DNA of 64,000 nt from Labilithrix sp. (GTDB lineage Bacteria > Myxococcota_A > Polyangia > Polyangiales > Polyangiaceae): positions 1,808,468 to 1,872,467 of the forward strand of contig JAHCIY010000002.1 of NCBI GenBank assembly GCA_026128965.1. The letters are read 5' to 3'. The notes under the pieces were generated by a model. The model saw only the letters and a list, made by a program, of their open reading frames with translations, was not told where the DNA came from and did not search any database. Within the stretch, counting starts at the first letter, position 1, and the number at the start of each line of letters is the position of its first letter. The position numbers and the translations under genes were made by a program. Shown here in pieces: positions 1 through 64,000 of this stretch.

Positions 1-513
1 GCGCCCGGCGGACGGACGCCACGCGCGCCCCGCCCACGTGAACCCGTCGCGCGAGACCTCGAAGAGGGCGCCCTTGTTCAGCGCGGCCGGCGTGCGCACG
101 ACCCGCTCGAGCCAGAACCCGCCGCGCCCTCCGCCGCCGATCTCGAGGTCGCCTTCGATCCATCCGCGCGAGGTGCGCGGCAGCCCTTCGAGCAGCGCGG
201 GCTCGATCGTCGCGGTGCGAGGCGCGCGCGGATCGGCCGCGAGCGCCTGCGCGGTGGGGCGGACGAGCGCGATGGCCTGCGCGGCGCGTGCCGTCTGCTT
301 GCCGGTCCACGCGCCGGCCTCGTCGAGCCCGTAGGTCCCGACCACGAGCACCGTCTCGCGGCCGGCCGCGTGCGCGCGGAGCTTCGGGCAGTTGCCTTCG
401 ATCGCGACGGAGAACGCGGAGGTCGGCGCGGGCGCGGCGGCGGGAGTCCCACCTCGGCACGCCGCCACGCACAACGACGTCAGGAGCCCAAGACGGCGCA
501 CGAGTCCCGTCAT
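1..513 (-). CDS. hypothetical lipoprotein, partial; the 5' end is at 513 and the ORF runs off the window start
   Basis: Reverse-strand reading from ATG (rc of cat at 511-513) gives MTGLVRRLGLLTSLCVAAC..., a signal peptide plus lipobox. Composition is protein-like. It is open-ended, so it is absent from the ORF track. Confidence 0.4.
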   Translation of the reverse strand, partial: MTGLVRRLGLLTSLCVAACRGGTPAAAPAPTSAFSVAIEGNCPKLRAHAAGRETVLVVGTYGLDEAGAWTGKQTARAAQAIALVRPTAQALAADPRAPRTATIEPALLEGLPRTSRGWIEGDLEIGGGGRGGFWLERVVRTPAALNKGALFEVSRDGFTWAGRAWRPSAGR

Positions 514-577
514 TCCGACTGCTACGGACGAAGAAACCGTTCGCTCTATTCGGAGGTAGGGCGGATAGAGTGTTGCG

Positions 578-1222
578 ATGAGCGACGAGAGCGACCTCCG
601 CATCAACACGCTTCATCGCTTCGAGAAGCACTCGCCGCGGCTCACGCTGCAGGAGTACTCCCACTGCGAGGTGCCCGCGGGATGCGGCGGCGTCGTGCTC
701 CGCTGGATCGATCCGCGGCTCGGTCCCTCCGCGCGGGTGCGCGTCGTCGCGATCGGCGCCGTCGACACGTGGCTCGACGGCGTCCTGCTCGGTGGTGATC
801 GCGCGCCGCTCGGGCCCGGTCGTCACGTCGTCGCGCTTCGCCTCCGCAGCCTCGGGCGGATGCCGTGGCGCGGGCGCGATCTCGACCTCGCGCCGCCGGT
901 GCCCGTCGCGATCGGCGTCTATCCCGATCGCGGACCTGGCGACCGCGCCGACAACATGCTGCCGATCGCGTCCGGCGTCGTACAGAGGTGGCATCCGGGG
1001 CCGCTCGCGTCGCCGCCGATCGCGCCGGACTTCGACGATCGCTCCTGGCGCGCGGTCGCGCACGCGGACGACGCCGCGCTCGCGTCGCTCCCCGCCGACG
1101 TGCGGCGGCCGTTCGAGCGGCTCGCCGCCGACGGGCTCACGATGCTCGCGCTCGGTGACGCCGGCGCGCCGCTCGACGAAGCGTGGGTCCGGATCTCGTT
1201 CGCGGCGCGGGAGGAGCGATGA
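578..1222 (+). CDS. hypothetical protein (214 aa), first gene of the radical-SAM/FGE operon
   Basis: ATG at 578. The stop overlaps the next start (ATGA at 1219-1222). No recognisable domain. Confidence 0.6.
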   Translation: MSDESDLRINTLHRFEKHSPRLTLQEYSHCEVPAGCGGVVLRWIDPRLGPSARVRVVAIGAVDTWLDGVLLGGDRAPLGPGRHVVALRLRSLGRMPWRGRDLDLAPPVPVAIGVYPDRGPGDRADNMLPIASGVVQRWHPGPLASPPIAPDFDDRSWRAVAHADDAALASLPADVRRPFERLAADGLTMLALGDAGAPLDEAWVRISFAAREER

Positions 1223-2493
1223 CGCGGCCCGCGCTCGTCCTCGTCCCGCAGCACTTCGGGAGCCTCGTCTTCGATCGCCGCACGTCGCGCTACCTCCCGT
1301 TCGATCACGAGACGACCGCGCTCTTCCGCCGCGCGGCCGCGGTCGGGACCTTCGCCGCGATCGAAGAAGAGGAGGACGCGGCGCGGCGCGCGCTCGTCGC
1401 GGACCTCTTCGCGCACTTCGAGGCGGAGGGCTTCTTCCTCCCCGACGGGCGGTTCGCGGGCGAGGTGCGCGCGCCGCACGCCGCGCCGCCGGTCGATCAC
1501 CTCCTCGGGCCGCTCGCGCTCCACCTCGAGGTCATCGCCGCGTGCAACCTGCGCTGCACGCACTGCTTCGCCGGTGCGCTGCCGCGGAAGGCGGACCTCT
1601 CGCTCGCGGAGATCGATCGGCTGTTCGCGGAGCTCGCCGCGCTCGGCACGTTCCGGATCGGGCTCACCGGCGGCGAGCCGCTCCTGCGGAAGGACCTCTT
1701 CGCGATCGTCGACGCCGCGCTCGCGCACGGGCTCCATCCGTGCCTCACGACCAACGGCCTCCTCGTCGACGAAGCGGTCGCGCGATCGTTCTCCGAGCGC
1801 GCGATGGCGTGGGTCAACGTCAGCCTCGACGGCGCGACCGCGGCGACGAACGACGCCGTGCGCGGCGCGGGCACGTTCGACGAGGTCACGCGCCGGCTCC
1901 GCGCGTACGGGCGGCACTTTCGCTTCACCCTCGCGTTCACGATCACGAGCGAGAACGCGGGCGAGGTCGTCGCCTGTGCGGAGCTCGCGCGCGAGCTCGG
2001 GGCGAGCAACGCCGTGTTCCGCCCGCTCTACCCCGTCGGCGTCGCGCGCTCGCGGCCGGACCTCATGCCGACGTTCGAAGAGTACACGCGCGCGCTCGAC
2101 GAGCTCGCGCGGCTCGGTCACGACGTCCACGCGATCGACACGTTCGCGCCGAGCGCGCGCGCCGACGCGCAGGCGAAGACGTTCAGCCCGCCGGGCTGCG
2201 GCGCGGCGAACCTCGTCGCGAGCGTGTCGGCGACGGGCGACGTGAACCCGTGCAGCTTCCTCGGCGCCGCGTTCGAGAGCGGCAACCTCCGCGCGCGATC
2301 GTTCTCCGAGATCTGGCGCGCGGGTCACGCGTTCCGTCGCCTCCGCGCCGCGCAGCCGGGGCCGGATCGCTTCTTCACCGGGTGCCGCGCGCGCTCGCTC
2401 GCCGCGTACGGCGACGTCGACGCTCCCGATCCGTGGGACCGCACGCGCGCGCGGCCGCCGCTCGCGACGATGCACCTGCCGGTGCTGCGATGA
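1219..2493 (+). CDS. radical SAM enzyme with C-terminal SPASM/twitch-like Cys region and N-terminal PqqD/RRE-like segment
   Basis: The CNLRCTHC motif is the CX3CX2C radical SAM signature; GLTGGEPLL is also present. C-terminal cysteines sit in GCGAAN, NPCSF and TGCRA contexts. The N-terminus VLVPQHFGSLVFDRRTSRYLPFDHETTALF resembles the PqqD-like RiPP recognition element. GGGAGGAG Shine-Dalgarno upstream; ATGA overlaps on both sides. Confidence 0.85.
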   Translation: MTRPALVLVPQHFGSLVFDRRTSRYLPFDHETTALFRRAAAVGTFAAIEEEEDAARRALVADLFAHFEAEGFFLPDGRFAGEVRAPHAAPPVDHLLGPLALHLEVIAACNLRCTHCFAGALPRKADLSLAEIDRLFAELAALGTFRIGLTGGEPLLRKDLFAIVDAALAHGLHPCLTTNGLLVDEAVARSFSERAMAWVNVSLDGATAATNDAVRGAGTFDEVTRRLRAYGRHFRFTLAFTITSENAGEVVACAELARELGASNAVFRPLYPVGVARSRPDLMPTFEEYTRALDELARLGHDVHAIDTFAPSARADAQAKTFSPPGCGAANLVASVSATGDVNPCSFLGAAFESGNLRARSFSEIWRAGHAFRRLRAAQPGPDRFFTGCRARSLAAYGDVDAPDPWDRTRARPPLATMHLPVLR

Positions 2494-3566
2494 GCTTCGA
2501 TCCCGAGTCCATCCTCGCGGCGGGAGGTCCCGGCTCGATCGACGAAGGCGAGCGCTGCCTCGTCGCGGCGGACTGGTTCCTGAGCCGCGGCGAGCGCGCC
2601 CTCGCCGCGTCGGCGCTCGATCGCGCGTACGGTCTCCTCCCGAACGACGAAGGCGTCGCGCGCCAGCGCCGCGCGGTCCTCGACGAGCTCGCGATCGACG
2701 AGCACGGCCTCCGCTTCCGCTACGTCCCCGCCGGCACGTTCCTCATGGGCTCGGCGACGGGCGATCCGGACGAGCGGCCGGTCCATCGCCGTCGCGTCGC
2801 CGCGTTCTGGATCACGGACGTGCCGCTGACGTGGGCGGCGTACTGCGCGTTGCTCGGCTGGAGCCCGCCGCCGGACGGTTCTCCTTCGGACGACGATCCG
2901 TCGCTCCAGCAAGAAGACGACGAAGGTTTCGTGCGTCCGGCGTTCATGCTCCGCGAGCTCGGGAAGATCCGCCTCCAGTACTGCGAAGGCGACACGCCCA
3001 CCGCGTTCGACTGGCGCTACCACTACGAGCGCGCAGAAGAGGACCCGCCCACGTACGACCGGAAGCCGCTCGTCGCGATCAGCGCATACGACGCGGAGGA
3101 GCTCGCGGCGGCGCTCTCGCGGCGGAGCACGGATGCGAGCTACCGCCTGCCCACCGAGGCGGAGTGGGAGAAGGCCGCGCGCGGAGGTCTGCTCGGTCGC
3201 CGCTGGTCATGGGGCGACGAGGCGCCGACGCGCGAGCGCTGCGACTTCGATCGGTTCGGCGCGTTCCACCTCACCGATCCGCGCGCGTATCCGCCGAACG
3301 GCTACGGCCTCCACGCGATGTGCGGCGGCGTCGCGGAGTGGACCGCCGATCGCTACGACGCGCTCGCGTACCACCGCGCGGCGCGAGGCGAGCCGCCCGA
3401 TCCCGACGCGCCCGCGAGGCGCGTCGTTCGCGGCGGCTCGTGGGCCGACTGCGCCGACGCGGTGACGGTCTCGTTCCGCGCCGCGCGGGAGCAAGGATCG
3501 TGGCGGCATCCGGACGTCCACGCGTGGGGCGCCCCCAACATCGGGTTCCGCCTCGTGCGTCGGTGA
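2490..3566 (+). CDS. FGE-sulfatase (SUMF1/EgtB/PvdO) domain protein
   Basis: Motifs FRYVPAGTFLMGS, DERPVHRRRV, RLPTEAEWEKAARGG, GGVAEWT, RGGSW and NIGFRLV match the formylglycine-generating-enzyme fold. The ATG overlaps the upstream stop (ATGA at 2490-2493). Confidence 0.85.
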   Translation: MSFDPESILAAGGPGSIDEGERCLVAADWFLSRGERALAASALDRAYGLLPNDEGVARQRRAVLDELAIDEHGLRFRYVPAGTFLMGSATGDPDERPVHRRRVAAFWITDVPLTWAAYCALLGWSPPPDGSPSDDDPSLQQEDDEGFVRPAFMLRELGKIRLQYCEGDTPTAFDWRYHYERAEEDPPTYDRKPLVAISAYDAEELAAALSRRSTDASYRLPTEAEWEKAARGGLLGRRWSWGDEAPTRERCDFDRFGAFHLTDPRAYPPNGYGLHAMCGGVAEWTADRYDALAYHRAARGEPPDPDAPARRVVRGGSWADCADAVTVSFRAAREQGSWRHPDVHAWGAPNIGFRLVRR

Positions 3567-3571
3567 CGCGC

Positions 3572-4483
3572 TCAGGGGCTCGCGGCGCCGATCTCGATGC
3601 GAGAGACGTCGACGTCGACGTCCGCGTCCCCGTTCTCCGGTGCGGCGAGGCGCGAGGAGATGCAGGTCTGCTGCACCTGGACCCTGATCGGGGCCTTGAG
3701 CGTGGCGCGGCGGGACGGCGTCTCCGGATCGAGGGTGACCGACTGGCCGGCGGCGTCGACGATCGACGCGCGCGAGCACGCGTTGCCGTTGGTGAAGTTC
3801 TTGAAGAAGGTCGCGCCGACGGTGAGCGTGACCGGCGCGTTCGGCAGCTCGGGCGCGATCGTCTTGAGGAGCGTCAGGCCGGTGCCGGCGTACTTGCTCG
3901 CGAGCCCGGGCGTCGACGTCGTCTTCGTCACCTCGACGGAGGTGGCGCTGAACACGACCTCGCCGGCGTAGTACGGGTTGCTCGAGCCGATGACCTTGAT
4001 CGGGGTCGGGAGGCGCTCGTAGCGCGTGCGCGTGGTCGAGAGCGGGTAGCTCGCGCCGCTGCCGTCGACGAGCGTGGCCGCCATGTTGTACCCGTTGCCG
4101 CCCTGCACCTGGACGTCGAACGACGCGAAGCCCTCCCACGTGTCGACGCCCCACTGCTCGAGCGTCCGGTTGGACGCGTGGGTGGGGATCGCGACGCGAC
4201 GGTTGCCGACCGGCACGACGGAGGGCCGCGGCGGCGCGGGGGGCGAGCACACGGAGTCGTCGTGGATCGCGCTCGCCTCGACCGTCTGCGTGAAGTCGGG
4301 CGCCCCGTCGCGCCCGCGGCAGAACACGTCGAAGCGCCCGTCCGGCCTCTGCACGATCGAGACGACGTCCGAGAGCGACGCCTGCTCGCCGGAGCCGACC
4401 TCCTCGCTGGTGGGAGCGGAACAAGCAACCAACGCAACGCCGAGCGCCGCAAGAAGAGAGGTGCGCATAAGGAACACGCGCAC
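3572..4483 (-). CDS. hypothetical lipoprotein
   Basis: N-terminus MRTSLLAALGVALVACS is a signal peptide plus lipobox. Convergent with the upstream operon. Confidence 0.7.
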   Translation of the reverse strand: MRVFLMRTSLLAALGVALVACSAPTSEEVGSGEQASLSDVVSIVQRPDGRFDVFCRGRDGAPDFTQTVEASAIHDDSVCSPPAPPRPSVVPVGNRRVAIPTHASNRTLEQWGVDTWEGFASFDVQVQGGNGYNMAATLVDGSGASYPLSTTRTRYERLPTPIKVIGSSNPYYAGEVVFSATSVEVTKTTSTPGLASKYAGTGLTLLKTIAPELPNAPVTLTVGATFFKNFTNGNACSRASIVDAAGQSVTLDPETPSRRATLKAPIRVQVQQTCISSRLAAPENGDADVDVDVSRIEIGAASP

Positions 4484-4645
4484 CCTTTAGCGCGAAGCGA
4501 CGACGCGTCAACGCGATCCGAGGCCGAAACGCCGCTCGAAAATCTTCCCTGCAAAATGATCGCGCCCGCATTTTCCGCGCTACCGCGCCATCGCGGACGC
4601 TCTTCGTGAGGTCGCGCATCGCCTCCCGTGAAATGCGTCGAAAGG

Positions 4646-5101
4646 TTAGCGCAAGCCGGCGCACGCGGCGCCGAGCTCCGGGTGTGCGGCGCAGTCGTCG
4701 TGGAGGATGCAGCCGGTCGTGCCGGCGAGCCACGCGACGGCGAGGTCGATCTCGCCGCGCACCTTGCCGATGGTCGGGAGCGACTCCTTCTCCCAGCCGC
4801 GGCCCGCGCGGCCGTGGCGGATGACGAGCGCCTGGCGCGGGCTCGGCGTCGCGAGGTCGGCGCGGCGCGCGCCGCGTGGGACCGTCGCGGTGAAGTACAT
4901 GTCGTCCCAGCCGCGCACGACGAGGCGGAGGCCGGACAAAAGCGCCGAGGCCGCGACGCCGCCGGTCCGCGCGTGCGCATACCACGCGACCGCGCGCACG
5001 AGGCGCTCGCGCGGCGCACGGGCGAACGTCCGCGCGACCACCCCGCCCGGCGGCGCTTGCCCAACGAGATGGAAGAGACGTGCGACGAGCGGCGCGCTCA
5101 T
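4646..5101 (-). CDS. hypothetical protein
   Basis: Protein-like composition. The start ATG is adjacent to the stop of a small upstream ORF (tcATGAgcgctca). Confidence 0.45.
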   Translation of the reverse strand: MSAPLVARLFHLVGQAPPGGVVARTFARAPRERLVRAVAWYAHARTGGVAASALLSGLRLVVRGWDDMYFTATVPRGARRADLATPSPRQALVIRHGRAGRGWEKESLPTIGKVRGEIDLAVAWLAGTTGCILHDDCAAHPELGAACAGLR

Positions 5102-5107
5102 GAGCGC

Positions 5108-5416
5108 TCACGCGGCCTCGACGCCGTACACCGTGCCGTCGTCGACCCTCGCGGTCACGGCTTCGTCTTTCCACTCGGCGCGCAGCGTGGTCCCGTCTTC
5201 GCGGAGCTCGCCGCCGCGGTGCGCGACGTAAGCCGCGAACGCGTATCGCTGTGTGCCGGCGTCGGCGCAAAAGGGCCCCAGAAGCGGCCGCGCAAGCGGG
5301 CGCGAAGCGCCCCGAGTCTTCGAGGGCCGTGTCTGGGGTGGGGGTGTCGGGGGCGAAGCCCCTGACGATGACAAGACATCATAGCTCGAATGGTCCCACG
5401 TCCGCGGGCACGCCAC
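5108..5416 (-). CDS. small hypothetical protein; start uncertain
   Basis: Short ORF ending 7 nt upstream of the 4646-5101 gene start. Only the C-terminal roughly 50 aa look protein-like. Confidence 0.2.
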   Translation of the reverse strand: MACPRTWDHSSYDVLSSSGASPPTPPPQTRPSKTRGASRPLARPLLGPFCADAGTQRYAFAAYVAHRGGELREDGTTLRAEWKDEAVTARVDDGTVYGVEAA

Positions 5417-6911
5417 GAGGCTTGCCGGCGCGATCGAGCATCACGGAGGGGAGGCGCGGCGCGATGTCGAGGAAGGGCGCGCCGGGCTTCGGCTGGAAGT
5501 CCGTCACCGTGCTCGGCAGGCCGGTCGGCAGCCGCGTGAACCAAGCCGGGTCGAGGTCCGGGCGCGCGAGCTCGCTCACGCCAGGGCCGCGCCGGCCGTC
5601 GAACCGGCCCGCGAGGTAGACGTTGTGCTCGTAGACGTTGTTCGTCACCGTGTTGTCCGTCTCGAGCCACGTCGCGGTCGGGCGCGCGCTCACGCGGTCG
5701 CCGCTGACGGTCATTCCGACGAACAGGTTGTTGCGGACGTCGCAGGAATCCGAATTGGCGACGAACTGCAGCATGTGCCTGTCGTTCGTAGACGCAAATA
5801 GGTTGTGATAAACGCGATTGTGGTGCGACCCGAGCCGCGGGTTGAATCGCCTTTTGTCGGCCGGGTCCGCCGCCTCGCTCCAGAAACTGACGCCGTGTCG
5901 GCCCCACGACGCAAATACGTTGTTGCGCACCATGCTGTAACGCACGGACGTGAAATTCGAGCCCTGCGCGTCGCCGTGGTGGAAATAGTTATTTTCGACG
6001 AGGAAGAAGTCCGACGCGCCGCGGCCGCCGTCGCCGGTCCCTGCGACGGCGTCGCAGTCTTCCGTCCGGAAGTCGCCGTCGCAGGTCGACGCAGGGTCGG
6101 CGTTGATCTGGAACGTCGCGCCCATGTTGTCGAACAGGTCGTTGTTCCGGACGATGTTCAGGTCGCTCCCGTTCGAGAGGTAAATGCCATGTCCGTCGTC
6201 CTCGCCCGAGTTGCTGACGACGTTGTCCTCGAATACCGACCAATCCACCGCGCCGGTGAGGACGCCGTCGAAGCCCTGCCCGTCGAGCCGGCAATGGAGC
6301 ACCGCGATCCCCCACGTGTGCTGGCTCGCGGCGTAGTCGCCGCCGACGGCGCGCACGCCGTAGCGCCCGCCGCGGAGCTCGAAGCCGTCGACCGCGACGT
6401 AGCTCGTGCCCTCGAAGTTGAAGCAGCTCGCGCGACCGTGGCCGCAGCACTGCATGCGAACGCCGCGCGACCCGTCGGGGTTCTTCTCGGCGTAGAGGAC
6501 GATCGGCGCGTCGTACGTGCCGTCCTTGCCGACCTCGAAGCAGCCTTGGTACGTCCCGCGCTGGAACACGACGCGCGTCCCGGGCGCGGCCTTCGACAGG
6601 CCCTCCCGCACCGACGCCGGCGACGACGGGCTCGCGCCGTTGCCGTTGCCGGTGGGGCTCACGTAGACGACCGTCGCTGGCGTGTAGTCGGGATCGGTGT
6701 AGTGCCGATTGAATTGCTCGTTGAACCCGGCGAAGGGCTGCTTGCGCCGCACCGCCGGCTTGTTCGGCGGCATCGTCTGCGCCATCGCGTCGTCGCGCCG
6801 ATCGAAGGCCACGAGCGGATCGAAGCTGACCCGCGGCGCCGATCCCGCGCCCGGACAGCCCGCCAGCGCCAGCGCGAGGATCGCGGCGCCGAGCAGGCCG
6901 TCCTTCGTCAT
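5379..6911 (-). CDS. lipoprotein with right-handed parallel beta-helix repeats (pectate-lyase-like fold)
   Basis: N-terminus MTKDGLLGAAILALALAGC is a lipobox. Repeated NNxxxN/VRNN/NNVF motifs are typical of PbH1 beta-helix repeats. Confidence 0.75.
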   Translation of the reverse strand: MTKDGLLGAAILALALAGCPGAGSAPRVSFDPLVAFDRRDDAMAQTMPPNKPAVRRKQPFAGFNEQFNRHYTDPDYTPATVVYVSPTGNGNGASPSSPASVREGLSKAAPGTRVVFQRGTYQGCFEVGKDGTYDAPIVLYAEKNPDGSRGVRMQCCGHGRASCFNFEGTSYVAVDGFELRGGRYGVRAVGGDYAASQHTWGIAVLHCRLDGQGFDGVLTGAVDWSVFEDNVVSNSGEDDGHGIYLSNGSDLNIVRNNDLFDNMGATFQINADPASTCDGDFRTEDCDAVAGTGDGGRGASDFFLVENNYFHHGDAQGSNFTSVRYSMVRNNVFASWGRHGVSFWSEAADPADKRRFNPRLGSHHNRVYHNLFASTNDRHMLQFVANSDSCDVRNNLFVGMTVSGDRVSARPTATWLETDNTVTNNVYEHNVYLAGRFDGRRGPGVSELARPDLDPAWFTRLPTGLPSTVTDFQPKPGAPFLDIAPRLPSVMLDRAGKPRGVPADVGPFEL

Positions 6912-6977
6912 GCGATCAACCTACCACCGGAGGGTCGGAGGCTGCCCGCAAGCTCGTGTCTTCGCGCGTCGGAAGAC

Positions 6978-7700
6978 TCAGCGAACAGGGATGCTGCAGA
7001 CGACGGTGCAGTCGGAGCAGGTCGACGTGCGTCCGTTGCGATCGAGGCACGCGTCGGTAACGGCGTCGGCGATCGCGGGGCAAGCCATGTCGTTCGCGAG
7101 CGAGCGGCACTGCGTGAAGCCGGAGAAGGTGTAGCCAGAGATCACGCTGCTGCCACCACCACCGCCGCCTCCACCACCACCGCCTCCACCACCACCGCCG
7201 CCTCCACCTCCTCCTCCGCCGTTGAGCGAGTCGGACTGCTCGAACGCGATCTCGCAGGGGCCGCCGACGAACCCGAAGAGGCCGATCTCGCGGACGGTCG
7301 CGCCGTCGCCGTTGTTGATCGAGTAGTAGGACGCGATCCTGGAGCCGGGCTCGAGCTGTGGGCCGCGAACGAGGACCGCGGTGATCGGGAGGCGCTGTCC
7401 GGTGACGAGCGACGTGCCGTAGAGGGACATCTGCGTGAGCTGCGCGTTGCACGCGGCCGGCCAGGACATCTTCATGTAGCGACCGCGCACGGGCCGAAGC
7501 GCGCGATGCGGCGTCGCGAGCGTGTTCACGTAGCCGAAGCCGGGCACGCTGATGTTGACGATGTTCTGCCAGCCGGTGAGCGCCTGGTCCGACGTCTCCG
7601 CGACGTCCTCCTCCTCTTCGGAGGGCGCCGCGCAACCCGCGGCCGCAAAGGCACCAAGCACGACCGAAGCGAGGACGAAATATGAGGTCATTTTGAACAC
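6978..7700 (-). CDS. lipoprotein with 23-residue poly-Gly linker and Cys-rich C-terminal domain
   Basis: Signal peptide and lipobox (LGAFAAAGC). The Gly run is encoded by a GGN repeat at about 7150-7220. The C-terminus has 7 Cys. Confidence 0.7.
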   Translation of the reverse strand: MFKMTSYFVLASVVLGAFAAAGCAAPSEEEEDVAETSDQALTGWQNIVNISVPGFGYVNTLATPHRALRPVRGRYMKMSWPAACNAQLTQMSLYGTSLVTGQRLPITAVLVRGPQLEPGSRIASYYSINNGDGATVREIGLFGFVGGPCEIAFEQSDSLNGGGGGGGGGGGGGGGGGGGGGGGSSVISGYTFSGFTQCRSLANDMACPAIADAVTDACLDRNGRTSTCSDCTVVCSIPVR

Positions 7701-7839
7701 TTGACGCCTCCCGATCGATTCATAAAAACGAACAAGTGTCTATGTAGCAACCACCTCCCCACATGCAAGGCAAGGTGGGAACATGTGCGCCAGTTTCAGA
7801 TTTTTTCAGGGAAGGTTCACACCAAGGCAGATCGCGTGG

Positions 7840-8860
7840 TGAGACGCGCGCGGTCGCGCGAGTCGCGAGTCGCGAGTCGCGAGTCGGTGCTTGCTCTCGC
7901 GGTCTCGCGGTCTCCGGTCCCCGCGGTCGCGCGAGTCGCGAGTCGCGAGTCGGTGCTTGCTCTCGCGGTCTCGCGGTCTCCGGTCCCTGCGGTCGCGCGA
8001 GTCGCGAGACGCGAGTCGGTGCTTGCTCTCGCGGTCTCCGGTCCCCGCGGTCGCGCGAGTCGCGAGTCGGGATCGCGAGACGCGAGACGATGCTCGGTCC
8101 CGCGGTCGCGAGACGCGAGACGGCGCTCGGTCCCGCGGTCGTGCGCTTCGCGAGACGCGAGACGGCGCTCGGTCCCGCGGTCGTGCGCTTCGCGGGTCGC
8201 GAGATGGTGCTCGGTCTCGCGGTCGTGCGCTTCGCGAGTCGCGAGACGCGAGATGGTGCGCGGTCGCGTGGATCGCGAGACGCGAGACGGCGCTCGGTCT
8301 CGCGGTCGTGCGCTTCGCGGGTCGCGAGATGGTGCTCGGTCTCGCGGTCGTGCGCTTCGCGAGTCGCGAGACGCGAGATGGTGCGCGGTCGCGTGGATCG
8401 CGAGTCGCGAGGTGGTGTTTGGTCCCCGCGGTCGCGCCGATCGCGAGTCGCGGGATGGTGTTCGGTCTCGGTGCCTCGAGGTCGCGCCGATCGCGAGGCG
8501 TGAGGTGCGAGGTGGTGTTTGGTCCCCTCGCTATCCGAACCCGAACGGCGCATTCGTACGCATGAGCGTTTGATATGGGCCTCGCACGGCCTCCGGCCTT
8601 TCGCTACGTCGTCGGTCAGGGGCGCTGGCGGCCTCTGCCTTTCGCTACGTCGTTCCGGGGGCGCGCCGATCGCGAGGCCGCAAGACGCGAGGCGGTGCTC
8701 GTCCCGCGGGCGCGCGGATCGCGAGGCGCGAGGCGCGAGGTGGTGTTGGTCTTGCGGTGATGCCGATCGCGAGTCGCGAGACGGTGCTCGTCTCGCGGTC
8801 ACGCCGCTCGTGTGGTGCGAGGCGTGGTCGGTCCCGCGGTCACGTACGCCCTCCGAGCGC
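7840..8860. repeat. complex tandem repeat array (minisatellite-like), TCGCGAG-rich
   Basis: Near-identical units of about 68-70 bp (cggtcgcgcgagtcgcgagtcgcgagtcggtgcttgctctcgcggtctcgcggtctccggtcccc) are repeated about 3.5 times. This is followed by 42-bp units and a 123-bp unit repeated almost perfectly twice (8189-8311, 8312-8420). ORFs 7701-8573(+) and 7720-8895(-) are repeat artefacts. Confidence 0.85.
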
Positions 8861-8971
8861 ACGTGGGCGTGAGGGCGCGCCCGCGACGAGGGCATAGCGA
8901 GCGGGGCGAGGCGGGCGTCGATCGCTACGCCGAAGCGTGAGCGGAAAAGCGTCTACGATCGGCTTCGGGCG

Positions 8972-9679
8972 ATGAGCTACTACTGGATGTATTATGCAGT
9001 GATGCTGTTCGCGGCGTTCGCGCAGCAGAATCCGTACGTCGCGCTCGGGGTCGTGGGGTTCTTCCTCGTGCGGCGATGGTTGCCCGATCCCGTCGTCATC
9101 GTGAAGAACCTCGGACGTATCTCGGGGCTGAAGCGCCAGGCGACGATGAACGCGGCGAACGTCACCGTGCGGCGCGATCTCGGGCAGGCCTACCTCGATC
9201 TCCGCTGGCACGGCTCGGCGCTGCGGTGGCTCGACGAGGCGCGCGCGAAGGCCCCGCGCGATCAGGAGATCGCCTACCTGCGCGGGCTCGCGCTGCTCGG
9301 GAAGGGCAGGGCAGAAGACGCGCTGCGCGCCTTCGGCGAGGCGGTGGGGATCGATCCCGACAAGGGCGAGCCGTTCTCGAGCGCGAGCTCGAAGGCGAAC
9401 GAGCGCACCTTCCGGCGCTTCGGCGAGGCGTACCTCGGCGCGGCGAAGGCGCTCGAAAAGCTGGGGCGCCACGAGCAGGCCGAGGAGGCGCTCTGTACGT
9501 GCACGACCTTCAACTCGTCCACCCTCGAGCCGCTCGTGATGCTCGCGCGCGTCCGCGCTCGACGCGGCGACGAAGCGGGCGCCGCCGACGCACGCCGGCA
9601 AGCCCGGAAGACCTGGCGCGAGCTCCCCGGCTTCATGCGGCGCCGTGAGCTCGGATGGTGGCTCCGCTCGTTCGTCTAG
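8972..9679 (+). CDS. membrane-anchored TPR-like protein
   Basis: N-terminal hydrophobic helix (YYAVMLFAAF..VALGVVGFFLV) followed by helical repeat-like sequence. Confidence 0.65.
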   Translation: MSYYWMYYAVMLFAAFAQQNPYVALGVVGFFLVRRWLPDPVVIVKNLGRISGLKRQATMNAANVTVRRDLGQAYLDLRWHGSALRWLDEARAKAPRDQEIAYLRGLALLGKGRAEDALRAFGEAVGIDPDKGEPFSSASSKANERTFRRFGEAYLGAAKALEKLGRHEQAEEALCTCTTFNSSTLEPLVMLARVRARRGDEAGAADARRQARKTWRELPGFMRRRELGWWLRSFV

Positions 9680-9724
9680 GACCGCGAGACCGCCCGCCGC
9701 CCTGAAGCCAAGCCACAAGAGCGC

Positions 9725-11335
9725 GTGGCGAAGTGTCAGGTCCGGACGGGCCCGCCGTCTGGTGCTACGAGCATGGCCTGGCGAGATCGACCTGCGACGT
9801 TTGCCGCCGCGACGCTGGGGGCCGCGTTCGACGCGGCGCGAGGACGAGCCGCGGCCGCGGCCGATCGCGCCGCGGCGGCTTCGGTCGTCGCGGCGCTCCT
9901 CCCCCACGTCGAGCCGACGGAGCGCACGATCGCCGAGTCGGTCGAGACGCTCCTCGCCTGCGTCGACGATCCCGCCGCGATCGAGGTCGTCGCCGCCGCG
10001 CTCCCCGCTCGCGCCCGCGACGACCACCGCATCGCCGCCGCCCTCGCGCGCGTCGCGCGCCGCGCCCACGAGCGCGGCGCCGCTCGCTCCGTCCTCGTCC
10101 TCCTCGATCTCCTCCTCGCGACGCCGGAGAGCGCCGCCCTCGTCGACGAAGCGTGGGCCGCCGCCGCGTTCGCCGCGCTCGCGCCGGCGGAGGTGGGGAG
10201 CTCACCGCGCGTGGCGCGCGTGCGGAGGCTCTGGGCGGAGCACAAGAAGACGCGACCGAGCTGGCTCGGCGACGTCGACGACGAGAAGACCGACCTGTTC
10301 CTCCCGAGCTTCTCCCGCGCGCGTCACGCGGAGCTCGTCGCCGTCGGCGCGATGCCTCCGCCCGTCGCGCGCTCCGCCGGCCGCTACCGGCTCCTCGAGG
10401 AGATCGGCGCCGGCGGCATGGGGACGGTGCACCTCGCGCGCCTCGCCGGCTCTTGCGGCTTCGAGCGCTGGGCCGCGATCAAACAGCTCCACCCCTACTT
10501 CCAGGAGGACGACGACTTCGTGCGGATGTTCCTCGACGAGGCGCGGCTCACCGCGGCGATCGTCCATCCGAACGTCGCGAGCATCCTCGAGCTCGGAAGG
10601 GAAGACGACGGCTACTGGATCGCGATGGAGTACCTCCACGGCGAGCCGCTCTCCGCGTGGCTGCGCAGCGTCCGCGTGAGCGGCCGCCCGGTGCCGCCGG
10701 AGATCGCCTGCCGGATCGTCGCCGACGCCGCGGCGGGCCTCCACGCCGCGCACGAGCTCGCGTCCCCCGACGGCGCGCCGCTCGAGCTCGTGCATCGTGA
10801 CGTGACCCCGCACAACGTCTTCGTGACGTTCGACGGCGCGACGAAGGTCGTCGACTTCGGGCTCGCGAAGCTCTCCGCGGTGGAGGGGACGCGCTGCGCG
10901 GGCCGATCGGTCGCGGGGAAGCTCCCGTACATGTCGCCCGAGCAGGTCCGCGGCGAGCGGGTCGATCGTCGCGCCGACGTCTTCGGGCTCGGCGTCATCC
11001 TCTGGGAGCTCACCACGACGCGCCGCCTCTTCCGCCGCGAGACCGATCTCGACACGCTCTCGCAGGTGCTCGAGTGCACGCCGCCGCGACCGAGCACCGT
11101 CGTCGCCGGCTATCCCGGCGACCTCGAGGGCGTCGTGATGAAGGCGCTCGCGAAGGACCCCGCCGCGCGCTACGCGACCGCGCGGGAGCTGTCGCGCGCG
11201 CTCTCGTCGGTCCTTCATCGACGGAGCCTCCTCGTCGGCGCGGAGGAGGTCGCGGCGTACGCGCGCTCCCTCCTCGCCGATCAGGTCCGCGCGCGCGACG
11301 CGTGCCTCGCGCGCCATCGCGGCAGCATGACCTGA
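9725..11335 (+). CDS. Ser/Thr protein kinase with Ala-rich N-terminal region
   Basis: The Hanks kinase motifs are present: GAGGMGTVHLA, AIK, HRDVTPHNV, DFGLAK, SPEQ. The true start may be the internal M at about 9773. Confidence 0.8.
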   Translation: MAKCQVRTGPPSGATSMAWRDRPATFAAATLGAAFDAARGRAAAAADRAAAASVVAALLPHVEPTERTIAESVETLLACVDDPAAIEVVAAALPARARDDHRIAAALARVARRAHERGAARSVLVLLDLLLATPESAALVDEAWAAAAFAALAPAEVGSSPRVARVRRLWAEHKKTRPSWLGDVDDEKTDLFLPSFSRARHAELVAVGAMPPPVARSAGRYRLLEEIGAGGMGTVHLARLAGSCGFERWAAIKQLHPYFQEDDDFVRMFLDEARLTAAIVHPNVASILELGREDDGYWIAMEYLHGEPLSAWLRSVRVSGRPVPPEIACRIVADAAAGLHAAHELASPDGAPLELVHRDVTPHNVFVTFDGATKVVDFGLAKLSAVEGTRCAGRSVAGKLPYMSPEQVRGERVDRRADVFGLGVILWELTTTRRLFRRETDLDTLSQVLECTPPRPSTVVAGYPGDLEGVVMKALAKDPAARYATARELSRALSSVLHRRSLLVGAEEVAAYARSLLADQVRARDACLARHRGSMT

Positions 11336-11336
11336 C

Positions 11337-12158
11337 TCACTCGGGCAGCGGGAACGAGCCGTTGCAGGGGCCGAAGCGACCGTTCGTGTCGTCGCCGCCG
11401 CGGTACCACTTGCCGTCCTTGCACTGCTGCCAGACCTTGTCGAACTTCGACTCGACGCAGGCCCCGGGCTCCATCGTGTCCTGCAGCGTGTTCGAGAAGC
11501 AGCCGCCGACGATCGCGGCCGGGGGCGGCGGCGGCGCGGGCGTCGCGGGATCGGGCTCGCTCGGCGAGCCGGGCGTCGCGGGATCGGGCGTGCTCGGCGC
11601 GGGCGTGGGCGCCGGCGCGCTCTCCGCTTCGTTCACGTCGTCCTCGGTCGGCTCGGGCATCGACACCGGCGTCGTCACGACGTCGGTCCCGGGCTGCGTC
11701 GCGGCCGGCGGCGGCGGCGGCTTCATGCGATCGCACTCGGACTTGTGCGCCGTGTAGCTCGACCAGGTCTCGATCCCCTCGGCCTCGAAGATCGCGCGGG
11801 CGCACTGCGCGTTGAGGGCCGGATCGTAGAGCTCCTCCGTGCTGTTCGGGCAGCCGTCGAGCTCGCCGACGTACTTGCTCGCGATCTGGAAGAGGCCGCG
11901 CTTCACGTTGCGGCCGCTGCGGTCGAGGGCGCGGTCGTAGTAGCTCGACTCGTACTTCGCGGTGCAGAGCATCTTGCCGATCGCGCTCTCCTCGAAGCCG
12001 GCGGCGCGGAGCTCGCTCGAGACCTGCGACGGCGAGAGGCGGGTCCCGGTGAGCAACTTCACGTCGCGCCCCGACTCCCCGACCTCTTCGGCGGCGCAGC
12101 CGACGAGCACAGCGAGGAGAGAGGCAACAGCGACCCGGAGGAAGGTGGCGGCGTTCAC
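11337..12158 (-). CDS. C-type lysozyme/alpha-lactalbumin (GH22)-like lipoprotein with Pro-rich linker and Cys-rich C-terminal domain
   Basis: Lipobox LVGC. CTAKYESSYY...RGLFQIASKY...C...QCARAIF...EC aligns to hen lysozyme CAAKFESNF...YGILQIN...NCAKKIV...RC. The catalytic Glu is conserved and the Asp52-equivalent position appears substituted. Confidence 0.6.
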   Translation of the reverse strand: MNAATFLRVAVASLLAVLVGCAAEEVGESGRDVKLLTGTRLSPSQVSSELRAAGFEESAIGKMLCTAKYESSYYDRALDRSGRNVKRGLFQIASKYVGELDGCPNSTEELYDPALNAQCARAIFEAEGIETWSSYTAHKSECDRMKPPPPPAATQPGTDVVTTPVSMPEPTEDDVNEAESAPAPTPAPSTPDPATPGSPSEPDPATPAPPPPPAAIVGGCFSNTLQDTMEPGACVESKFDKVWQQCKDGKWYRGGDDTNGRFGPCNGSFPLPE

Positions 12159-12298
12159 GCCAGGGGTATCAGCAACGGTCGGACCAACACCTACAACGAC
12201 GCCTCACCCCAAATTTCAGGTACATTTCGGTGTGGGCGGACACTTCCAGTGTCGGAAGGGTGGACAATTCTCCCACCAGTGCACACGAGATGCCGGCG

Positions 12299-12709
12299 TC
12301 AGTGGACGGTGGAGAACGGATCGGCCTCGGGCTCCGGGGTCGGCTCGGGCGGGGGCGGCGGCTTCTTCGGTGGCGGCGGAGGGCGCTGCTTCACCGGCGG
12401 CGGCGGTGGCGCGGCGGTCGGCTCCGCCGCCGGATCGTCGCCGATCGTCAGCGTCGCCGGCCTCGTCTCCGTCTCCGTCTCTGCCGACGTCAGCTCCGCC
12501 GTTGCGGCCGGCGTGGCGGCTTCGCTCGGCGCAGCACGATGGTCCCACCGTTCGGGACGACCGAAGTAGAGTCCCGCGACGCCGAGCCCCGCGACGAGCG
12601 CGCCGATCCCGAAGAGAAATAGCCAGGTTCCGCCGCGCGATCGCTTCGGCCGCAGACCGTGGCGGGTAACGAACGGATCGGTCGCATCCATACCGCGAGC
12701 GCATTGCAA
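12299..12709 (-). CDS. small membrane-anchored Pro-rich protein (TonB-N-terminus-like)
   Basis: One TM helix (WLFLFGIGALVAGLGVAGLYF) followed by PPPPPVKQRPPPPPKKPPPPPEP. Confidence 0.35.
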   Translation of the reverse strand: MQCARGMDATDPFVTRHGLRPKRSRGGTWLFLFGIGALVAGLGVAGLYFGRPERWDHRAAPSEAATPAATAELTSAETETETRPATLTIGDDPAAEPTAAPPPPPVKQRPPPPPKKPPPPPEPTPEPEADPFSTVH

Positions 12710-12730
12710 GGCTGCGGCCCGCGCGCTGCG

Positions 12731-13543
12731 TCAGAGCTTCCCGTCGAAGCACTCTTCCTTCATCGCGGCGAAGGCGACCTCGCTCTTCATCAGCTTCATG
12801 TGCGAGACGTCCGCGACGACGACGTTCTTTCCGTCCGGGAACTGTCCGCCCGCCATCGGCGTGTCGATCGTCCCGTCCTGGGGCGAGATGACGGAGCAGC
12901 GCACGATCGAGGCGAGCTCGGCGCGATGCTCGTCCATGTACGCCATCACCGGCGCGGACTGGAACGGCGAGTACGTCGTGTAGACGTCGGTGCACCGGAA
13001 GCCGAGCCGGCAGTTGAATGGCTGCTTGTCCTGTCCGTAGATCGGCGACGACAACGCGACGAACGCGCGGACCCGCGGCGTCATCTTCCGATCGAGGACG
13101 GCGCGCAGCGCGATGATCCCTCCGAGCGAATGCCCGAGCACGTCGAACTTCGTCGTCGCCGGATAGCCCGCCATGACGCCCTCGAGCTTCGCGCCGATCT
13201 CGCCGACCATGCCCGCGAGGTCGCTGCCGTCGTCGTAGTCGCCGAGGTCGTGCGCGTGCCGCTCCCCGTCGAAGCCGGCCGCGATCATGAGCTTCTTGTA
13301 CGTATCGAACGAGCGCATGCCGTCGACGAAGCCCGGCGCGCCCGCGCCGAAGCCGCGCACGAACAGCTTGGGGACGACGCCGTCCTCCTCCGGAGCGCCT
13401 CCCGTCGCAGGTGCAGGTGCAGCCTCGTCGACGCGCGGCGCCTCGTCCGTGAGGACGACGACCGGCACCGGCGGCGCGTCCGTCTCGGCGGCGGAGGTGC
13501 AGGCGGCGAGAGCGAGCGCGCAGAGGGGACCGAGCGAGCGCAT
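12731..13543 (-). CDS. alpha/beta-hydrolase lipase/esterase lipoprotein
   Basis: MRSLGPLCALALAAC lipobox. GHSLGG nucleophile-elbow motif. Confidence 0.75.
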   Translation of the reverse strand: MRSLGPLCALALAACTSAAETDAPPVPVVVLTDEAPRVDEAAPAPATGGAPEEDGVVPKLFVRGFGAGAPGFVDGMRSFDTYKKLMIAAGFDGERHAHDLGDYDDGSDLAGMVGEIGAKLEGVMAGYPATTKFDVLGHSLGGIIALRAVLDRKMTPRVRAFVALSSPIYGQDKQPFNCRLGFRCTDVYTTYSPFQSAPVMAYMDEHRAELASIVRCSVISPQDGTIDTPMAGGQFPDGKNVVVADVSHMKLMKSEVAFAAMKEECFDGKL

Positions 13544-13648
13544 CGCGCGCGAGGCTGCAACCGTCGTTCCGCCCGCGCTCGCTCGTCGATCTCCGCGGAG
13601 ACTCGCGCGCATCGCACCTGGCCCCCGATTCGATCGCGGACCGGGGTG

Positions 13649-14242
13649 TCACGCGCGCGATGCAAGCGCGGCGACCGCCGCCGCGGCGGCGAGCTTGTGC
13701 GCCGCCTGCCACGGCGGCCCGATCGACTTGCCCATCGCGTCGATCGCGGCGCTCACGCGGACGCGCTCGCGATCGTACCAGTGCACCTTCCATCCGCGCG
13801 CCTCCGCCGCGGCGGCGAGCGCCTCGCGGTACATGACCGTGTCGGCGTAGGTCTGCGCGCGGTTGTCGGCGATGCGCTCCTCGACCGTCGGCGGCAACGG
13901 CGGGCACACGCGGAGCGTGATGCCGCGGATCGGGACCTTCGTCGACGCCACCGCCGCCGCGAGATCCGCGAGCGCCTCCCGCGCGCCGCGTGCGGCGGCC
14001 ACGCGCACCCGCTCGACGAGCGCGACGGCGTCGGCGAGCGGCATCGGCCGCGCGCCGGGGGTGCTCAGGTAGCGGCCGACCGCCCACGATCCTTGATGAT
14101 GATGCGGGTGCGTCGGCATGTCCGGGCCGGTGAGGTCGACGCGTCTTCGATCGAGCAACGCTCCGTCCGATGCGATCGTGACGAGCACCGCGGAGCTCCC
14201 GTTCTCGACGACACCGACGACGGCGGTCCGTGCTCTCGCCAT
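13649..14242 (-). CDS. hypothetical protein
   Basis: Protein-like composition. Start chosen at MARART so that it does not overlap the divergent VOC gene. Confidence 0.45.
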   Translation of the reverse strand: MARARTAVVGVVENGSSAVLVTIASDGALLDRRRVDLTGPDMPTHPHHHQGSWAVGRYLSTPGARPMPLADAVALVERVRVAAARGAREALADLAAAVASTKVPIRGITLRVCPPLPPTVEERIADNRAQTYADTVMYREALAAAAEARGWKVHWYDRERVRVSAAIDAMGKSIGPPWQAAHKLAAAAAVAALASRA

Positions 14243-14315
14243 GCCCTTCGCTCCAGCGTACACCGCGTCGTCGCGACCGTTGACGACCTCGCCGCTTCGT
14301 TCGACGCTGCCGCGC

Positions 14316-14738
14316 ATGGGAAACCCTTTCGTGCACCTCGATCTCGCGACCGACGACGTCAAAGCGGCGAAGAAGTTCTACCGGAGCGTCTTCGACTGGA
14401 AGCTCACCGACTTCCCGGAGATGCAGTGGACCGGCATCGACGTCGGCAAGGGCGTCGGCGGCGGCATCGGCGCGAAGCAGTCGCCCGATCAGCCGACGTC
14501 GTGGACCGCCTACGTCGACGTCGCGGACGTGAAGAAGACGATCGCGAAGGCGAAGAAGAACGGCGCGACGATCGTCATCCCATACATGGAAGTCGGGAAC
14601 ATGGGCGCGCTCGGCGTCTTCGTCGATCCGCAAGGCGCGACGCTCGGCGTCTGGCAGACGGCGAAGAAGGCCGCGAAGAAGGCCGCCGCGAAGCCGAAGG
14701 CCAAAGCGAAGGCGAAGGCCAAGACGAAGAAGCGCTGA
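14316..14738 (+). CDS. VOC (glyoxalase/bleomycin-resistance fold) protein with Lys/Ala-rich histone-H1-like C-terminal tail
   Basis: MGNPFVHLDLATDDVKAAKKFY is a VOC N-terminus. The tail is AKKAAKKAAAKPKAKAKAKAKTKKR. Confidence 0.75.
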   Translation: MGNPFVHLDLATDDVKAAKKFYRSVFDWKLTDFPEMQWTGIDVGKGVGGGIGAKQSPDQPTSWTAYVDVADVKKTIAKAKKNGATIVIPYMEVGNMGALGVFVDPQGATLGVWQTAKKAAKKAAAKPKAKAKAKAKTKKR

Positions 14739-14747
14739 CGGGACGGA

Positions 14748-15812
14748 TCACTTCCGGGCGGCGTCGCGCGCCGTGAGGCGCTCGACGGTCCCGACCATCG
14801 AGGCGGGGAGATCGATCGTGAGGTGGTCGCCGCGCTCGATCTTCGTGTCGTGCCGCGGCCGCGTCTGCTTGCCGGAGCTCCGCGCGAGCGCGACGATCCG
14901 CCCGTCGATCTCGTCCTCGCAGCTGACGACGGTCTTCCCGTCCCACTCGCTCGGCGCCGAGATCTCCATGTCGACGCGGAGGTCGCCGTTGGAGCGGTAC
15001 ACGCCGAGCACGCCGTTCGAGATCGCCTGCAGCGCGATGAGCGGCCCCGCGAGGGCCGACGCGCTGAACGTCTTCTCGATGTCGAGCGCGGAGCCGATCT
15101 TCTCGGCGACGCGCTGATCGAACACGCGCATCACGACGCGGATGTCCGGGTTCTCGCGCTTCGCGTCGATCGCGACCTCGAGGTTCGTGAAGTCGTCGTC
15201 CGTCGCGCACACCACCGCGTGGGCCCGCGCGATGCCCGCGGCGGAGAGCAGGTCGTCCTGGCGGGCGTCGCCGTGGTGCACCGGGACCGAGAGCCGCTCC
15301 GCGGTCTGGACGAACGACTCCTTCTTGTCGCGCTCGATCGCGACGACGTCGACGCCGAGCGCCTTGAGCGACTCGACGATGCGGATGCCGACGTGGCCGA
15401 GGCCGCAGACGACGATGTGACCCTTCATTCGATCGGTCATGATCTTCACCCAGAGGTTGCGTCGCTCCTCGACGTCGAAGACCGACGCGCCGACGCGCAC
15501 GACGCCGCGGACGAGCAGGAGGACACCGAGCGCCGGCGTGATCCAGAACACGAAGCGGGCGATCGGCGCGTGCGGCAGCGTCGCGGTCGGCTCGAAGAAG
15601 AGCTGCGTGTACATCCCGTACATCTCGGCGCCGAAGTCCTCGCGCGCCTCGCCGATGCGGCCCATGTCCCACCGAACGATCGACGCCGCCGCGACGATGT
15701 ACACCGCGGTCGCGACGAGCCACGGCACCATCTTCCACACGAAGTGCCAGAAGATCGGCGACGACAGCGACGGCGTCGTGGCGAAATCGGGCTGCGGTCT
15801 CTTGCGGTTCAA
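14748..15812 (-). CDS. membrane protein with TrkA-N/RCK (NAD-binding) domain
   Basis: N-terminal TM helices, then HIVVCGLGHVGIRIVESL Rossmann motif, typical of RCK domains. Confidence 0.75.
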   Translation of the reverse strand: MNRKRPQPDFATTPSLSSPIFWHFVWKMVPWLVATAVYIVAAASIVRWDMGRIGEAREDFGAEMYGMYTQLFFEPTATLPHAPIARFVFWITPALGVLLLVRGVVRVGASVFDVEERRNLWVKIMTDRMKGHIVVCGLGHVGIRIVESLKALGVDVVAIERDKKESFVQTAERLSVPVHHGDARQDDLLSAAGIARAHAVVCATDDDFTNLEVAIDAKRENPDIRVVMRVFDQRVAEKIGSALDIEKTFSASALAGPLIALQAISNGVLGVYRSNGDLRVDMEISAPSEWDGKTVVSCEDEIDGRIVALARSSGKQTRPRHDTKIERGDHLTIDLPASMVGTVERLTARDAARK

Positions 15813-15863
15813 GGCGCTACGCGCACCAGGCTACGCCGCGAGCGCCGCGCGCGACGGAAAAGA

Positions 15864-16745
15864 TCAGCGCGCGGGCGGACCGAGCTCGATCTTTTGCGCG
15901 AGCTTCTCGCGCTGCTCCGGCGTCAGCACCGAGACGAGGTCCGCGAGCGGGTTGCCGCGGAGGTGGAGCTCGACGTTCGGCTTCGCCGTGGCCGGCGGCG
16001 TGACGAACGCGGTCGCGTCGAAGCTGTCGGCCTTGAAGCTCTGGAGCTTCGCCTTCATGTCGAGGCGGGCCGCCTCCATGTTGCCGCGCATCTCCGCGAG
16101 CTTCGCCGGGTCGGGCCTCGCCGGCGCGCTCGCCTCGATCCGCGCCTTGAGCTCCTCCTTCTGCGCGTCGGTGAGCCCGAGGTCGTCGCCGAACGGGAAG
16201 ACGACCTTGCGCATGACGTGGGGCGGACCCTTGGCGCCCTTCGGGCCCTCCTTGCTCGGATCGACCTTCGGCGCGTGGGCCTCGATGTCGTCGACGAGCG
16301 CGGCGCGTTGCGAGGCGGTGAGCGTGTCGTGGAGCGTCTGGATCGTCTTCGCCGTCGCGGCGAGGTCCGGCGCCGGCGGCTTCGGGAGCGCGGCGACGTT
16401 CCCGGCGCGGATCGCGGCCGCGAGCTCCTTCGCGCGGCTCGGATCGAAGGGCGGACGCTCGCGGTGCGTGAGCCCCTCGATCGTCGCGCGCTGCTCGGCG
16501 GTGAGGTCGAGCGGCGCGCGAAGGGCCGCGCCGACGAGGAAGTCGGGGCCGCCGTGCGGGCCGTGGCGGTGGATCGGGCCGGCGCCGCGCTCCTCCGCCG
16601 ACGCGAGCTCGACCTGCGTGACGATCTGGGTGCGCGCCGAATCGGTGGTCTCCGCGCCGGAGGTAGTGCCGCTCTCCGCGCTGCAACCTGCGACGAGGGA
16701 GGCGAGGGCGAGGACCGGAAGCGAGAGCGAACGAATCGAGATCAT
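15864..16745 (-). CDS. periplasmic LTXXQ-motif (Spy/CpxP-like) lipoprotein
   Basis: MISIRSLSLPVLALASLVAGCS lipobox. Three LTxxQ motifs: LTAEQRATIEGL, LTDAQKEELKARIE, LTPEQREKLAQKIE. Confidence 0.7.
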   Translation of the reverse strand: MISIRSLSLPVLALASLVAGCSAESGTTSGAETTDSARTQIVTQVELASAEERGAGPIHRHGPHGGPDFLVGAALRAPLDLTAEQRATIEGLTHRERPPFDPSRAKELAAAIRAGNVAALPKPPAPDLAATAKTIQTLHDTLTASQRAALVDDIEAHAPKVDPSKEGPKGAKGPPHVMRKVVFPFGDDLGLTDAQKEELKARIEASAPARPDPAKLAEMRGNMEAARLDMKAKLQSFKADSFDATAFVTPPATAKPNVELHLRGNPLADLVSVLTPEQREKLAQKIELGPPAR

Positions 16746-16914
16746 GGGGCTGTCTTTCTCCTGAAGCTCCGTGGCTCGGAGCGTGCTGGGGCTCATCGCA
16801 AAGGGCCTGCCAATCGATGACTCCCCAAAAAACGCGTCAATTCGCGGTCGCGCTCGGCGAAGAGTGCAGAATCCGCACTCCATCGGCTGCGGGTTCCGCA
16901 GTAAGGACGAAGGC

Positions 16915-18224
16915 ATGAAGACGGGTCGGCTGGGCGGCGTCGCGATGGCGGCGCTCGCGGTCGTGGCGCTCGGGGTGACGGTGGCGACCTCGCGCCGCGC
17001 GCTCGCGGACGCTTCCGAGCTCGTCGCGCGCGGCGAGAGCGACATCGTCCTCGCGGCGCTCGCGTCGGAGCTCACGGCGGAGGAGGTGCAGCCGCCGAAC
17101 GCGGAGACGCTGCGCCGCCTCCTCGCCGCTCACGAGGCGGAGGGCCTCCGCTACGTCGCGCTCGTCGATCGCGAGGGCCGACCCGTCGTCGAGGCGGGTC
17201 ACGCGACGATGCCCTCCGGCCCCGCGCGCCCCGGCGCCGCGACGATCGAGGGGCGCCGCGTCCGCGCGCTCGGGATCGTCCCTCCTCCTCACCCGCCCGC
17301 GCTCCCGCACGAGCTCCCGCCGATCGACGCGCATCGCGATCGTTCCCCCATCGACGGCTCGCCTCGCTACGTCGTCGTCCGGCGCATGAACGCGGGGCCG
17401 CTCCTCGCGGTGGAGCTCGAGCCGCCGATGATGGTGACGCTCCAGCGCGATCACACCCGCGTCGGCGTCGTCGCCGCGATGGCGAGCGCGATCCTCCTCG
17501 CGTTCGCCGTCGCGTGGTCGCGCAGCGCGCGGCGCGTCGCGGCGCTCGAGGCGAGCGCGGCGCGGGCGCAGCGCCTCGTCGCGCTCGGCAGCATGTCGTC
17601 GGTGATGGCGCACGAGCTCCGCAACCCGCTCGCGTCGCTCAAGGGCCACGCCCAGCTCCTCGTCGAGGACCTCGCCGAGGCCGAGGCCGCCGAGGGCGCG
17701 GACGCGAAGCGGCGCGCGAAGGCGGAGCGCGTCGTCGCGGAGGCGGAGCGCCTCGAGGTGCTCACGACCTCGCTCCTCGACTTCGTCCGCGACGGGCCGA
17801 TCGAGCGCGCCGCCGTCACGCCCCGCGCGCTCGTCGACCGCGCGCTCGCCGATCTCGACGGCGCGCGCGTGCAGGTCGATCTCGATCGCGCGCCGCCCGC
17901 GATCGACGCCGACCTCGACCGCCTCGGCCGCGCGCTCCACAACGTCGTCGACAACGCGCTCAAGGCGAGCGACGCGGAGGTCTCGCTCGTCGCGACACAC
18001 GAGGACGGCCAGCTCCGCGTCTCGGTGCGCGATCGCGGACCCGGCCTCCCGCCCGGCGAAGAGGCGCGCATCTTCGAGCCGTTCGTGACGACGCGCACGC
18101 GCGGGACCGGCCTCGGCCTCGCCGTCGCGCGCCGCATCGCGGAGCAGCACGGTGGTACGCTCGACGGCGCGACGCACCCCGACGGCGGCGCGGTCTTCGA
18201 CCTCCGGATCCCGGTGCAGGCGTC

Positions 18225-18228
<4 letters not shown>
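16915..18228 (+). CDS. sensor histidine kinase
   Basis: TM helices, H-box SVMAHELRNPL, N-box NVVDNALKAS, G-boxes DRGPGL and GTGLGLAV. Confidence 0.85.
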
Positions 18229-19565
<1,337 letters not shown>

Positions 19566-19567
19566 CG

Positions 19568-20821
19568 CTAGAAGAGGTGCTCGATCGCGAGCATCGTGGC
19601 GTGCATCTGGTGCTGCACGACGTCGATGCGGAGCGGCGACTCGGTCGCGTGGTTCTGCACGCCGCCGACGGCCTTCGGATCGTCGGTCGCGCCGAGCTTG
19701 TCGGCGCGCGGGTGACCGACCTGCCAGCCGAGCAGGTTCGAGAGGCCGCGATGGGTCGTGCAGGCGAGCTTGTCGGCGCGCGGGTCCTTCTTCGCCTTCG
19801 CCCAGGCGAGCGCGGAGACGATGCCCTCGTACGCGTAGCCGGTGTTCCGCGGCCGGCCGACGATCCGATGCACGTCGATGATCCAGTCGGCGAGGTCCAT
19901 CAGCCACTCGCCGTAGGGCGGCGCGTCGGGCGCCTCTCCCATCGCGGACGTCGCGAGCTCGTAGTACGCCATCGACGACCACTGGTAGTAGCCCTTCGTC
20001 GTCGCGGAGTCGGCGTTCTTCGCGCGCGCCTGCTCCACGTTCACGCGATGCCCCTCGATCGCAGCGCGCAGAATGACGGGCCGGAGATCGTCGCGGCCGT
20101 GGTACTTCATCGCGGTCACGAGTGCGAGGAGCGCTTCGCCGTCCGAATACGGGGAGTGCGCGCCGGCGCCCGCGCCCGTCTCGAACCTGTATTCGCCGGG
20201 CCACGTCCCGTCCTTGCGAATCGAGGTCGCGAGGAACCCGACGTACTCGTCGGCGCGCTTCGCCCAGCGCGGTCGCTCGACCTGGTCCGACGCCGGGAGG
20301 CTGCGGACGTAATCGAGGACCGCGAGCGTGACGAGCGCGGCGGTGCCGATCGGCGCGCTGCCGGTCGCGCCTCCGTCCGCGCCTCCGTCCTCGCCGGCGG
20401 GATACACGGGATAGCGCCAGCCGTCCTGCGTCGTGCGCGAGGCGTCGTCGAAGTAGGCGAGGCCCCGCCCGAGCGCGGCCTCGAGCTCGGGCGACGCCTT
20501 GTCCGCGCCCGCGAAGGCGTGGAGCAGGGAGAGCCCCCAGAGCGCGCCCGACTGGCGCGCGGAGTTGTCGTCGTTCGAATACTGCTTCGTCTTCCAGTCG
20601 TATTCGTAGTCGAAGTTCCCGGCCGGCTTCTGGTGCGCGATCATGAACTGGGTCCCGATCGCGACCGAGCGCTCCAGCTCCTCCTTCGTCACGCGCGCGC
20701 CGCACTCCTCTTCTTCGTTCGCGTCGGACACCTCCGGCTGTCCCCGGAAGCGTGAGCCCACCGCCACGCCGATCGCGAGCGCGATCCCGACGAAGACGAT
20801 GATCCGCCCGCGGGGAGTCAT
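19568..20821 (-). CDS. membrane-anchored hypothetical protein
   Basis: Start MTPRGRIIVFVGIALAIGVAVG is a signal anchor. The N-terminal 256 codons of the longer ORF look like antisense artefact. Confidence 0.55.
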   Translation of the reverse strand: MTPRGRIIVFVGIALAIGVAVGSRFRGQPEVSDANEEEECGARVTKEELERSVAIGTQFMIAHQKPAGNFDYEYDWKTKQYSNDDNSARQSGALWGLSLLHAFAGADKASPELEAALGRGLAYFDDASRTTQDGWRYPVYPAGEDGGADGGATGSAPIGTAALVTLAVLDYVRSLPASDQVERPRWAKRADEYVGFLATSIRKDGTWPGEYRFETGAGAGAHSPYSDGEALLALVTAMKYHGRDDLRPVILRAAIEGHRVNVEQARAKNADSATTKGYYQWSSMAYYELATSAMGEAPDAPPYGEWLMDLADWIIDVHRIVGRPRNTGYAYEGIVSALAWAKAKKDPRADKLACTTHRGLSNLLGWQVGHPRADKLGATDDPKAVGGVQNHATESPLRIDVVQHQMHATMLAIEHLF

Positions 20822-20950
20822 GGCGCCGGATTGTACCCGCATGCCGGACCACCTCGCACGCGAGCTGATCGAGTAACTTCCGTCACTTACGGCGCGTTCC
20901 GAGGCCTCCCACATTGGCATATGAGGTGCTCGTGTCTCTTCCAAGAGGAG

Positions 20951-21664
20951 ATGACGATGAAGACGCTCGCTACGACCCTGGCTCTCGGAACGTTCATGAC
21001 CTTCATGGCCGGCTGCGCCGGTACCGCCGACGAGCCGAACGCCGCGAGCGAGTCGAACATGACCGGCGCGCCGGAGGCCGCCGTGACCGTCACGACGAAG
21101 GAGATCCGATCGGCCAGCCCCGAGTGCCGGGTCGCGATCGACTGGCCGGTCGTCACGACGCCGAACGCGCAAGCGACGGCGGCGATCGCGAAGGTCCTCG
21201 CCGAGCCGGTGATCGCGGGCATCTGCGACGGCGCGGACGAAGAGCTGACGCTCGAGCAGGACGGCAGCTACACCGTGGAGCTCAACGAGGCCGGCCTCCT
21301 CTCGATCGCGATCGCGGAGAGCCACTTCATGAGCGGCATGAGCTCGATCGGCCACGCGTGGTACGCGCACACCTTCGACGTCGCGACCGGCGCGGAGCTG
21401 AAGCTCTCCGACGTCCTGACGGCGGAAGGCTTGAAGGCGGCGGAGGCCGACTGCAACGAGGGGCTCGGCGAGGACTTCTGCGCCGGCCGCTTCGAGACGA
21501 GCGAGACGGAGGAGGAGCTCGGCTTCCGCCCGCGCTTCTCGCTCCGCGAGGACGGCCTCGTGATCCTCGCGCGCGTCCCGGAGGAGCACGTCATCCCGTG
21601 GAGCAAGCTCCCCGCCTCGTCGCTGAAGCCCGGCCCCGTCGCCGCCTGGCGCGCGGGGAAGTGA
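20951..21664 (+). CDS. lipoprotein, DUF3298/DUF4163-like (RsiV/PdaC-associated domain family)
   Basis: MTMKTLATTLALGTFMTFMAGC lipobox. Motif pattern ESHFMSGMSSIGHAWYAHTFDVATGAELKLSDVL. Confidence 0.55.
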   Translation: MTMKTLATTLALGTFMTFMAGCAGTADEPNAASESNMTGAPEAAVTVTTKEIRSASPECRVAIDWPVVTTPNAQATAAIAKVLAEPVIAGICDGADEELTLEQDGSYTVELNEAGLLSIAIAESHFMSGMSSIGHAWYAHTFDVATGAELKLSDVLTAEGLKAAEADCNEGLGEDFCAGRFETSETEEELGFRPRFSLREDGLVILARVPEEHVIPWSKLPASSLKPGPVAAWRAGK

Positions 21665-22609
21665 TCAGCGCGCGAGCCGCCGGATCTCGTTGTCGGCGCT
21701 CCAGTAAATGAAGCGCGCGTCGATGCCGAGCTGGGTGAAGGTCGCGCCGTCGCCCTTCCCCTGGCCGGCGGCGAGCGTGACCACGTTGCGTCCGTCCGCG
21801 TCGATCCGCTCGAGCGTCCCCGATCGGTTGTTGGGCCAGTAGACGCGCCCCGCCTCGTCGATCACCATGCAGTTCGGGTTCTCCCGGTCGCGCGCGAGGG
21901 TCAGCGGGGGCGTCGTGCTCGGCGTGAGCGGCCGGCGGCGAAGCTCACCGGGCGGGCCGCCGCTCAGCGTGAAGAACACGTCCGTCGCCGTGACCGCGAC
22001 GCCCCACGGCCTCTGCACGCCGTCCTCCGATTCGAAGAGCGCCGCCGCCGTGCCGCCGGCGGCGAAGGGGAGGCGCATGATACGGTTTTTGGCGAAGTCA
22101 GCGACATAGACAAAACTGCCGTCTTTGTCGATGTCGAGACAGCCCACCACGCCCTCTCCGCCGCCGACCGCGTCGTGCGTCGTCAGTGTCATCCGGCGGA
22201 TCCCTTGCGGGTACGTGTAGAAGAGCACGTCGCCGCGGACCGCGAGCTGCCGCACCTCCTCGGAGACCATCTCTCGCGGCTCGCTGCCGTCGGCGGCGTT
22301 GACCCGGAACACCTTCTTCGACGTCGCGTTGACGTAATAGAGGAAGGGGCCGTCGACGGTGACGGCGCGGACCAGCTCGGTCGCCGGCAGCGCGAGGACG
22401 ACCTCCGGCGGACAGAGGCCGCCGTCGCAGCGAGGTTCGACGCCGGCCTCGGGCTCCGTCGTCGTCGTCGGCGGCGGCCTCGACACATCGCCGCCCGCGT
22501 CGCTCTCGCTCCGGACGCTCGCGACGCCGGTGAGATCGAGGCCGCACGCCACCGCGAGCGCGCTTGCGCCGCCGACCGCGCCGAACACCATCGCCGATCG
22601 TCTCTTCAT
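21665..22609 (-). CDS. beta-propeller repeat lipoprotein
   Basis: MKRRSAMVFGAVGGASALAVACG lipobox. Repeated VYW/FYT/VFFT blade-like segments. The upstream part of the 847-aa ORF is artefact. Confidence 0.6.
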   Translation of the reverse strand: MKRRSAMVFGAVGGASALAVACGLDLTGVASVRSESDAGGDVSRPPPTTTTEPEAGVEPRCDGGLCPPEVVLALPATELVRAVTVDGPFLYYVNATSKKVFRVNAADGSEPREMVSEEVRQLAVRGDVLFYTYPQGIRRMTLTTHDAVGGGEGVVGCLDIDKDGSFVYVADFAKNRIMRLPFAAGGTAAALFESEDGVQRPWGVAVTATDVFFTLSGGPPGELRRRPLTPSTTPPLTLARDRENPNCMVIDEAGRVYWPNNRSGTLERIDADGRNVVTLAAGQGKGDGATFTQLGIDARFIYWSADNEIRRLAR

Positions 22610-22658
22610 GAGCCTCGTGCGTCCGCTTCCGAGCGTATCTCGGATACGTTTCGCGCCA

Positions 22659-23215
22659 TGGCACGAATGTCGTTTGGGGCGGTGACGGTCGGGCGGCGTA
22701 CGGCGGTGGACGCTTGCTCCACGGTGGAGGCGCGCACGGTCGACGGCGCGCGGCTGGTCCTCCTCACCGCCGTGCAGGGGGAGCTCGCGACGCCGGCGCT
22801 GGAGGTCGTGAAGGGCACGTTCGCCAAGCTGGCGTGCGCGGACCAAGCCGGCGCCTCGAAGCTCGCGGCGCCGGGGCTTCCGCCGCAGCTCGCGAGCGGC
22901 GTGGCGGTCGTCCTCGTCGCCGGCGAGCGCGTGTTCGCCGCCGCGTCGGGCAACGCGCGTTGTTATCGCGAGCGCGCGGGGACGCTGAAGGCGCTCGCCG
23001 GCGCGTCCGACGTGATGCCGGGCGACGTCTTCGTCGCCGCGAGCCACCCCGACCTCACGACCGGTCGCGCGTTCCTCGGCGCCGGGACCGTCGCGCCGCC
23101 CGACGACACGTTCGACGACACGTTCCACAACGGCGGCCTCGACGACGCGCTCGACGCCGCCCTCGCGGGACACGCGACGCTCCTCTCCGTCGCCGCGGCG
23201 GCCGCGCCGAAGTAG
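22659..23215 (+). CDS. hypothetical protein
   Basis: ATG at 22659 inside longer ORF 22175-23215. Protein-like composition. Confidence 0.4.
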
Positions 23216-23224
23216 CGCCAGCGC

Positions 23225-24358
23225 GTGGCATCGATGTCGCGATCGCGGCGGTGGCTGATCCTGACGAGCGTCGTCGTCTTCGTCGTCCTCGTCGTGCCGC
23301 GTTGGACGGCGGGGGTGGGCGCCGGCGCGTACTTCGACGGAGAGCTCGCGGCGCAGGACGCGCTCGCGCAGACGGTCGTGAAGGGCGTCATGGAGCAGGA
23401 GGGGCCCACGGCGTACCAGACCGGCTTCGTCCGCTTCGACGGCCAGTCGACGATCGCGATCCATCAGATGGCGCTCCTCGGCCTCGGGCAGATCGTGCTC
23501 GACCACCCCGAGAAGCGCGAAGCGTACCTGCCGGCGATGCGCGCCGCGGCCGATCACCTCGCGGACCCCTCGGTGCTCGTCTACGCCGATCAGGTCTACG
23601 CCGCGGAGGGCGACCGAGCGTACGACGAGGGCCGCGCGTACCTCGGCTACACGAACCTCGGCCTCGGCATGCTTCGCATGATCGACCCTGATGGCCCGCA
23701 CGCGCCGCTCCACGATCGGATCACCGCCGACCTCACGCGCCGGATCGCGGCGTCGAAGCACGGGATGATCGAGACGTACCCGGGCGAGACGTGGCCGCCC
23801 GACGTCGCCGCCGTCGTCGGCTCGATCGGCCTTCACGCGCGCGCGACGAAGACGGACCGCTCCGAGCTCCTCGCGCGGTGGGCGGAGACGTTCGAGCGGT
23901 GCGCGCTTCACGGTAAGACCGGCCTCCTCTTCCAGCGCATGACGTCGGGGAGCTGCGAGGCGGTCGACGCTCCGCGCGGCTCCGGCACCGCGATCGCGTC
24001 GTATTTCCTCTCGTTCGCGACGCCCGTGCTCGCGCGAAGGCTCTACGACGCGCTGGTCGCCGAGCTCTGGGTCGACGTGCTCGGCTTCGGCGGCGTGCGC
24101 GAGTATGCGTCGGGGTTCACGGGCGAGGGCGACGTCAACGCGGGCCCGATCCTCTTCGGCGTCTCGGTCGGCGCGACGGGCTTCGCGATCGCGGCGACGA
24201 GGACGCACGGCGACCGCGCGCGCTTCCGCGGGCTCTATCGATCGACGAGCCTCTTCGGCGTCCCCACGAGCGTCGACGGCCGCACGGCCTTCGCGGCCGG
24301 CGGCGTCCTCGGCAACGCGCTCCTCCTCGCCATGCTCACCGCGAGGCCACTCCGATGA
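23225..24358 (+). CDS. membrane-anchored hypothetical protein
   Basis: N-terminal TM helix (WLILTSVVVFVVLVV) followed by a soluble domain. Confidence 0.6.
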   Translation: MASMSRSRRWLILTSVVVFVVLVVPRWTAGVGAGAYFDGELAAQDALAQTVVKGVMEQEGPTAYQTGFVRFDGQSTIAIHQMALLGLGQIVLDHPEKREAYLPAMRAAADHLADPSVLVYADQVYAAEGDRAYDEGRAYLGYTNLGLGMLRMIDPDGPHAPLHDRITADLTRRIAASKHGMIETYPGETWPPDVAAVVGSIGLHARATKTDRSELLARWAETFERCALHGKTGLLFQRMTSGSCEAVDAPRGSGTAIASYFLSFATPVLARRLYDALVAELWVDVLGFGGVREYASGFTGEGDVNAGPILFGVSVGATGFAIAATRTHGDRARFRGLYRSTSLFGVPTSVDGRTAFAAGGVLGNALLLAMLTARPLR

Positions 24359-24401
24359 GCCGACGCCACGCCCTCACGCCGCTGACCGCGAGGCCGCCCC
24401 G

Positions 24402-24641
24402 ATGAGCCGCCGCCACGTCGGGTGGGCGGTGGTGCTCGCGGGCCTCGTGCTCGCGTACGTGCTGCTCGCGCGGCGGCTCGCCGTGCTCGATCCGATCGCG
24501 GAGATGATCCTCGGCCGCGAGGGATCGATCGTCCCGCTCGCGGCGATCGTGCTCGTCCTCCGGTTCGTGCTCATCGTGGTGGCGCCGGCGCTCGTGGCGA
24601 TGCTCGTCGCCCGCGCCGTCCTCGACGCGCGGGCGCGCTGA
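24402..24641 (+). CDS. small two-TM membrane protein
   Basis: MSRRHVGWAVVLAGLVLAYVLL ... IVLVLRFVLIVVAPALVAMLVA. Confidence 0.4.
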   Translation: MSRRHVGWAVVLAGLVLAYVLLARRLAVLDPIAEMILGREGSIVPLAAIVLVLRFVLIVVAPALVAMLVARAVLDARAR

Positions 24642-24697
24642 CGCAGATGAGGCTCTCGTAGGGCGGTCGCGTTTCCTCGGGTACGCTGACGTCGACC

Positions 24698-25165
24698 ATG
24701 AGACGAGCGATGACACTCCTGATCGTGAGCTTCGGTCTCCTCGCCTGCCGCGAGCCCGCGCCGCCGCAGGCCGACGCGGTCGATCCGGCGTGCCGCAAGG
24801 CCGAAGGCATCTCGCCGGGGACGCGCCTCGCGGCCGCGACCGACGACGCGACCCCTCGCTTCGCGATCAAGGTGCGAGGACCGGGCGAGATCGGCCTCGC
24901 CGGCTTCATCAAGAAGCACAGCGTGACGATCATCGATCTCGCGACGAGCCAGGTCGCGGCGCACGCGACGACGGAGGTTTGCCGCGCGAGCTTCGTGACG
25001 TTGCCCACGGAGGCGGGCGGCTACGGCGAATACTGCGTCGTCATCGATCCGCTCGAGAAGCAAGGTTACTCCACCTTCGATCTCGGCTTCTCGAGCCAGC
25101 CGCACACCGCCGTCGACGCCGGCGTCAGCGATCCCGCCGCGGACCCCTGCGGCGAAGGAGGCTGA
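24698..25165 (+). CDS. hypothetical lipoprotein
   Basis: MRRAMTLLIVSFGLLAC lipobox. Confidence 0.55.
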   Translation: MRRAMTLLIVSFGLLACREPAPPQADAVDPACRKAEGISPGTRLAAATDDATPRFAIKVRGPGEIGLAGFIKKHSVTIIDLATSQVAAHATTEVCRASFVTLPTEAGGYGEYCVVIDPLEKQGYSTFDLGFSSQPHTAVDAGVSDPAADPCGEGG

Positions 25166-26648
25166 CCGCGAGCGCGAGGCCGCCGAGCGTACCCTTGCGG
25201 CGGCGTGCGCCGAGCGCGGCCGCGAGCGCGAGGCCGCCGAGCGCGGCGAGCGTCGGCTCCGTTCCGTTTCGCCGGCCCGCCGCGCGGCAGCCGCAGCCTT
25301 CGTCCGCGGTCCCCGCGGCGCCGTCGGACTCGTCGTCTCCGTCGGCGTCGGGGCGCGGCTTGGTCTCGTTCGCGCCGTCGCCGGTCACGTGGAACGTGAG
25401 CTCCGGCATGTCGGGATCGTTCGACGTGACCTTGATCGTCGCGTCGGCGCGGCCGAGCGCGCTCGGGCGGAAGACGACGTCGAGCGCGCGCTCGGACTTG
25501 GGCGCGATCTCGATCGGCGCGCTCGGCACCTCGAAGAGCGGGTCGTCGCTCTCGAGCCGCACGACGAGCGGCGCCTCGCCGGTGTTCGTCGCGATCGCGG
25601 GGACGCGTCCCTCGGTCCCGACCTTCACGAACGCGCCGTCGGTCTCGCGGACGATGCGGCTCATGTTGGGGAGCGGGATGTGGACCGTCTTGTGCTCGAA
25701 CACGTACCGCTGCGCCTCGGTCTCGAAGTGCTTCCGCACCTTCACGCTGCTGAAGGTGATCGTCGCGGGTGGGTTGAACTGCATGTCGCCGATGTTCGCG
25801 AGCGTCGCGGCGGGCAGCACGTCGAGGTCGCCGCTCGCCGAGAGCTCGCCCTCGATCGTCGCCGGCAGATCGAGGTAGTCGTGATCGCCGGGCGGGAAGG
25901 GGAGCTGCACCTTCGAGGTCTCGTGGAGCTCGACGCCGCTCACCATCACCTTCGTCGTCCGGTAGACGACGGTCGGCGAGGCTTGCGCGTGGAGCGAGAG
26001 CGTGCCGCGCGTGACGTTGCCGATCACGTCGGCGAGCTGGTCGAGCTGCACCGAGAGGAGCTGCGCGTCGGCGAGCGGCGGCGCGGGGACGGTGACGGAG
26101 GCCTTGCCGAACCCCCAGCCCGCGAACGACGCACGCGCGGACGCTTCGTAGTCGAACTTCGCGCCTGGGATCATCTGGACGAGGCGCGTCGCGGGGAAGG
26201 TGAAGCCTCGTTCGAATGGGCCGATGTCGACGTAGAGCTCGACCTGCGGCGTGAGCGTGTGCCGCACGGCGAGCGTGCTGTCGGCGGTGCTGCCCGACGC
26301 CAGCGTGAGCTCGAGCCGAGAGGAGTCCGGCCACGCAGCGACGACAGTGGCGCTCCGCCCGAGCGACGCGGTGAAGAGATCGTCACTCGCCGCGGTCGCG
26401 GTGAGCGCGACGTTCGCGCGGACCTGGAGCCCCTTGTTGCAGTGCTCCCGCCCCTTGTCGCACGACGGCATCCACCCCGTATCGATCTCGGTGCGAAGCG
26501 GCTCTTTCCCGTTCAGCACCATCTCCGCATGCCCCGCCGAACACCGCGCCTCCACACAATCCGTTCCAGCCAGAGCAGATCCCTCCACCCCGCACACCCC
26601 TCCCCCAACGACAAACGCAACCGTCAACCCATTGAGATAGCTACGCAT
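25125..26648 (-). CDS. secreted protein with MYXO-CTERM-like C-terminal sorting signal
   Basis: N-terminal signal peptide (MRSYLNGLTVAFVVGGGVCG). C-terminus DEGCGCRAAG...LAALGGLALAAALGARRRK is a Cys motif + TM + basic tail. Confidence 0.7.
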   Translation of the reverse strand: MRSYLNGLTVAFVVGGGVCGVEGSALAGTDCVEARCSAGHAEMVLNGKEPLRTEIDTGWMPSCDKGREHCNKGLQVRANVALTATAASDDLFTASLGRSATVVAAWPDSSRLELTLASGSTADSTLAVRHTLTPQVELYVDIGPFERGFTFPATRLVQMIPGAKFDYEASARASFAGWGFGKASVTVPAPPLADAQLLSVQLDQLADVIGNVTRGTLSLHAQASPTVVYRTTKVMVSGVELHETSKVQLPFPPGDHDYLDLPATIEGELSASGDLDVLPAATLANIGDMQFNPPATITFSSVKVRKHFETEAQRYVFEHKTVHIPLPNMSRIVRETDGAFVKVGTEGRVPAIATNTGEAPLVVRLESDDPLFEVPSAPIEIAPKSERALDVVFRPSALGRADATIKVTSNDPDMPELTFHVTGDGANETKPRPDADGDDESDGAAGTADEGCGCRAAGRRNGTEPTLAALGGLALAAALGARRRKGTLGGLALAVSLLRRRGPRRDR

Positions 26649-26784
26649 TTTCTCCTCCGCCCACTCGGTGGGTGCAGGTAGGAGTAGCAGCCACTCGTCG
26701 CCCCACAACGAATTTATTTAATTTTAAATAAATTGAGACGCGCCCGCCACGACGATCCACCCACCACCACGGTCGGAGGGGGCG

Positions 26785-26950
26785 ACCGTGCATGTGGAGT
26801 CGAGCCACTCGCCGCCGCGCGGTCGGAGGGGAGGGACGCATGACCGTGCATGTGGAGTCGAGCCACTCGCCGCCGCGCGGTCGGAGGGGAGGACGCATGA
26901 CCGTGCATGTGGAGTCGAGCCACTCGTGGTCGGGAGGAAAGAGACGCATC
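26785..26950. repeat. 57-bp tandem repeat x3
   Basis: Unit gaccgtgcatgtggagtcgagccactcgccgccgcgcggtcggaggggagg(g)acgcat begins at 26785, 26842 and 26899. The third copy has diverged. Confidence 0.8.
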
Positions 26951-27252
26951 GCCGCGCGGTCGTCAGGGAGCCTTGTTCCGGGCTGGGCGTGAGGCGCATC
27001 CAAACGCGGGAGGTTGGGGGCGCGCGGAAGAGGGCTGGGCGGGGCTGGATGTGGTCGTGATGCGTAGCGAAAAGGCAGATCCTCGCGACGCCGCATACCG
27101 AAGGCGTTGCAGCAGGCTGGAGCGTCGTGCGCGCCTAAAGAAAGCTCGTGGACGTCGCGTCGCGCAGTGCCTTGCCGTGTCGTGGGGGCGGCGCCTGATG
27201 AGGCCGGGTGTGCCGCTCCGCGTGCGCGCGGGGTCGATGCTATTTCTGCGTG

Positions 27253-28620
27253 ATGGCGTGGCTGCACGATGTCGTCGATCGGCATGCGCGGGAGCGGGCG
27301 GATGCGATCGCGCTCGTGTGTGGGCAGGGTGGGGAGCGGATCACGTACCGCGCGCTCGCGGAGAGGACGCGGGGGCTCGCGGGGTGGCTCGCGCGCAGCG
27401 ACGTGGGGCCCGGCGATCGCGTCGCGGTCGTCGCCGATGCGGCGCCGTGGGTCTTCGAGCTGCTCGTCGCGTGCTCGCGGCGCGGGGCGATCCTCGCGCC
27501 GCTCAACCCGCGGTTGCCGAAGCCCGAGCTCGACTCCATCCTCGCCGTCGCCGAGCCGCGCCTCGTCCTCGGCGCCCGGCCCGCCGCCGTGGACGTCGAG
27601 CCAAGAACCGAGGCGACCTCGCCGCGGGCGTCCCTCGTCCTCCTGTTCACCTCCGGATCGACCGGGAAACCGAAGGGGGCGCTCCTCACGCACGAGAACC
27701 TCCTCGCCAACGCGCGGAGCACGGCGCGGGCGTGGGACCTCTCCGCCGCCGACGTCGCCGTCGCCGACGCGCCGCTCTTCCATACCGGTGGGCTCAACGT
27801 GCTCGCGACGCCGCTGCTCGTCCTCGGCGGCACCGTCGTCGTGACGCCTCGCTTCGACGCGCGCGTGTCGCTCGACGCGATGGCGCGTGAAGGCGCGACC
27901 GTCGCCTTCGGTGTCCCGCAGATGCTCGAGCGGCTCGCGGCGCTCGGCGCGCCCGACGCCGCGCCGTCGGTGCGGCTCTGGCTCGTCGGCGGCGCGCCGT
28001 GCCCCGCGCGCGTCGCCGACGCGTTCGGCGACCGCCTCGTCGTCGGGTTCGGCATGACGGAGTGCGGGCCGAACTGCTTCCGCCCCGTCTCGCTCCCGGC
28101 GCGTCGCGACGTCGTCGGCGTCCCCACGTTCGACCTCGAGGCCACGCTCGCCCCCGACGGCGAGCTGCTCCTCCGCGGACCTCACGTCTTCGCCGGTTAC
28201 TTCCGCGACGACGACGCGACGCGCGCCGCGTTCACCGACGACGGGTGGCTCCGCACCGGCGACGTGCTCGACGCGTCGCCCGACGGCTGGCGCGTCGTCG
28301 GGCGAACGAAGGAGCTCTTCATCAGCGGCGGCGAGAACGTCTACCCCGCCGAGGTGGAGCGCGTGCTCGCCGCGCATCCGCAGGTGCTCGCGTGCGCGGT
28401 CGTCGGCGTCCCCGACGAGACGTGGGGCGAGGCCGGCGTCGCCTTCGTCGTCGCCGACGACGCCCCGCCCGAGGCGCTCCGCGCGTTCGTGCGCAAGCAC
28501 CTCGCCGCGTTCAAGGTCCCGCGCGAGGTCCGCCTCGTCGACGAGCTGCCGCGCACGCCGTCGGGGAAGGTCGATCGCCGCGCCCTCGTCGCCCGCGCGA
28601 CGCGCCGGCCACGTTCGTAG
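27253..28620 (+). CDS. AMP-dependent synthetase/ligase (acyl/aryl-CoA ligase family)
   Basis: LLFTSGSTGKPKGALLTHENL is the AMP-binding motif. GYFRDDDATRAAFTDDGWLRTGD, ISGGENVYPAEVE and PRTPSGKVDR are also present. Confidence 0.85.
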   Translation: MAWLHDVVDRHARERADAIALVCGQGGERITYRALAERTRGLAGWLARSDVGPGDRVAVVADAAPWVFELLVACSRRGAILAPLNPRLPKPELDSILAVAEPRLVLGARPAAVDVEPRTEATSPRASLVLLFTSGSTGKPKGALLTHENLLANARSTARAWDLSAADVAVADAPLFHTGGLNVLATPLLVLGGTVVVTPRFDARVSLDAMAREGATVAFGVPQMLERLAALGAPDAAPSVRLWLVGGAPCPARVADAFGDRLVVGFGMTECGPNCFRPVSLPARRDVVGVPTFDLEATLAPDGELLLRGPHVFAGYFRDDDATRAAFTDDGWLRTGDVLDASPDGWRVVGRTKELFISGGENVYPAEVERVLAAHPQVLACAVVGVPDETWGEAGVAFVVADDAPPEALRAFVRKHLAAFKVPREVRLVDELPRTPSGKVDRRALVARATRRPRS

Positions 28621-28704
28621 CGCCAAGCCAAGCCGCGCCCGCTTCTTCGCGTGAGCCTGCAGCGGTCGTAGCGGCCGCGCGTGCGCCATGGTACGGCGGC
28701 GCCC

Positions 28705-30072
28705 ATGCGCCGCGTGCTCGCCGGAGTCGCCCTCGTCTCGTCCGCCGTCGCTTGCTCGAACGTCGACGTCGATCGGGCCCCCGCCGAGGCCGAAGCCGCC
28801 GTCACCGAGCCCGTCTCGATCTGCCCCGCGCCGCGCGCCGGATCGAACACCGGCTACCAGGCGGGCGGACAGACGCGGAGCTTCGAGCTCCTCCTCCCGC
28901 CGCCGAGCTTCACCGGGCCGCGGCCGCTCCTCATCGCCTTCCACGGCACCGGCGAGACCGGTCGCTCGTTCGTCCACCGCGCGCGCCTCGCGGAGTGGGC
29001 GGCGCGCGGCGTCATCGTCGTCGCGCCCGACGCGGTCGGCAACGGTAGCGTGTGGCCGGTCTGGGACGGCATGCACCTCCCCGGCGCGCCCGCCCTCCCG
29101 AACGCGGACCTCGCGCTCGTCGACTCGCTCCGCGCGTGCGTCGGCGCGCACTTCTCCGTCGACGCGGCGCGCGTCTACGCCGGCGGACACTCGGCGGGCG
29201 GCATCTTCACGAACCACGTCCTCCGGATGCGCTCGGACGTGTTCGCCGGCGGCGTCGTCGCGTCGGGCGTCTTCGACTTCACCGAGCCCGTCGCCCGCTC
29301 GGCGCTCGGCGCGATGACCGTCATCGTCACGTGGGGCGGCGACAACGACGGCTTCGGCGGCTGGGATCCCGTCACCGGCGTCGGCGCGTCCGGCTTCACC
29401 TTCGTCGAGCAAGCCGCGATGGCGTCGCAGTACTTCGCGCGCGAGCCGAACGTCGCCCAGGCCTGGTGCCGCGGCGACGATCTCGGTCACGTCTGGCTGC
29501 CGATGAACGGCTGGCTCATGGACGTCCTCCTCGCGCGTCCGAAGGGCACGAGCTCCGCGCTCGCGCTGCCGCCCGTCCCCGCGAGCGCGGGATCCACGTG
29601 CGCGAGCTCCGCGTTCGCGCTGCCGGCGCCGGTGGCGACGACGTGCGCGCCGGTCGCGCAGGCGGGCTGCAAGGAGATGTGCCAGCTCTTCGCGGACTGC
29701 GCGGTCGCGAACAAGAGCGTCGGCACCGCGCTCGCGGGCGAGCTCGACGCGATCGGCCTCGCGCCCGGGAGCTGCGGCGGCTGCACCGCGCGCTGCGACG
29801 CCCACGCGACGACGCCCGACGACGACGCCGTGCTCGCGTGCTTCGCGGCGCGGAGCAAGGCGACGACGTGCGGCCCCGGCCTCGCCGGAGGATTGCCCGT
29901 CTTTGACGATTTTGCTGCATGCTGCAACCCGCACCCCGGCTCGCAGGTGTGCGCCGACCTCTGCGCCACGTTCGGCGACAGCACGCTCTCCGCGTTCGTC
30001 CCGATCTGCCCGCGGACCACGCGGTCGGGCCCGCCGACCGCCGCGCTCTTCGAGTCAGGCCTGCGACCGTGA
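28705..30072 (+). CDS. esterase (PHB-depolymerase/feruloyl-esterase-like alpha/beta hydrolase) lipoprotein with Cys-rich C-terminal module
   Basis: MRRVLAGVALVSSAVAC lipobox. GGHSAGG nucleophile motif. More than 20 Cys in the C-terminal 170 aa. Confidence 0.75.
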   Translation: MRRVLAGVALVSSAVACSNVDVDRAPAEAEAAVTEPVSICPAPRAGSNTGYQAGGQTRSFELLLPPPSFTGPRPLLIAFHGTGETGRSFVHRARLAEWAARGVIVVAPDAVGNGSVWPVWDGMHLPGAPALPNADLALVDSLRACVGAHFSVDAARVYAGGHSAGGIFTNHVLRMRSDVFAGGVVASGVFDFTEPVARSALGAMTVIVTWGGDNDGFGGWDPVTGVGASGFTFVEQAAMASQYFAREPNVAQAWCRGDDLGHVWLPMNGWLMDVLLARPKGTSSALALPPVPASAGSTCASSAFALPAPVATTCAPVAQAGCKEMCQLFADCAVANKSVGTALAGELDAIGLAPGSCGGCTARCDAHATTPDDDAVLACFAARSKATTCGPGLAGGLPVFDDFAACCNPHPGSQVCADLCATFGDSTLSAFVPICPRTTRSGPPTAALFESGLRP

Positions 30073-30074
30073 AC

Positions 30075-39987: not shown

Positions 39988-40674
39988 TCAGAGATCGGGC
40001 AAGGTCCAATCGATCGGCTTCAGGCCCTTCGATTCGAGGAAGGCGTTTGCTTTGGAGAAATGGCGGCAACCGAAGAATCCGCTCTGAGCCGAGAGCGGCG
40101 AGGGATGCGCGGCTTTCAGCACCAGGTGGCGCGACGCATCGACGAAGGAGGCTTTGCGCTGCGCGTAGGACCCCCAGAGCATGAACACGACGGGCTCCGG
40201 CCTCTCATTCACGAGCCGGACGATCGCGTCGGTGAAGCGCTCCCAGCCTTTGCCTTGGTGCGAAGCGGCGCGGCCCATCTCGACGGTGAGCACGCTGTTG
40301 AGCAGGAGCACTCCCTGTTTCGCCCAATGCTCCAGGAACCCATGGCGGGGGCACTCGATGCCGAGATCGGTCTCCAGCTCGCGGTAGATGTTCTCGAGGC
40401 TCGGCGGCAAGCGGACGCCGTGCCGAACCGAGAAGCACAGACCGTGCGCCTGCCCCGCGCCGTGATAGGGATCCTGGCCGAGGACGACGACGCGCACCTG
40501 TTCGAGCGGCGTCAAATCGAGCGCGCGAAAATATTCGCTTCCCTTGGGGAAGATCCGCGCGCCGCGCGCCTTCTCGGCCAGCAGGAAGCGCTTCAGCTCG
40601 GCCATGTAGGGCGCGCCGAGCTCGCCCGCCAAAGGGACCTTCCAGCTCTCGTCCAACCTGATCGCCTCGGTCAT
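39988..40674 (-). CDS. ung: uracil-DNA glycosylase (family 1)
   Basis: VVLGQDPYHGAGQAHGLCFSV, GVLLLNSVLTV and HPSPLSA match the Ung signature motifs. Confidence 0.9.
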   Translation of the reverse strand: MTEAIRLDESWKVPLAGELGAPYMAELKRFLLAEKARGARIFPKGSEYFRALDLTPLEQVRVVVLGQDPYHGAGQAHGLCFSVRHGVRLPPSLENIYRELETDLGIECPRHGFLEHWAKQGVLLLNSVLTVEMGRAASHQGKGWERFTDAIVRLVNERPEPVVFMLWGSYAQRKASFVDASRHLVLKAAHPSPLSAQSGFFGCRHFSKANAFLESKGLKPIDWTLPDL

Positions 40675-40785
40675 CTTTTCGCGATCACTAACGCATGCCC
40701 TCAGCCTCGCCAACCCTCGGCGCCGCCGCGCTCGGCGACGAGCTCACTTGCATGCGCCGAAGCGGTGCGCTAGACACTGAACCGC

Positions 40786-41133
40786 ATGGTTCAGTATTTG
40801 GGTGCCCGCTTGGACGCCTCGTTCGCCGCTCTCTCGGACGCGACCCGGCGCGGCGTTCTGGAGCAGCTCGGGCGCGCCGACGCTTCGATCACGGAGCTTG
40901 CCGAGAAGTTCCACATGACCCTCACGGGCATGAAGAAGCACGTCGGCGTCTTGGAGCGAGCCGGGCTCGTCGCCACGGAGAAGGTCGGGCGCGTGCGGAC
41001 GTGCAAGCTCGGCCCGAGCCGTCTTTTGGCCGAGACGGCATGGATCGAGGGGTACCGCCAGCTCTGGAGCTCACGCTTCGAAGAGCTGGACAAGGTCATC
41101 GAGGAGCTGAAACGGAAGGAGAACGTTCGATGA
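40786..41133 (+). CDS. ArsR/SmtB family transcriptional regulator
   Basis: wHTH region ITELAEKFHMTLTGMKKHVGVLERAGLV. Confidence 0.85.
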   Translation: MVQYLGARLDASFAALSDATRRGVLEQLGRADASITELAEKFHMTLTGMKKHVGVLERAGLVATEKVGRVRTCKLGPSRLLAETAWIEGYRQLWSSRFEELDKVIEELKRKENVR

Positions 41134-41627
41134 ACGCAAGAAAAGACAGTGAGCCCAACCCCACGACGGTGGAGCCGAAGTCCGAGCGCGAAATCGTCGT
41201 CACGCGAACCTTCGACGCTCCGGCTCGCATCGTCTTTCAGGCGTGGACCACTCCCGCGCTGTTCAGGCGGTGGTGGGTACCGAAGTCGATGCCGCTGGCC
41301 CTGCTCTCTTACGAGGCGGATATCCGTACTGGAGGCAGCTACCGACTCGTGTTCGACGTCGACGGCACGAAGACGATGGCGTTCTTTGGCAAGTACATCG
41401 AAGTGACTCCGCACTCACGAATCGTCTGGACGAATGACGAGAGCGGCGAGGACGGGGCCATCACGACGGTGACGCTCGAGGAAGAAGGCGACAAGACTCT
41501 GATGGTGCTGCACGAGCTCTATCGCTCCAAGGAGGCTCGCGATGCCGCCCTCGCCTCCGGGGCATACGACGGGATGGCCGAGACGTTCGGACAACTGGAC
41601 GAGGTGCTCGTCACGCTGCGCGCATAG
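41130..41627 (+). CDS. SRPBCC/AHSA1 (activator of Hsp90 ATPase homolog-like) domain protein
   Basis: REIVVTRTFDAPARIVFQAWTTPALFRRWW is a typical AHSA1 N-terminus. ATGA-coupled to ArsR, a conserved gene pair. Confidence 0.8.
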   Translation: MNARKDSEPNPTTVEPKSEREIVVTRTFDAPARIVFQAWTTPALFRRWWVPKSMPLALLSYEADIRTGGSYRLVFDVDGTKTMAFFGKYIEVTPHSRIVWTNDESGEDGAITTVTLEEEGDKTLMVLHELYRSKEARDAALASGAYDGMAETFGQLDEVLVTLRA

Positions 41628-41886
41628 CGGAAGCTTCCCGACGTCGTGGCGCGCAGGAGCCGAGCGCCTGCAGCGTCTGCCGCGCCCGGGTCGCCGGGAT
41701 CGCCTTTGGGCCCGGCGGCGCTGCCCTGTGCTCTCGGTGCTCCGGTGGCTCCGGCCGCACCCGGATCACCAGTATCGCCTTGTCTCCCGCCGGAACGTCG
41801 CGGGGAATGCCTCCGCCGGAGCGCCGTCTGCCGCGCTCGCGCTCGCCGATCGCTCCGCCGCCGAGCCCGGTGGTGGACCCGCCGCC

Positions 41887-41955
41887 GCGGCGAACGACAC
41901 TACGAGCGGCGCTCGGATCCGCGCGCGCTCGGTGCGGAACGGGGATTCGCTCACC
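41887..41955. repeat. dispersed repeat copy 1 (about 70 bp)
   Basis: gcggcgaacgacactacgagcggcgctcggatccgcgcgcgctcggtgcggaacggggattcgctcacc is about 90% identical to 46800-46868, in the same orientation. Confidence 0.7.
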
Positions 41956-42212
41956 GGGTGACCGGTACGCGCCCGCGTCGTCTTCGCCGCGGCGAAGAAG
42001 AAGTACGGGCTTCCGGTCGACCCGATTGCCGACGTCGAGGCGACACTGTCGTCATGTCGAAGGGGCGCCTCGATCGGTGCCCGCGATCTTGGAGATTGAA
42101 AGAGGTCGGATACTCATTGCAGCATGAAACGATGCGCGTGAACTCGGGCGAGTCTCTTGGTAAGGACGTCCATGGGGACGGGGTGCGGAGGCTCGGTCCG
42201 TCGGCCGGGGGC

Positions 42213-42800
42213 ATGAGGCGGGTGTGGTTCGGGTTGGGGCTTCTCTTCTCGCTGTCGTGTGTCGGCTGCGGCTCGAGCGTCCAAGCGTCGGTGCGGTCGG
42301 CGGAGGCCGCTGCGGCGCGTGGGGAGCTTGGGCAGGCGACGATGAGCTACCAGGCCATCTACCGCGGCAAGGGGGCGGACGACCTGAGCGACTCCCAGCG
42401 CGCGACGGCCGAGGACGTGGTGACGAGGTGGGCCGAGGGTCGCGTGTCGTCCGACGCGAAGAGCATCGTAGGAGAGTTTCCGGGGGTGGTGTCTCGAACG
42501 TTCGTTCCTGCGATCGTCGAGCTTGGGATCCGCGCCAAGGACGTGCCGATGCTCGAGGGGCTCTCGCGTGACCTCGGGAGCTCGCATCGCGGGAGCCTCG
42601 AGGATGCGCTCGTCGCGGCGCCGGCGAAGTGGTCCTTCACGAATGAGGTCTCGCTCGAGCTGCGCACGCTCGCGGCCCTGAAGAAAGAGCACAAGGAGCG
42701 GACGGAGCTCGGGGCACTGCTCGCGCGCAGCAGTGCGTCGAGCTCTTCCTCCGACGCGCGTGACGACTACGCGGGTTGCGGGGCGAGCGAGGCCGGGTGA
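42213..42800 (+). CDS. hypothetical lipoprotein
   Basis: MRRVWFGLGLLFSLSCVGC lipobox. The upstream part of ORF 41646-42800 is artefact. Confidence 0.55.
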   Translation: MRRVWFGLGLLFSLSCVGCGSSVQASVRSAEAAAARGELGQATMSYQAIYRGKGADDLSDSQRATAEDVVTRWAEGRVSSDAKSIVGEFPGVVSRTFVPAIVELGIRAKDVPMLEGLSRDLGSSHRGSLEDALVAAPAKWSFTNEVSLELRTLAALKKEHKERTELGALLARSSASSSSSDARDDYAGCGASEAG

Positions 42801-43621
42801 CGATTGCGCCCGTGCAGATCACGACTCCAGCACCAGAGCGCGCGCTCGAGTTCTGCAGCAGGGGTGGCTTGCTCGTCGGGATGGGGAGCTGGCTCCCGCA
42901 GGCGGACGACGAGCCGTGGCGCCGGCAGGCGAAAGACGAGCCCTGGGGCGAGCACGACGAGGTCATCGGCTGTAGTCGCCTCGTCTGTGGCGATTGCAAG
43001 GTACGGGTCAAGACCTTCGACTGCATGTCCTTCAGCGTCGCGGGCCCCCTCGCGCGCGAAGAGCTCCCCGCGATCTACGAGGGCACGCCGCTCTCGCCCC
43101 CGCGCGTCACGTGGGGCACCCGCGATAGGATCTATCTGTGCAAGTGTTCGATCGCCGAGATCGGCGGTGTCAAGGAGGTTGGTTGGCTCGACCACGCGGA
43201 TGGCTGGTGTTGTGGCGGCCACCCGAACGCGCGTCGACACGTACCGGTCGTGTACCCGTCAGCTGAAGTGCTGGCAGCGAAGCTCGCCGCCCCCACGTCG
43301 TCGCTATGGGAACGCCTGAGCGCGTATCGTCATCCTTATTTGCTCCGCATCGGATGGCCCGCAGTGACGCTCCTGCTCGTCCACGCCGACGCTCGCGTGC
43401 GAGAGCGGGCGCTCGCCTTCGTGGAGGCGTGGACGGTCGGATTTCCGGTCACCTCGTCGCGGCTCCTCGATCTAGCCAAGCGTTGCCCACCCCCGTACGA
43501 CGATGACGACGGCCCCGACCGCCTCGCGCTCGCTCGGGTGCTGGCGCTCCAGGCCGCCCGACTCGAGCCGCGACGCGCGGTCATCGAACACGCGCTGCGT
43601 GTGCTCCGAGGCGACGAATGA
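42797..43621 (+). CDS. Cys-rich hypothetical protein
   Basis: A GTG start overlaps the upstream stop; an ATG at 42776 is the alternative. Multiple CxxC-like pairs. Confidence 0.5.
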   Translation: MTIAPVQITTPAPERALEFCSRGGLLVGMGSWLPQADDEPWRRQAKDEPWGEHDEVIGCSRLVCGDCKVRVKTFDCMSFSVAGPLAREELPAIYEGTPLSPPRVTWGTRDRIYLCKCSIAEIGGVKEVGWLDHADGWCCGGHPNARRHVPVVYPSAEVLAAKLAAPTSSLWERLSAYRHPYLLRIGWPAVTLLLVHADARVRERALAFVEAWTVGFPVTSSRLLDLAKRCPPPYDDDDGPDRLALARVLALQAARLEPRRAVIEHALRVLRGDE

Positions 43622-43818
43622 GGTGCGCCGAGGTCTATATGGTCGCGCTCGATCTGGTGCTCCCCGAGGATCCCTCGGTTCGCAACACGGGGAGCGGGCC
43701 CACGCTTCTACGCGTCCGCCGATCCGGCGAGCTCTCCGCTCTTCGACGCGACGCCTCTTGGGATTGCTGCGGCCATGAACGCCCCGACGAAGCAAGCTGC
43801 GGTCACGGGAGACCATGA
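43618..43818 (+). CDS. small Cys-containing ORF, translationally coupled on both sides
   Basis: ATGA overlaps at 43618 and 43815. Confidence 0.3.
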   Translation: MRCAEVYMVALDLVLPEDPSVRNTGSGPTLLRVRRSGELSALRRDASWDCCGHERPDEASCGHGRP

Positions 43819-45017
43819 AGATCCTCAGAGCCAACGGCAAGTTCGGTTTTCAAGACGAGCAGGGCAAGGTCCTCGTCACTCCGAAGTACGACCACGCGGT
43901 GGAGCCACCTGAAGGCGAAGGGCTCGGCATCGTCTGCCTCGGCGGAGGTCTGTGTGACCGGTCGGACAACCACGAACCCACGCGGCTCGAGCACCTCGGC
44001 GGAAAATGGGGCGCCGTCGACGAACGCGGTGACGAGGTGGTTCCGCTCGAGTACGACGAGCTCGGACACGCAGGACATCGCATCCTGATCGCCAATCGAG
44101 GCGCGCGCATCGGGTTGCTCGACGAGCGTGGGACGGTCATCACGCCTATCGAATACTCGTGGATCGCCCCGTTCTCGGAGGGGCTGGCGATGTGCAGGCG
44201 CGCCGAGGGCGAACAGCGGAACGGCTACCTCGACACGACCGGTGCGGTCGCCATCCCCTGCGAGTACGCCGACGCGCTGACCTTCAGCGAAGGTCGTGCG
44301 CTGGTCGCCGACGCGGACTGGAACCACGGCGTCCTCGACCGCGCGGGCCGCGCCATCATTCCCTGCCTCTACGAGAGGCATGTCCTGTTCAAAGACGGAA
44401 TTGCCGTCGTCAAACGTGACGGTAAATACGGTATCGTCGACGAAGTCGGCGCAGAGGTGGTTCCTTGTATCTACGAGGCTATCGGTCAGTTCAGCGAAGC
44501 TCGCGCGGCCTTCAAGCTTGACGGCAAATGGGGTTATCTCAACCACGCTGGCGAGATGGTGATCGCCGCACGGTTCGATGACTACCTCGGCGGCCCTTCT
44601 GCGTTCGACAAGGGGCGCGCCCGCGTGCGCTTGAACGGGCGCGAGCTCTTCATCAACAACAAGGGCGCGGAGCTCAACGCGAAGAAGCCGCCGCGGACGA
44701 GCCTGGAGGTACTGCGACGCTACGGCCAAAGCGATCCGGAGCGGGCGCAACTATTCGACGAGCTCCAGCCTTGGGTGACCGCTCCGCCCTCCGACGAACG
44801 CGATCGGCAGCTCGTCGCCGAGCTGCTCGCGGAGACGACCGCGTGGGTGGCCTCCCACAACTCCTATGGCATGCCCTTCGCGCAGTATTCAATCGGCTGG
44901 CTGCGCGAGAGCCTCGTGAAGCAGTTTCTCACCACCCTCTCGGGCCCCCTCGCCGACCCCCAGAAGGGTCCGCTGCAGCTCCTCTACCGCCTCCACGGAC
45001 TCGGGCGGGCGCAATGA
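43815..45017 (+). CDS. WG-repeat containing protein
   Basis: Repeated GKWG/GKYG...VVP..Y blocks, at least 6 copies, typical of WG beta repeats. Confidence 0.75.
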   Translation: MKILRANGKFGFQDEQGKVLVTPKYDHAVEPPEGEGLGIVCLGGGLCDRSDNHEPTRLEHLGGKWGAVDERGDEVVPLEYDELGHAGHRILIANRGARIGLLDERGTVITPIEYSWIAPFSEGLAMCRRAEGEQRNGYLDTTGAVAIPCEYADALTFSEGRALVADADWNHGVLDRAGRAIIPCLYERHVLFKDGIAVVKRDGKYGIVDEVGAEVVPCIYEAIGQFSEARAAFKLDGKWGYLNHAGEMVIAARFDDYLGGPSAFDKGRARVRLNGRELFINNKGAELNAKKPPRTSLEVLRRYGQSDPERAQLFDELQPWVTAPPSDERDRQLVAELLAETTAWVASHNSYGMPFAQYSIGWLRESLVKQFLTTLSGPLADPQKGPLQLLYRLHGLGRAQ

Positions 45018-45140
45018 AGTGCTCTCACCGCGAAGCATGGGCGCGCGCAGCTTCGGCAACCGTCCTCTCGGCGCATGGGCGACGGTCGTGCTGGACGTAC
45101 GCCTCCGCGTCCTCTCGACGACGAACGTCGTCGCGTCACT

Positions 45141-45344
45141 TCACCATCGCTCCGTCGCATCGCTCGCCTCGGCGACGGCGCGGAGGCGGAGGAGCTTCGC
45201 GATCGCCTGGCCTCGCGCGCCGTCGACCTCGACCTTCTTCGTCTCCGGGCAAAAGAAGACGTGCTCGCCCAGGAGCGTTCGGGCCATCATCGAGCGCGCG
45301 TTCGGCGCCACGACCTCAAGCTGGGTGTCGCCGCCAACGTACAC
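45141..45344 (-). CDS. small hypothetical protein; possibly the frameshifted C-terminal part of a gene of about 110 aa continuing from 45316-45470
   Basis: Protein-like composition (YVGGDTQLEVVAPNARSMMARTLLGEHVFFCPETKKVEVDG). Overlaps by 29 nt an upstream small ORF that is also protein-like. Confidence 0.3.
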   Translation of the reverse strand: MYVGGDTQLEVVAPNARSMMARTLLGEHVFFCPETKKVEVDGARGQAIAKLLRLRAVAEASDATERW

Positions 45345-45593
45345 GACCGTTGGCGAGCATCGCGATGCGGTAGCGGTCCGCGAGCACCATCCCCGCGGTG
45401 GGTACGGGCACCGGCGGCGTCAGGGCCCGCGCCCGTGCTACCTCGAGGTGCTCACGAGGCCGATAGGCCATGTGCGAGCGCGGACAAGGCGCGCTCGCGT
45501 CCACACCTGTTGACGAGCGCGAAGATCCGGAGAAATCGGAGCAAGCCGCAGCAGGACCGACGCGGGAAGGGTCGGTCCTGCTGCGATCGTCGA

Positions 45594-45896
45594 CTACGTC
45601 GCGGCGCGCTCGCCGAGGCGTAGCGCGTGAGCGCGAACGCCGTGAAGGACGGTGGCATGATCGCGACGGAAGAGGCGGCCGATCTCCTCGAAGCTGAAGA
45701 AGCGATCGGCGTGATGGCGGAGAGACCACCAGAGCTCGTGACGAGCGCGCACGATAGCCTTCGTCCGCATGACGCCGCAGACGTCGTCGCGGGTGACGGC
45801 GCGGCGGCGGCAGATGTCGTCGAGGAGCGCGAGGAGGTCGCGTTCCTGCGGCGAGCGGAGCACGAGACCGGACGCGGAGACTCCGCTCGCGATCAT
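45594..45896 (-). CDS. DnaA C-terminal-like HTH domain protein
   Basis: RTKAIVRARHELWWSLRHHADRFFSFEEIGRLFRRDHATVLHGV resembles the DnaA domain IV HTH. Confidence 0.45.
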   Translation of the reverse strand: MIASGVSASGLVLRSPQERDLLALLDDICRRRAVTRDDVCGVMRTKAIVRARHELWWSLRHHADRFFSFEEIGRLFRRDHATVLHGVRAHALRLGERAAT

Positions 45897-45933
45897 CGCC
45901 GCCGCTCCTTCCTTGCCTGCGGTCGCCGAGCGG

Positions 45934-46253
45934 CTAGCCGTCCAGTCCGAGTACATCGAGGAGGGCGCGCCGCACGTCGCCCCAACGCGCCTCCGGCATC
46001 GTTGCGATGAGCGGGCCGAGGTGGGGGCGGTCGACAATCCGAATCCACTCGGGTTTGAGAACGCAGGTCGACGGAAGCCCATCGGGCTGCCGAGGGACAC
46101 CTCCCATGCGAGCCCACGCACCTGACTCGAGATCGGAATGACGGGGATCTGCGCGAGTGATGGCAGCACGTCATCACGGCCGAGCACGAGGACCGGCCGC
46201 CGCTTGTCGGGGAGCGAGAACCGAAACCATCGGATTTGGCCGCGCCGAATCAC
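45934..46253 (-). pseudogene. mazF: MazF/PemK-family toxin with single-nt frameshift
   Basis: N-terminus IRRGQIRWFRFSLPDKRRPVLVLGRDDVLPSLAQIPVIPISSQ matches the PemK fold. After SPMG the reading shifts frame to LPSTCVLKPEWIRIVDRPHLGPLIATMPEARWGDVRRALLDVLGLDG-stop. Span is 320 nt, not a multiple of 3. Confidence 0.65.
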
Positions 46254-46480
46254 GGGAACTCCGGGTCGTCATCCTCGTCCACGATGGGTCCGTCGGGTGA
46301 TCGGACGAGCCACGCGTCCCACGCTGCCTGCAGCATCTTCGGGTCGGCGGACTCATCGACCGTCTCGACGATGAGTCGAACGCGCTGGCCTTCCAGCTCG
46401 GGGACGGGGGCGTCGAGCTCGATCACCGCACCGTGAACGCGCCCGAGTAAAGCTGCCGACATGGATGCAGCGTATCGCAC
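46250..46480 (-). CDS. putative cognate antitoxin
   Basis: 76-aa ORF whose stop overlaps the mazF-like start. Acidic C-terminus. Confidence 0.4.
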   Translation of the reverse strand: MRYAASMSAALLGRVHGAVIELDAPVPELEGQRVRLIVETVDESADPKMLQAAWDAWLVRSPDGPIVDEDDDPEFP

Positions 46481-46799
46481 GAACGACTTCTATTGAATCG
46501 AGCTGGGAACTCGAGAGGTCGGTCGCGGCGAGGCGCTCGCCGCGCCGCCCACCAAACCTGCCTCATCCCTCGCGTCGCGCCTTCGCCTCACGTCGTGCCG
46601 CTCGGCGATCTCCGCGGAGACGATGTCGCCGTGGACCCATTGCGGGTTCGCCCGAGCTTCGGCGATAGCGCGACGCTCTTCGTCGCTCATCGGGCGGTCG
46701 GCCCGCCGCGCGATGTGCATCGCATCGACCTCGCCAAGTGCTCCGTCGGCGAGAACGACCTCGCCATGTGGCGAAACGAGCAGCGCGGCTCCGGCGGCA

Positions 46800-46868
46800 G
46801 CGGCGAACGACATCACGACCGGCGCTCGGATCCGCGCGCGCTCGGTGAGGAACGGGGACTCGCTCACC
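46800..46868. repeat. dispersed repeat copy 2 (about 70 bp)
   Basis: See copy 1 at 41887-41955. Confidence 0.7.
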
Positions 46869-46958
46869 CCATCGAGTGTAGCTCGCCGCCGACCTACCGC
46901 AGAGGGGCCATCGCGCCGCGCGAAAAGTTCGCGCCGCCGCCTCGACGACGAGCGCGCC

Positions 46959-47287
46959 ATGCCATACTTCGATCTTATCGGCATCTCACTCGGCGACGTT
47001 GCGCGCGCCGCATTCGAGGATCTCATGGCCCAGGCAACTACGAGTTCCAGAGCGACTTCTTCAAGAAGCACCTCAAGGAGCACCGCGCCGCGGGCAAGGC
47101 GGACGGCGAAGCGACCGCCGTGCTCACCGTCCTCGACGCGCGCGGCATCGCCGTCTCCGCCGAGCAGAAGGAGCGCATCCTCGGCTGTTCTGACGTGGCG
47201 CTCCTCGACCGCTGGATCCGCAAGGCGGTGATTGTCGCCTCGGCCGAAGAGATTGGAGCTTCTTGCGCCCCGTCTCCTCGTCGCTGA
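46959..47287 (+). pseudogene. fragment of Rpn/YhgA-like (PD-(D/E)XK nuclease family) gene with DUF4351-like C-terminal region
   Basis: ATAVLTVLDARGIAVSAEQKERILGCSDVALLDRWIRKAVIVASAEEI matches the DUF4351 C-terminal pattern (LL..L..RFG.L....RI....D...L..W..R...A.SLEE). There is an internal frame change after EDLMAQ, and no N-terminal nuclease domain is present. Confidence 0.45.
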
Positions 47288-47696
47288 CAAAGCGCTTTGA
47301 GCAATACTCTCACGCCAGGTATTGGTCGCTGTCCGTTCCGTCTCAGAGGCATCCCGGTCTGTGTAGGCGTGTGCACGGCCCGACGGACCATGCTGCATCG
47401 GGTAGGGCTCGATAGGGCTCGATAGCGGCAAATCCACAGCCTGTTCCAATCCCGGTCCCAACGATCCGGTCTTCTTCGACCCCGACGCCGATCAGCCGAC
47501 GCCCGACCCGAACGCATTGGAGGCGGCGGCGGTGGAGGCTGGGGTCCGCCCCGAGATCGCTTTCGCGATTGCGAAGACGGGAGTGATACTCATGGAGGAG
47601 AACCAGCATCTCTACTCGGAGGAGGACAAGGGGGAGTTCTGGGGGGCCGTCGAGGAATATCGCGAGAGAGCGAAGCGACACGACGCGTGAGCCCGA

Positions 47697-48266
47697 TCAA
47701 TCGGGGTTCCGTTCATCTTTCCGAGCCCTTGCCTTCAACTCGTACGCCCGTTCGATGATCGCGGTCATCTCGGGGCCCTTCAAGTACGGTGCTATCCAAC
47801 GAAGCCGTTGATCCTCCCAGCTCGGGTTCGGCTTGCGCCAGTGTCCTCGCACCCAGAAGCGCTTCTCGATCTTATGTCCAGGTCGGCCCGCTGGAAGGGC
47901 GCTTGTATCCGTCGGCGGACCGACGAGGATGCGGTTCGGGAGAAAGAACACGGTCTCGCCAGACAACTCGAGGGGTTTGCCGCGTGGACCGAGCATGCCG
48001 GGTGCGGGCGGTCGTCGAACCTCCGAGGTGAACTCACTCGATGTCGCGTAGAGCACGGCGTTGATCACGAGGTGCAGGAGGTCACGCATCTCCTTGCTGT
48101 CGAAGAACGGATCCTTTGGTCTCTCCGGCTCGTCGGGCTCGGGATGGCTCGCGAGGATCTCATCGAGGTTTCGCTTGCCTTCGAGAGGAACTTCGCGCGT
48201 CACGAGGTACGGCCAATCGCCGTCGAAGGCGTCGGCAAGAAACGCAACCCGGAGCTCACTCGGCAA
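47697..48266 (-). CDS. hypothetical protein; TTG start overlapping upstream stop, or frameshifted continuation of 48256-48582
   Basis: Protein-like sequence (WVRGHWRKPNPSWEDQRLRWIAPYLKGPE). Confidence 0.4.
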   Translation of the reverse strand: MPSELRVAFLADAFDGDWPYLVTREVPLEGKRNLDEILASHPEPDEPERPKDPFFDSKEMRDLLHLVINAVLYATSSEFTSEVRRPPAPGMLGPRGKPLELSGETVFFLPNRILVGPPTDTSALPAGRPGHKIEKRFWVRGHWRKPNPSWEDQRLRWIAPYLKGPEMTAIIERAYELKARARKDERNPD

Positions 48267-48582
48267 GGGTGCAGAGACACTGCACGTTGGCGAGGGCCAG
48301 GTCTCTACTCCAGCCGAAGCCTTGTGTCTCGAGGGCGAAGCGGCCGTCCAACATCGCCACAAACTCTGGATCGGAGCCGATGTCCTGCTCCTCGGCGAGG
48401 ATCGGAACGGCACCAGGAGAGGGGCGCATTCGCTCGATGAGCTTGCGAACGACGTCCGCCCAGGGCGGGGCCACGAGCACCATCGTCTCGTGCGCGAGCC
48501 TTCGCGGATGGGCGGCGATCGCGTCCCGTCGCTTCCGGTCGCGACGCTTCTGCTTCGACGTGCGACTCCGCGACTTCGCCAT
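48256..48582 (-). CDS. hypothetical protein with basic N-terminus
   Basis: MAKSRSRTSKQKRRDRKRRD..., then a protein-like sequence. Confidence 0.4.
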   Translation of the reverse strand: MAKSRSRTSKQKRRDRKRRDAIAAHPRRLAHETMVLVAPPWADVVRKLIERMRPSPGAVPILAEEQDIGSDPEFVAMLDGRFALETQGFGWSRDLALANVQCLCTLAE

Positions 48583-48614
48583 GGCGGTCCGACCTGTCAC
48601 TCTGTCGTGCCCGG

Positions 48615-49455
48615 TCAGGGCGCCCGACGCGTCGCTCTCACAGCCCGTCTCGGCGCCTTCTCCCGGGCTGCGGCCTTGCTCCGTGCGGCCCGTTTTGGCC
48701 AGGGCGGGCATTCCACGTGGAGCGCGGCGTAGACATAGAAGTCCGTGTCGCCACCCTCGTTGCCGAAATAGCCCGTCGCGCTGTATTCGCAGCCGTGGAA
48801 GTGTTGCACAGCCGGCCGATCGGGAACCGGATTGTCGATCTCCTCCGCGCTCATCGGTGCCGGTAGTTGCTCCTCGACCTTGCGTGCCCAGTCGAAGCTG
48901 CGTGGTGCCCCGCGGTGGGTGACGAGGAGCTGCCCGCCGCGGAAGCGGGCGGGCAGGCACACGACGAGCGTCCCGAGCATGTCGTCGCCACGGGGAGTGT
49001 CCTTGTGCGGCTCGAAGTGGCCTCCCTGCGAGTAGACGTTCAGACAGTACAGCTCTGCGGTCAGCGGGTTGGGATCGTGCGGCACGAACTCGCGTCTCAC
49101 GCTCTCGAGCACACCGGATTCAACGGGATCGAAGCCCGCGACCGAGAACGCGCCGCCTTCCGCCTTGAGCTGGCGGGCGTCACGCACGGACCTGCCGAAC
49201 AGCGTTCTCTTGCCCTTTCCGAACGGGGCGGGGGCGCAGCGCTCGACGAGATCCTCGACGGCGGGATCGCGATCGCGTTCTCCGGCTGCGCGGCGAATGG
49301 GGACCTCCAGCCCGTTCTTCAGGTGCAGCGTCACCGCCTTGCTCGGCACCAGGGTGCCACCGCACGCGAACGGCATCGTGACGCCGTGGACGAGATCCGA
49401 GAGCTCGGTCAGGAGCTGGGCTTCGCGTTCATTGCTGGCAGTTTCTCTCGCACGC
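48615..49455 (-). CDS. 2OG-Fe(II) oxygenase superfamily protein
   Basis: YSQGGHFEPHKDTP carries the H-x-D iron-binding motif. LGTLVVCLPARFRGGQLLVTH matches the distal His/Arg region. Confidence 0.65.
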
Positions 49456-49589
49456 ATGGCGCTGGAGACGGCTTCTATCAGTCGCGCGCGTCGTCTCCAA
49501 CGTCCGGCGGTCCACACCACTCGCCACACCAGTCCGGCCCGGCGCCACACCACCGGTCCGACCATCCTGGCGTAACGCTCCGTTACGTC

Positions 49590-49621
49590 CAGAAACGCGA
49601 AAGGCCGCCATCGGCGGCCTT
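49590..49621 (-). terminator. stem-loop immediately 3' of the tRNA-Gly fragment (putative native tRNA terminator)
   Basis: aggccgcc-atcg-ggcggcct is a perfect 8-bp stem, followed on the minus strand by ttcgcgtttct. A second hairpin cgtaacg-gagc-cgttacg lies at 49571-49588. Confidence 0.4.
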
Positions 49622-49625
49622 CGAG

Positions 49626-49676
49626 TGGAGCGGGAGAAGGGATTCGAACCCTCGACGTCCACCTTGGCAAGGTGGC
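49626..49676 (-). tRNA. partial tRNA-Gly(GCC), 3' 51 nt only (anticodon stem to CCA); att-site remnant
   Basis: Minus-strand sequence is GCCACCTTGCCAAGGTGGACGTCGAGGGTTCGAATCCCTTCTCCCGCTCCA. It closely matches the 3' half of E. coli tRNA-Gly GCC (..ACCTTGCCAAGGT..GGTTCGAGTC..TTCCCGCTCCA). The D-arm and 5' acceptor strand are absent. Confidence 0.7.
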
Positions 49677-49974
49677 AGAGGCGGGCGGGATCGCTCGACG
49701 AACATGGGCAAAACGCGCCTCCGGGAGCGCGCGCCACACCAGTCGCCACACCAGTAGCGGTCGGCGAGAGGAAGCGGCCGGAACGGTGTGGGCGGAAGAG
49801 GGAACAGAGCTTCAGTGATGTCGTGGCCTGGCTCGACCGTCACGGACGACCTGCCGAGCATCGTCCGTCGTGGCGTTGCGGCCATGCTGGCGGGAGGGCG
49901 AGCGAGGTCGTCCAAGAGAACGCGGCCTTCCACGCATGGCGGCGCGCCATTCGGCAGCACGCTCGGCGGCGCGC

Positions 49975-50475
49975 TCAGCCCTCGAGCCCGGTCTTCAACT
50001 TCGTCAGCAACCGGAACAGCGTGCGCGCCTCGTGCGGTGTGAGCGCGTTGAAGGTCGCGAGGACGGCGGCGTGGTCGCTTGGGTTGCGTTTGGCCCAGTA
50101 GCGATCGTTCTTCGGTGTCGTTTGGAGTCGGCGAATTCGACCGTCGTTCGGATCGGGCACGATGCGAACGAACCCCTTTCGCTCGAGGGCGAGCGCGATC
50201 TGCTTCACGTTCTGGTGGCTCGTCGCGAGGGCGGTAGCGCACTCGGAGAAGGACGGCCGCCCAAGACCTCGCGCGATCGTGAGTACCGCTGCCTGCTGCG
50301 TCGTCAGGCCATCTGCGGCGAGGAGCTTGTCGGTCATGTTCCGTAGACCGTTCGCGAGGACGATCAGGAGCCGGAACGTCTGGAGCCGTACGATCTTGTC
50401 CTGGCTCAGCGCGTCCACTTCTTCCTCGGAGAACGCGAGGCCCGGCTCCTCGGAGACGGTCGGCTTGCTCGACAT
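49975..50475 (-). CDS. MarR family transcriptional regulator
   Basis: wHTH region LTTQQAAVLTIARGLGRPSFSECATALATSHQNVKQIALALERKGFV. Confidence 0.8.
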   Translation of the reverse strand: MSSKPTVSEEPGLAFSEEEVDALSQDKIVRLQTFRLLIVLANGLRNMTDKLLAADGLTTQQAAVLTIARGLGRPSFSECATALATSHQNVKQIALALERKGFVRIVPDPNDGRIRRLQTTPKNDRYWAKRNPSDHAAVLATFNALTPHEARTLFRLLTKLKTGLEG

Positions 50476-50498
50476 AGGTAATATGTTACATATCTGGC

Positions 50499-51866
50499 AT
50501 GATCTGTCTCGTCCCGAACGCAGCGTTCCTTTCGGAGACCTCGCGCGCGCTTGCCATCTACAAGGCGCTCGTCGTGCGTGGGGCAGAGGCGTGCATCGTG
50601 ACGCACGGTGGGCCATACACGCGTGTGCTCGATGACGAGCGAGTGCCGTATACGGTCCTCGGCCCCGGATGGTCGAACGAGCGGGCACGCGCATTTCTCG
50701 GCGCGATTCCCGGAATCGGGCATCCTCGCGCGCGCCTCTACGAGCGTGAGGAGCTGCGAGCGCTCGTAGAGCTCGAGGCGAAGCTCCTTCGCGAGCGAGC
50801 CGTCCGCTGCGTCGTGACCGGGTTTGCTCTGACCACGCTCCTCTCGACCCGACTCGCCGGCATCCCTCTCGTGACCGATCACGCGGGATCATGGGTCCCC
50901 CCCGTGTGCGAACGGAATCTGTCACCCATCCCACTCCGCTCCACGATCCCCTTTGGCCGATGGCTACCGAGGTCGGTCGCGCTCTGGCTCACGAACTCAG
51001 CCCCATCGCGCGCGAGGCTCTATTGCGGCCAGTTCAACGAGCTTGCGGAGGAGCTCGGCGTTGAAATCGTGCCGAGCTTCGCCGCGCTCCTCCTCGGCGA
51101 TCTCACCCTCGTCACCGATTGTCCAGAGGTGCTCGGTATCTCGGCCGCCGACCTCGAGGCATGGAAGCCTCATCCTTCGCGCTATCGCGCCGGGACGAAG
51201 CTCCGCTACGTCGGTCCGCTGTTCGCGGAACTCTCCGCCCCCGTACCCGAGCGAGTGGAGCAGTTCCTGAATGCCGGAGCCGATCGACCGACGGTCTACG
51301 TCGCGATGACCTCGACGCCGGAGAGCCTGATTCGCGGGGTGGTCCAAGGAGCGAGGGCCGCCGACGTGAGGGTCGTCGTCGCGTCGACGGTGCACGACCT
51401 CGATGATCTCGCGGGAGAGGACGTGATTGTCGAAAAGATTCTCCCGAGCCATCGCATCATGCCGCGCGTGAATCTAGCAATCATCGCGGGAGGGCAGGGG
51501 AGCGTGCAGACGGCGATGGCCGGCGGCACACCCTTCCTCGGCATCCCGCTGCAGCCCGAGCAGGACTTCAACATCGTGGAGATGGAGCGCCATGGTGCGG
51601 CGCGCCGAGTCTCTCAGGAGGACGCGATCTCTCCGCGCATGACGGCGATGGTGAAGGAGGTCCTCGGCGATGCGAGCTTCAAGCTCGCCGCGGAGCGTAT
51701 CCGCGCGATCTACGCGAAGGCCGACGGTCCCGGCGCGGCGGCCGAGGCGATCCTCGAGCTCGTTGGCCATTCGAACCGGGCTCGGACGACGCCGTCCGGC
51801 GCGACGTGGGCGATGACGGCAAAAACCTCCGCAAGCGCGGCGGCCTCGAGCCCTCCGGAAGTGTAG
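50499..51866 (+). CDS. UDP-glycosyltransferase, GT1 family (macrolide-glycosyltransferase-like)
   Basis: C-terminal PSPG-like region HRIMPRVNLAIIAGGQGSVQTAMAGGTPFLGIPLQPEQDFN. Divergent from MarR. Confidence 0.8.
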   Translation: MICLVPNAAFLSETSRALAIYKALVVRGAEACIVTHGGPYTRVLDDERVPYTVLGPGWSNERARAFLGAIPGIGHPRARLYEREELRALVELEAKLLRERAVRCVVTGFALTTLLSTRLAGIPLVTDHAGSWVPPVCERNLSPIPLRSTIPFGRWLPRSVALWLTNSAPSRARLYCGQFNELAEELGVEIVPSFAALLLGDLTLVTDCPEVLGISAADLEAWKPHPSRYRAGTKLRYVGPLFAELSAPVPERVEQFLNAGADRPTVYVAMTSTPESLIRGVVQGARAADVRVVVASTVHDLDDLAGEDVIVEKILPSHRIMPRVNLAIIAGGQGSVQTAMAGGTPFLGIPLQPEQDFNIVEMERHGAARRVSQEDAISPRMTAMVKEVLGDASFKLAAERIRAIYAKADGPGAAAEAILELVGHSNRARTTPSGATWAMTAKTSASAAASSPPEV

Positions 51867-52025
51867 ACTCTGTCCGACTACGCAGCGGCGTGACCATCGC
51901 CCTCGCGCGACGATGACGTCCTCCGCGCGTTCGATCACGAGTCGGCCACGGACCGAAGCGACGAGCTCTCGGACGAGTTCCTCTGATCCCTCGTGGCATC
52001 GCCCTCTTGTCCCGCCGTCCCGGCG

Positions 52026-52325
52026 ATGAATTCCCGCCCGCACCCGTTCGCCGCGAAGCTCTCCCCCGGCCAGGCCGAGGAGGTCCGCCGGCTCCGCGCG
52101 AACGGTGCGCCCCTCGCCGAGATCGCCGGGAGGTTCGGCATCGCCAAGTCCAGCGCGTGCCGAATCACCAAGCTGAAGGCACACGCGCCCGCGGGAACGC
52201 TCCGCGTCGCGCTTCCCGAGTTCGAGTGGGCGCTCCTCGCCGAGCTCGCCGAGGACGGGGAGGTTCCCGCCGAGACGCTCGCCGCTGACCTCTTGGTCGA
52301 GATGCTTCGCAGCCGGGCGTGGTGA
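52026..52325 (+). CDS. small HTH DNA-binding protein
   Basis: AEEVRRLRANGAPLAEIAGRFGIAKSSACRI is a resolvase-type HTH. Confidence 0.5.
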   Translation: MNSRPHPFAAKLSPGQAEEVRRLRANGAPLAEIAGRFGIAKSSACRITKLKAHAPAGTLRVALPEFEWALLAELAEDGEVPAETLAADLLVEMLRSRAW

Positions 52326-52394
52326 CCGCACTTCGGATTCCGTGACGCGCGGTGTCAGTCCGGAGGTCGGGCTCGCTCAAACGTATCAGGGAGG

Positions 52395-53024
52395 ATGGTT
52401 CCCGAACGGTCCGACGGCGACGTGGTCGCCGTCTACGACAGCCTGCTCACGCAGGCCCTCCGCGAGATCCGGTCGCCCGCGACAACGCCGGGCCAGAGGA
52501 TCGCGTGGGCGCGCGTCGCCGAGCACGCCCTGGAGCACCTCCCCGAGACGGAGCAGCGCCTTGCCGAGACGCTGTCGACGGCCCGCAAGGTACTCGACTC
52601 GCCGGAAGCCGTGCAGCGCCTCATCCGCGGCGTCTGGAGCTGCGGCGGCTGCCGTAGCGCCGACGGTACCTGGAAGCGTCTCGTCGACTGGGTGGTCAAC
52701 CTCGCCGACCGGGCCCTCCGTGGCGAGCACTGGGCCACGTTCGCCTGGCTCGCGCACGTCGCCGTGCGGCTCGACGGTGTCGAACCAACGCTCAGTCCGG
52801 AATGGGAGCGAGGCGTCCGAGCCGCCCACGAGATGCCGAACGCGCACGTGCCGCTCCATCTGATCGCGTTCCACTGCGCGAGGAGGCTGGAGCAAGAGAG
52901 CGCGCCGCTGCCTGACTGGTTGCGCCTTCTTCGCTCGGACGAGCGCCTCGCCAACGCGTACAGCACCGACTGTTCGCTGGAGTACGAGATCCAGTGCGCC
53001 GTGTGCAAGCGAGTCGATCCATGA
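52395..53024 (+). CDS. hypothetical protein
   Basis: AGGGAGG Shine-Dalgarno. Protein-like. Confidence 0.55.
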   Translation: MVPERSDGDVVAVYDSLLTQALREIRSPATTPGQRIAWARVAEHALEHLPETEQRLAETLSTARKVLDSPEAVQRLIRGVWSCGGCRSADGTWKRLVDWVVNLADRALRGEHWATFAWLAHVAVRLDGVEPTLSPEWERGVRAAHEMPNAHVPLHLIAFHCARRLEQESAPLPDWLRLLRSDERLANAYSTDCSLEYEIQCAVCKRVDP

Positions 53025-53617
53025 GCGCCCCTGTATCGGCGCGACGCGGGCCGGAGAGCGCGTTCGAGCACCCGGCCTTCGAAAGCCTCTACGCTCGCGT
53101 TCTCCGCGATGTGGCCGACCATCGACTCGACGAGCGGACGCGAAAGGCCGCCGCCAGGGCGCTCGCATTCCTTCTTCGGGAGAACATTGACGAGGCCGTC
53201 GTAACCGACGTCCTCACGGCGGTGCACCGATCACTCGATCTTGCGGCCGTCGTCCGGTCTCTACTCTTGGGGCTCCGCGACGCGCTCGGCGACCACGAGC
53301 GGATCACGGAGTGGACCCGGCGTGCGGCGGACCGCGCCCACGCACAGGGGCACGTCGAGACGTTCGTGTCGGCGGTGCGCGTGTTGATCGGCCTTCGGGA
53401 CTTCGATGGCGCAATGCCTACGAGCTGGCAGCTCGCCATCATCCGCGCGTCCGAGGATCCGAGGTTGCGACGGCGACTGCTCCACATCGCCGACGGGTAC
53501 GCCCGGCGCTTTGGCTCGCACGCCCGTTGGGGCAAGACTGTTCGGGCAGGCTTCATCAGCGGAGCCGTCGCGGACGGGTCAACAGTCGGTCGGGAGGATC
53601 CGTGTACCGCCCCATGA
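53021..53617 (+). CDS. hypothetical protein
   Basis: ATGA-coupled to upstream. Alpha-helical composition. Confidence 0.55.
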   Translation: MSAPVSARRGPESAFEHPAFESLYARVLRDVADHRLDERTRKAAARALAFLLRENIDEAVVTDVLTAVHRSLDLAAVVRSLLLGLRDALGDHERITEWTRRAADRAHAQGHVETFVSAVRVLIGLRDFDGAMPTSWQLAIIRASEDPRLRRRLLHIADGYARRFGSHARWGKTVRAGFISGAVADGSTVGREDPCTAP

Positions 53618-53778
53618 TGTTCCTCGCTTTACTCCTGCTCTACGTCTGCATCACCTGGGACGGAAGCGGATCCGCCGGCCTTCCGTCTGTCTCGCACTCG
53701 CCGAAGGCACCCGCGGGCGTCCCGTCCCCTCCGAGCGCGTCCGAAATGCCGCCGAACGCAAGGACGGGCGCCCCGTAA
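53614..53778 (+). CDS. small secreted/membrane peptide
   Basis: MMFLALLLLYVCITW hydrophobic N-terminus. ATGA-coupled. Confidence 0.35.
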   Translation: MMFLALLLLYVCITWDGSGSAGLPSVSHSPKAPAGVPSPPSASEMPPNARTGAP

Positions 53779-54023
53779 TGACAGCGCCGGCGAGAATCGG
53801 GGCATGTAGGGCTTGTCTGGCCCGACCCAGGCGCCTCGATCCGAGCACCGGGGCGTGTTCCGTGTGCCTCACCCGCCGCGGCCGACGCTGGGTTGCCCTC
53901 TGCGTTCGCGCCCGGGAGGACGAGGCCTTCCGGACTTCGGTGCGCGCCCACCTGGACCCTCCCGCACGAAGGCTATTCGACAAGATGTTCGGCCCGCCTC
54001 GCCTTCGCGAGGTTGGCGAATGA
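53778..54023 (+). CDS. small zinc-ribbon protein
   Basis: CRAC...CSVC is a CxxC-x16-CxxC motif. Confidence 0.45.
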   Translation: MTAPARIGACRACLARPRRLDPSTGACSVCLTRRGRRWVALCVRAREDEAFRTSVRAHLDPPARRLFDKMFGPPRLREVGE

Positions 54024-54310
54024 GGAGGCCGAAGATCCACAAGGCATCGATCGCGGTCGCGTCGGACAGCTCGGTCGTCGCCAACGTCCACGGCTTCGCC
54101 GGCGAGAGGGATTCCGAGGGAATCCTCCGCCGGGCGATCGAGCTCGGCGGCGCCATCTTCATCGGGGTGAAGCTTCGAGGTCGTGAGGCCCGCGACGTGC
54201 TCGCCCGCATCGACGACGCCGGGCACGAGGGCGCCGGCGCGGCGTTCGTCGCCCGCGAGCGGAGGCGGAGAAAGAACACGGCGAAGGATGCGAAGAAGAA
54301 GCGGCGGTGA
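54020..54310 (+). CDS. hypothetical protein, paralogue A
   Basis: IAVASDSSVV...GILRRAIELGGAIFIGVKL...DDAGHEGAGAAFVARERRRRK. Confidence 0.5.
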   Translation: MRRPKIHKASIAVASDSSVVANVHGFAGERDSEGILRRAIELGGAIFIGVKLRGREARDVLARIDDAGHEGAGAAFVARERRRRKNTAKDAKKKRR

Positions 54311-54544
54311 CGGAGACGTCGCTCGCCTCCGCGTACCCGCTTTCATGGACCTCTCGGCACTCCTCCGACACCCGTGCGGCGTCTGCGGTCGGCCGGTCGC
54401 CTGGGGAGCCCGGCGGTGTCCTCGCTGCGGCGCGCGCGGCATGCTCATGACGCACGGTCCGGCGCACGTCGGCCTTCGGCACTGGCTGTTCGCAATTGGC
54501 GTCATCGTCATCCCGTTTATCGCCGCGGTCTGGGCGGCCCGTGG

Positions 54545-54850
54545 CCAGTGAGCCGGGCGCGGAAGAGGGGGCGGCAGACATGGCGTCAGCTCCACCCTTC
54601 ACCGATCGCGGTCGCGCTCGACGGCTCCGTGTTCGCCAGCTTCGGGCTCTACGACGGCGTGGACAACGCCGAGGCCGCGATCCGCACGGCCGCGGAGCAC
54701 GGAGGCCGGGTGTTCGTGGGCGTCGCGCTCGGTGAAGATGACGTGAATGACCTGAGGCAGTGGTTCGACGACGCCGCGTTCGAGGGCCTGGCGTTCGTGC
54801 TTGGCGCAAGGCCGAAGCGGCGACGACGCAAGGCGGGCCCTCGAGAATGA
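54545..54850 (+). CDS. hypothetical protein, paralogue B; non-ATG start inferred
   Basis: IAVALDGSVF...AEAAIRTAAEHGGRVFVGVAL...DDAAFEGLAFVLGARPKRRRRK aligns to paralogue A. Confidence 0.4.
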   Translation, partial: PVSRARKRGRQTWRQLHPSPIAVALDGSVFASFGLYDGVDNAEAAIRTAAEHGGRVFVGVALGEDDVNDLRQWFDDAAFEGLAFVLGARPKRRRRKAGPRE

Positions 54851-54854
54851 ACGT

Positions 54855-55160
54855 CTACCCCTTCTTCCGTGGCCGACCAGGCCGCCGAGGGGCTTCGTCG
54901 CGGGGAGGCTCGAACAGCGCGGCGATCGGCACGCGGAAGGCGTTCGCGAGGTGCGTTAGGGAGTGGATCGTGAGGTTCACGCCGCCCTCGATGCGGGCGA
55001 CGTACTGGAACGTGAAGTTGATGCGCTCGCCGAGCTCGGCCTGCGTCCAGCCGCGCTCCTTCCGGAGCTCGGCGACCCGGCGTCCAACGCCGTCGACGAC
55101 GCGTTCAGGATCGAGCTTCCGCACGCCGGGAAGGTCGCGGAGAGCGTCCTTCCAAAACAT
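54855..55160 (-). CDS. XRE family HTH transcriptional regulator
   Basis: LRKERGWTQAELGERINFTFQYVARIEGGVNLTIHSLTHLANAF. Confidence 0.8.
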   Translation of the reverse strand: MFWKDALRDLPGVRKLDPERVVDGVGRRVAELRKERGWTQAELGERINFTFQYVARIEGGVNLTIHSLTHLANAFRVPIAALFEPPRDEAPRRPGRPRKKG

Positions 55161-55253
55161 AAAGCGATAGTGTTAGTTTCGCACTTTGAGGTGATCCGCA
55201 GGAAGCCGGCTCCCGGTCCGAGCCAAGCGCGGAGCCCGAATTCGGGGGAAGAG

Positions 55254-55799
55254 ATGGACGACTACTCAGATGATCCGGCCATCAAGTCCATGGTGGAGGG
55301 GCACCGTAAGCGACAGCGTCTGATTCTGGGCGCCGCTGGGGCCGGTGCACTGTTGCTCGGGCTCATCCTCTTCGGCATGTCCCAACACGCCGAGGCGACC
55401 CGTAAGGAGGAGGAGCGGCAAGACCGCCTCCGCGTGGAAGCCAAGCAGAAGGTGGAGCGCGATCAGGAGAACGCGCGCAAGAGCGCACCCGTCCTCGACG
55501 TTCCGCAGCTCATCCGGGACGTCAACGACAACCCTGTACAGGCACGGAGCGTCTACACGGGGATCTTCTACGTGACCGGGGAAGCCCAAATCTTGCCGAC
55601 CGGCTTGCTCGTCCAAACGGGGCAGGGTCTCGCTTTCCTGTGCCGCTTGGACACGGGGTCCCTCGCCTCGCTTCACACGGGCGAGATGGTTGGCGTCACC
55701 GGGCGGATCCAGACGGAGCGGGGTCTCGGAGAGGTCGCTCCTCACATCTCGGACTGCCGACTCGAGGCTCACGGTACGACGCGAGACGTCCGACGATAG
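55254..55799 (+). CDS. membrane-anchored hypothetical protein
   Basis: GGGGGAAGAG Shine-Dalgarno. TM helix LILGAAGAGALLLGLILFGM. Confidence 0.6.
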   Translation: MDDYSDDPAIKSMVEGHRKRQRLILGAAGAGALLLGLILFGMSQHAEATRKEEERQDRLRVEAKQKVERDQENARKSAPVLDVPQLIRDVNDNPVQARSVYTGIFYVTGEAQILPTGLLVQTGQGLAFLCRLDTGSLASLHTGEMVGVTGRIQTERGLGEVAPHISDCRLEAHGTTRDVRR

Positions 55800-55929
55800 G
55801 CGTCTCTGGCTTGGGACCGTTCTCGCGTTGATCCGGTCGGCGGGTCTCGGCGCACGGGTCCCTCGGCGAGATCCGTGCATGAACCTTCGCTCCGAAGGAA
55901 GGTTCTACGACAATCCTGTATGCGATTAT

Positions 55930-55942
55930 CCCCCCCCCCCCC
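55930..55942. repeat. homopolymeric C13 tract
   Basis: ccccccccccccc, in a convergent intergenic region. Confidence 0.9.
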
Positions 55943-56089
55943 AAGACACGCCGACCGTCGCGGGGCAGGCCGGACCGCTCACGAGGAGCTCCAGCTGGAC
56001 GTCCGCGACATCGGCGAGGAGGCGTGGGGGCTTGCCCTGTTCTGGCCGATGCTGACGAGCGAACCAAGACGCCGCCGCTCCGGCCCGCG

Positions 56090-56470
56090 TCAGCATCGGC
56101 TGGAGGCATCGGCGCACCTGTCACGCGTGAGCACGTCGAAAACGACGCGTGGCATCGAGACGTCGACCGCCTCGCCGCGATACTCGACGCGCGGGCAATC
56201 CTCCGAGCGGAACACTCCGTGAGGGACGTGGTCGCCCTCGCCACTCCACATCCGGGCCCGATAGTCGACGAGCGAGCCGTCGCTGAGCTCGATCCAGAAG
56301 TGGATCGGGACAACGCGAACGCCGTCGACGAGCAGGTCTCCGGCCTTGGCGACGTGCGGTACGCCCGCCTCCCGCAGGGCGAACGAGAGCACCCTCGTCA
56401 TACCGTCGCATTCGAGGGGAAGGTCGGCGAACGCGTTCAGAAGATTCTGTAGCTGCTCTTGGTCGTGCAT
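56090..56470 (-). CDS. hypothetical protein
   Basis: The C-terminal 126 aa of the 285-aa ORF are protein-like. Upstream part is Arg-rich artefact. Confidence 0.4.
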   Translation of the reverse strand: MHDQEQLQNLLNAFADLPLECDGMTRVLSFALREAGVPHVAKAGDLLVDGVRVVPIHFWIELSDGSLVDYRARMWSGEGDHVPHGVFRSEDCPRVEYRGEAVDVSMPRVVFDVLTRDRCADASSRC

Positions 56471-56857
56471 TTCGGAGCGTACAGCTGCAGCCGGGGCTGC
56501 CGGGCCGCAGGCTCGGACGTCCGTCGCGTACCTCCACTCGTGGTCCGCTCCTACGCCAAGGAGACCTTGCGCCGCGCGACCTCCGTGCTGGGCGATATGC
56601 GCGCCGACGCGGAGGACCGCGAGGACGCGGCGAACGTTATCCGAATCATGCTCCCTCGCGCCCGGCCGACGGAGGCCGATCTCGCCGACGTGATCTCCGC
56701 GCTCGGACGGGCGCTGCACGTCTCGAGCGCGGTCCGGCGCGTGCTGATGTCGATCCGGTCGATGTCGCCGGTGATGACCGCAGTCCACGCAGGTCACGGC
56801 GTCGAGCGCATCATGCCCCGCGTCCACCGCGACGGCGACCACGAAGCCCTCTGCTAG
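56459..56857 (+). CDS. hypothetical protein
   Basis: Moderately protein-like. Strand assignment uncertain. Confidence 0.3.
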   Translation: MVVHFGAYSCSRGCRAAGSDVRRVPPLVVRSYAKETLRRATSVLGDMRADAEDREDAANVIRIMLPRARPTEADLADVISALGRALHVSSAVRRVLMSIRSMSPVMTAVHAGHGVERIMPRVHRDGDHEALC

Positions 56858-57022
56858 CTGCTCCTCGCCACGCTTGACGAGCACAGGTGGCGAGGATGGA
56901 TCCGGGCGGAGTGGGGCAAGGCTGCGTCGGAGTGGGCGGTCAGTCAACTGCCAGACTCGACCTGCCGCGCGGCGCGCCTCATCTCGTCATGGCTCCACGC
57001 GTTTGGGCGTGTCCCTGACTGG

Positions 57023-57304
57023 ATGACCGAGCTCGCCGAGGCGCATCCCGACCTGATCTCGTCGTCGTTCCTGCCGCGCGAGACGCGCTGGCAGCTTCAC
57101 CGCGCGGCGCCTTCAGTGCGCGGCTGGCATCACCTCGCGAGCGAGAACGGCTGGACGCCGATGGTCGCCCCTGCCTTATTCGACCACGAAGCGGACATCG
57201 CCACGACGACCCTTGAGGTCGCAATCGGCGAGAGCACCGACGGGAGCGCGAGGCTCCGGCTCCGCCTGTGGCTCCGCGAGATGACCGGGCAGACCAGCCC
57301 GTGA
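57023..57304 (+). CDS. hypothetical protein
   Basis: Protein-like. Stop overlaps the next start. Confidence 0.4.
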   Translation: MTELAEAHPDLISSSFLPRETRWQLHRAAPSVRGWHHLASENGWTPMVAPALFDHEADIATTTLEVAIGESTDGSARLRLRLWLREMTGQTSP

Positions 57305-57717
57305 TGCCCGTCGACGTCGCCGAGGAGATCGCCGGCACGGTGCTCATCATGTCGCGCCATCGTCTTGGCGCGGTCCTCTTGCTGAATCCGTCGCACGACA
57401 TCACCGGCGGCGTCCTGCTCGACGCCGTCGTGAGCCGGGAGCTTCTCGTCGCGCTCGCCGTCCCGGAGCACGTCAACCGGATCCACTGTGGCGCCGTCAT
57501 CATCCGAGGTGACCGCGTCGAGCGCGCCGGTGTGTCACTCTCGTGGGAGGAGGTCGTGGAGCGCGCCACCGAGCTCGCCGACGGCGTCGCGATCGCGCTC
57601 GACGAGGACACCGGCGAGATCCAAATCGTGGACGGGATGGGGCGCGTCGAGGTCGTGGATGCCGATGACGTCGCAGACGTGCTCCGTCGGCACGCGCGCG
57701 AGGCCGACCTTCGCTGA
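57304..57717 (+). CDS. hypothetical protein
   Basis: ATGA-coupled. Protein-like. Confidence 0.45.
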   Translation: MPVDVAEEIAGTVLIMSRHRLGAVLLLNPSHDITGGVLLDAVVSRELLVALAVPEHVNRIHCGAVIIRGDRVERAGVSLSWEEVVERATELADGVAIALDEDTGEIQIVDGMGRVEVVDADDVADVLRRHAREADLR

Positions 57718-57763
57718 CCCGTTCTCCGTGTTCTCCGCGCATGCGGCGTGATACCCGAGCGAC

Positions 57764-58264
57764 ATGGGATCAACGTCTACGGCGAGTCAAGACGACAAGC
57801 GGGTCGCGAAAGTCGTCGAGCGCATCTCGCACATCAAGGTACTGCGCGGTCAGCTCGATCCAGCAGCGGGCGTGGGCTACGAGGTGTCGTTCCTCGATGG
57901 CAAGCGGACAACCACAAGGCTCTTCTCCGCCGTGTCGGTGCTCGACGCGCGACCGGCCAACGGGGAGTTCTTCACGGCAAGCGAGCTTGCTTCCCAGGTC
58001 GACCGCTATCGCGCCCGAGAGCTCGCCGAGCACATCGTCCGTCGTCACGAGCGGGTCTCGTTCCAGTCGATGACGCACGACGAGGGCGTGCAGGCTGTGC
58101 TGACCACGGCGGCCTCCCTACTCCCAGCGCTCGATGCACAGCTCCGTGCTGCCCGCAGACAGATCGTGCTCGATGCCGTGGCGGCAGTGGGCGACGATGT
58201 CGACCTCACCGACATCGAGACGGCGTGGCACCAGTCCCACGTCGATCGCCTCCACGGAGGATAG
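57764..58264 (+). CDS. hypothetical protein
   Basis: Protein-like. Confidence 0.5.
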   Translation: MGSTSTASQDDKRVAKVVERISHIKVLRGQLDPAAGVGYEVSFLDGKRTTTRLFSAVSVLDARPANGEFFTASELASQVDRYRARELAEHIVRRHERVSFQSMTHDEGVQAVLTTAASLLPALDAQLRAARRQIVLDAVAAVGDDVDLTDIETAWHQSHVDRLHGG

Positions 58265-58392
58265 ATCTCCTTCAACCGAAGTCTCCGTGAAGACACTTCT
58301 TCGAGGAGATTTTGACCATCCCGCAAGAACCATCCCGTAACGGCGATGGTCATCTCGGTGAAGATCCGAGCACTGAACAAGTATCGGCGACC

Positions 58393-64000: not shown

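Follow-up and report, generated by a model that had tools for sequence, protein, structure and literature searches.

A conserved gene trio that couples a two-cysteine hairpin protein to a radical SAM enzyme and an FGE-fold protein is probably an uncharacterised protein-modification system

Three co-directional genes on the forward strand, termed g1, g2 and g3, lie near the start of the window, the 64,000-nucleotide stretch of Labilithrix sp. DNA that was analysed. g1 (578-1222) runs from an ATG at 578 to a TGA at 1220-1222 and encodes a 214-aa predicted cytoplasmic protein, the candidate substrate of the system; g2 (1219-2493) encodes a radical SAM enzyme of 424 aa; and g3 (2490-3566) encodes a 358-aa protein of the FGE-sulfatase fold, a C-type-lectin-like fold also termed 'FGS'. 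The genes are joined by two ATGA stop/start overlaps, one at 1219-1222, where the g2 ATG (1219-1221) overlaps the g1 stop, and one at 2490-2493, where the g3 ATG (2490-2492) overlaps the g2 stop. The tightly coupled three-gene operon described in the original prediction was confirmed, including its coordinates and both overlaps. The element GGGAGGAG at 1209-1216, which together with the first overlap spans 1209-1222, is Shine-Dalgarno-like, but it lies only 2 nt from the g2 ATG, or 4 nt when counted from the GGAGG core; this spacing is shorter than usual, and the strong Shine-Dalgarno sequence once claimed here stands only in that weaker sense. The operon is bounded upstream by a divergent lipoprotein gene on the minus strand (1-501) and downstream by a convergent minus-strand gene (3572-4483) that begins 5 nt past the g3 stop. 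An FGE-sulfatase gene located upstream in the source genome belongs to a divergent operon; it encodes a secreted lipoprotein and probably has no connection with the trio.

Searches with the radical SAM protein g2 identified 81 genome loci, about 90% of which keep the gene order g1-g2-g3. g1 lies directly 5' of g2 in 73 of the 76 loci with enough upstream sequence, mostly with gaps of -13 to +60 nt, and g3 lies directly 3' of g2 in 69 to 72 of the 77 loci with enough downstream sequence; throughout the family, neighbouring genes of the trio typically overlap or nearly do so. In the reciprocal search from g1, g2 adjoins g1 in at least 46 of 53 metagenome loci, so that the two genes are near-obligate neighbours from either seed. 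Exceptions comprise a few loci without g3 (L007, L029) and a few g1 genes without a radical SAM gene nearby (L151, L149). The arrangement is conserved far beyond chance and far beyond the myxobacteria, in at least six phyla (Myxococcota, Actinomycetota, Chloroflexota, Planctomycetota, Acidobacteriota and Methylomirabilota). The family counts more than 1,250 radical SAM homologues and, when g1 is clustered at 50% identity, at least 360 clusters; it includes tractable hosts such as Myxococcus xanthus, Sorangium and Streptomyces.

No fourth conserved gene was found within 7.5 kb of the trio. The next-largest neighbour cluster, a Ser/Thr kinase family with many myxobacterial paralogues, occurs at only 10 loci and was rejected as a partner. 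A hidden short precursor was likewise rejected, as the 15-100-aa open reading frames in the 700 nt that flank the trio at each end form only genus-level or low-complexity clusters; between the two substrates originally envisaged, g1 and an unannotated short peptide, g1 is the better candidate. Neither a protease nor an exporter is conserved alongside the trio. The same holds for sulfatases, in agreement with the earlier reading: the sulfatase signature, a PROSITE pattern, is absent from the window and present at 1 of 83 loci. The trio was also absent from viral contigs in IMG/VR and from plasmids in PLSDB.

The g1 protein, which has no match in Pfam, comprises a leader-like segment (aa 5-22), a cysteine hairpin (aa 23-44) and a beta-sandwich (aa ~45-214). 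Its only cysteines, C30 and C36, were verified in the expected EVPAGCGG context and lie within the loop H29-C30-E-V-P-A-G-C36-G-G, encoded at 662-691 on the plus strand and proposed as the modification site. The motif CE[VI]PAGCGG is kept in 243 of 244 g1 family members; a 1,076-aa sequence with 14 apparent motif repeats (P0245) was discarded as spurious and repetitive. Mean pairwise identity reaches 0.91 across aa 28-38 and 0.30 in the remainder of g1, compared with 0.75 in the RRE beta-sheet of g2, 0.67 in the radical SAM core and 0.30 in the g1 sandwich, making the hairpin and the RRE beta-sheet the best-conserved stretches of the whole cassette. The sandwich, variable across the family, is lectin-like and well folded in structure prediction, while the N-terminus alone is predicted with low confidence. 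Strong conservation combined with a low-confidence fold is the pattern expected if partner enzymes, rather than the segment's own fold, constrain the hairpin. One locus (L017) carries a duplicated g1'-g3' pair without a radical SAM gene, in which g1' lacks the leader motif and C30 and keeps GCGG; this fits the leader and C30 as the part related to the radical SAM enzyme, and g1 and g3 as a working pair.

The g2 protein consists of an N-terminal RRE-fold domain (aa 1 to ~90), a radical SAM core with C109, C113 and C116, and a twitch-like C-terminus with C327, C345 and C389. The N-terminal domain, taken as aa 1-98 (1219-1512, plus strand) in structure prediction, is a winged helix of three beta-strands followed by three helices, predicted with high confidence, and the known structures that it resembles most are leader-binding RREs. 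RREs bind peptide substrates, the substrate leader adding an extra strand along beta-3. Sequence comparisons returned a different picture: PF05402, the RRE/PqqD profile of Pfam, gave nothing at E <= 1 on whole g2, Pfam gave no RRE match at E <= 10 on 22 N-terminal domains of the g2 family, a PDB profile search with the domain yielded chance matches only, and the alignment to the SkfB N-terminus in the PDB profile search carries no independent score. The PqqD-like RRE of the original prediction thus fails every sequence profile searched, an outcome that the prediction itself had named as a refutation, but the predicted fold rescues it, and the assignment is a structure-based prediction.

Membership of g2 in the radical SAM superfamily is clear, with PF04055 matched at 6e-24 (85.5 bits; cut-off 29.5), C109-X3-C113-X2-C116 invariant in 28 homologues, and the GGEP SAM-binding motif (TGGEPL) likewise invariant. 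PF13186, the SPASM model, is matched at 30.4 bits (cut-off 21.5) over positions 1-55 of 67. A full SPASM domain, which holds two auxiliary 4Fe-4S clusters, has the seven-cysteine motif CX9-15GX4C ... CX2CX5CX3C ... C, whereas the g2 family keeps only C327-X12-G-X4-C345 and C389, and where PqqE and CteB have the CxxC segment for auxiliary cluster II, the family alignment shows a gap. Judged from the alignment, the C-terminus is a truncated, twitch-like region with one auxiliary-cluster site, whose ligation could be completed by two further conserved cysteines, C175 and C253; the predicted core and SPASM/twitch-like region are therefore both present, the latter in reduced form. The best NCBIfam match is MftC (TIGR03962), at 165.3 bits, below its cut-off of 265, and the trio has neither the conserved short open reading frame nor the separate RRE gene of that system. 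PDB profile matches rank PqqE (6c8v, 6e-23), CteB (1e-18) and SkfB (2e-18) above anSME (4e-11), which is absent from the 25 best NCBIfam matches. By sequence, g2 is nearer MftC, PqqE and SkfB than anSME; with one auxiliary-cluster site and no sulfatase, an anSME identity is not upheld.

The g3 protein matches PF03781 in Pfam at 2e-43 (149 bits; aa 79-357), covering model positions 8-255 of 255, and FGEs in the PDB match it at 3e-19, so that the complete FGE-sulfatase fold first proposed is borne out. It carries in addition a helical N-terminal extension of ~78 aa without a Pfam match and a family-specific insert, NKIRLQYCE. In copper-dependent FGE, two active-site cysteines, C336 and C341 in the human enzyme, bind Cu(I). 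When the S. coelicolor FGE segment 'GGSYL-CHDSYC' is aligned with 'GGSWADCADAVT' of g3, the second cysteine position corresponds to T326. A 77-sequence alignment has T, R, S or G there and no C at all; the first position (C321) is cysteine in 61 of 77 sequences (79%) and is otherwise D, G, S, A or P, and the FGE Ser and Arg are retained. The two-cysteine copper site is thus missing, and the suggestion that the operon holds one enzyme from each formylglycine route is not supported. EgtB-like C-S chemistry, also suggested, fares no better: g3 has no DinB domain, and it scores 50.6 bits against EgtB (TIGR03440; cut-off 360) and 46 against SenA (cut-off 420), with both matches restricted to its FGE-like C-terminal part, which places it outside the EgtB/OvoA/SenA group. 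Because both the copper-binding cysteine pair and the DinB domain are missing, FGE or EgtB chemistry appears unlikely for g3.

The trio is probably an uncharacterised protein-modification system, and the favoured reading, held with moderate confidence, is that of a self-contained, horizontally spread protein-maturation cassette in which the g1 cysteine hairpin undergoes RRE-guided radical modification. The RRE-fold domain of g2 would dock the leader-like segment of g1 (~aa 5-22, L-x-x-N-x-L-H-R-F-x-K), bringing the neighbouring invariant hairpin (aa 29-38, H-C-E-V-P-A-G-C-G-G) to the active site, where a 5'-deoxyadenosyl radical and a single auxiliary Fe-S cluster, with only three conserved cysteines, would install a defined modification. 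Ligation by three cysteines would keep one position open to a thiolate of the substrate, on the pattern of CteB and SkfB, and by this analogy the likeliest product would be an intramolecular thioether cross-link of cysteine, or some related oxidation that affects C30/C36 or adjacent residues. Given the invariant core and the lack of any conserved protease or exporter, the product would most likely remain attached to the protein. As its copper-binding cysteine pair is lost, g3 more likely serves the g1 hairpin as a chaperone, binding partner or non-canonical tailoring factor than as a formylglycine generator. This mechanism is supported by the near-obligate pairing of g1 and g2, and by the layout of RRE, radical SAM core and single-cluster C-terminal domain, which agrees, together with the PDB matches, with the sactisynthases SkfB and CteB. 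Against it stand an invariant core beside a less conserved leader, the reverse of most RiPPs, the invisibility of the RRE to profiles, and the loci that lack g3 or the radical SAM gene. An invariant core suits a cofactor-type or active-site loop equally well, g1 strands 23-29 and 39-44 may belong to the sandwich and so limit access to the loop, and the chemistry is proposed by analogy only.

Alternatively, g1 may not be a substrate but part of a g1-g2-g3 enzyme complex, either as a subunit with a structural or regulatory function or as a carrier of a metal or cofactor (through H13, H29, C30 and C36); the true substrate would then be a small molecule, or else a peptide or protein with its gene at another site. 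The invariant His/Cys loop might form a metal or Fe-S site, and its invariance is more like that of an active site than that of a RiPP core; the lectin-like sandwich is well folded, and no protease or exporter accompanies the trio. This alternative is nevertheless considered unlikely, since an RRE fused to g2 points to a peptide-like ligand, no segment of the neighbourhood other than the g1 N-terminus is conserved, disordered and peptide-like, nothing else is conserved nearby, and the closest relatives of g2 all act on ribosomal peptides. Both anSME-type radical SAM enzymes and FGE convert cysteine to formylglycine, and g1 could accordingly be a non-sulfatase protein whose cysteine is converted anaerobically by g2 and aerobically by g3. 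The two invariant g1 cysteines, the rarity of sulfatase signatures, and the retention in g3 of the FGE Ser, Arg and, in most members, the first cysteine accord with such a dual route, but the second copper-binding cysteine is missing from every g3 and the first from many, g1 lacks a C-x-P-x-R motif, and g2, nearer MftC, PqqE and SkfB, lacks the second auxiliary cluster of anSME, all of which render the dual route very unlikely.

A different biological framing, outside the original prediction, is suggested by seven actinomycete loci (five Streptomyces, one Actinomycetota MAG and Nonomuraea), in which the tightly packed, co-directional trio is nested in an operon, preceded by an EAD1+EAD7 adaptor and followed by an EAD7-NACHT NTPase. 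In six of these loci (L065 is the seventh), 2-9 nt separate the stop of the adaptor gene from the g1 ATG. In all five Streptomyces the g3 stop and the NTPase start form a further ATGA overlap, and an EAD1-trypsin-like peptidase is encoded upstream; at one metagenome locus, ivWA, bpMoxR and fvmX7 adjoin the trio. According to Kaur et al. 2020 (PMC7159879), EADs are adaptors of NTPase conflict systems, to which radical SAM-SPASM peptide-processing accessories also belong, and FGS domains are treated as non-enzymatic binding effectors; the trio itself was not found in the main text of that study. The cassette might therefore serve as an effector or sensor of NTPase-based, NLR-like conflict systems, with a catalytically dead g3 binding an invader or self molecule and matured g1 acting as effector or signal, possibly freed by an associated protease. 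This role, compatible with the maturation mechanism, draws further on a patchy phyletic pattern that favours large-genome, multicellular-type bacteria and on 55-60% identity across phyla, which suggests horizontal transfer. It is judged unlikely, as such neighbours occur at only 8 of ~85 long loci and most contexts are ordinary and variable, the trio has no EAD domain of its own and is missing from the viral contigs and plasmids searched, and g3 is conserved rather than hypervariable. PADLOC v2 models match none of g1, g3, or the NACHT and adaptor neighbours, with only weak viperin-core matches for g2, and a known defence system was rejected on that basis. Joining both lines, the trio may install by radical SAM chemistry a new kind of protein-bound modification in the CE[VI]PAGCGG hairpin, such as a cross-link, a reactive centre or a cofactor derived from the protein, which the copper-less FGE-fold g3 would read or use; the module would then be a portable effector or sensor unit of EAD/NACHT conflict systems in multicellular-type bacteria. 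This combination is tentative and unlikely as a whole.

Among known systems, SkfB, which has a single auxiliary cluster, and CteB share with g2 the order of N-terminal RRE, CX3CX2C core and C-terminal auxiliary-cluster domain, and the substrate cysteines suggest thioether chemistry. However, their sequence similarity to g2 is low, their substrates are short variable peptides whereas g1, the presumed substrate, has 214 aa with an invariant core and then a folded domain, and the trio has an obligate FGE-fold partner and neither protease nor exporter. MftC and PqqE provide the best sequence matches to g2, and the invariant target motif of MftA and PqqA, as in g1, implies one defined product; yet g2 does not reach their curated cut-offs (265 and 381 bits), has its RRE fused where MftB or PqqD is separate, lacks auxiliary cluster II, and has beside it neither a peptide like MftA or PqqA nor genes for later pathway steps. 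The radical SAM/SPASM maturase QhpD places cysteine thioethers into the protein subunit (QhpC) of quinohemoprotein amine dehydrogenase, and thus resembles the proposal as a maturase that acts on a protein rather than a released peptide, but the trio lacks QhpA, QhpB and QhpG and the target fold differs. The anSME and FGE systems share the two superfamilies combined in the trio, but it has no sulfatase and no CxPxR, g2 is distant from anSME, and g3 lacks the Cu(I) cysteine pair. The conflict systems of Kaur et al. 2020 (PMC7159879) resemble the seven operonic loci with EAD adaptors and NACHT NTPase and an FGS-type g3 without catalytic residues; they differ in radical SAM modules that use C-terminal FxSxx-type peptides with an FxsB-type enzyme, and in FGS domains mostly fused to vWA proteins or DGR-diversified. 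No description of the trio as a system was found in Pfam, NCBIfam, PADLOC or the searchable full-text literature (subscription journals lie outside this scope), which agrees with the initial view of an undescribed arrangement.

If the model of a maturation cassette holds, the trio represents a large family without assigned function that would stand apart from ordinary RiPP clusters, since its RRE-dependent radical SAM enzyme would have a full-size protein, not a short peptide, as its target. The invariant target motif would point to one defined product, as for PQQ or mycofactocin, and a non-catalytic FGE-fold protein would acquire its first functional partner. The analysis also indicates that RRE domains can escape current sequence profiles yet be recovered by structure prediction, and the EAD/NACHT link offers a concrete entry point to a possible use of protein radical chemistry in bacterial NLR-like immunity.

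The three co-directional genes of the original prediction were recovered where it had placed them, and their two ATGA overlaps (1219-1222 and 2490-2493) were read in the sequence, within a window of ~72% G+C. On the plus strand, g1 (578-1222) encodes a 214-aa protein with a two-cysteine hairpin, the candidate substrate; g2 (1219-2493) encodes a radical SAM enzyme of 424 aa counted from its ATG, which lies 2 nt downstream of a GGGAGGAG element (1209-1216, +); and g3 (2490-3566) encodes a 358-aa protein of the FGE-sulfatase fold. This operon is closed off on both flanks, upstream by a 76-nt gap and then a divergent lipoprotein gene (1-501, minus strand), downstream by a convergent gene that begins 5 nt past the g3 stop. 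The g2 protein has 100% identity to one from a Labilithrix sp. MAG (Myxococcota), whose public annotation starts g3 30 codons downstream, at 2580 (11362 in L088, the MAG's locus) instead of the ATGA-overlap start at 2490; the ATG at 2490 is the favoured start, because junctions overlap family-wide and residues 38-78 of g3 are conserved. The divergent upstream operon (window 1-501, L088 5920-9283, both minus strand) encodes two function-unassigned lipoproteins and a secreted lipoprotein of the FGE-sulfatase fold, and probably has nothing to do with the trio, even if it places a second FGE-fold gene less than 3 kb away. Farther downstream, a 240-aa ORF without a Pfam match (6978-7700, minus strand) has an apparently hydrophobic N-terminus and an unbroken run of ~24 Gly, and dense tandem repeats with periods of ~42, 66 and 125 nt (7847-8844), with a strong strand skew that favours G against C and T against A, yield long, artefactual Arg/Ser-rich ORFs on both strands.

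A genome scan with the g2 alignment returned 80 loci, in Myxococcota (M. xanthus, Sorangium and Polyangium among them), in Actinomycetota (Streptomyces, Actinomadura, Thermomonospora, Plantactinospora and Nonomuraea among them), and in Planctomycetota, Acidobacteriota, Chloroflexota and Methylomirabilota; the trio turned up on none of the phage contigs and plasmids searched. Immediately 5' of g2 stands g1 in 73 of 76 informative loci, and g3 follows immediately 3' in 69-72 of 77, with junctions that usually overlap by 1-13 nt. The order is g1-g3-g2 at L018 and L020, g3 lies upstream on the opposite strand at L051, and no g3 was found at L007 and L029. When the search was seeded with g1, g2 adjoined it in 46 of 53 metagenome loci. 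Clustering of neighbours across loci gave no fourth conserved gene, no short ORF is conserved beside the trio, and a sulfatase signature occurs at 1 of 83 loci and nowhere in the window. A few true orphans of g1 exist, among them L151 (7977-9626) and L149, which keep CEVPAGCGG intact although neither a radical SAM gene nor an FGE gene lies within 8 kb of them; the gene next to the L151 orphan codes for a membrane protein, rhomboid-like by eye.

The g1 protein, for which neither Pfam nor NCBIfam holds a model, contains two cysteines only, C30 and C36, within HCEVPAGCGG. In the family alignment the first ~45 residues are near-invariant and the remainder variable: mean pairwise identity is 0.53 in the leader-like segment (aa 5-22), 0.82 in the hairpin (aa 23-44) and 0.91 in its Cys loop (aa 28-38), and 0.30 in the beta-sandwich, which is duplicated in one member. 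Of the 244 family sequences available, 243 carry the motif CE[VI]PAGCGG unchanged. A profile search found the N-terminal module in 362 representative clusters at 50% identity, and in nearly all of the 150 clusters listed it begins a few residues from the N-terminus of a protein of ~190-235 aa.

Pfam recognises g2 by Radical_SAM (6e-24) and by SPASM, which scores 30.4 bits over positions 1-55 of its 67-position model. The original prediction had placed a RiPP recognition element (RRE) at its N-terminus, and at the level of sequence profiles this failed: PF05402, the PqqD-like profile, matches neither whole g2 nor any of 22 isolated N-terminal domains of the family, and a PDB search with a profile of those 22 domains gave chance matches only. 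That formal refutation is overturned by the predicted fold, and the beta-sheet of the RRE is more alike across the family (mean pairwise identity 0.75) than the radical SAM core (0.67). Among 28 homologues the cluster cysteines C109, C113 and C116 are invariant, as are C175, C327, C345 and C389, and at least 90% of them share C253. The SPASM motif is represented by its first half, C327-X12-G-X4-C345, and C389 lies in a GGCRAR stretch that stands opposite the GGC of PqqE in the alignment. Because only this first half and C389 are present, and the CxxC stretch that serves auxiliary cluster II in PqqE and CteB is a gap in the family alignment, g2 has a site for a single auxiliary cluster with three dedicated cysteines. 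The sactisynthase SkfB has a like layout of RRE, radical SAM core and single-cluster domain, and CteB uses the open iron of an auxiliary cluster of this kind to bind a substrate cysteine.

The FGE-sulfatase fold predicted for g3 is complete, with the Pfam model matched full length at 2e-43 and a mean pairwise identity of 0.54 in the domain. Aligned with the S. coelicolor FGE, 'C-ADAV-T' stands opposite the catalytic 'C-HDSY-C'; the second Cys position holds a Cys in 0 of 77 family members and the first in 61 of 77, where it is replaced by D in Phototrophicus and by G, S, A or P in other members. Judged from these residues, g3 would be an FGE fold and not an FGE. The best NCBIfam matches (GldK, EgtB, SenA and PvdO) all fall far under their cut-offs and cover the C-terminal half only, and the EgtB/OvoA-type C-S chemistry once suggested for g3 is excluded, since no DinB domain was found in it. 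Further FGE-sulfatase paralogues adjoin the trio in some genomes (L089 10344-11396; L001 6117-7280 and L002 192-905, both minus strand), following g3 as a tandem gene in L089 and lying divergently upstream in Phototrophicus.

In seven actinomycetes (five Streptomyces, one actinomycete MAG and Nonomuraea; L021, 5472-13056, L024, L032, L033, L036, L055 and L065), the trio is nested co-directionally in an operon ordered EAD1-trypsin-like peptidase, EAD1+EAD7 adaptor, g1, g2, g3 and EAD7-NACHT STAND NTPase, the peptidase gene being restricted to the Streptomyces. In the six loci with a resolved adaptor/g1 junction (all except L065), the adaptor stop lies 2-9 nt upstream of the g1 ATG, and each of the five Streptomyces has an ATGA in which the g3 stop and the NACHT start codon overlap. 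EADs are adaptor domains of NTPase conflict systems (Kaur et al. 2020, PMC7159879); the same paper, in whose main text the trio was not found, deals as well with radical SAM-SPASM accessories for peptide processing and with FGS effectors, FGS being the g3-matching fold and a non-enzymatic binding module in many systems. The link is real in this actinomycete lineage and not general; most other trio loci have ordinary, variable neighbourhoods. One metagenome locus, L086, carries an ivWA-helical_N/ivWA, bpMoxR and fvmX7 ternary conflict system directly downstream on the opposite strand (9492-15287, minus), with HemN-like radical SAM, WGR and ATP-grasp genes upstream.

No NCBIfam equivalog covers any of the three proteins and PADLOC reports nothing specific; the trio is described in no curated family (Pfam, NCBIfam, PADLOC) and no paper of the open, non-subscription literature searched. 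MftC (165 bits, below the 265 cut-off, the best NCBIfam match of g2) and PqqE are the nearest sequence relatives of g2, and the cassette belongs to neither, nor to anSME, FGE or EgtB. In the way it would work, it comes closest to the SkfB/CteB type of RRE-dependent radical SAM maturase. From all of these it differs in a presumed substrate that is a full-size protein with an invariant core, in an obligate, apparently catalytically disabled FGE-fold partner (the two loci lacking g3 aside), and in being at times embedded in NACHT/EAD operons.

Several explanations may be weighed on this evidence. Formylglycine made by a dual route, with one enzyme of each kind, is very improbable; g3 has kept the fold, yet not the catalytic pair, of an FGE. 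That g1 is a subunit or metal carrier and not a substrate is unlikely. A role in a conflict system, for which the EAD/NACHT operons speak in one lineage and the ordinary neighbourhoods elsewhere do not, is rather unlikely as an explanation in itself and is compatible with the best-supported reading, to which we give slightly better than even chances: RRE-guided radical modification of the g1 hairpin. One supporting case is L017 (2618-5147), where the trio is followed by a divergent g1-like gene (g1') and a second g3 paralogue (g3'), this pair lacking a radical SAM gene of its own; the g1' N-terminus, ...ELHESHQVPIGCGGAVFRW, has lost C30 and the leader motif and kept GCGG. In the modification reading, the RRE of g2 would dock the leader-like segment of g1, and the radical SAM centre with its single auxiliary cluster would modify the invariant Cys hairpin, most likely by a thioether cross-link or a related oxidation; g3 would bind the hairpin or process it further, and the modified product would remain bound to the protein.

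Follow-up and report, generated by a model that had tools for sequence, protein, structure and literature searches.

The 1,271-bp gap between two divergently transcribed genes of Labilithrix sp. is dominated by a tandem repeat array at ~7849–8850. The array bears no sign of function, and we prefer to see in it a young, expanding minisatellite and no regulatory device. On balance we think it probable that the array is a lineage-private, non-coding minisatellite that arose from a quasi-palindromic heptanucleotide repeat through slippage and unequal exchange, and that it has no sequence-specific function. It is built from ~19 units (U1–U19) of 33–73 bp each, which abut one another head-to-tail in a single orientation, and a repeat search recovers 15–17 copies of a 32–39-nt core, all in one register and one orientation. 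The features of the gap and its flanks are given below in the coordinates of the window, by which we mean the whole 64,000-nucleotide (64-kb) stretch of DNA that was analysed.

6978–7691 (start also given as 7700), minus strand: left flanking gene, encoding a lipoprotein-like protein that contains a tract of 24 Gly residues; from the gene call, GC3 0.84, homologues P0121–P0125.
7764–7787, minus strand: motif CACATGTTCCCACCTTGCCTTGCA upstream of the lipoprotein gene, common to the orthologue locus L128; 62 bp outside the array.
7857–8053, plus strand: Block 1, units U1–U3 (73, 66 and 58 bp); Tandem Repeats Finder (TRF) reports 66 bp × 3.2 at 91%.
8054–8073, plus strand: U4, a truncated unit with left-arm heptads only; recognised by eye, with a weak partial nhmmer match at 8054–8069.
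8074–8398, plus strand: Block 2, units U5–U12 (33–42 bp), the most homogenised part; TRF reports 42 bp × 8.6 and 125 bp × 2.9.
8399–8531, plus strand: U13–U15, degenerate; nhmmer scores of 39, 33 and 24 bits, 55–72% identity to U10.
8532–8664, no strand assigned: 133-bp non-repeat insert that splits the array; CGCGAGN motif absent.
8665–8850, plus strand: array part B, U16–U19 (41–49 bp), degenerate, at the TPR-gene end; nhmmer scores of 25–44 bits, 65–81% identity to U10.
8972–9679, plus strand: right flanking gene, encoding a TPR protein that matches Pfam TPR families.

Apart from U4, which has only the left arm, each unit combines one to four CGCGAGN heptads with a GGTGCTCGG-like centre and with the inverted arm TC(C/T)CGCGGTCG. 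Parsing of the units gives a consensus of CGCGAG(T/A/G) heptads, a centre (C/T)GGTGCT(C/T)GG, and the arm followed by a few bases. The left heptads are complementary to the right arm, and the unit is thus an imperfect palindrome, or hairpin. Block 1 units are the longest elaboration of this plan, with 3–4 CGCGAGT heptads, the centre CGGTGCTTGC, and then 3–4 inverted arms (TCTCGCGG...). The motif is highly concentrated at this locus: CGCGAG occurs at 38 per kb within the array versus 2.0 per kb outside it (19-fold), and the double heptad TCGCGAGNCGCGAG is present 15 times in the 64 kb (0.20 expected), a count matched by none of 100 shuffles. All 15 copies are on the plus strand, with none on the minus strand, and all fall within 7863–8780; the copies elsewhere that the original prediction had proposed looking for were not found outside the array in the 64-kb window. 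Pure heptad runs within the array (CGCGAGT × 4.3, × 3.3 and others, at 100% identity by TRF) are uninterrupted 7-nt tandems longer than expected by chance.

The array is organised hierarchically, with heptads nested in units and units nested in a 125-bp higher-order repeat. TRF identifies repeats of 66 bp × 3.2–3.7 at 7858–8107, 33 bp × 2.1 within the array, 42 bp × 8.6 at 8106–8467, 125 bp × 2.9 at 8106–8470, and 48-bp × 2.8 and 41-bp × 2.9 arrays at 8650–8844; head-to-tail units of ~10–100 bp are typical of a minisatellite, and the array, with TRF periods of 33, 42, 48, 66 and 125 bp, is built in this way. The 125-bp repeat lies in Block 2, where it consists of three units (42 + 42 + 41 bp) present as copies at 8134–8258 and 8259–8383, which are identical at 120 of 125 positions. 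Exact identity extends over at most 104 bp, between 8176–8279 and 8301–8404 (offset 125). Several units are identical to one another (U6 and U7, U8 and U11, U9 and U12), and U1 and U2 match at 65 of 66 positions.

These measurements agree with the original prediction as to the presence of an array between the lipoprotein and TPR genes, on whose place TRF, the repeat search and the motif counts concur, and as to its nested organisation; the recent expansion that it proposed is likewise borne out by the identical units and the 104-bp exact repeat. The dimensions differ in part. A unit of about 68 bp repeated 3.5 times is correct in kind, but the measured period is 66 bp; the 42-bp period stands, but with 8.6 copies by TRF and not 2; and a long-period repeat is present, but its period is 125 bp in 2.9 copies and not a near-perfect doubling of 123 bp, the supposedly perfect duplication extending over 104 exact bases. 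The 133-bp insert and the imperfect-hairpin nature of each unit had not been mentioned previously. The insert has its own 41-bp direct repeat, with GCCTTTCGCTACGTCGT at 8596–8612 and 8637–8653, and shows neither a fold signal (z +1.38) nor an Rfam match.

Divergence among the units is graded along the array. In the unit identity matrix the centre and left share 88–100% identity, while U13–U19 on the TPR-gene side share 51–79%; within Block 2 the core identity between units is 72–100%. Because of this pattern we regard the array as young and active in the middle and as old and decaying at its right end, and the unit alignments suggest that the centre and left are still homogenising whereas the older, TPR-proximal end is degenerating. 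The recent duplications are evidence of past change in the array, and instability of its copy number is plausible.

The array does not encode protein. Four long ORFs run across it, and in these the GC content at the three codon positions is flat (GC1, GC2 and GC3 of 0.69–0.73) with no codon-phase GC signal, whereas the genuine neighbouring genes have GC3 of 0.84–0.92 and GC2 of 0.50–0.58. None of the array ORFs matches a Pfam family, and the public gene call leaves the gap without any gene. We thus rejected a coding repeat protein, in agreement with the earlier view of the long ORFs as artefacts of the repeat, and the array is free of protein constraint, as minisatellites are. A known RNA family was rejected too, with nothing in the entire 64-kb window at the Rfam gathering score; at E-values up to 1 there were just two matches, to snoRNA and microRNA models and at chance level, and no tRNA was found.

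The hairpin symmetry of the units was examined by comparing the pairing of their arms. For 14 proposed pairs scored across 15 distinct units, pairing holds in 84.1% of cells, as compared with 20–54% when the partner is slid by 1–3 columns. When partners are shuffled among units, the mean is 85.0% paired, and 464 of 500 shuffles pair at least as well as the real arrangement; compensatory variation in the same pairs and units is absent beyond one pair that is changed on both sides. The symmetry is therefore real, but because shuffled partners pair equally well it stems from a shared ancestral unit and carries no sign of selective upkeep, and we rejected a selected RNA or DNA structure for the array. 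Individual units have weak fold scores (+1.0 to −3.8 standard deviations relative to dinucleotide shuffles), the array as a whole folds about 3.5 standard deviations better than its shuffles with both strands alike (z −3.5 and −3.6), and the strand preference of wobble pairs, judged by reading, is mixed across units. The array thus shows neither the family match nor the compensatory changes that mark a structured non-coding RNA.

The array is absent from the nearest available relatives of both flanking genes, which have no more than 79% protein identity to the flanking proteins and are not syntenic with the Labilithrix stretch. Upstream of the four TPR homologues examined (P0002, P0003, P0004 and P0006, at 79, 77, 74 and 71% identity respectively), a same-strand gene either overlaps the start or ends no more than 37 bp away, and there are no repeats; the genes that precede these homologues differ between relatives and from the Labilithrix stretch. 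Five homologues of the lipoprotein are detectable, and at the one locus examined (P0121, 72% identity, on a 168-kb contig) the upstream gap is 228 bp and repeat-free. The site of the array is thus a junction, with a different gene order in every relative examined. We rejected the possibility of a pseudogene left over from the genes found ahead of the TPR or lipoprotein gene in relatives, as tblastn gave no match in the window. The TPR protein itself is identical to Labilithrix sp. MBX3232059.1 (KIT84_19910, GCA_019637155.1) and to MCW5813304.1, both of which are MAG entries, and its hydrophobic N-terminus, judged by eye, suggests that it is probably membrane-anchored.

Sequences related to the unit were sought with a profile HMM built from 18 full units and run in nhmmer with all filters off; within the source genome this search covered 64 kb. 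The profile gives 18 matches of 24–46 bits inside the array, and no significant match in the other 63 kb or in the loci of the relatives (best E 0.03, 11 bits). Its scores do not exceed 17 bits across the 120 listed metagenome loci, or 15.7 bits across a further 1.08 Mb of genome and viral loci. JGI metagenomes contain no match to a 23-base pattern of the unit, the array is unmatched by blastn against plasmids, a loose gapped motif recovers 22 singletons and no arrays in viral contigs, and a loose 19-base gapped pattern gives a single chance match per locus among the 80 loci listed from the genome collection. A locus from the same MAG series (L031) was set aside as a 48-bp coding repeat unrelated to the array. 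A literature search returned nothing relevant on the heptad repeat, the locus or tandem repeats in Labilithrix.

The heptad alone has a much wider distribution. A metagenome scan for two double heptads 20–50 bases apart matched at least 120 contigs, and at least 55 of the loci have as their top-scoring repeat a pure (CGCGAGN)n of ~7–60 copies with any base at position 7. At other listed loci the period is a multiple of seven (21, 28, 35, 42, 49 and 112, e.g. L133), and these are heptad-derived higher-order arrays. A crude gene finder based on GC3 places 99 of the 120 listed heptad loci in intergenic DNA; reading of the listed loci reveals no bias towards tandem, convergent or divergent gene pairs, and many of the listed arrays are at contig ends. 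Because the motif itself was the object of the search, the scan demonstrates recurrence and not enrichment over other heptads. The (CGCGAGN)n building block is nonetheless generic and common in the intergenic DNA of GC-rich metagenome contigs, and the heptad is all that those arrays have in common with the Labilithrix unit, in which the runs are short at 2–4 copies.

Long heptanucleotide repeats are a recurrent feature of prokaryotic genomes, with the cyanobacterial STRR heptamers as a further instance. At least in the summary of Mrazek et al. 2007 given in PMC4679880, heptanucleotides are the most abundant of the long 5–11-nt simple repeats in most prokaryotic genomes, and polymerase slippage is credited for them. 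Arrays of the TAACTGA heptamer occur intergenically in Beggiatoaceae and Cyanobacteria, and some are present in one species and missing from the shorter gap of its close relative (PMC4679880). The Labilithrix array resembles such simple repeats (LSSRs), as that summary portrays them, in being an intergenic 7-nt tandem of sporadic occurrence among lineages whose growth is attributed to slippage. It does not adjoin a start codon, whereas the Beggiatoaceae TAACTGA sets adjoin start codons from upstream (PMC4679880). It differs further in that its heptads are confined to 2–4 copies inside a 33–73-bp hairpin unit, which is itself repeated ~19 times with a 125-bp higher-order period. In being head-to-tail, non-coding and recently duplicated, with units in the 40–100 bp class, the array is also similar to mycobacterial MIRUs and other bacterial intergenic minisatellites (VNTR loci), and polymorphism of its copy number would be expected. 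MIRUs are present at ~40 loci per genome, mostly within operons, and some are translated. The Labilithrix unit, by contrast, is hairpin-shaped and is found at one locus in 64 kb, between divergent genes. We classify the array as a bacterial intergenic minisatellite based on a heptanucleotide repeat, mildly unusual in its length, its hierarchy and its hairpin unit.

A route to such an array can be envisaged in which a (TCGCGAG)n repeat gains an inverted copy of itself, giving a ~42-bp unit capable of forming a hairpin, in which a loop separates 2–4 CGCGAGN heptads from an inverted arm. The self-complementarity of TCGCGA and the pairing between the arms of the unit would allow single strands to fold during replication, and this folding would favour slipped-strand mispairing and unequal recombination. 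Amplification might then have proceeded from heptads within units to whole units, and then to the three-unit 125-bp block. The nested periods (7, 33–66 and 125 bp), the identical neighbours and the gradient of decay are the expected trace of slippage and unequal exchange. The anatomy of the array, its non-coding status, its restriction to this locus and lack of conservation in the searches made, and its recent duplication are demonstrated; we infer both the mechanism and the neutrality. At 1 kb the array is long by the standard of bacterial intergenic regions and has some cost of upkeep, which counts against a neutral reading.

The position of promoters relative to the array bears on whether it could act on its neighbours. 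The motif at 7764–7787, of the form CACATGTTCCCAC.TT.CCTTGCA, is situated ~73–96 nt from the ATG in both the Labilithrix stretch and the orthologue locus, and it is the sole upstream element of the lipoprotein gene common to the one orthologue locus examined; it is probably the promoter element of that gene. If so, then the array is not the lipoprotein promoter. No sigma-70-like site was found in 7500–9200 and no sigma-54-like site inside the array, the sigma-54 pattern being at chance level across the 64-kb window (126 versus 136 expected), and we rejected the idea of the array as a set of sigma-54 or sigma-70 promoters. There is also no recognisable TPR promoter in the 110 bp between the end of the array and the TPR start. 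The sole evident effect of the array is that it sets the flanking genes 1.27 kb apart, and it does so upstream of the proximal motif that the lipoprotein gene shares.

An alternative explanation is that the array is a cis-regulatory platform, with ~19 sites that bind a regulator or nucleoid protein controlling one or both divergent genes with a strength set by copy number. Its location between divergent genes, the direct and inverted half-sites in each of the co-oriented units, and a 42-bp period close to four helical turns would all suit a protein-binding platform, and there is a precedent in Haemophilus influenzae, where the copy number (9–28) of 7-bp repeats in the hmw1A and hmw2A promoters alters transcript level, with an inverse correlation (PMC2424069). 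The hmwA repeats are located upstream of a gene for a surface protein, as heptanucleotide tandems are upstream here, but they are pure 7-bp repeats within the promoter, whereas the Labilithrix runs are short and the array is upstream of the shared proximal motif. We consider a platform of this kind, which the original prediction had also raised, unlikely and unsupported. Being present nowhere else in the 64 kb, the double heptad is unlike a regulon operator; the adjoining gene calls include no transcription-factor domain, the nearest being that of a sigma-54 response regulator ~9 kb away. Homologues of both flanking genes manage without an upstream array, the motif shared upstream of the lipoprotein gene is outside the array, the units at one end decay freely, and promoter-like sites are lacking in the intervals searched. 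A broader proposal is that heptad-derived hairpin arrays constitute a functional class in GC-rich bacteria, with the CGCGAGN repeat and its inverted arm recruiting a DNA- or RNA-binding protein or extruding cruciforms, as insulators or expression "volume knobs" tunable by copy number (here upstream of two envelope-related genes), and with the metagenome (CGCGAGN)n arrays as simpler members; we would give this little credence. We attach a slender chance to a role as RNA, whether as a leader that supplies the TPR gene with multiple hairpins or as a repeat-derived non-coding RNA. The units do fold to 10–20-bp hairpins, folding of the whole array surpasses that of shuffled sequences on both strands, and the lack of a recognisable promoter in the 110 bp before the TPR start means that transcription could begin further upstream. 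However, Rfam matches and covariation are absent, shuffled partners pair as well as real ones, per-unit fold scores are weak and the wobble-pair preference is mixed, and the TPR homologues sit directly behind another gene and are leaderless.

The palindromic character of the units also recalls dispersed elements. REPs are present in hundreds of dispersed copies and alternate in orientation within clusters, and the Labilithrix units are likewise imperfect palindromes of 30–40 nt in GC-rich intergenic DNA, so that the array might be a cluster of REP/MITE-like palindromes piled up at one site. This seems to us very improbable, as there is just one cluster, with all units head-to-tail in one orientation unlike BIME clusters, and isolated copies are absent from the other 63 kb despite dozens of intergenic gaps (best outside E = 0.03). 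No RAYT-type (Y1) transposase turned up among the gene calls or the scanned portion of the window's ORFs, and the serine recombinase gene at 58312–59103 is ~50 kb distant. An assembly artefact in the array's length or unit order, with a repeat collapsed or expanded in a MAG, is in our judgement highly improbable. The source is indeed a MAG, and such repeats often end metagenome contigs, as do many of the listed heptad arrays. But no 105-mer occurs twice in the array, whose longest exact repeat is 104 bp, so that it can be bridged by 150-nt reads; the graded divergence of units and the structured higher-order repeat are unlike a mis-join; and contig JAHBWE010000017.1 is 100% identical over the 19,679 bases that it shares with the stretch, array included, with no mismatches or gaps, although the two assembly records may not be independent. 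Finally, the architecture is reminiscent of centromere-like or iteron sequences: F-plasmid sopC consists of 12 direct 43-bp repeats, in each of which SopB binds an inverted repeat (PMC3177203), and the Labilithrix array has 42-bp direct repeats, each with an inverted repeat in which 84% of arm positions pair. The likeness is one of architecture only. The sopC units are near-identical and adjoin sopAB on a plasmid, whereas the Labilithrix array decays at one end and lies on contigs of chromosomal size (275 kb in one record and 2.5 Mb in the other), with no plasmid match and just loose-motif singletons in viral contigs; no ParA, ParB, Rep or Cas domain was found in the gene calls of 1–19679 or in the ORFs scanned beyond, and the adjacent parA, parB or rep genes of a plasmid or phage replicon are missing from these. 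A CRISPR-like array is no closer a fit, since the units abut without unique spacers, the period recurs as a whole, and no Cas domain is present in called genes within 10 kb on each side, and we find either interpretation barely credible.

We return, then, to the ordinary reading of the array as a minisatellite. If it is true, the array is likely to be a hypervariable marker for typing this Labilithrix population, as well as a place where an assembly could break off or come out at the wrong length, and it would provide a clean case of a heptanucleotide repeat becoming a hierarchical hairpin minisatellite at a rearrangement-prone spot. The recurrence of CGCGAGN in GC-rich environmental bacteria could merit a systematic survey.

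Heptad repeats of the kind on which the array is built, the array being a non-coding run of hairpin-shaped units based on CGCGAGN, also occur in metagenomes. At least 120 GC-rich contigs carry either (CGCGAGN)n or heptad-derived arrays; in the JGI metagenome loci matched in a scan for paired double heptads (L132–L251) these are heptanucleotide microsatellites of about 7–60 copies, together with heptad-derived arrays with periods of 21–112 bp. They are for the most part intergenic and are frequently located at contig ends. In two of these loci, L132 and L189, a second repeat resembling CTTAATCGC is present downstream.

Within the window, the array is divided by an insert, and several other features were recorded.

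8532–8664: 133 bp non-repeat insert splitting the array
25125–26708, minus strand: ORF bounding one side of a 58 bp repeat
27208–28620, plus strand: AMP-binding enzyme, bounding the other side
30807–33248, plus strand: 813-aa ORF with a major-vault-protein 'shoulder' domain (PF11978; E 2e-25)
58312–59103: serine recombinase (Resolvase and Recombinase domains)

Neither a fold signal nor a match to any family was obtained for the insert. It contains a direct repeat with a 41 bp period, in which GCCTTTCGCTACGTCGT starts at 8596 and again at 8637, and it is slightly richer in AT between 8545 and 8580. It may represent the intergenic sequence that was there first, or it may have been inserted later.

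Apart from the array, the window has a single strong tandem repeat, 2.5 copies of a 58 bp unit at 98% identity (26784–26926). Its sequence is unrelated to that of the array, and it likewise lies in a 500 bp gap separating divergent ORFs. Beyond about 40000 and up to 64000, Pfam matches are lacking for most ORFs, GC3 of the ORFs is 0.72–0.89, whereas it is 0.82–1.00 in the first 40 kb, and the serine recombinase is located here; this region looks like an island or an integrated element. The end of the Labilithrix sp. MAG contig JAHBWE010000017.1 would fall at about position 62880.

The genes flanking the array were also compared with their relatives. The TPR gene (8972–9679) is well conserved (55–79% identity, more than 100 homologues), and its upstream and downstream neighbours differ in each close relative examined, including those at L122, L125 and L274. 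Judged by eye in one relative (L274), upstream similarity is limited to the 25 nt or so that precede the start codon.

The lipoprotein-like protein (gene 6978–7691, minus strand) contains an unbroken run of 24 glycines. The 15/18 bp tandem repeat that encodes this run (7152–7220) is a second expanded repeat, very close to the array; the protein's five homologues have 7–9 glycines or short Gly/Ser linkers at this position. The motif CACATGTTCCCAC.TT.CCTTGCA is common to 7764–7787 (minus strand) and to about 7903–7930 of L128, the locus of a 72%-identical orthologue, and lies 73–96 nt 5' of the start codon in both genes. The motif is a candidate for the promoter or operator of a small lipoprotein-gene family of unknown function.

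Follow-up and report, generated by a model that had tools for sequence, protein, structure and literature searches.

A tRNA-Gly(GCC) 3′ half between arm-type repeats: an att-site relic of attP-like layout within a decayed, probably composite island on the Labilithrix chromosome

In the classical lambda-type attP layout, a core is accompanied by clustered short repeats that lie tens to ~150 bp away from it. Among myxophages, Mx9 uses tRNA-Gly, and the attP of Mx8 lies inside int. Tyrosine-integrase att sites in tRNA genes are said to fall into sublocation classes, one of them the anticodon loop, a scheme ascribed to Williams 2002. For the integration modules of Mx8 and Mx9, a review (PMC11610982) refers to Tojo 1996 and Julien 2003. 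Tandem arrays of SGI1 provide documented internal junctions of attP type (PMC2297512), and accretion of ICESt1 and CIME elements is the subject of Pavlovic 2004 and Bellanger 2011, both in the reference list of PMC5812530. The 64-kb stretch of Labilithrix chromosome analyzed here (the window, comprising the full 64,000 nucleotides) contains a real att relic of a known kind, situated in a decayed composite island. Coordinates of all window features are collected in Table 1.

Table 1. Features of the window discussed in the text, ordered by position
Feature	Position	Strand	Description
Vault-protein-like gene	30756-33248	+	830 aa
GAF-GGDEF gene	38459-40087	+	At the GC shift
Low-GC accessory region	39000..64000	.	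GC about 0.60-0.69, against 0.70-0.75 to the left
Uracil-DNA-glycosylase gene	39988-40674	-	Convergent with the GAF-GGDEF gene
ArsR-family and SRPBCC/AHSA1 pair	40747-41627	+	
Weakly AcrVA2-like gene	47697-48266	-	189 aa
P0001, decayed gene	48615..49457	-	280 aa; located where the family's integrase would sit
P′-arm-type repeats	49510..49554	-	Three direct (C/G)TGGTGTGG(CG), spacing 21 / 12 nt
Hairpin 2	49567..49592	-	CTGG-A-CGTAACG gag CGTTACG-CCAG, from the fold result
Hairpin 1	49601..49621	-	9-bp stem, 3-nt loop, then TCGCGTTTCTGG
tRNA-Gly(GCC) 3′ half	49626..49677	-	52 nt; two bases, anticodon stem-loop, variable loop, T arm, 3′ acceptor strand, CCA
Putative recombination core	49659..49675	-	CCACC / TTGCCAA / GGTGG, read from the sequence
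P-arm-type repeats	49732..49754	-	Two exact tandem CTGGTGTGGCG with a start-to-start distance of 12 nt, lying 55-77 nt before the fragment
Inverted copy of repeat core	49785..49791	+	GGTGTGG on the plus strand, farther out on the P side
Strong hairpin	49837-49882	+	Between the MarR gene and the P-arm-type repeats
MarR-family regulator gene	49975..50475	-	First gene on the P side
Serine recombinase	58393-59103	+	236 aa
IS256/Mutator-family insertion sequence	62881..64000	+	Pfam PF00872, E 3e-38

The tRNA-Gly fragment and the repeats around it

On the minus strand, the sequence from 49677 to 49626 reads TG-CCACC-TTGCCAA-GGTGG-ACGTC-GAGGG-TTCGAAT-CCCTT-CTCCCGC-T-CCA, in which two bases before the anticodon stem, the stem-loop CCACC-TTGCCAA-GGTGG, the T arm and CTCCCGCTCCA can be recognized. 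It corresponds to positions 24-75 of an intact Polyangiaceae tRNA-Gly(GCC) gene at 52/52 nucleotides (blastn E 2.7e-25). A scan with a 50-mer of the fragment against a collection holding one genome per species, the window's own genome lying outside this collection, returned 22 loci, the majority in MAGs of Polyangiaceae or Myxococcales. Each locus is an intact tRNA-Gly(GCC) gene, composed of GCGGGAGTAACTCAGTGGTAGAGTG followed by the 50-mer, and each of the 22 is identical to the fragment over 52 nt. The 5′ half is absent from the window locus, the sequence upstream of the fragment (...cccgcccgcctc) being unlike the D arm and acceptor strand of the intact genes (GCGGGAGTAACTCAGTGGTAGAG). ARAGORN detects zero tRNA genes in the 64-kb window, and Rfam reports nothing there at gathering score; with the threshold set permissively, the Rfam tRNA model gives the fragment 20.5 bits against a cut-off of 29, with the 5′ side unpaired. 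The fragment is not a functional tRNA gene, and it has no second copy in the 64-kb window, other matches being 12-nt chance ones only. The sequence-only reading had described a piece of tRNA-Gly running from the anticodon stem through CCA, devoid of D-arm and 5′ acceptor strand, and in this it is confirmed, its length having to be corrected from 51 to 52 nt; renewed inspection by ARAGORN, Rfam and alignment to the intact genes yielded no full tRNA at the site.

In the putative core, the 7-nt anticodon loop is enclosed by an inverted repeat of 5 bp. The tRNA homology of the fragment ends exactly at the base of the anticodon stem, and the identity segment, as at tyrosine-integrase att sites, covers the presumed crossover region and stops at a structural boundary. 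Crossover would accordingly be placed in the anticodon loop, for which a fragment starting at the anticodon stem is what one expects.

Two hairpins follow CCA. Hairpin 1, AAGGCCGCC gat GGCGGCCTT, starts 4 nt past CCA, and together with hairpin 2 it folds at -36.2 kcal/mol (z = -3.9). The same earlier reading had reported an 8-bp hairpin immediately after CCA, followed by a T-rich stretch, and had taken the two for a terminator. The hairpin is real and strong, with a stem one base pair longer than reported and a second hairpin behind it; the T-rich stretch is weak (TCGCGTTTCT), and a consensus terminator scan made no call at hairpin 1 and this tail. In one of the 22 intact loci (L007) the tRNA is followed by a homologous hairpin 1 with compensatory changes and by part of hairpin 2, up to a 100-N scaffold gap in that contig, and about 50 nt of the hairpin region downstream of the tRNA are common to L007 and the window. 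This common stretch could be a native chromosomal terminator, which would favor attR for that stretch, and could equally be the P′ arm of an element, because such a hairpin is carried by the elements exemplified by locus L148 (see below). Unoccupied tRNA-Gly loci likewise have a hairpin directly after CCA.

A single motif, CTGGTGTGGCG, is found on both flanks of the fragment: upstream it occurs twice in direct and once in inverted orientation, downstream three times in direct orientation. Counted in tRNA orientation from the base after CCA, these are located at -165 (inverted), at -126 and -114, and at +75, +96 and +108. Of the 9-mer GGTGTGGCG the 64 kb contain five copies against 0.7 expected, four of the five flanking the fragment, and 6 of the 10 occurrences of the 7-mer core GGTGTGG/CCACACC in 64 kb are confined to the 280 bp between 49512 and 49791. 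When 5000 pieces of 220 nt were drawn at random from the window, only 67 (about 1.3%) contained a triple with 21/12 spacing. Because the motif occurs upstream as well as downstream, the whole site, 49510-49791, looks like P-core-P′, that is, an attP-like layout, with the repeats as putative arm-type binding sites of an integrase. Locus L148 has no clear P-arm repeats, and the P-arm reading comes from the window locus alone. The upstream repeats sit downstream of the MarR gene. The strong hairpin found between this gene and the P-arm-type repeats matches the CRISPR-DR20 model at 21 bits (E 0.09) and is most likely the terminator-like stem of the MarR gene, not a CRISPR repeat.

Related loci and their integrases

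A tyrosine integrase is encoded directly downstream of the tRNA in four of the 22 intact loci (L019, L002, L022 and L023), always in the order intact tRNA, short direct repeats, convergent tyrosine-recombinase gene. In the related Polyangiaceae genomes, tRNA-Gly(GCC) is thus an integration hot spot. The integrases of the L019 family are divergent, PF00589 aligning over the whole catalytic domain at only 19-27 bits, and the phage collection contains no relative of them. The conserved upstream neighbor of tRNA-Gly in the relatives is a MEMO/AmmeMemoRadiSam-B gene; between the window and the chromosomal neighbors of any of the 22 tRNA-Gly loci we found no synteny.

A metagenome scan returned a further locus, L148, which is a metagenome contig with a 3′-half-only copy of tRNA-Gly and without intact tRNA. 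Here the tRNA half is followed by a hairpin and TTTCTGG, then by three direct repeats and lastly by the 3′ end of an integrase gene, the product of which belongs to the same family as that of L019 (E 5.5e-59) and the reading frame of which crosses the P′ repeats. Identity to the tRNA starts at the anticodon loop in this attP-like site. Since L148 has the tRNA 3′ half alone, elements of this kind carry that half in their own att site.

As can be seen from the positions after CCA, the repeats of the window (+75 / +96 / +108, core GGTGTGG), of L148 (+83 / +104 / +116, core GCACAGG), of L002 (+57 / +78 / +90, core TCCTCCC) and of L022 (+27 / +48 / +60, core CCTCCCCAC) have the 21/12 spacing in common and differ in sequence. 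The arm-type repeats around the window core thereby share their geometry with three integrase-linked sites, in each of which an L019-family integrase comes immediately after the 21/12 repeats. The pattern is present in 0/18 of the other tRNA-Gly loci with readable post-tRNA sequence (this sequence being hidden by the scaffold gap in L007). Every integrase-bearing locus is ordered tRNA 3′ half, P′ repeats, integrase and element body. In L002, a Polyangiaceae MAG, the integrase beside the intact tRNA-Gly comprises only the C-terminal 164 aa (4555-5046), and an inverted 34-nt tRNA-Gly piece, extending from anticodon loop to T loop, lies at 4513-4546, exactly where the integrase similarity begins; this piece may be a second recombination scar or may stem from an inversion between att sites.

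No cognate integrase gene adjoins the window site. Neither an integrase nor a remnant of one was detected by tblastn and the family HMM over all six frames of the window (best E 0.33), and Pfam searches on all genes called between 38.6 and 62.9 kb revealed no integrase. The 64-kb window likewise lacks a partner att site, which would be recognizable as a directly repeated core, and an intact target tRNA, and the 14.3 kb upstream of the fragment inside the window contain neither intact tRNA nor integrase. A prophage origin was considered and dropped, as no informative PHROGs match and no phage megablast match were obtained: in a PHROGs scan of 20 flank proteins, 19 had no match and the other fell into a family without assigned function, and no deposited phage matched the window in megablast. 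Viral scans returned 0 matches with the 50-mer, matches only in low-GC jumbo-phage tRNA arrays with a 25-mer, and 120+ matches, which is chance level, with the repeat pattern.

Flanking DNA and neighboring genes

The left 39 kb of the window carry ordinary-looking myxobacterial genes, and the low-GC region beyond spans both sides of the site and consists mainly of ORFans, among them decayed mobile and toxin-antitoxin (TA) genes. Situated in the ordinary chromosomal part is a gene for a bacterial vault-protein-like product, in which the 'shoulder' domain of the Major Vault Protein is recognized (PF11978, E 2e-25). Where GC drops on the left, at 39-40 kb, there is no att-like sequence and no second decayed tRNA piece. 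The 3′ end of the GAF-GGDEF gene overlaps the convergent uracil-DNA-glycosylase gene by ~100 nt, and its tail resembles out-of-frame read-through; this gene may have been clipped where the accessory region begins. Between 39 kb and the fragment we find the uracil-DNA glycosylase, the ArsR/SRPBCC pair, a WG-repeat protein, a PemK-like fragment, a DnaA-C HTH fragment, several ORFans and P0001. The ArsR/SRPBCC pair has ~78% nucleotide identity to Pararhizobium, Rhizobium and Mesorhizobium plasmids, a value out of the ordinary for a myxobacterium, which suggests that the pair was transferred recently between phyla. The weak AcrVA2-like match listed in Table 1 concerns a protein that also hits phrog_15934 (E 1e-9), a family of unknown function. 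To the right of the fragment follow the MarR regulator, a GT1 glycosyltransferase, small HTH proteins and many ORFans, and further on a serine-recombinase fragment and an IS element. This recombinase has a full Resolvase domain and only the first half of the 'Recombinase' domain, and looks like a truncated large serine recombinase, that is, a second, unrelated mobile-element remnant. The two flanks have no genes in common, backbone genes included, and the proposal that they are two copies of one element in tandem was for this reason dropped as stated.

P0001 keeps both ends of a ~470-aa family and has lost ~190 internal residues by deletion; the family gives a weak 2OG-Fe(II)-oxygenase signal. 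The protein is 100% identical to one from a Labilithrix sp. MAG (KIT84_20130; MBX3232016.1, MCW5813348.1), and the gene starts 55 nt past the last repeat. Its closest relative is on a metagenome contig (L027, ~80% nucleotide identity), which keeps the upstream region of the gene including one repeat copy and has no tRNA piece, the window having one extra 12-nt unit. The junction between P′ arm and gene predates the split between window and L027. In the vicinity of more distant full-length homologs there are neither such repeats nor a tRNA or an integrase, and because of this absence we do not regard the repeats as regulatory elements of the P0001 family and dropped a reading in which they are operators of the downstream gene family. 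The family is widespread and uncharacterized, with homologs (P0002-P0120) in Myxococcota, Acidobacteriota and Latescibacterota; in Byssovorax (L151) a homolog is located among genes for an MqsA-like HTH protein, a WYL regulator and an AAA_15 ATPase, a neighborhood that resembles a defense island.

At the right end of the window, the IS256-family transposase begins near 62968 and is incomplete, its remainder lying outside the window. The stretch 52039..62880 is identical to the end of contig JAHBWE010000017.1 (GCA_019637155.1), which stops at 62880, the exact start of the IS256-family element. Concern that the window might be an artifact of joined contigs was put aside, since a Logan read assembly contig crosses the IS junction at 100% identity and the window thus represents one real molecule. 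Relatives of the transposase are many, at 85-94% identity on ~1.4 kb contigs (Logan, ENA, JGI), which suggests an active multicopy IS that fragments assemblies.

Origin of the site and comparison with known systems

That the fragment is a remnant of site-specific integration into tRNA-Gly(GCC), as the sequence-only reading held, is supported by its start at the anticodon stem, by the integrases beside four of the 22 intact loci and by the 3′-half copy in L148. Two further proposals of that reading are not supported. It took the fragment for the displaced original 3′ end at a clean island boundary, against which stand the 21/12 P′ repeats downstream, the recurrence of the motif upstream and the low GC on both sides; and it placed the inserted DNA only at higher coordinates, whereas the P′-arm layout puts an element at lower coordinates and both flanks are accessory or decayed. 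Because the downstream 21/12 repeats are the P′-arm signature of integrase-linked loci, the fragment is most likely an element-borne copy joined to a P′ arm and not a displaced chromosomal end. The attached element would then lie at lower coordinates, from 49.5 kb down toward about 40 kb, since integrase-bearing loci run from tRNA half through P′ repeats and integrase to the element; the low GC below 49.5 kb fits this placement.

On balance we consider it probable that the locus (~49510-49791) is an orphan, attP-like internal att site of a composite or tandem island that has lost its integrase. According to this proposal, a family of elements would integrate into the anticodon loop of tRNA-Gly(GCC) in Polyangiaceae, Labilithrix included, by means of a divergent tyrosine integrase. 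Each element would carry its own tRNA 3′ half and hairpin, so that the tRNA would be restored after integration, and the integrase would recognize the short repeats on both sides as its arm-type sites. At the window site, the presumed element-borne half adjoins a second set of repeats in place of a chromosomal 5′ half, a configuration that one would predict where two elements are stacked at a single tRNA, at their internal junction, or else for an attP that has not recombined. Such an attP-like internal junction could have arisen when a second element entered the att site of a resident one, that is, by tandem integration or accretion. Later decay would have removed the integrase that followed the P′ arm and left a decayed cargo gene (P0001) in place, and an IS256-family element would have inserted 13 kb away. 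Counting against this proposal are the lack of an integrase, a second att copy and an intact tRNA in the window, as well as the one repeat that L027 shares together with the gene, which indicates that part of the P′ block travels with the gene; accretion in particular is disfavored by flanks without common backbone genes and by the want of anything att-like near the 39-40 kb GC shift.

An unlikely alternative that nonetheless accounts for part of the data is a damaged attL, in which a normal integration originally produced intact tRNA, P′ arm, integrase and element at lower coordinates, and a later deletion or insertion destroyed the tRNA 5′ half and the integrase, leaving a pseudo-tRNA. The P′ signature downstream of the fragment, the missing integrase, the decayed neighboring genes and the IS activity nearby would all agree with such a history, which however leaves the two exact CTGGTGTGGCG copies and the inverted copy upstream, at arm-like distances, unexplained; moreover, the tRNA homology stops where an att identity segment ends, at the anticodon stem base, and not at a random breakpoint.

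Still more doubtful is a simple attR, in which the original tRNA-Gly 3′ end and its native terminator were displaced by one element at higher coordinates, and which puts the intact tRNA and the integrase beyond the window end. For a displaced 3′ end the argument from orientation is sound, P-type repeats are indeed present upstream, on the side assigned to the element, and the right flank is accessory, with its recombinase fragment and IS element. The homologous hairpin region with compensatory changes behind the intact tRNA of L007, and the hairpins right after CCA in unoccupied tRNA-Gly loci, also speak for this model. Against this, the elements exemplified by L148 themselves carry a hairpin and TTTCTGG after the tRNA half, and the same repeat occurs downstream three times in the 21/12 arrangement that is found elsewhere only between tRNA and integrase. 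Low GC and accessory or decayed genes continue for 10 kb more on the supposedly chromosomal side, where synteny with the chromosomal neighbors of tRNA-Gly in relatives is lacking, and the 14.3 kb on the other side are free of integrase and tRNA.

Unless the genome encodes a matching integrase at some other place, the orphan internal att site is very probably no longer active. There is a slim chance that the site is still live, with an integrase from elsewhere excising or mobilizing the integrase-less segment in cis in the manner of a CIME, and with arm geometry and repeats serving as a specificity code. If so, an intact occupied tRNA-Gly locus would be an example of a source of the integrase acting on the internal att site, the fixed 21/12 geometry and the element-specific repeats (GGTGTGG, GCACAGG, TCCTCCC, CCTCCCCAC) would form this code, and several elements could share one tRNA without cross-excision. 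Finally, that the locus is no att site at all and arose by chance or for regulatory reasons, for instance as operator repeats beside a stray tRNA pseudogene or a tRNA-derived repeat, would suit the single repeat kept by L027 upstream of the homologous gene without a tRNA piece and the lack of an integrase-family recombinase in the window, and is highly improbable given repeats on both sides, also downstream of the MarR gene, more distant gene homologs without repeats, a geometry in agreement with integrase-linked loci, and a fragment that is single-copy in the window and hence not a dispersed repeat.

For annotation, the value of the site is that it marks a composite, decaying genomic island in the Labilithrix chromosome, and that finding a tRNA 3′ half does not by itself establish where an island ends, the side on which the element lies being indicated by the arm repeats. 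The tRNA-Gly(GCC) 3′ end followed by three direct repeats at 21/12 nt is a signature of a poorly described, divergent tyrosine-integrase family and could help to delimit islands in myxobacterial genomes and MAGs. As a type, the locus is an ordinary relic that will not surprise specialists in mobile elements.

Compared with lambda-type att sites in tRNA genes, the window differs in having no integrase and no partner site, and the linked integrase family stands apart by its divergence (PF00589 at 19-27 bits) and by having no relative among deposited phages. As in those sites, the element carries the 3′ portion of the tRNA, beginning with the anticodon stem and ending with CCA; in the putative core, a 7-nt overlap is bracketed by a short inverted repeat, arm-type repeats are clustered on both sides at tens to ~150 bp from the core, and in the related loci the integrase adjoins the P′ arm. 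With SGI1 tandem arrays and ICESt1/CIME accretion the locus shares an att site that has element DNA on both sides, a composite island and a single hot spot, and, as in a CIME, one part of the island is without an integrase of its own; it differs in that the flanks share no backbone genes, that the outer junctions and an active partner are not seen in the window, and that the host is a myxobacterium and the target tRNA-Gly(GCC). In comparison with Mx8 and Mx9, the L019-family integrases have no detectable similarity to the phage collection and neither window flank has phage genes, whereas the arrangement itself is alike: myxobacterial elements at tRNA genes, with a tyrosine integrase next to or overlapping attP, as the reading frame in L148 illustrates.
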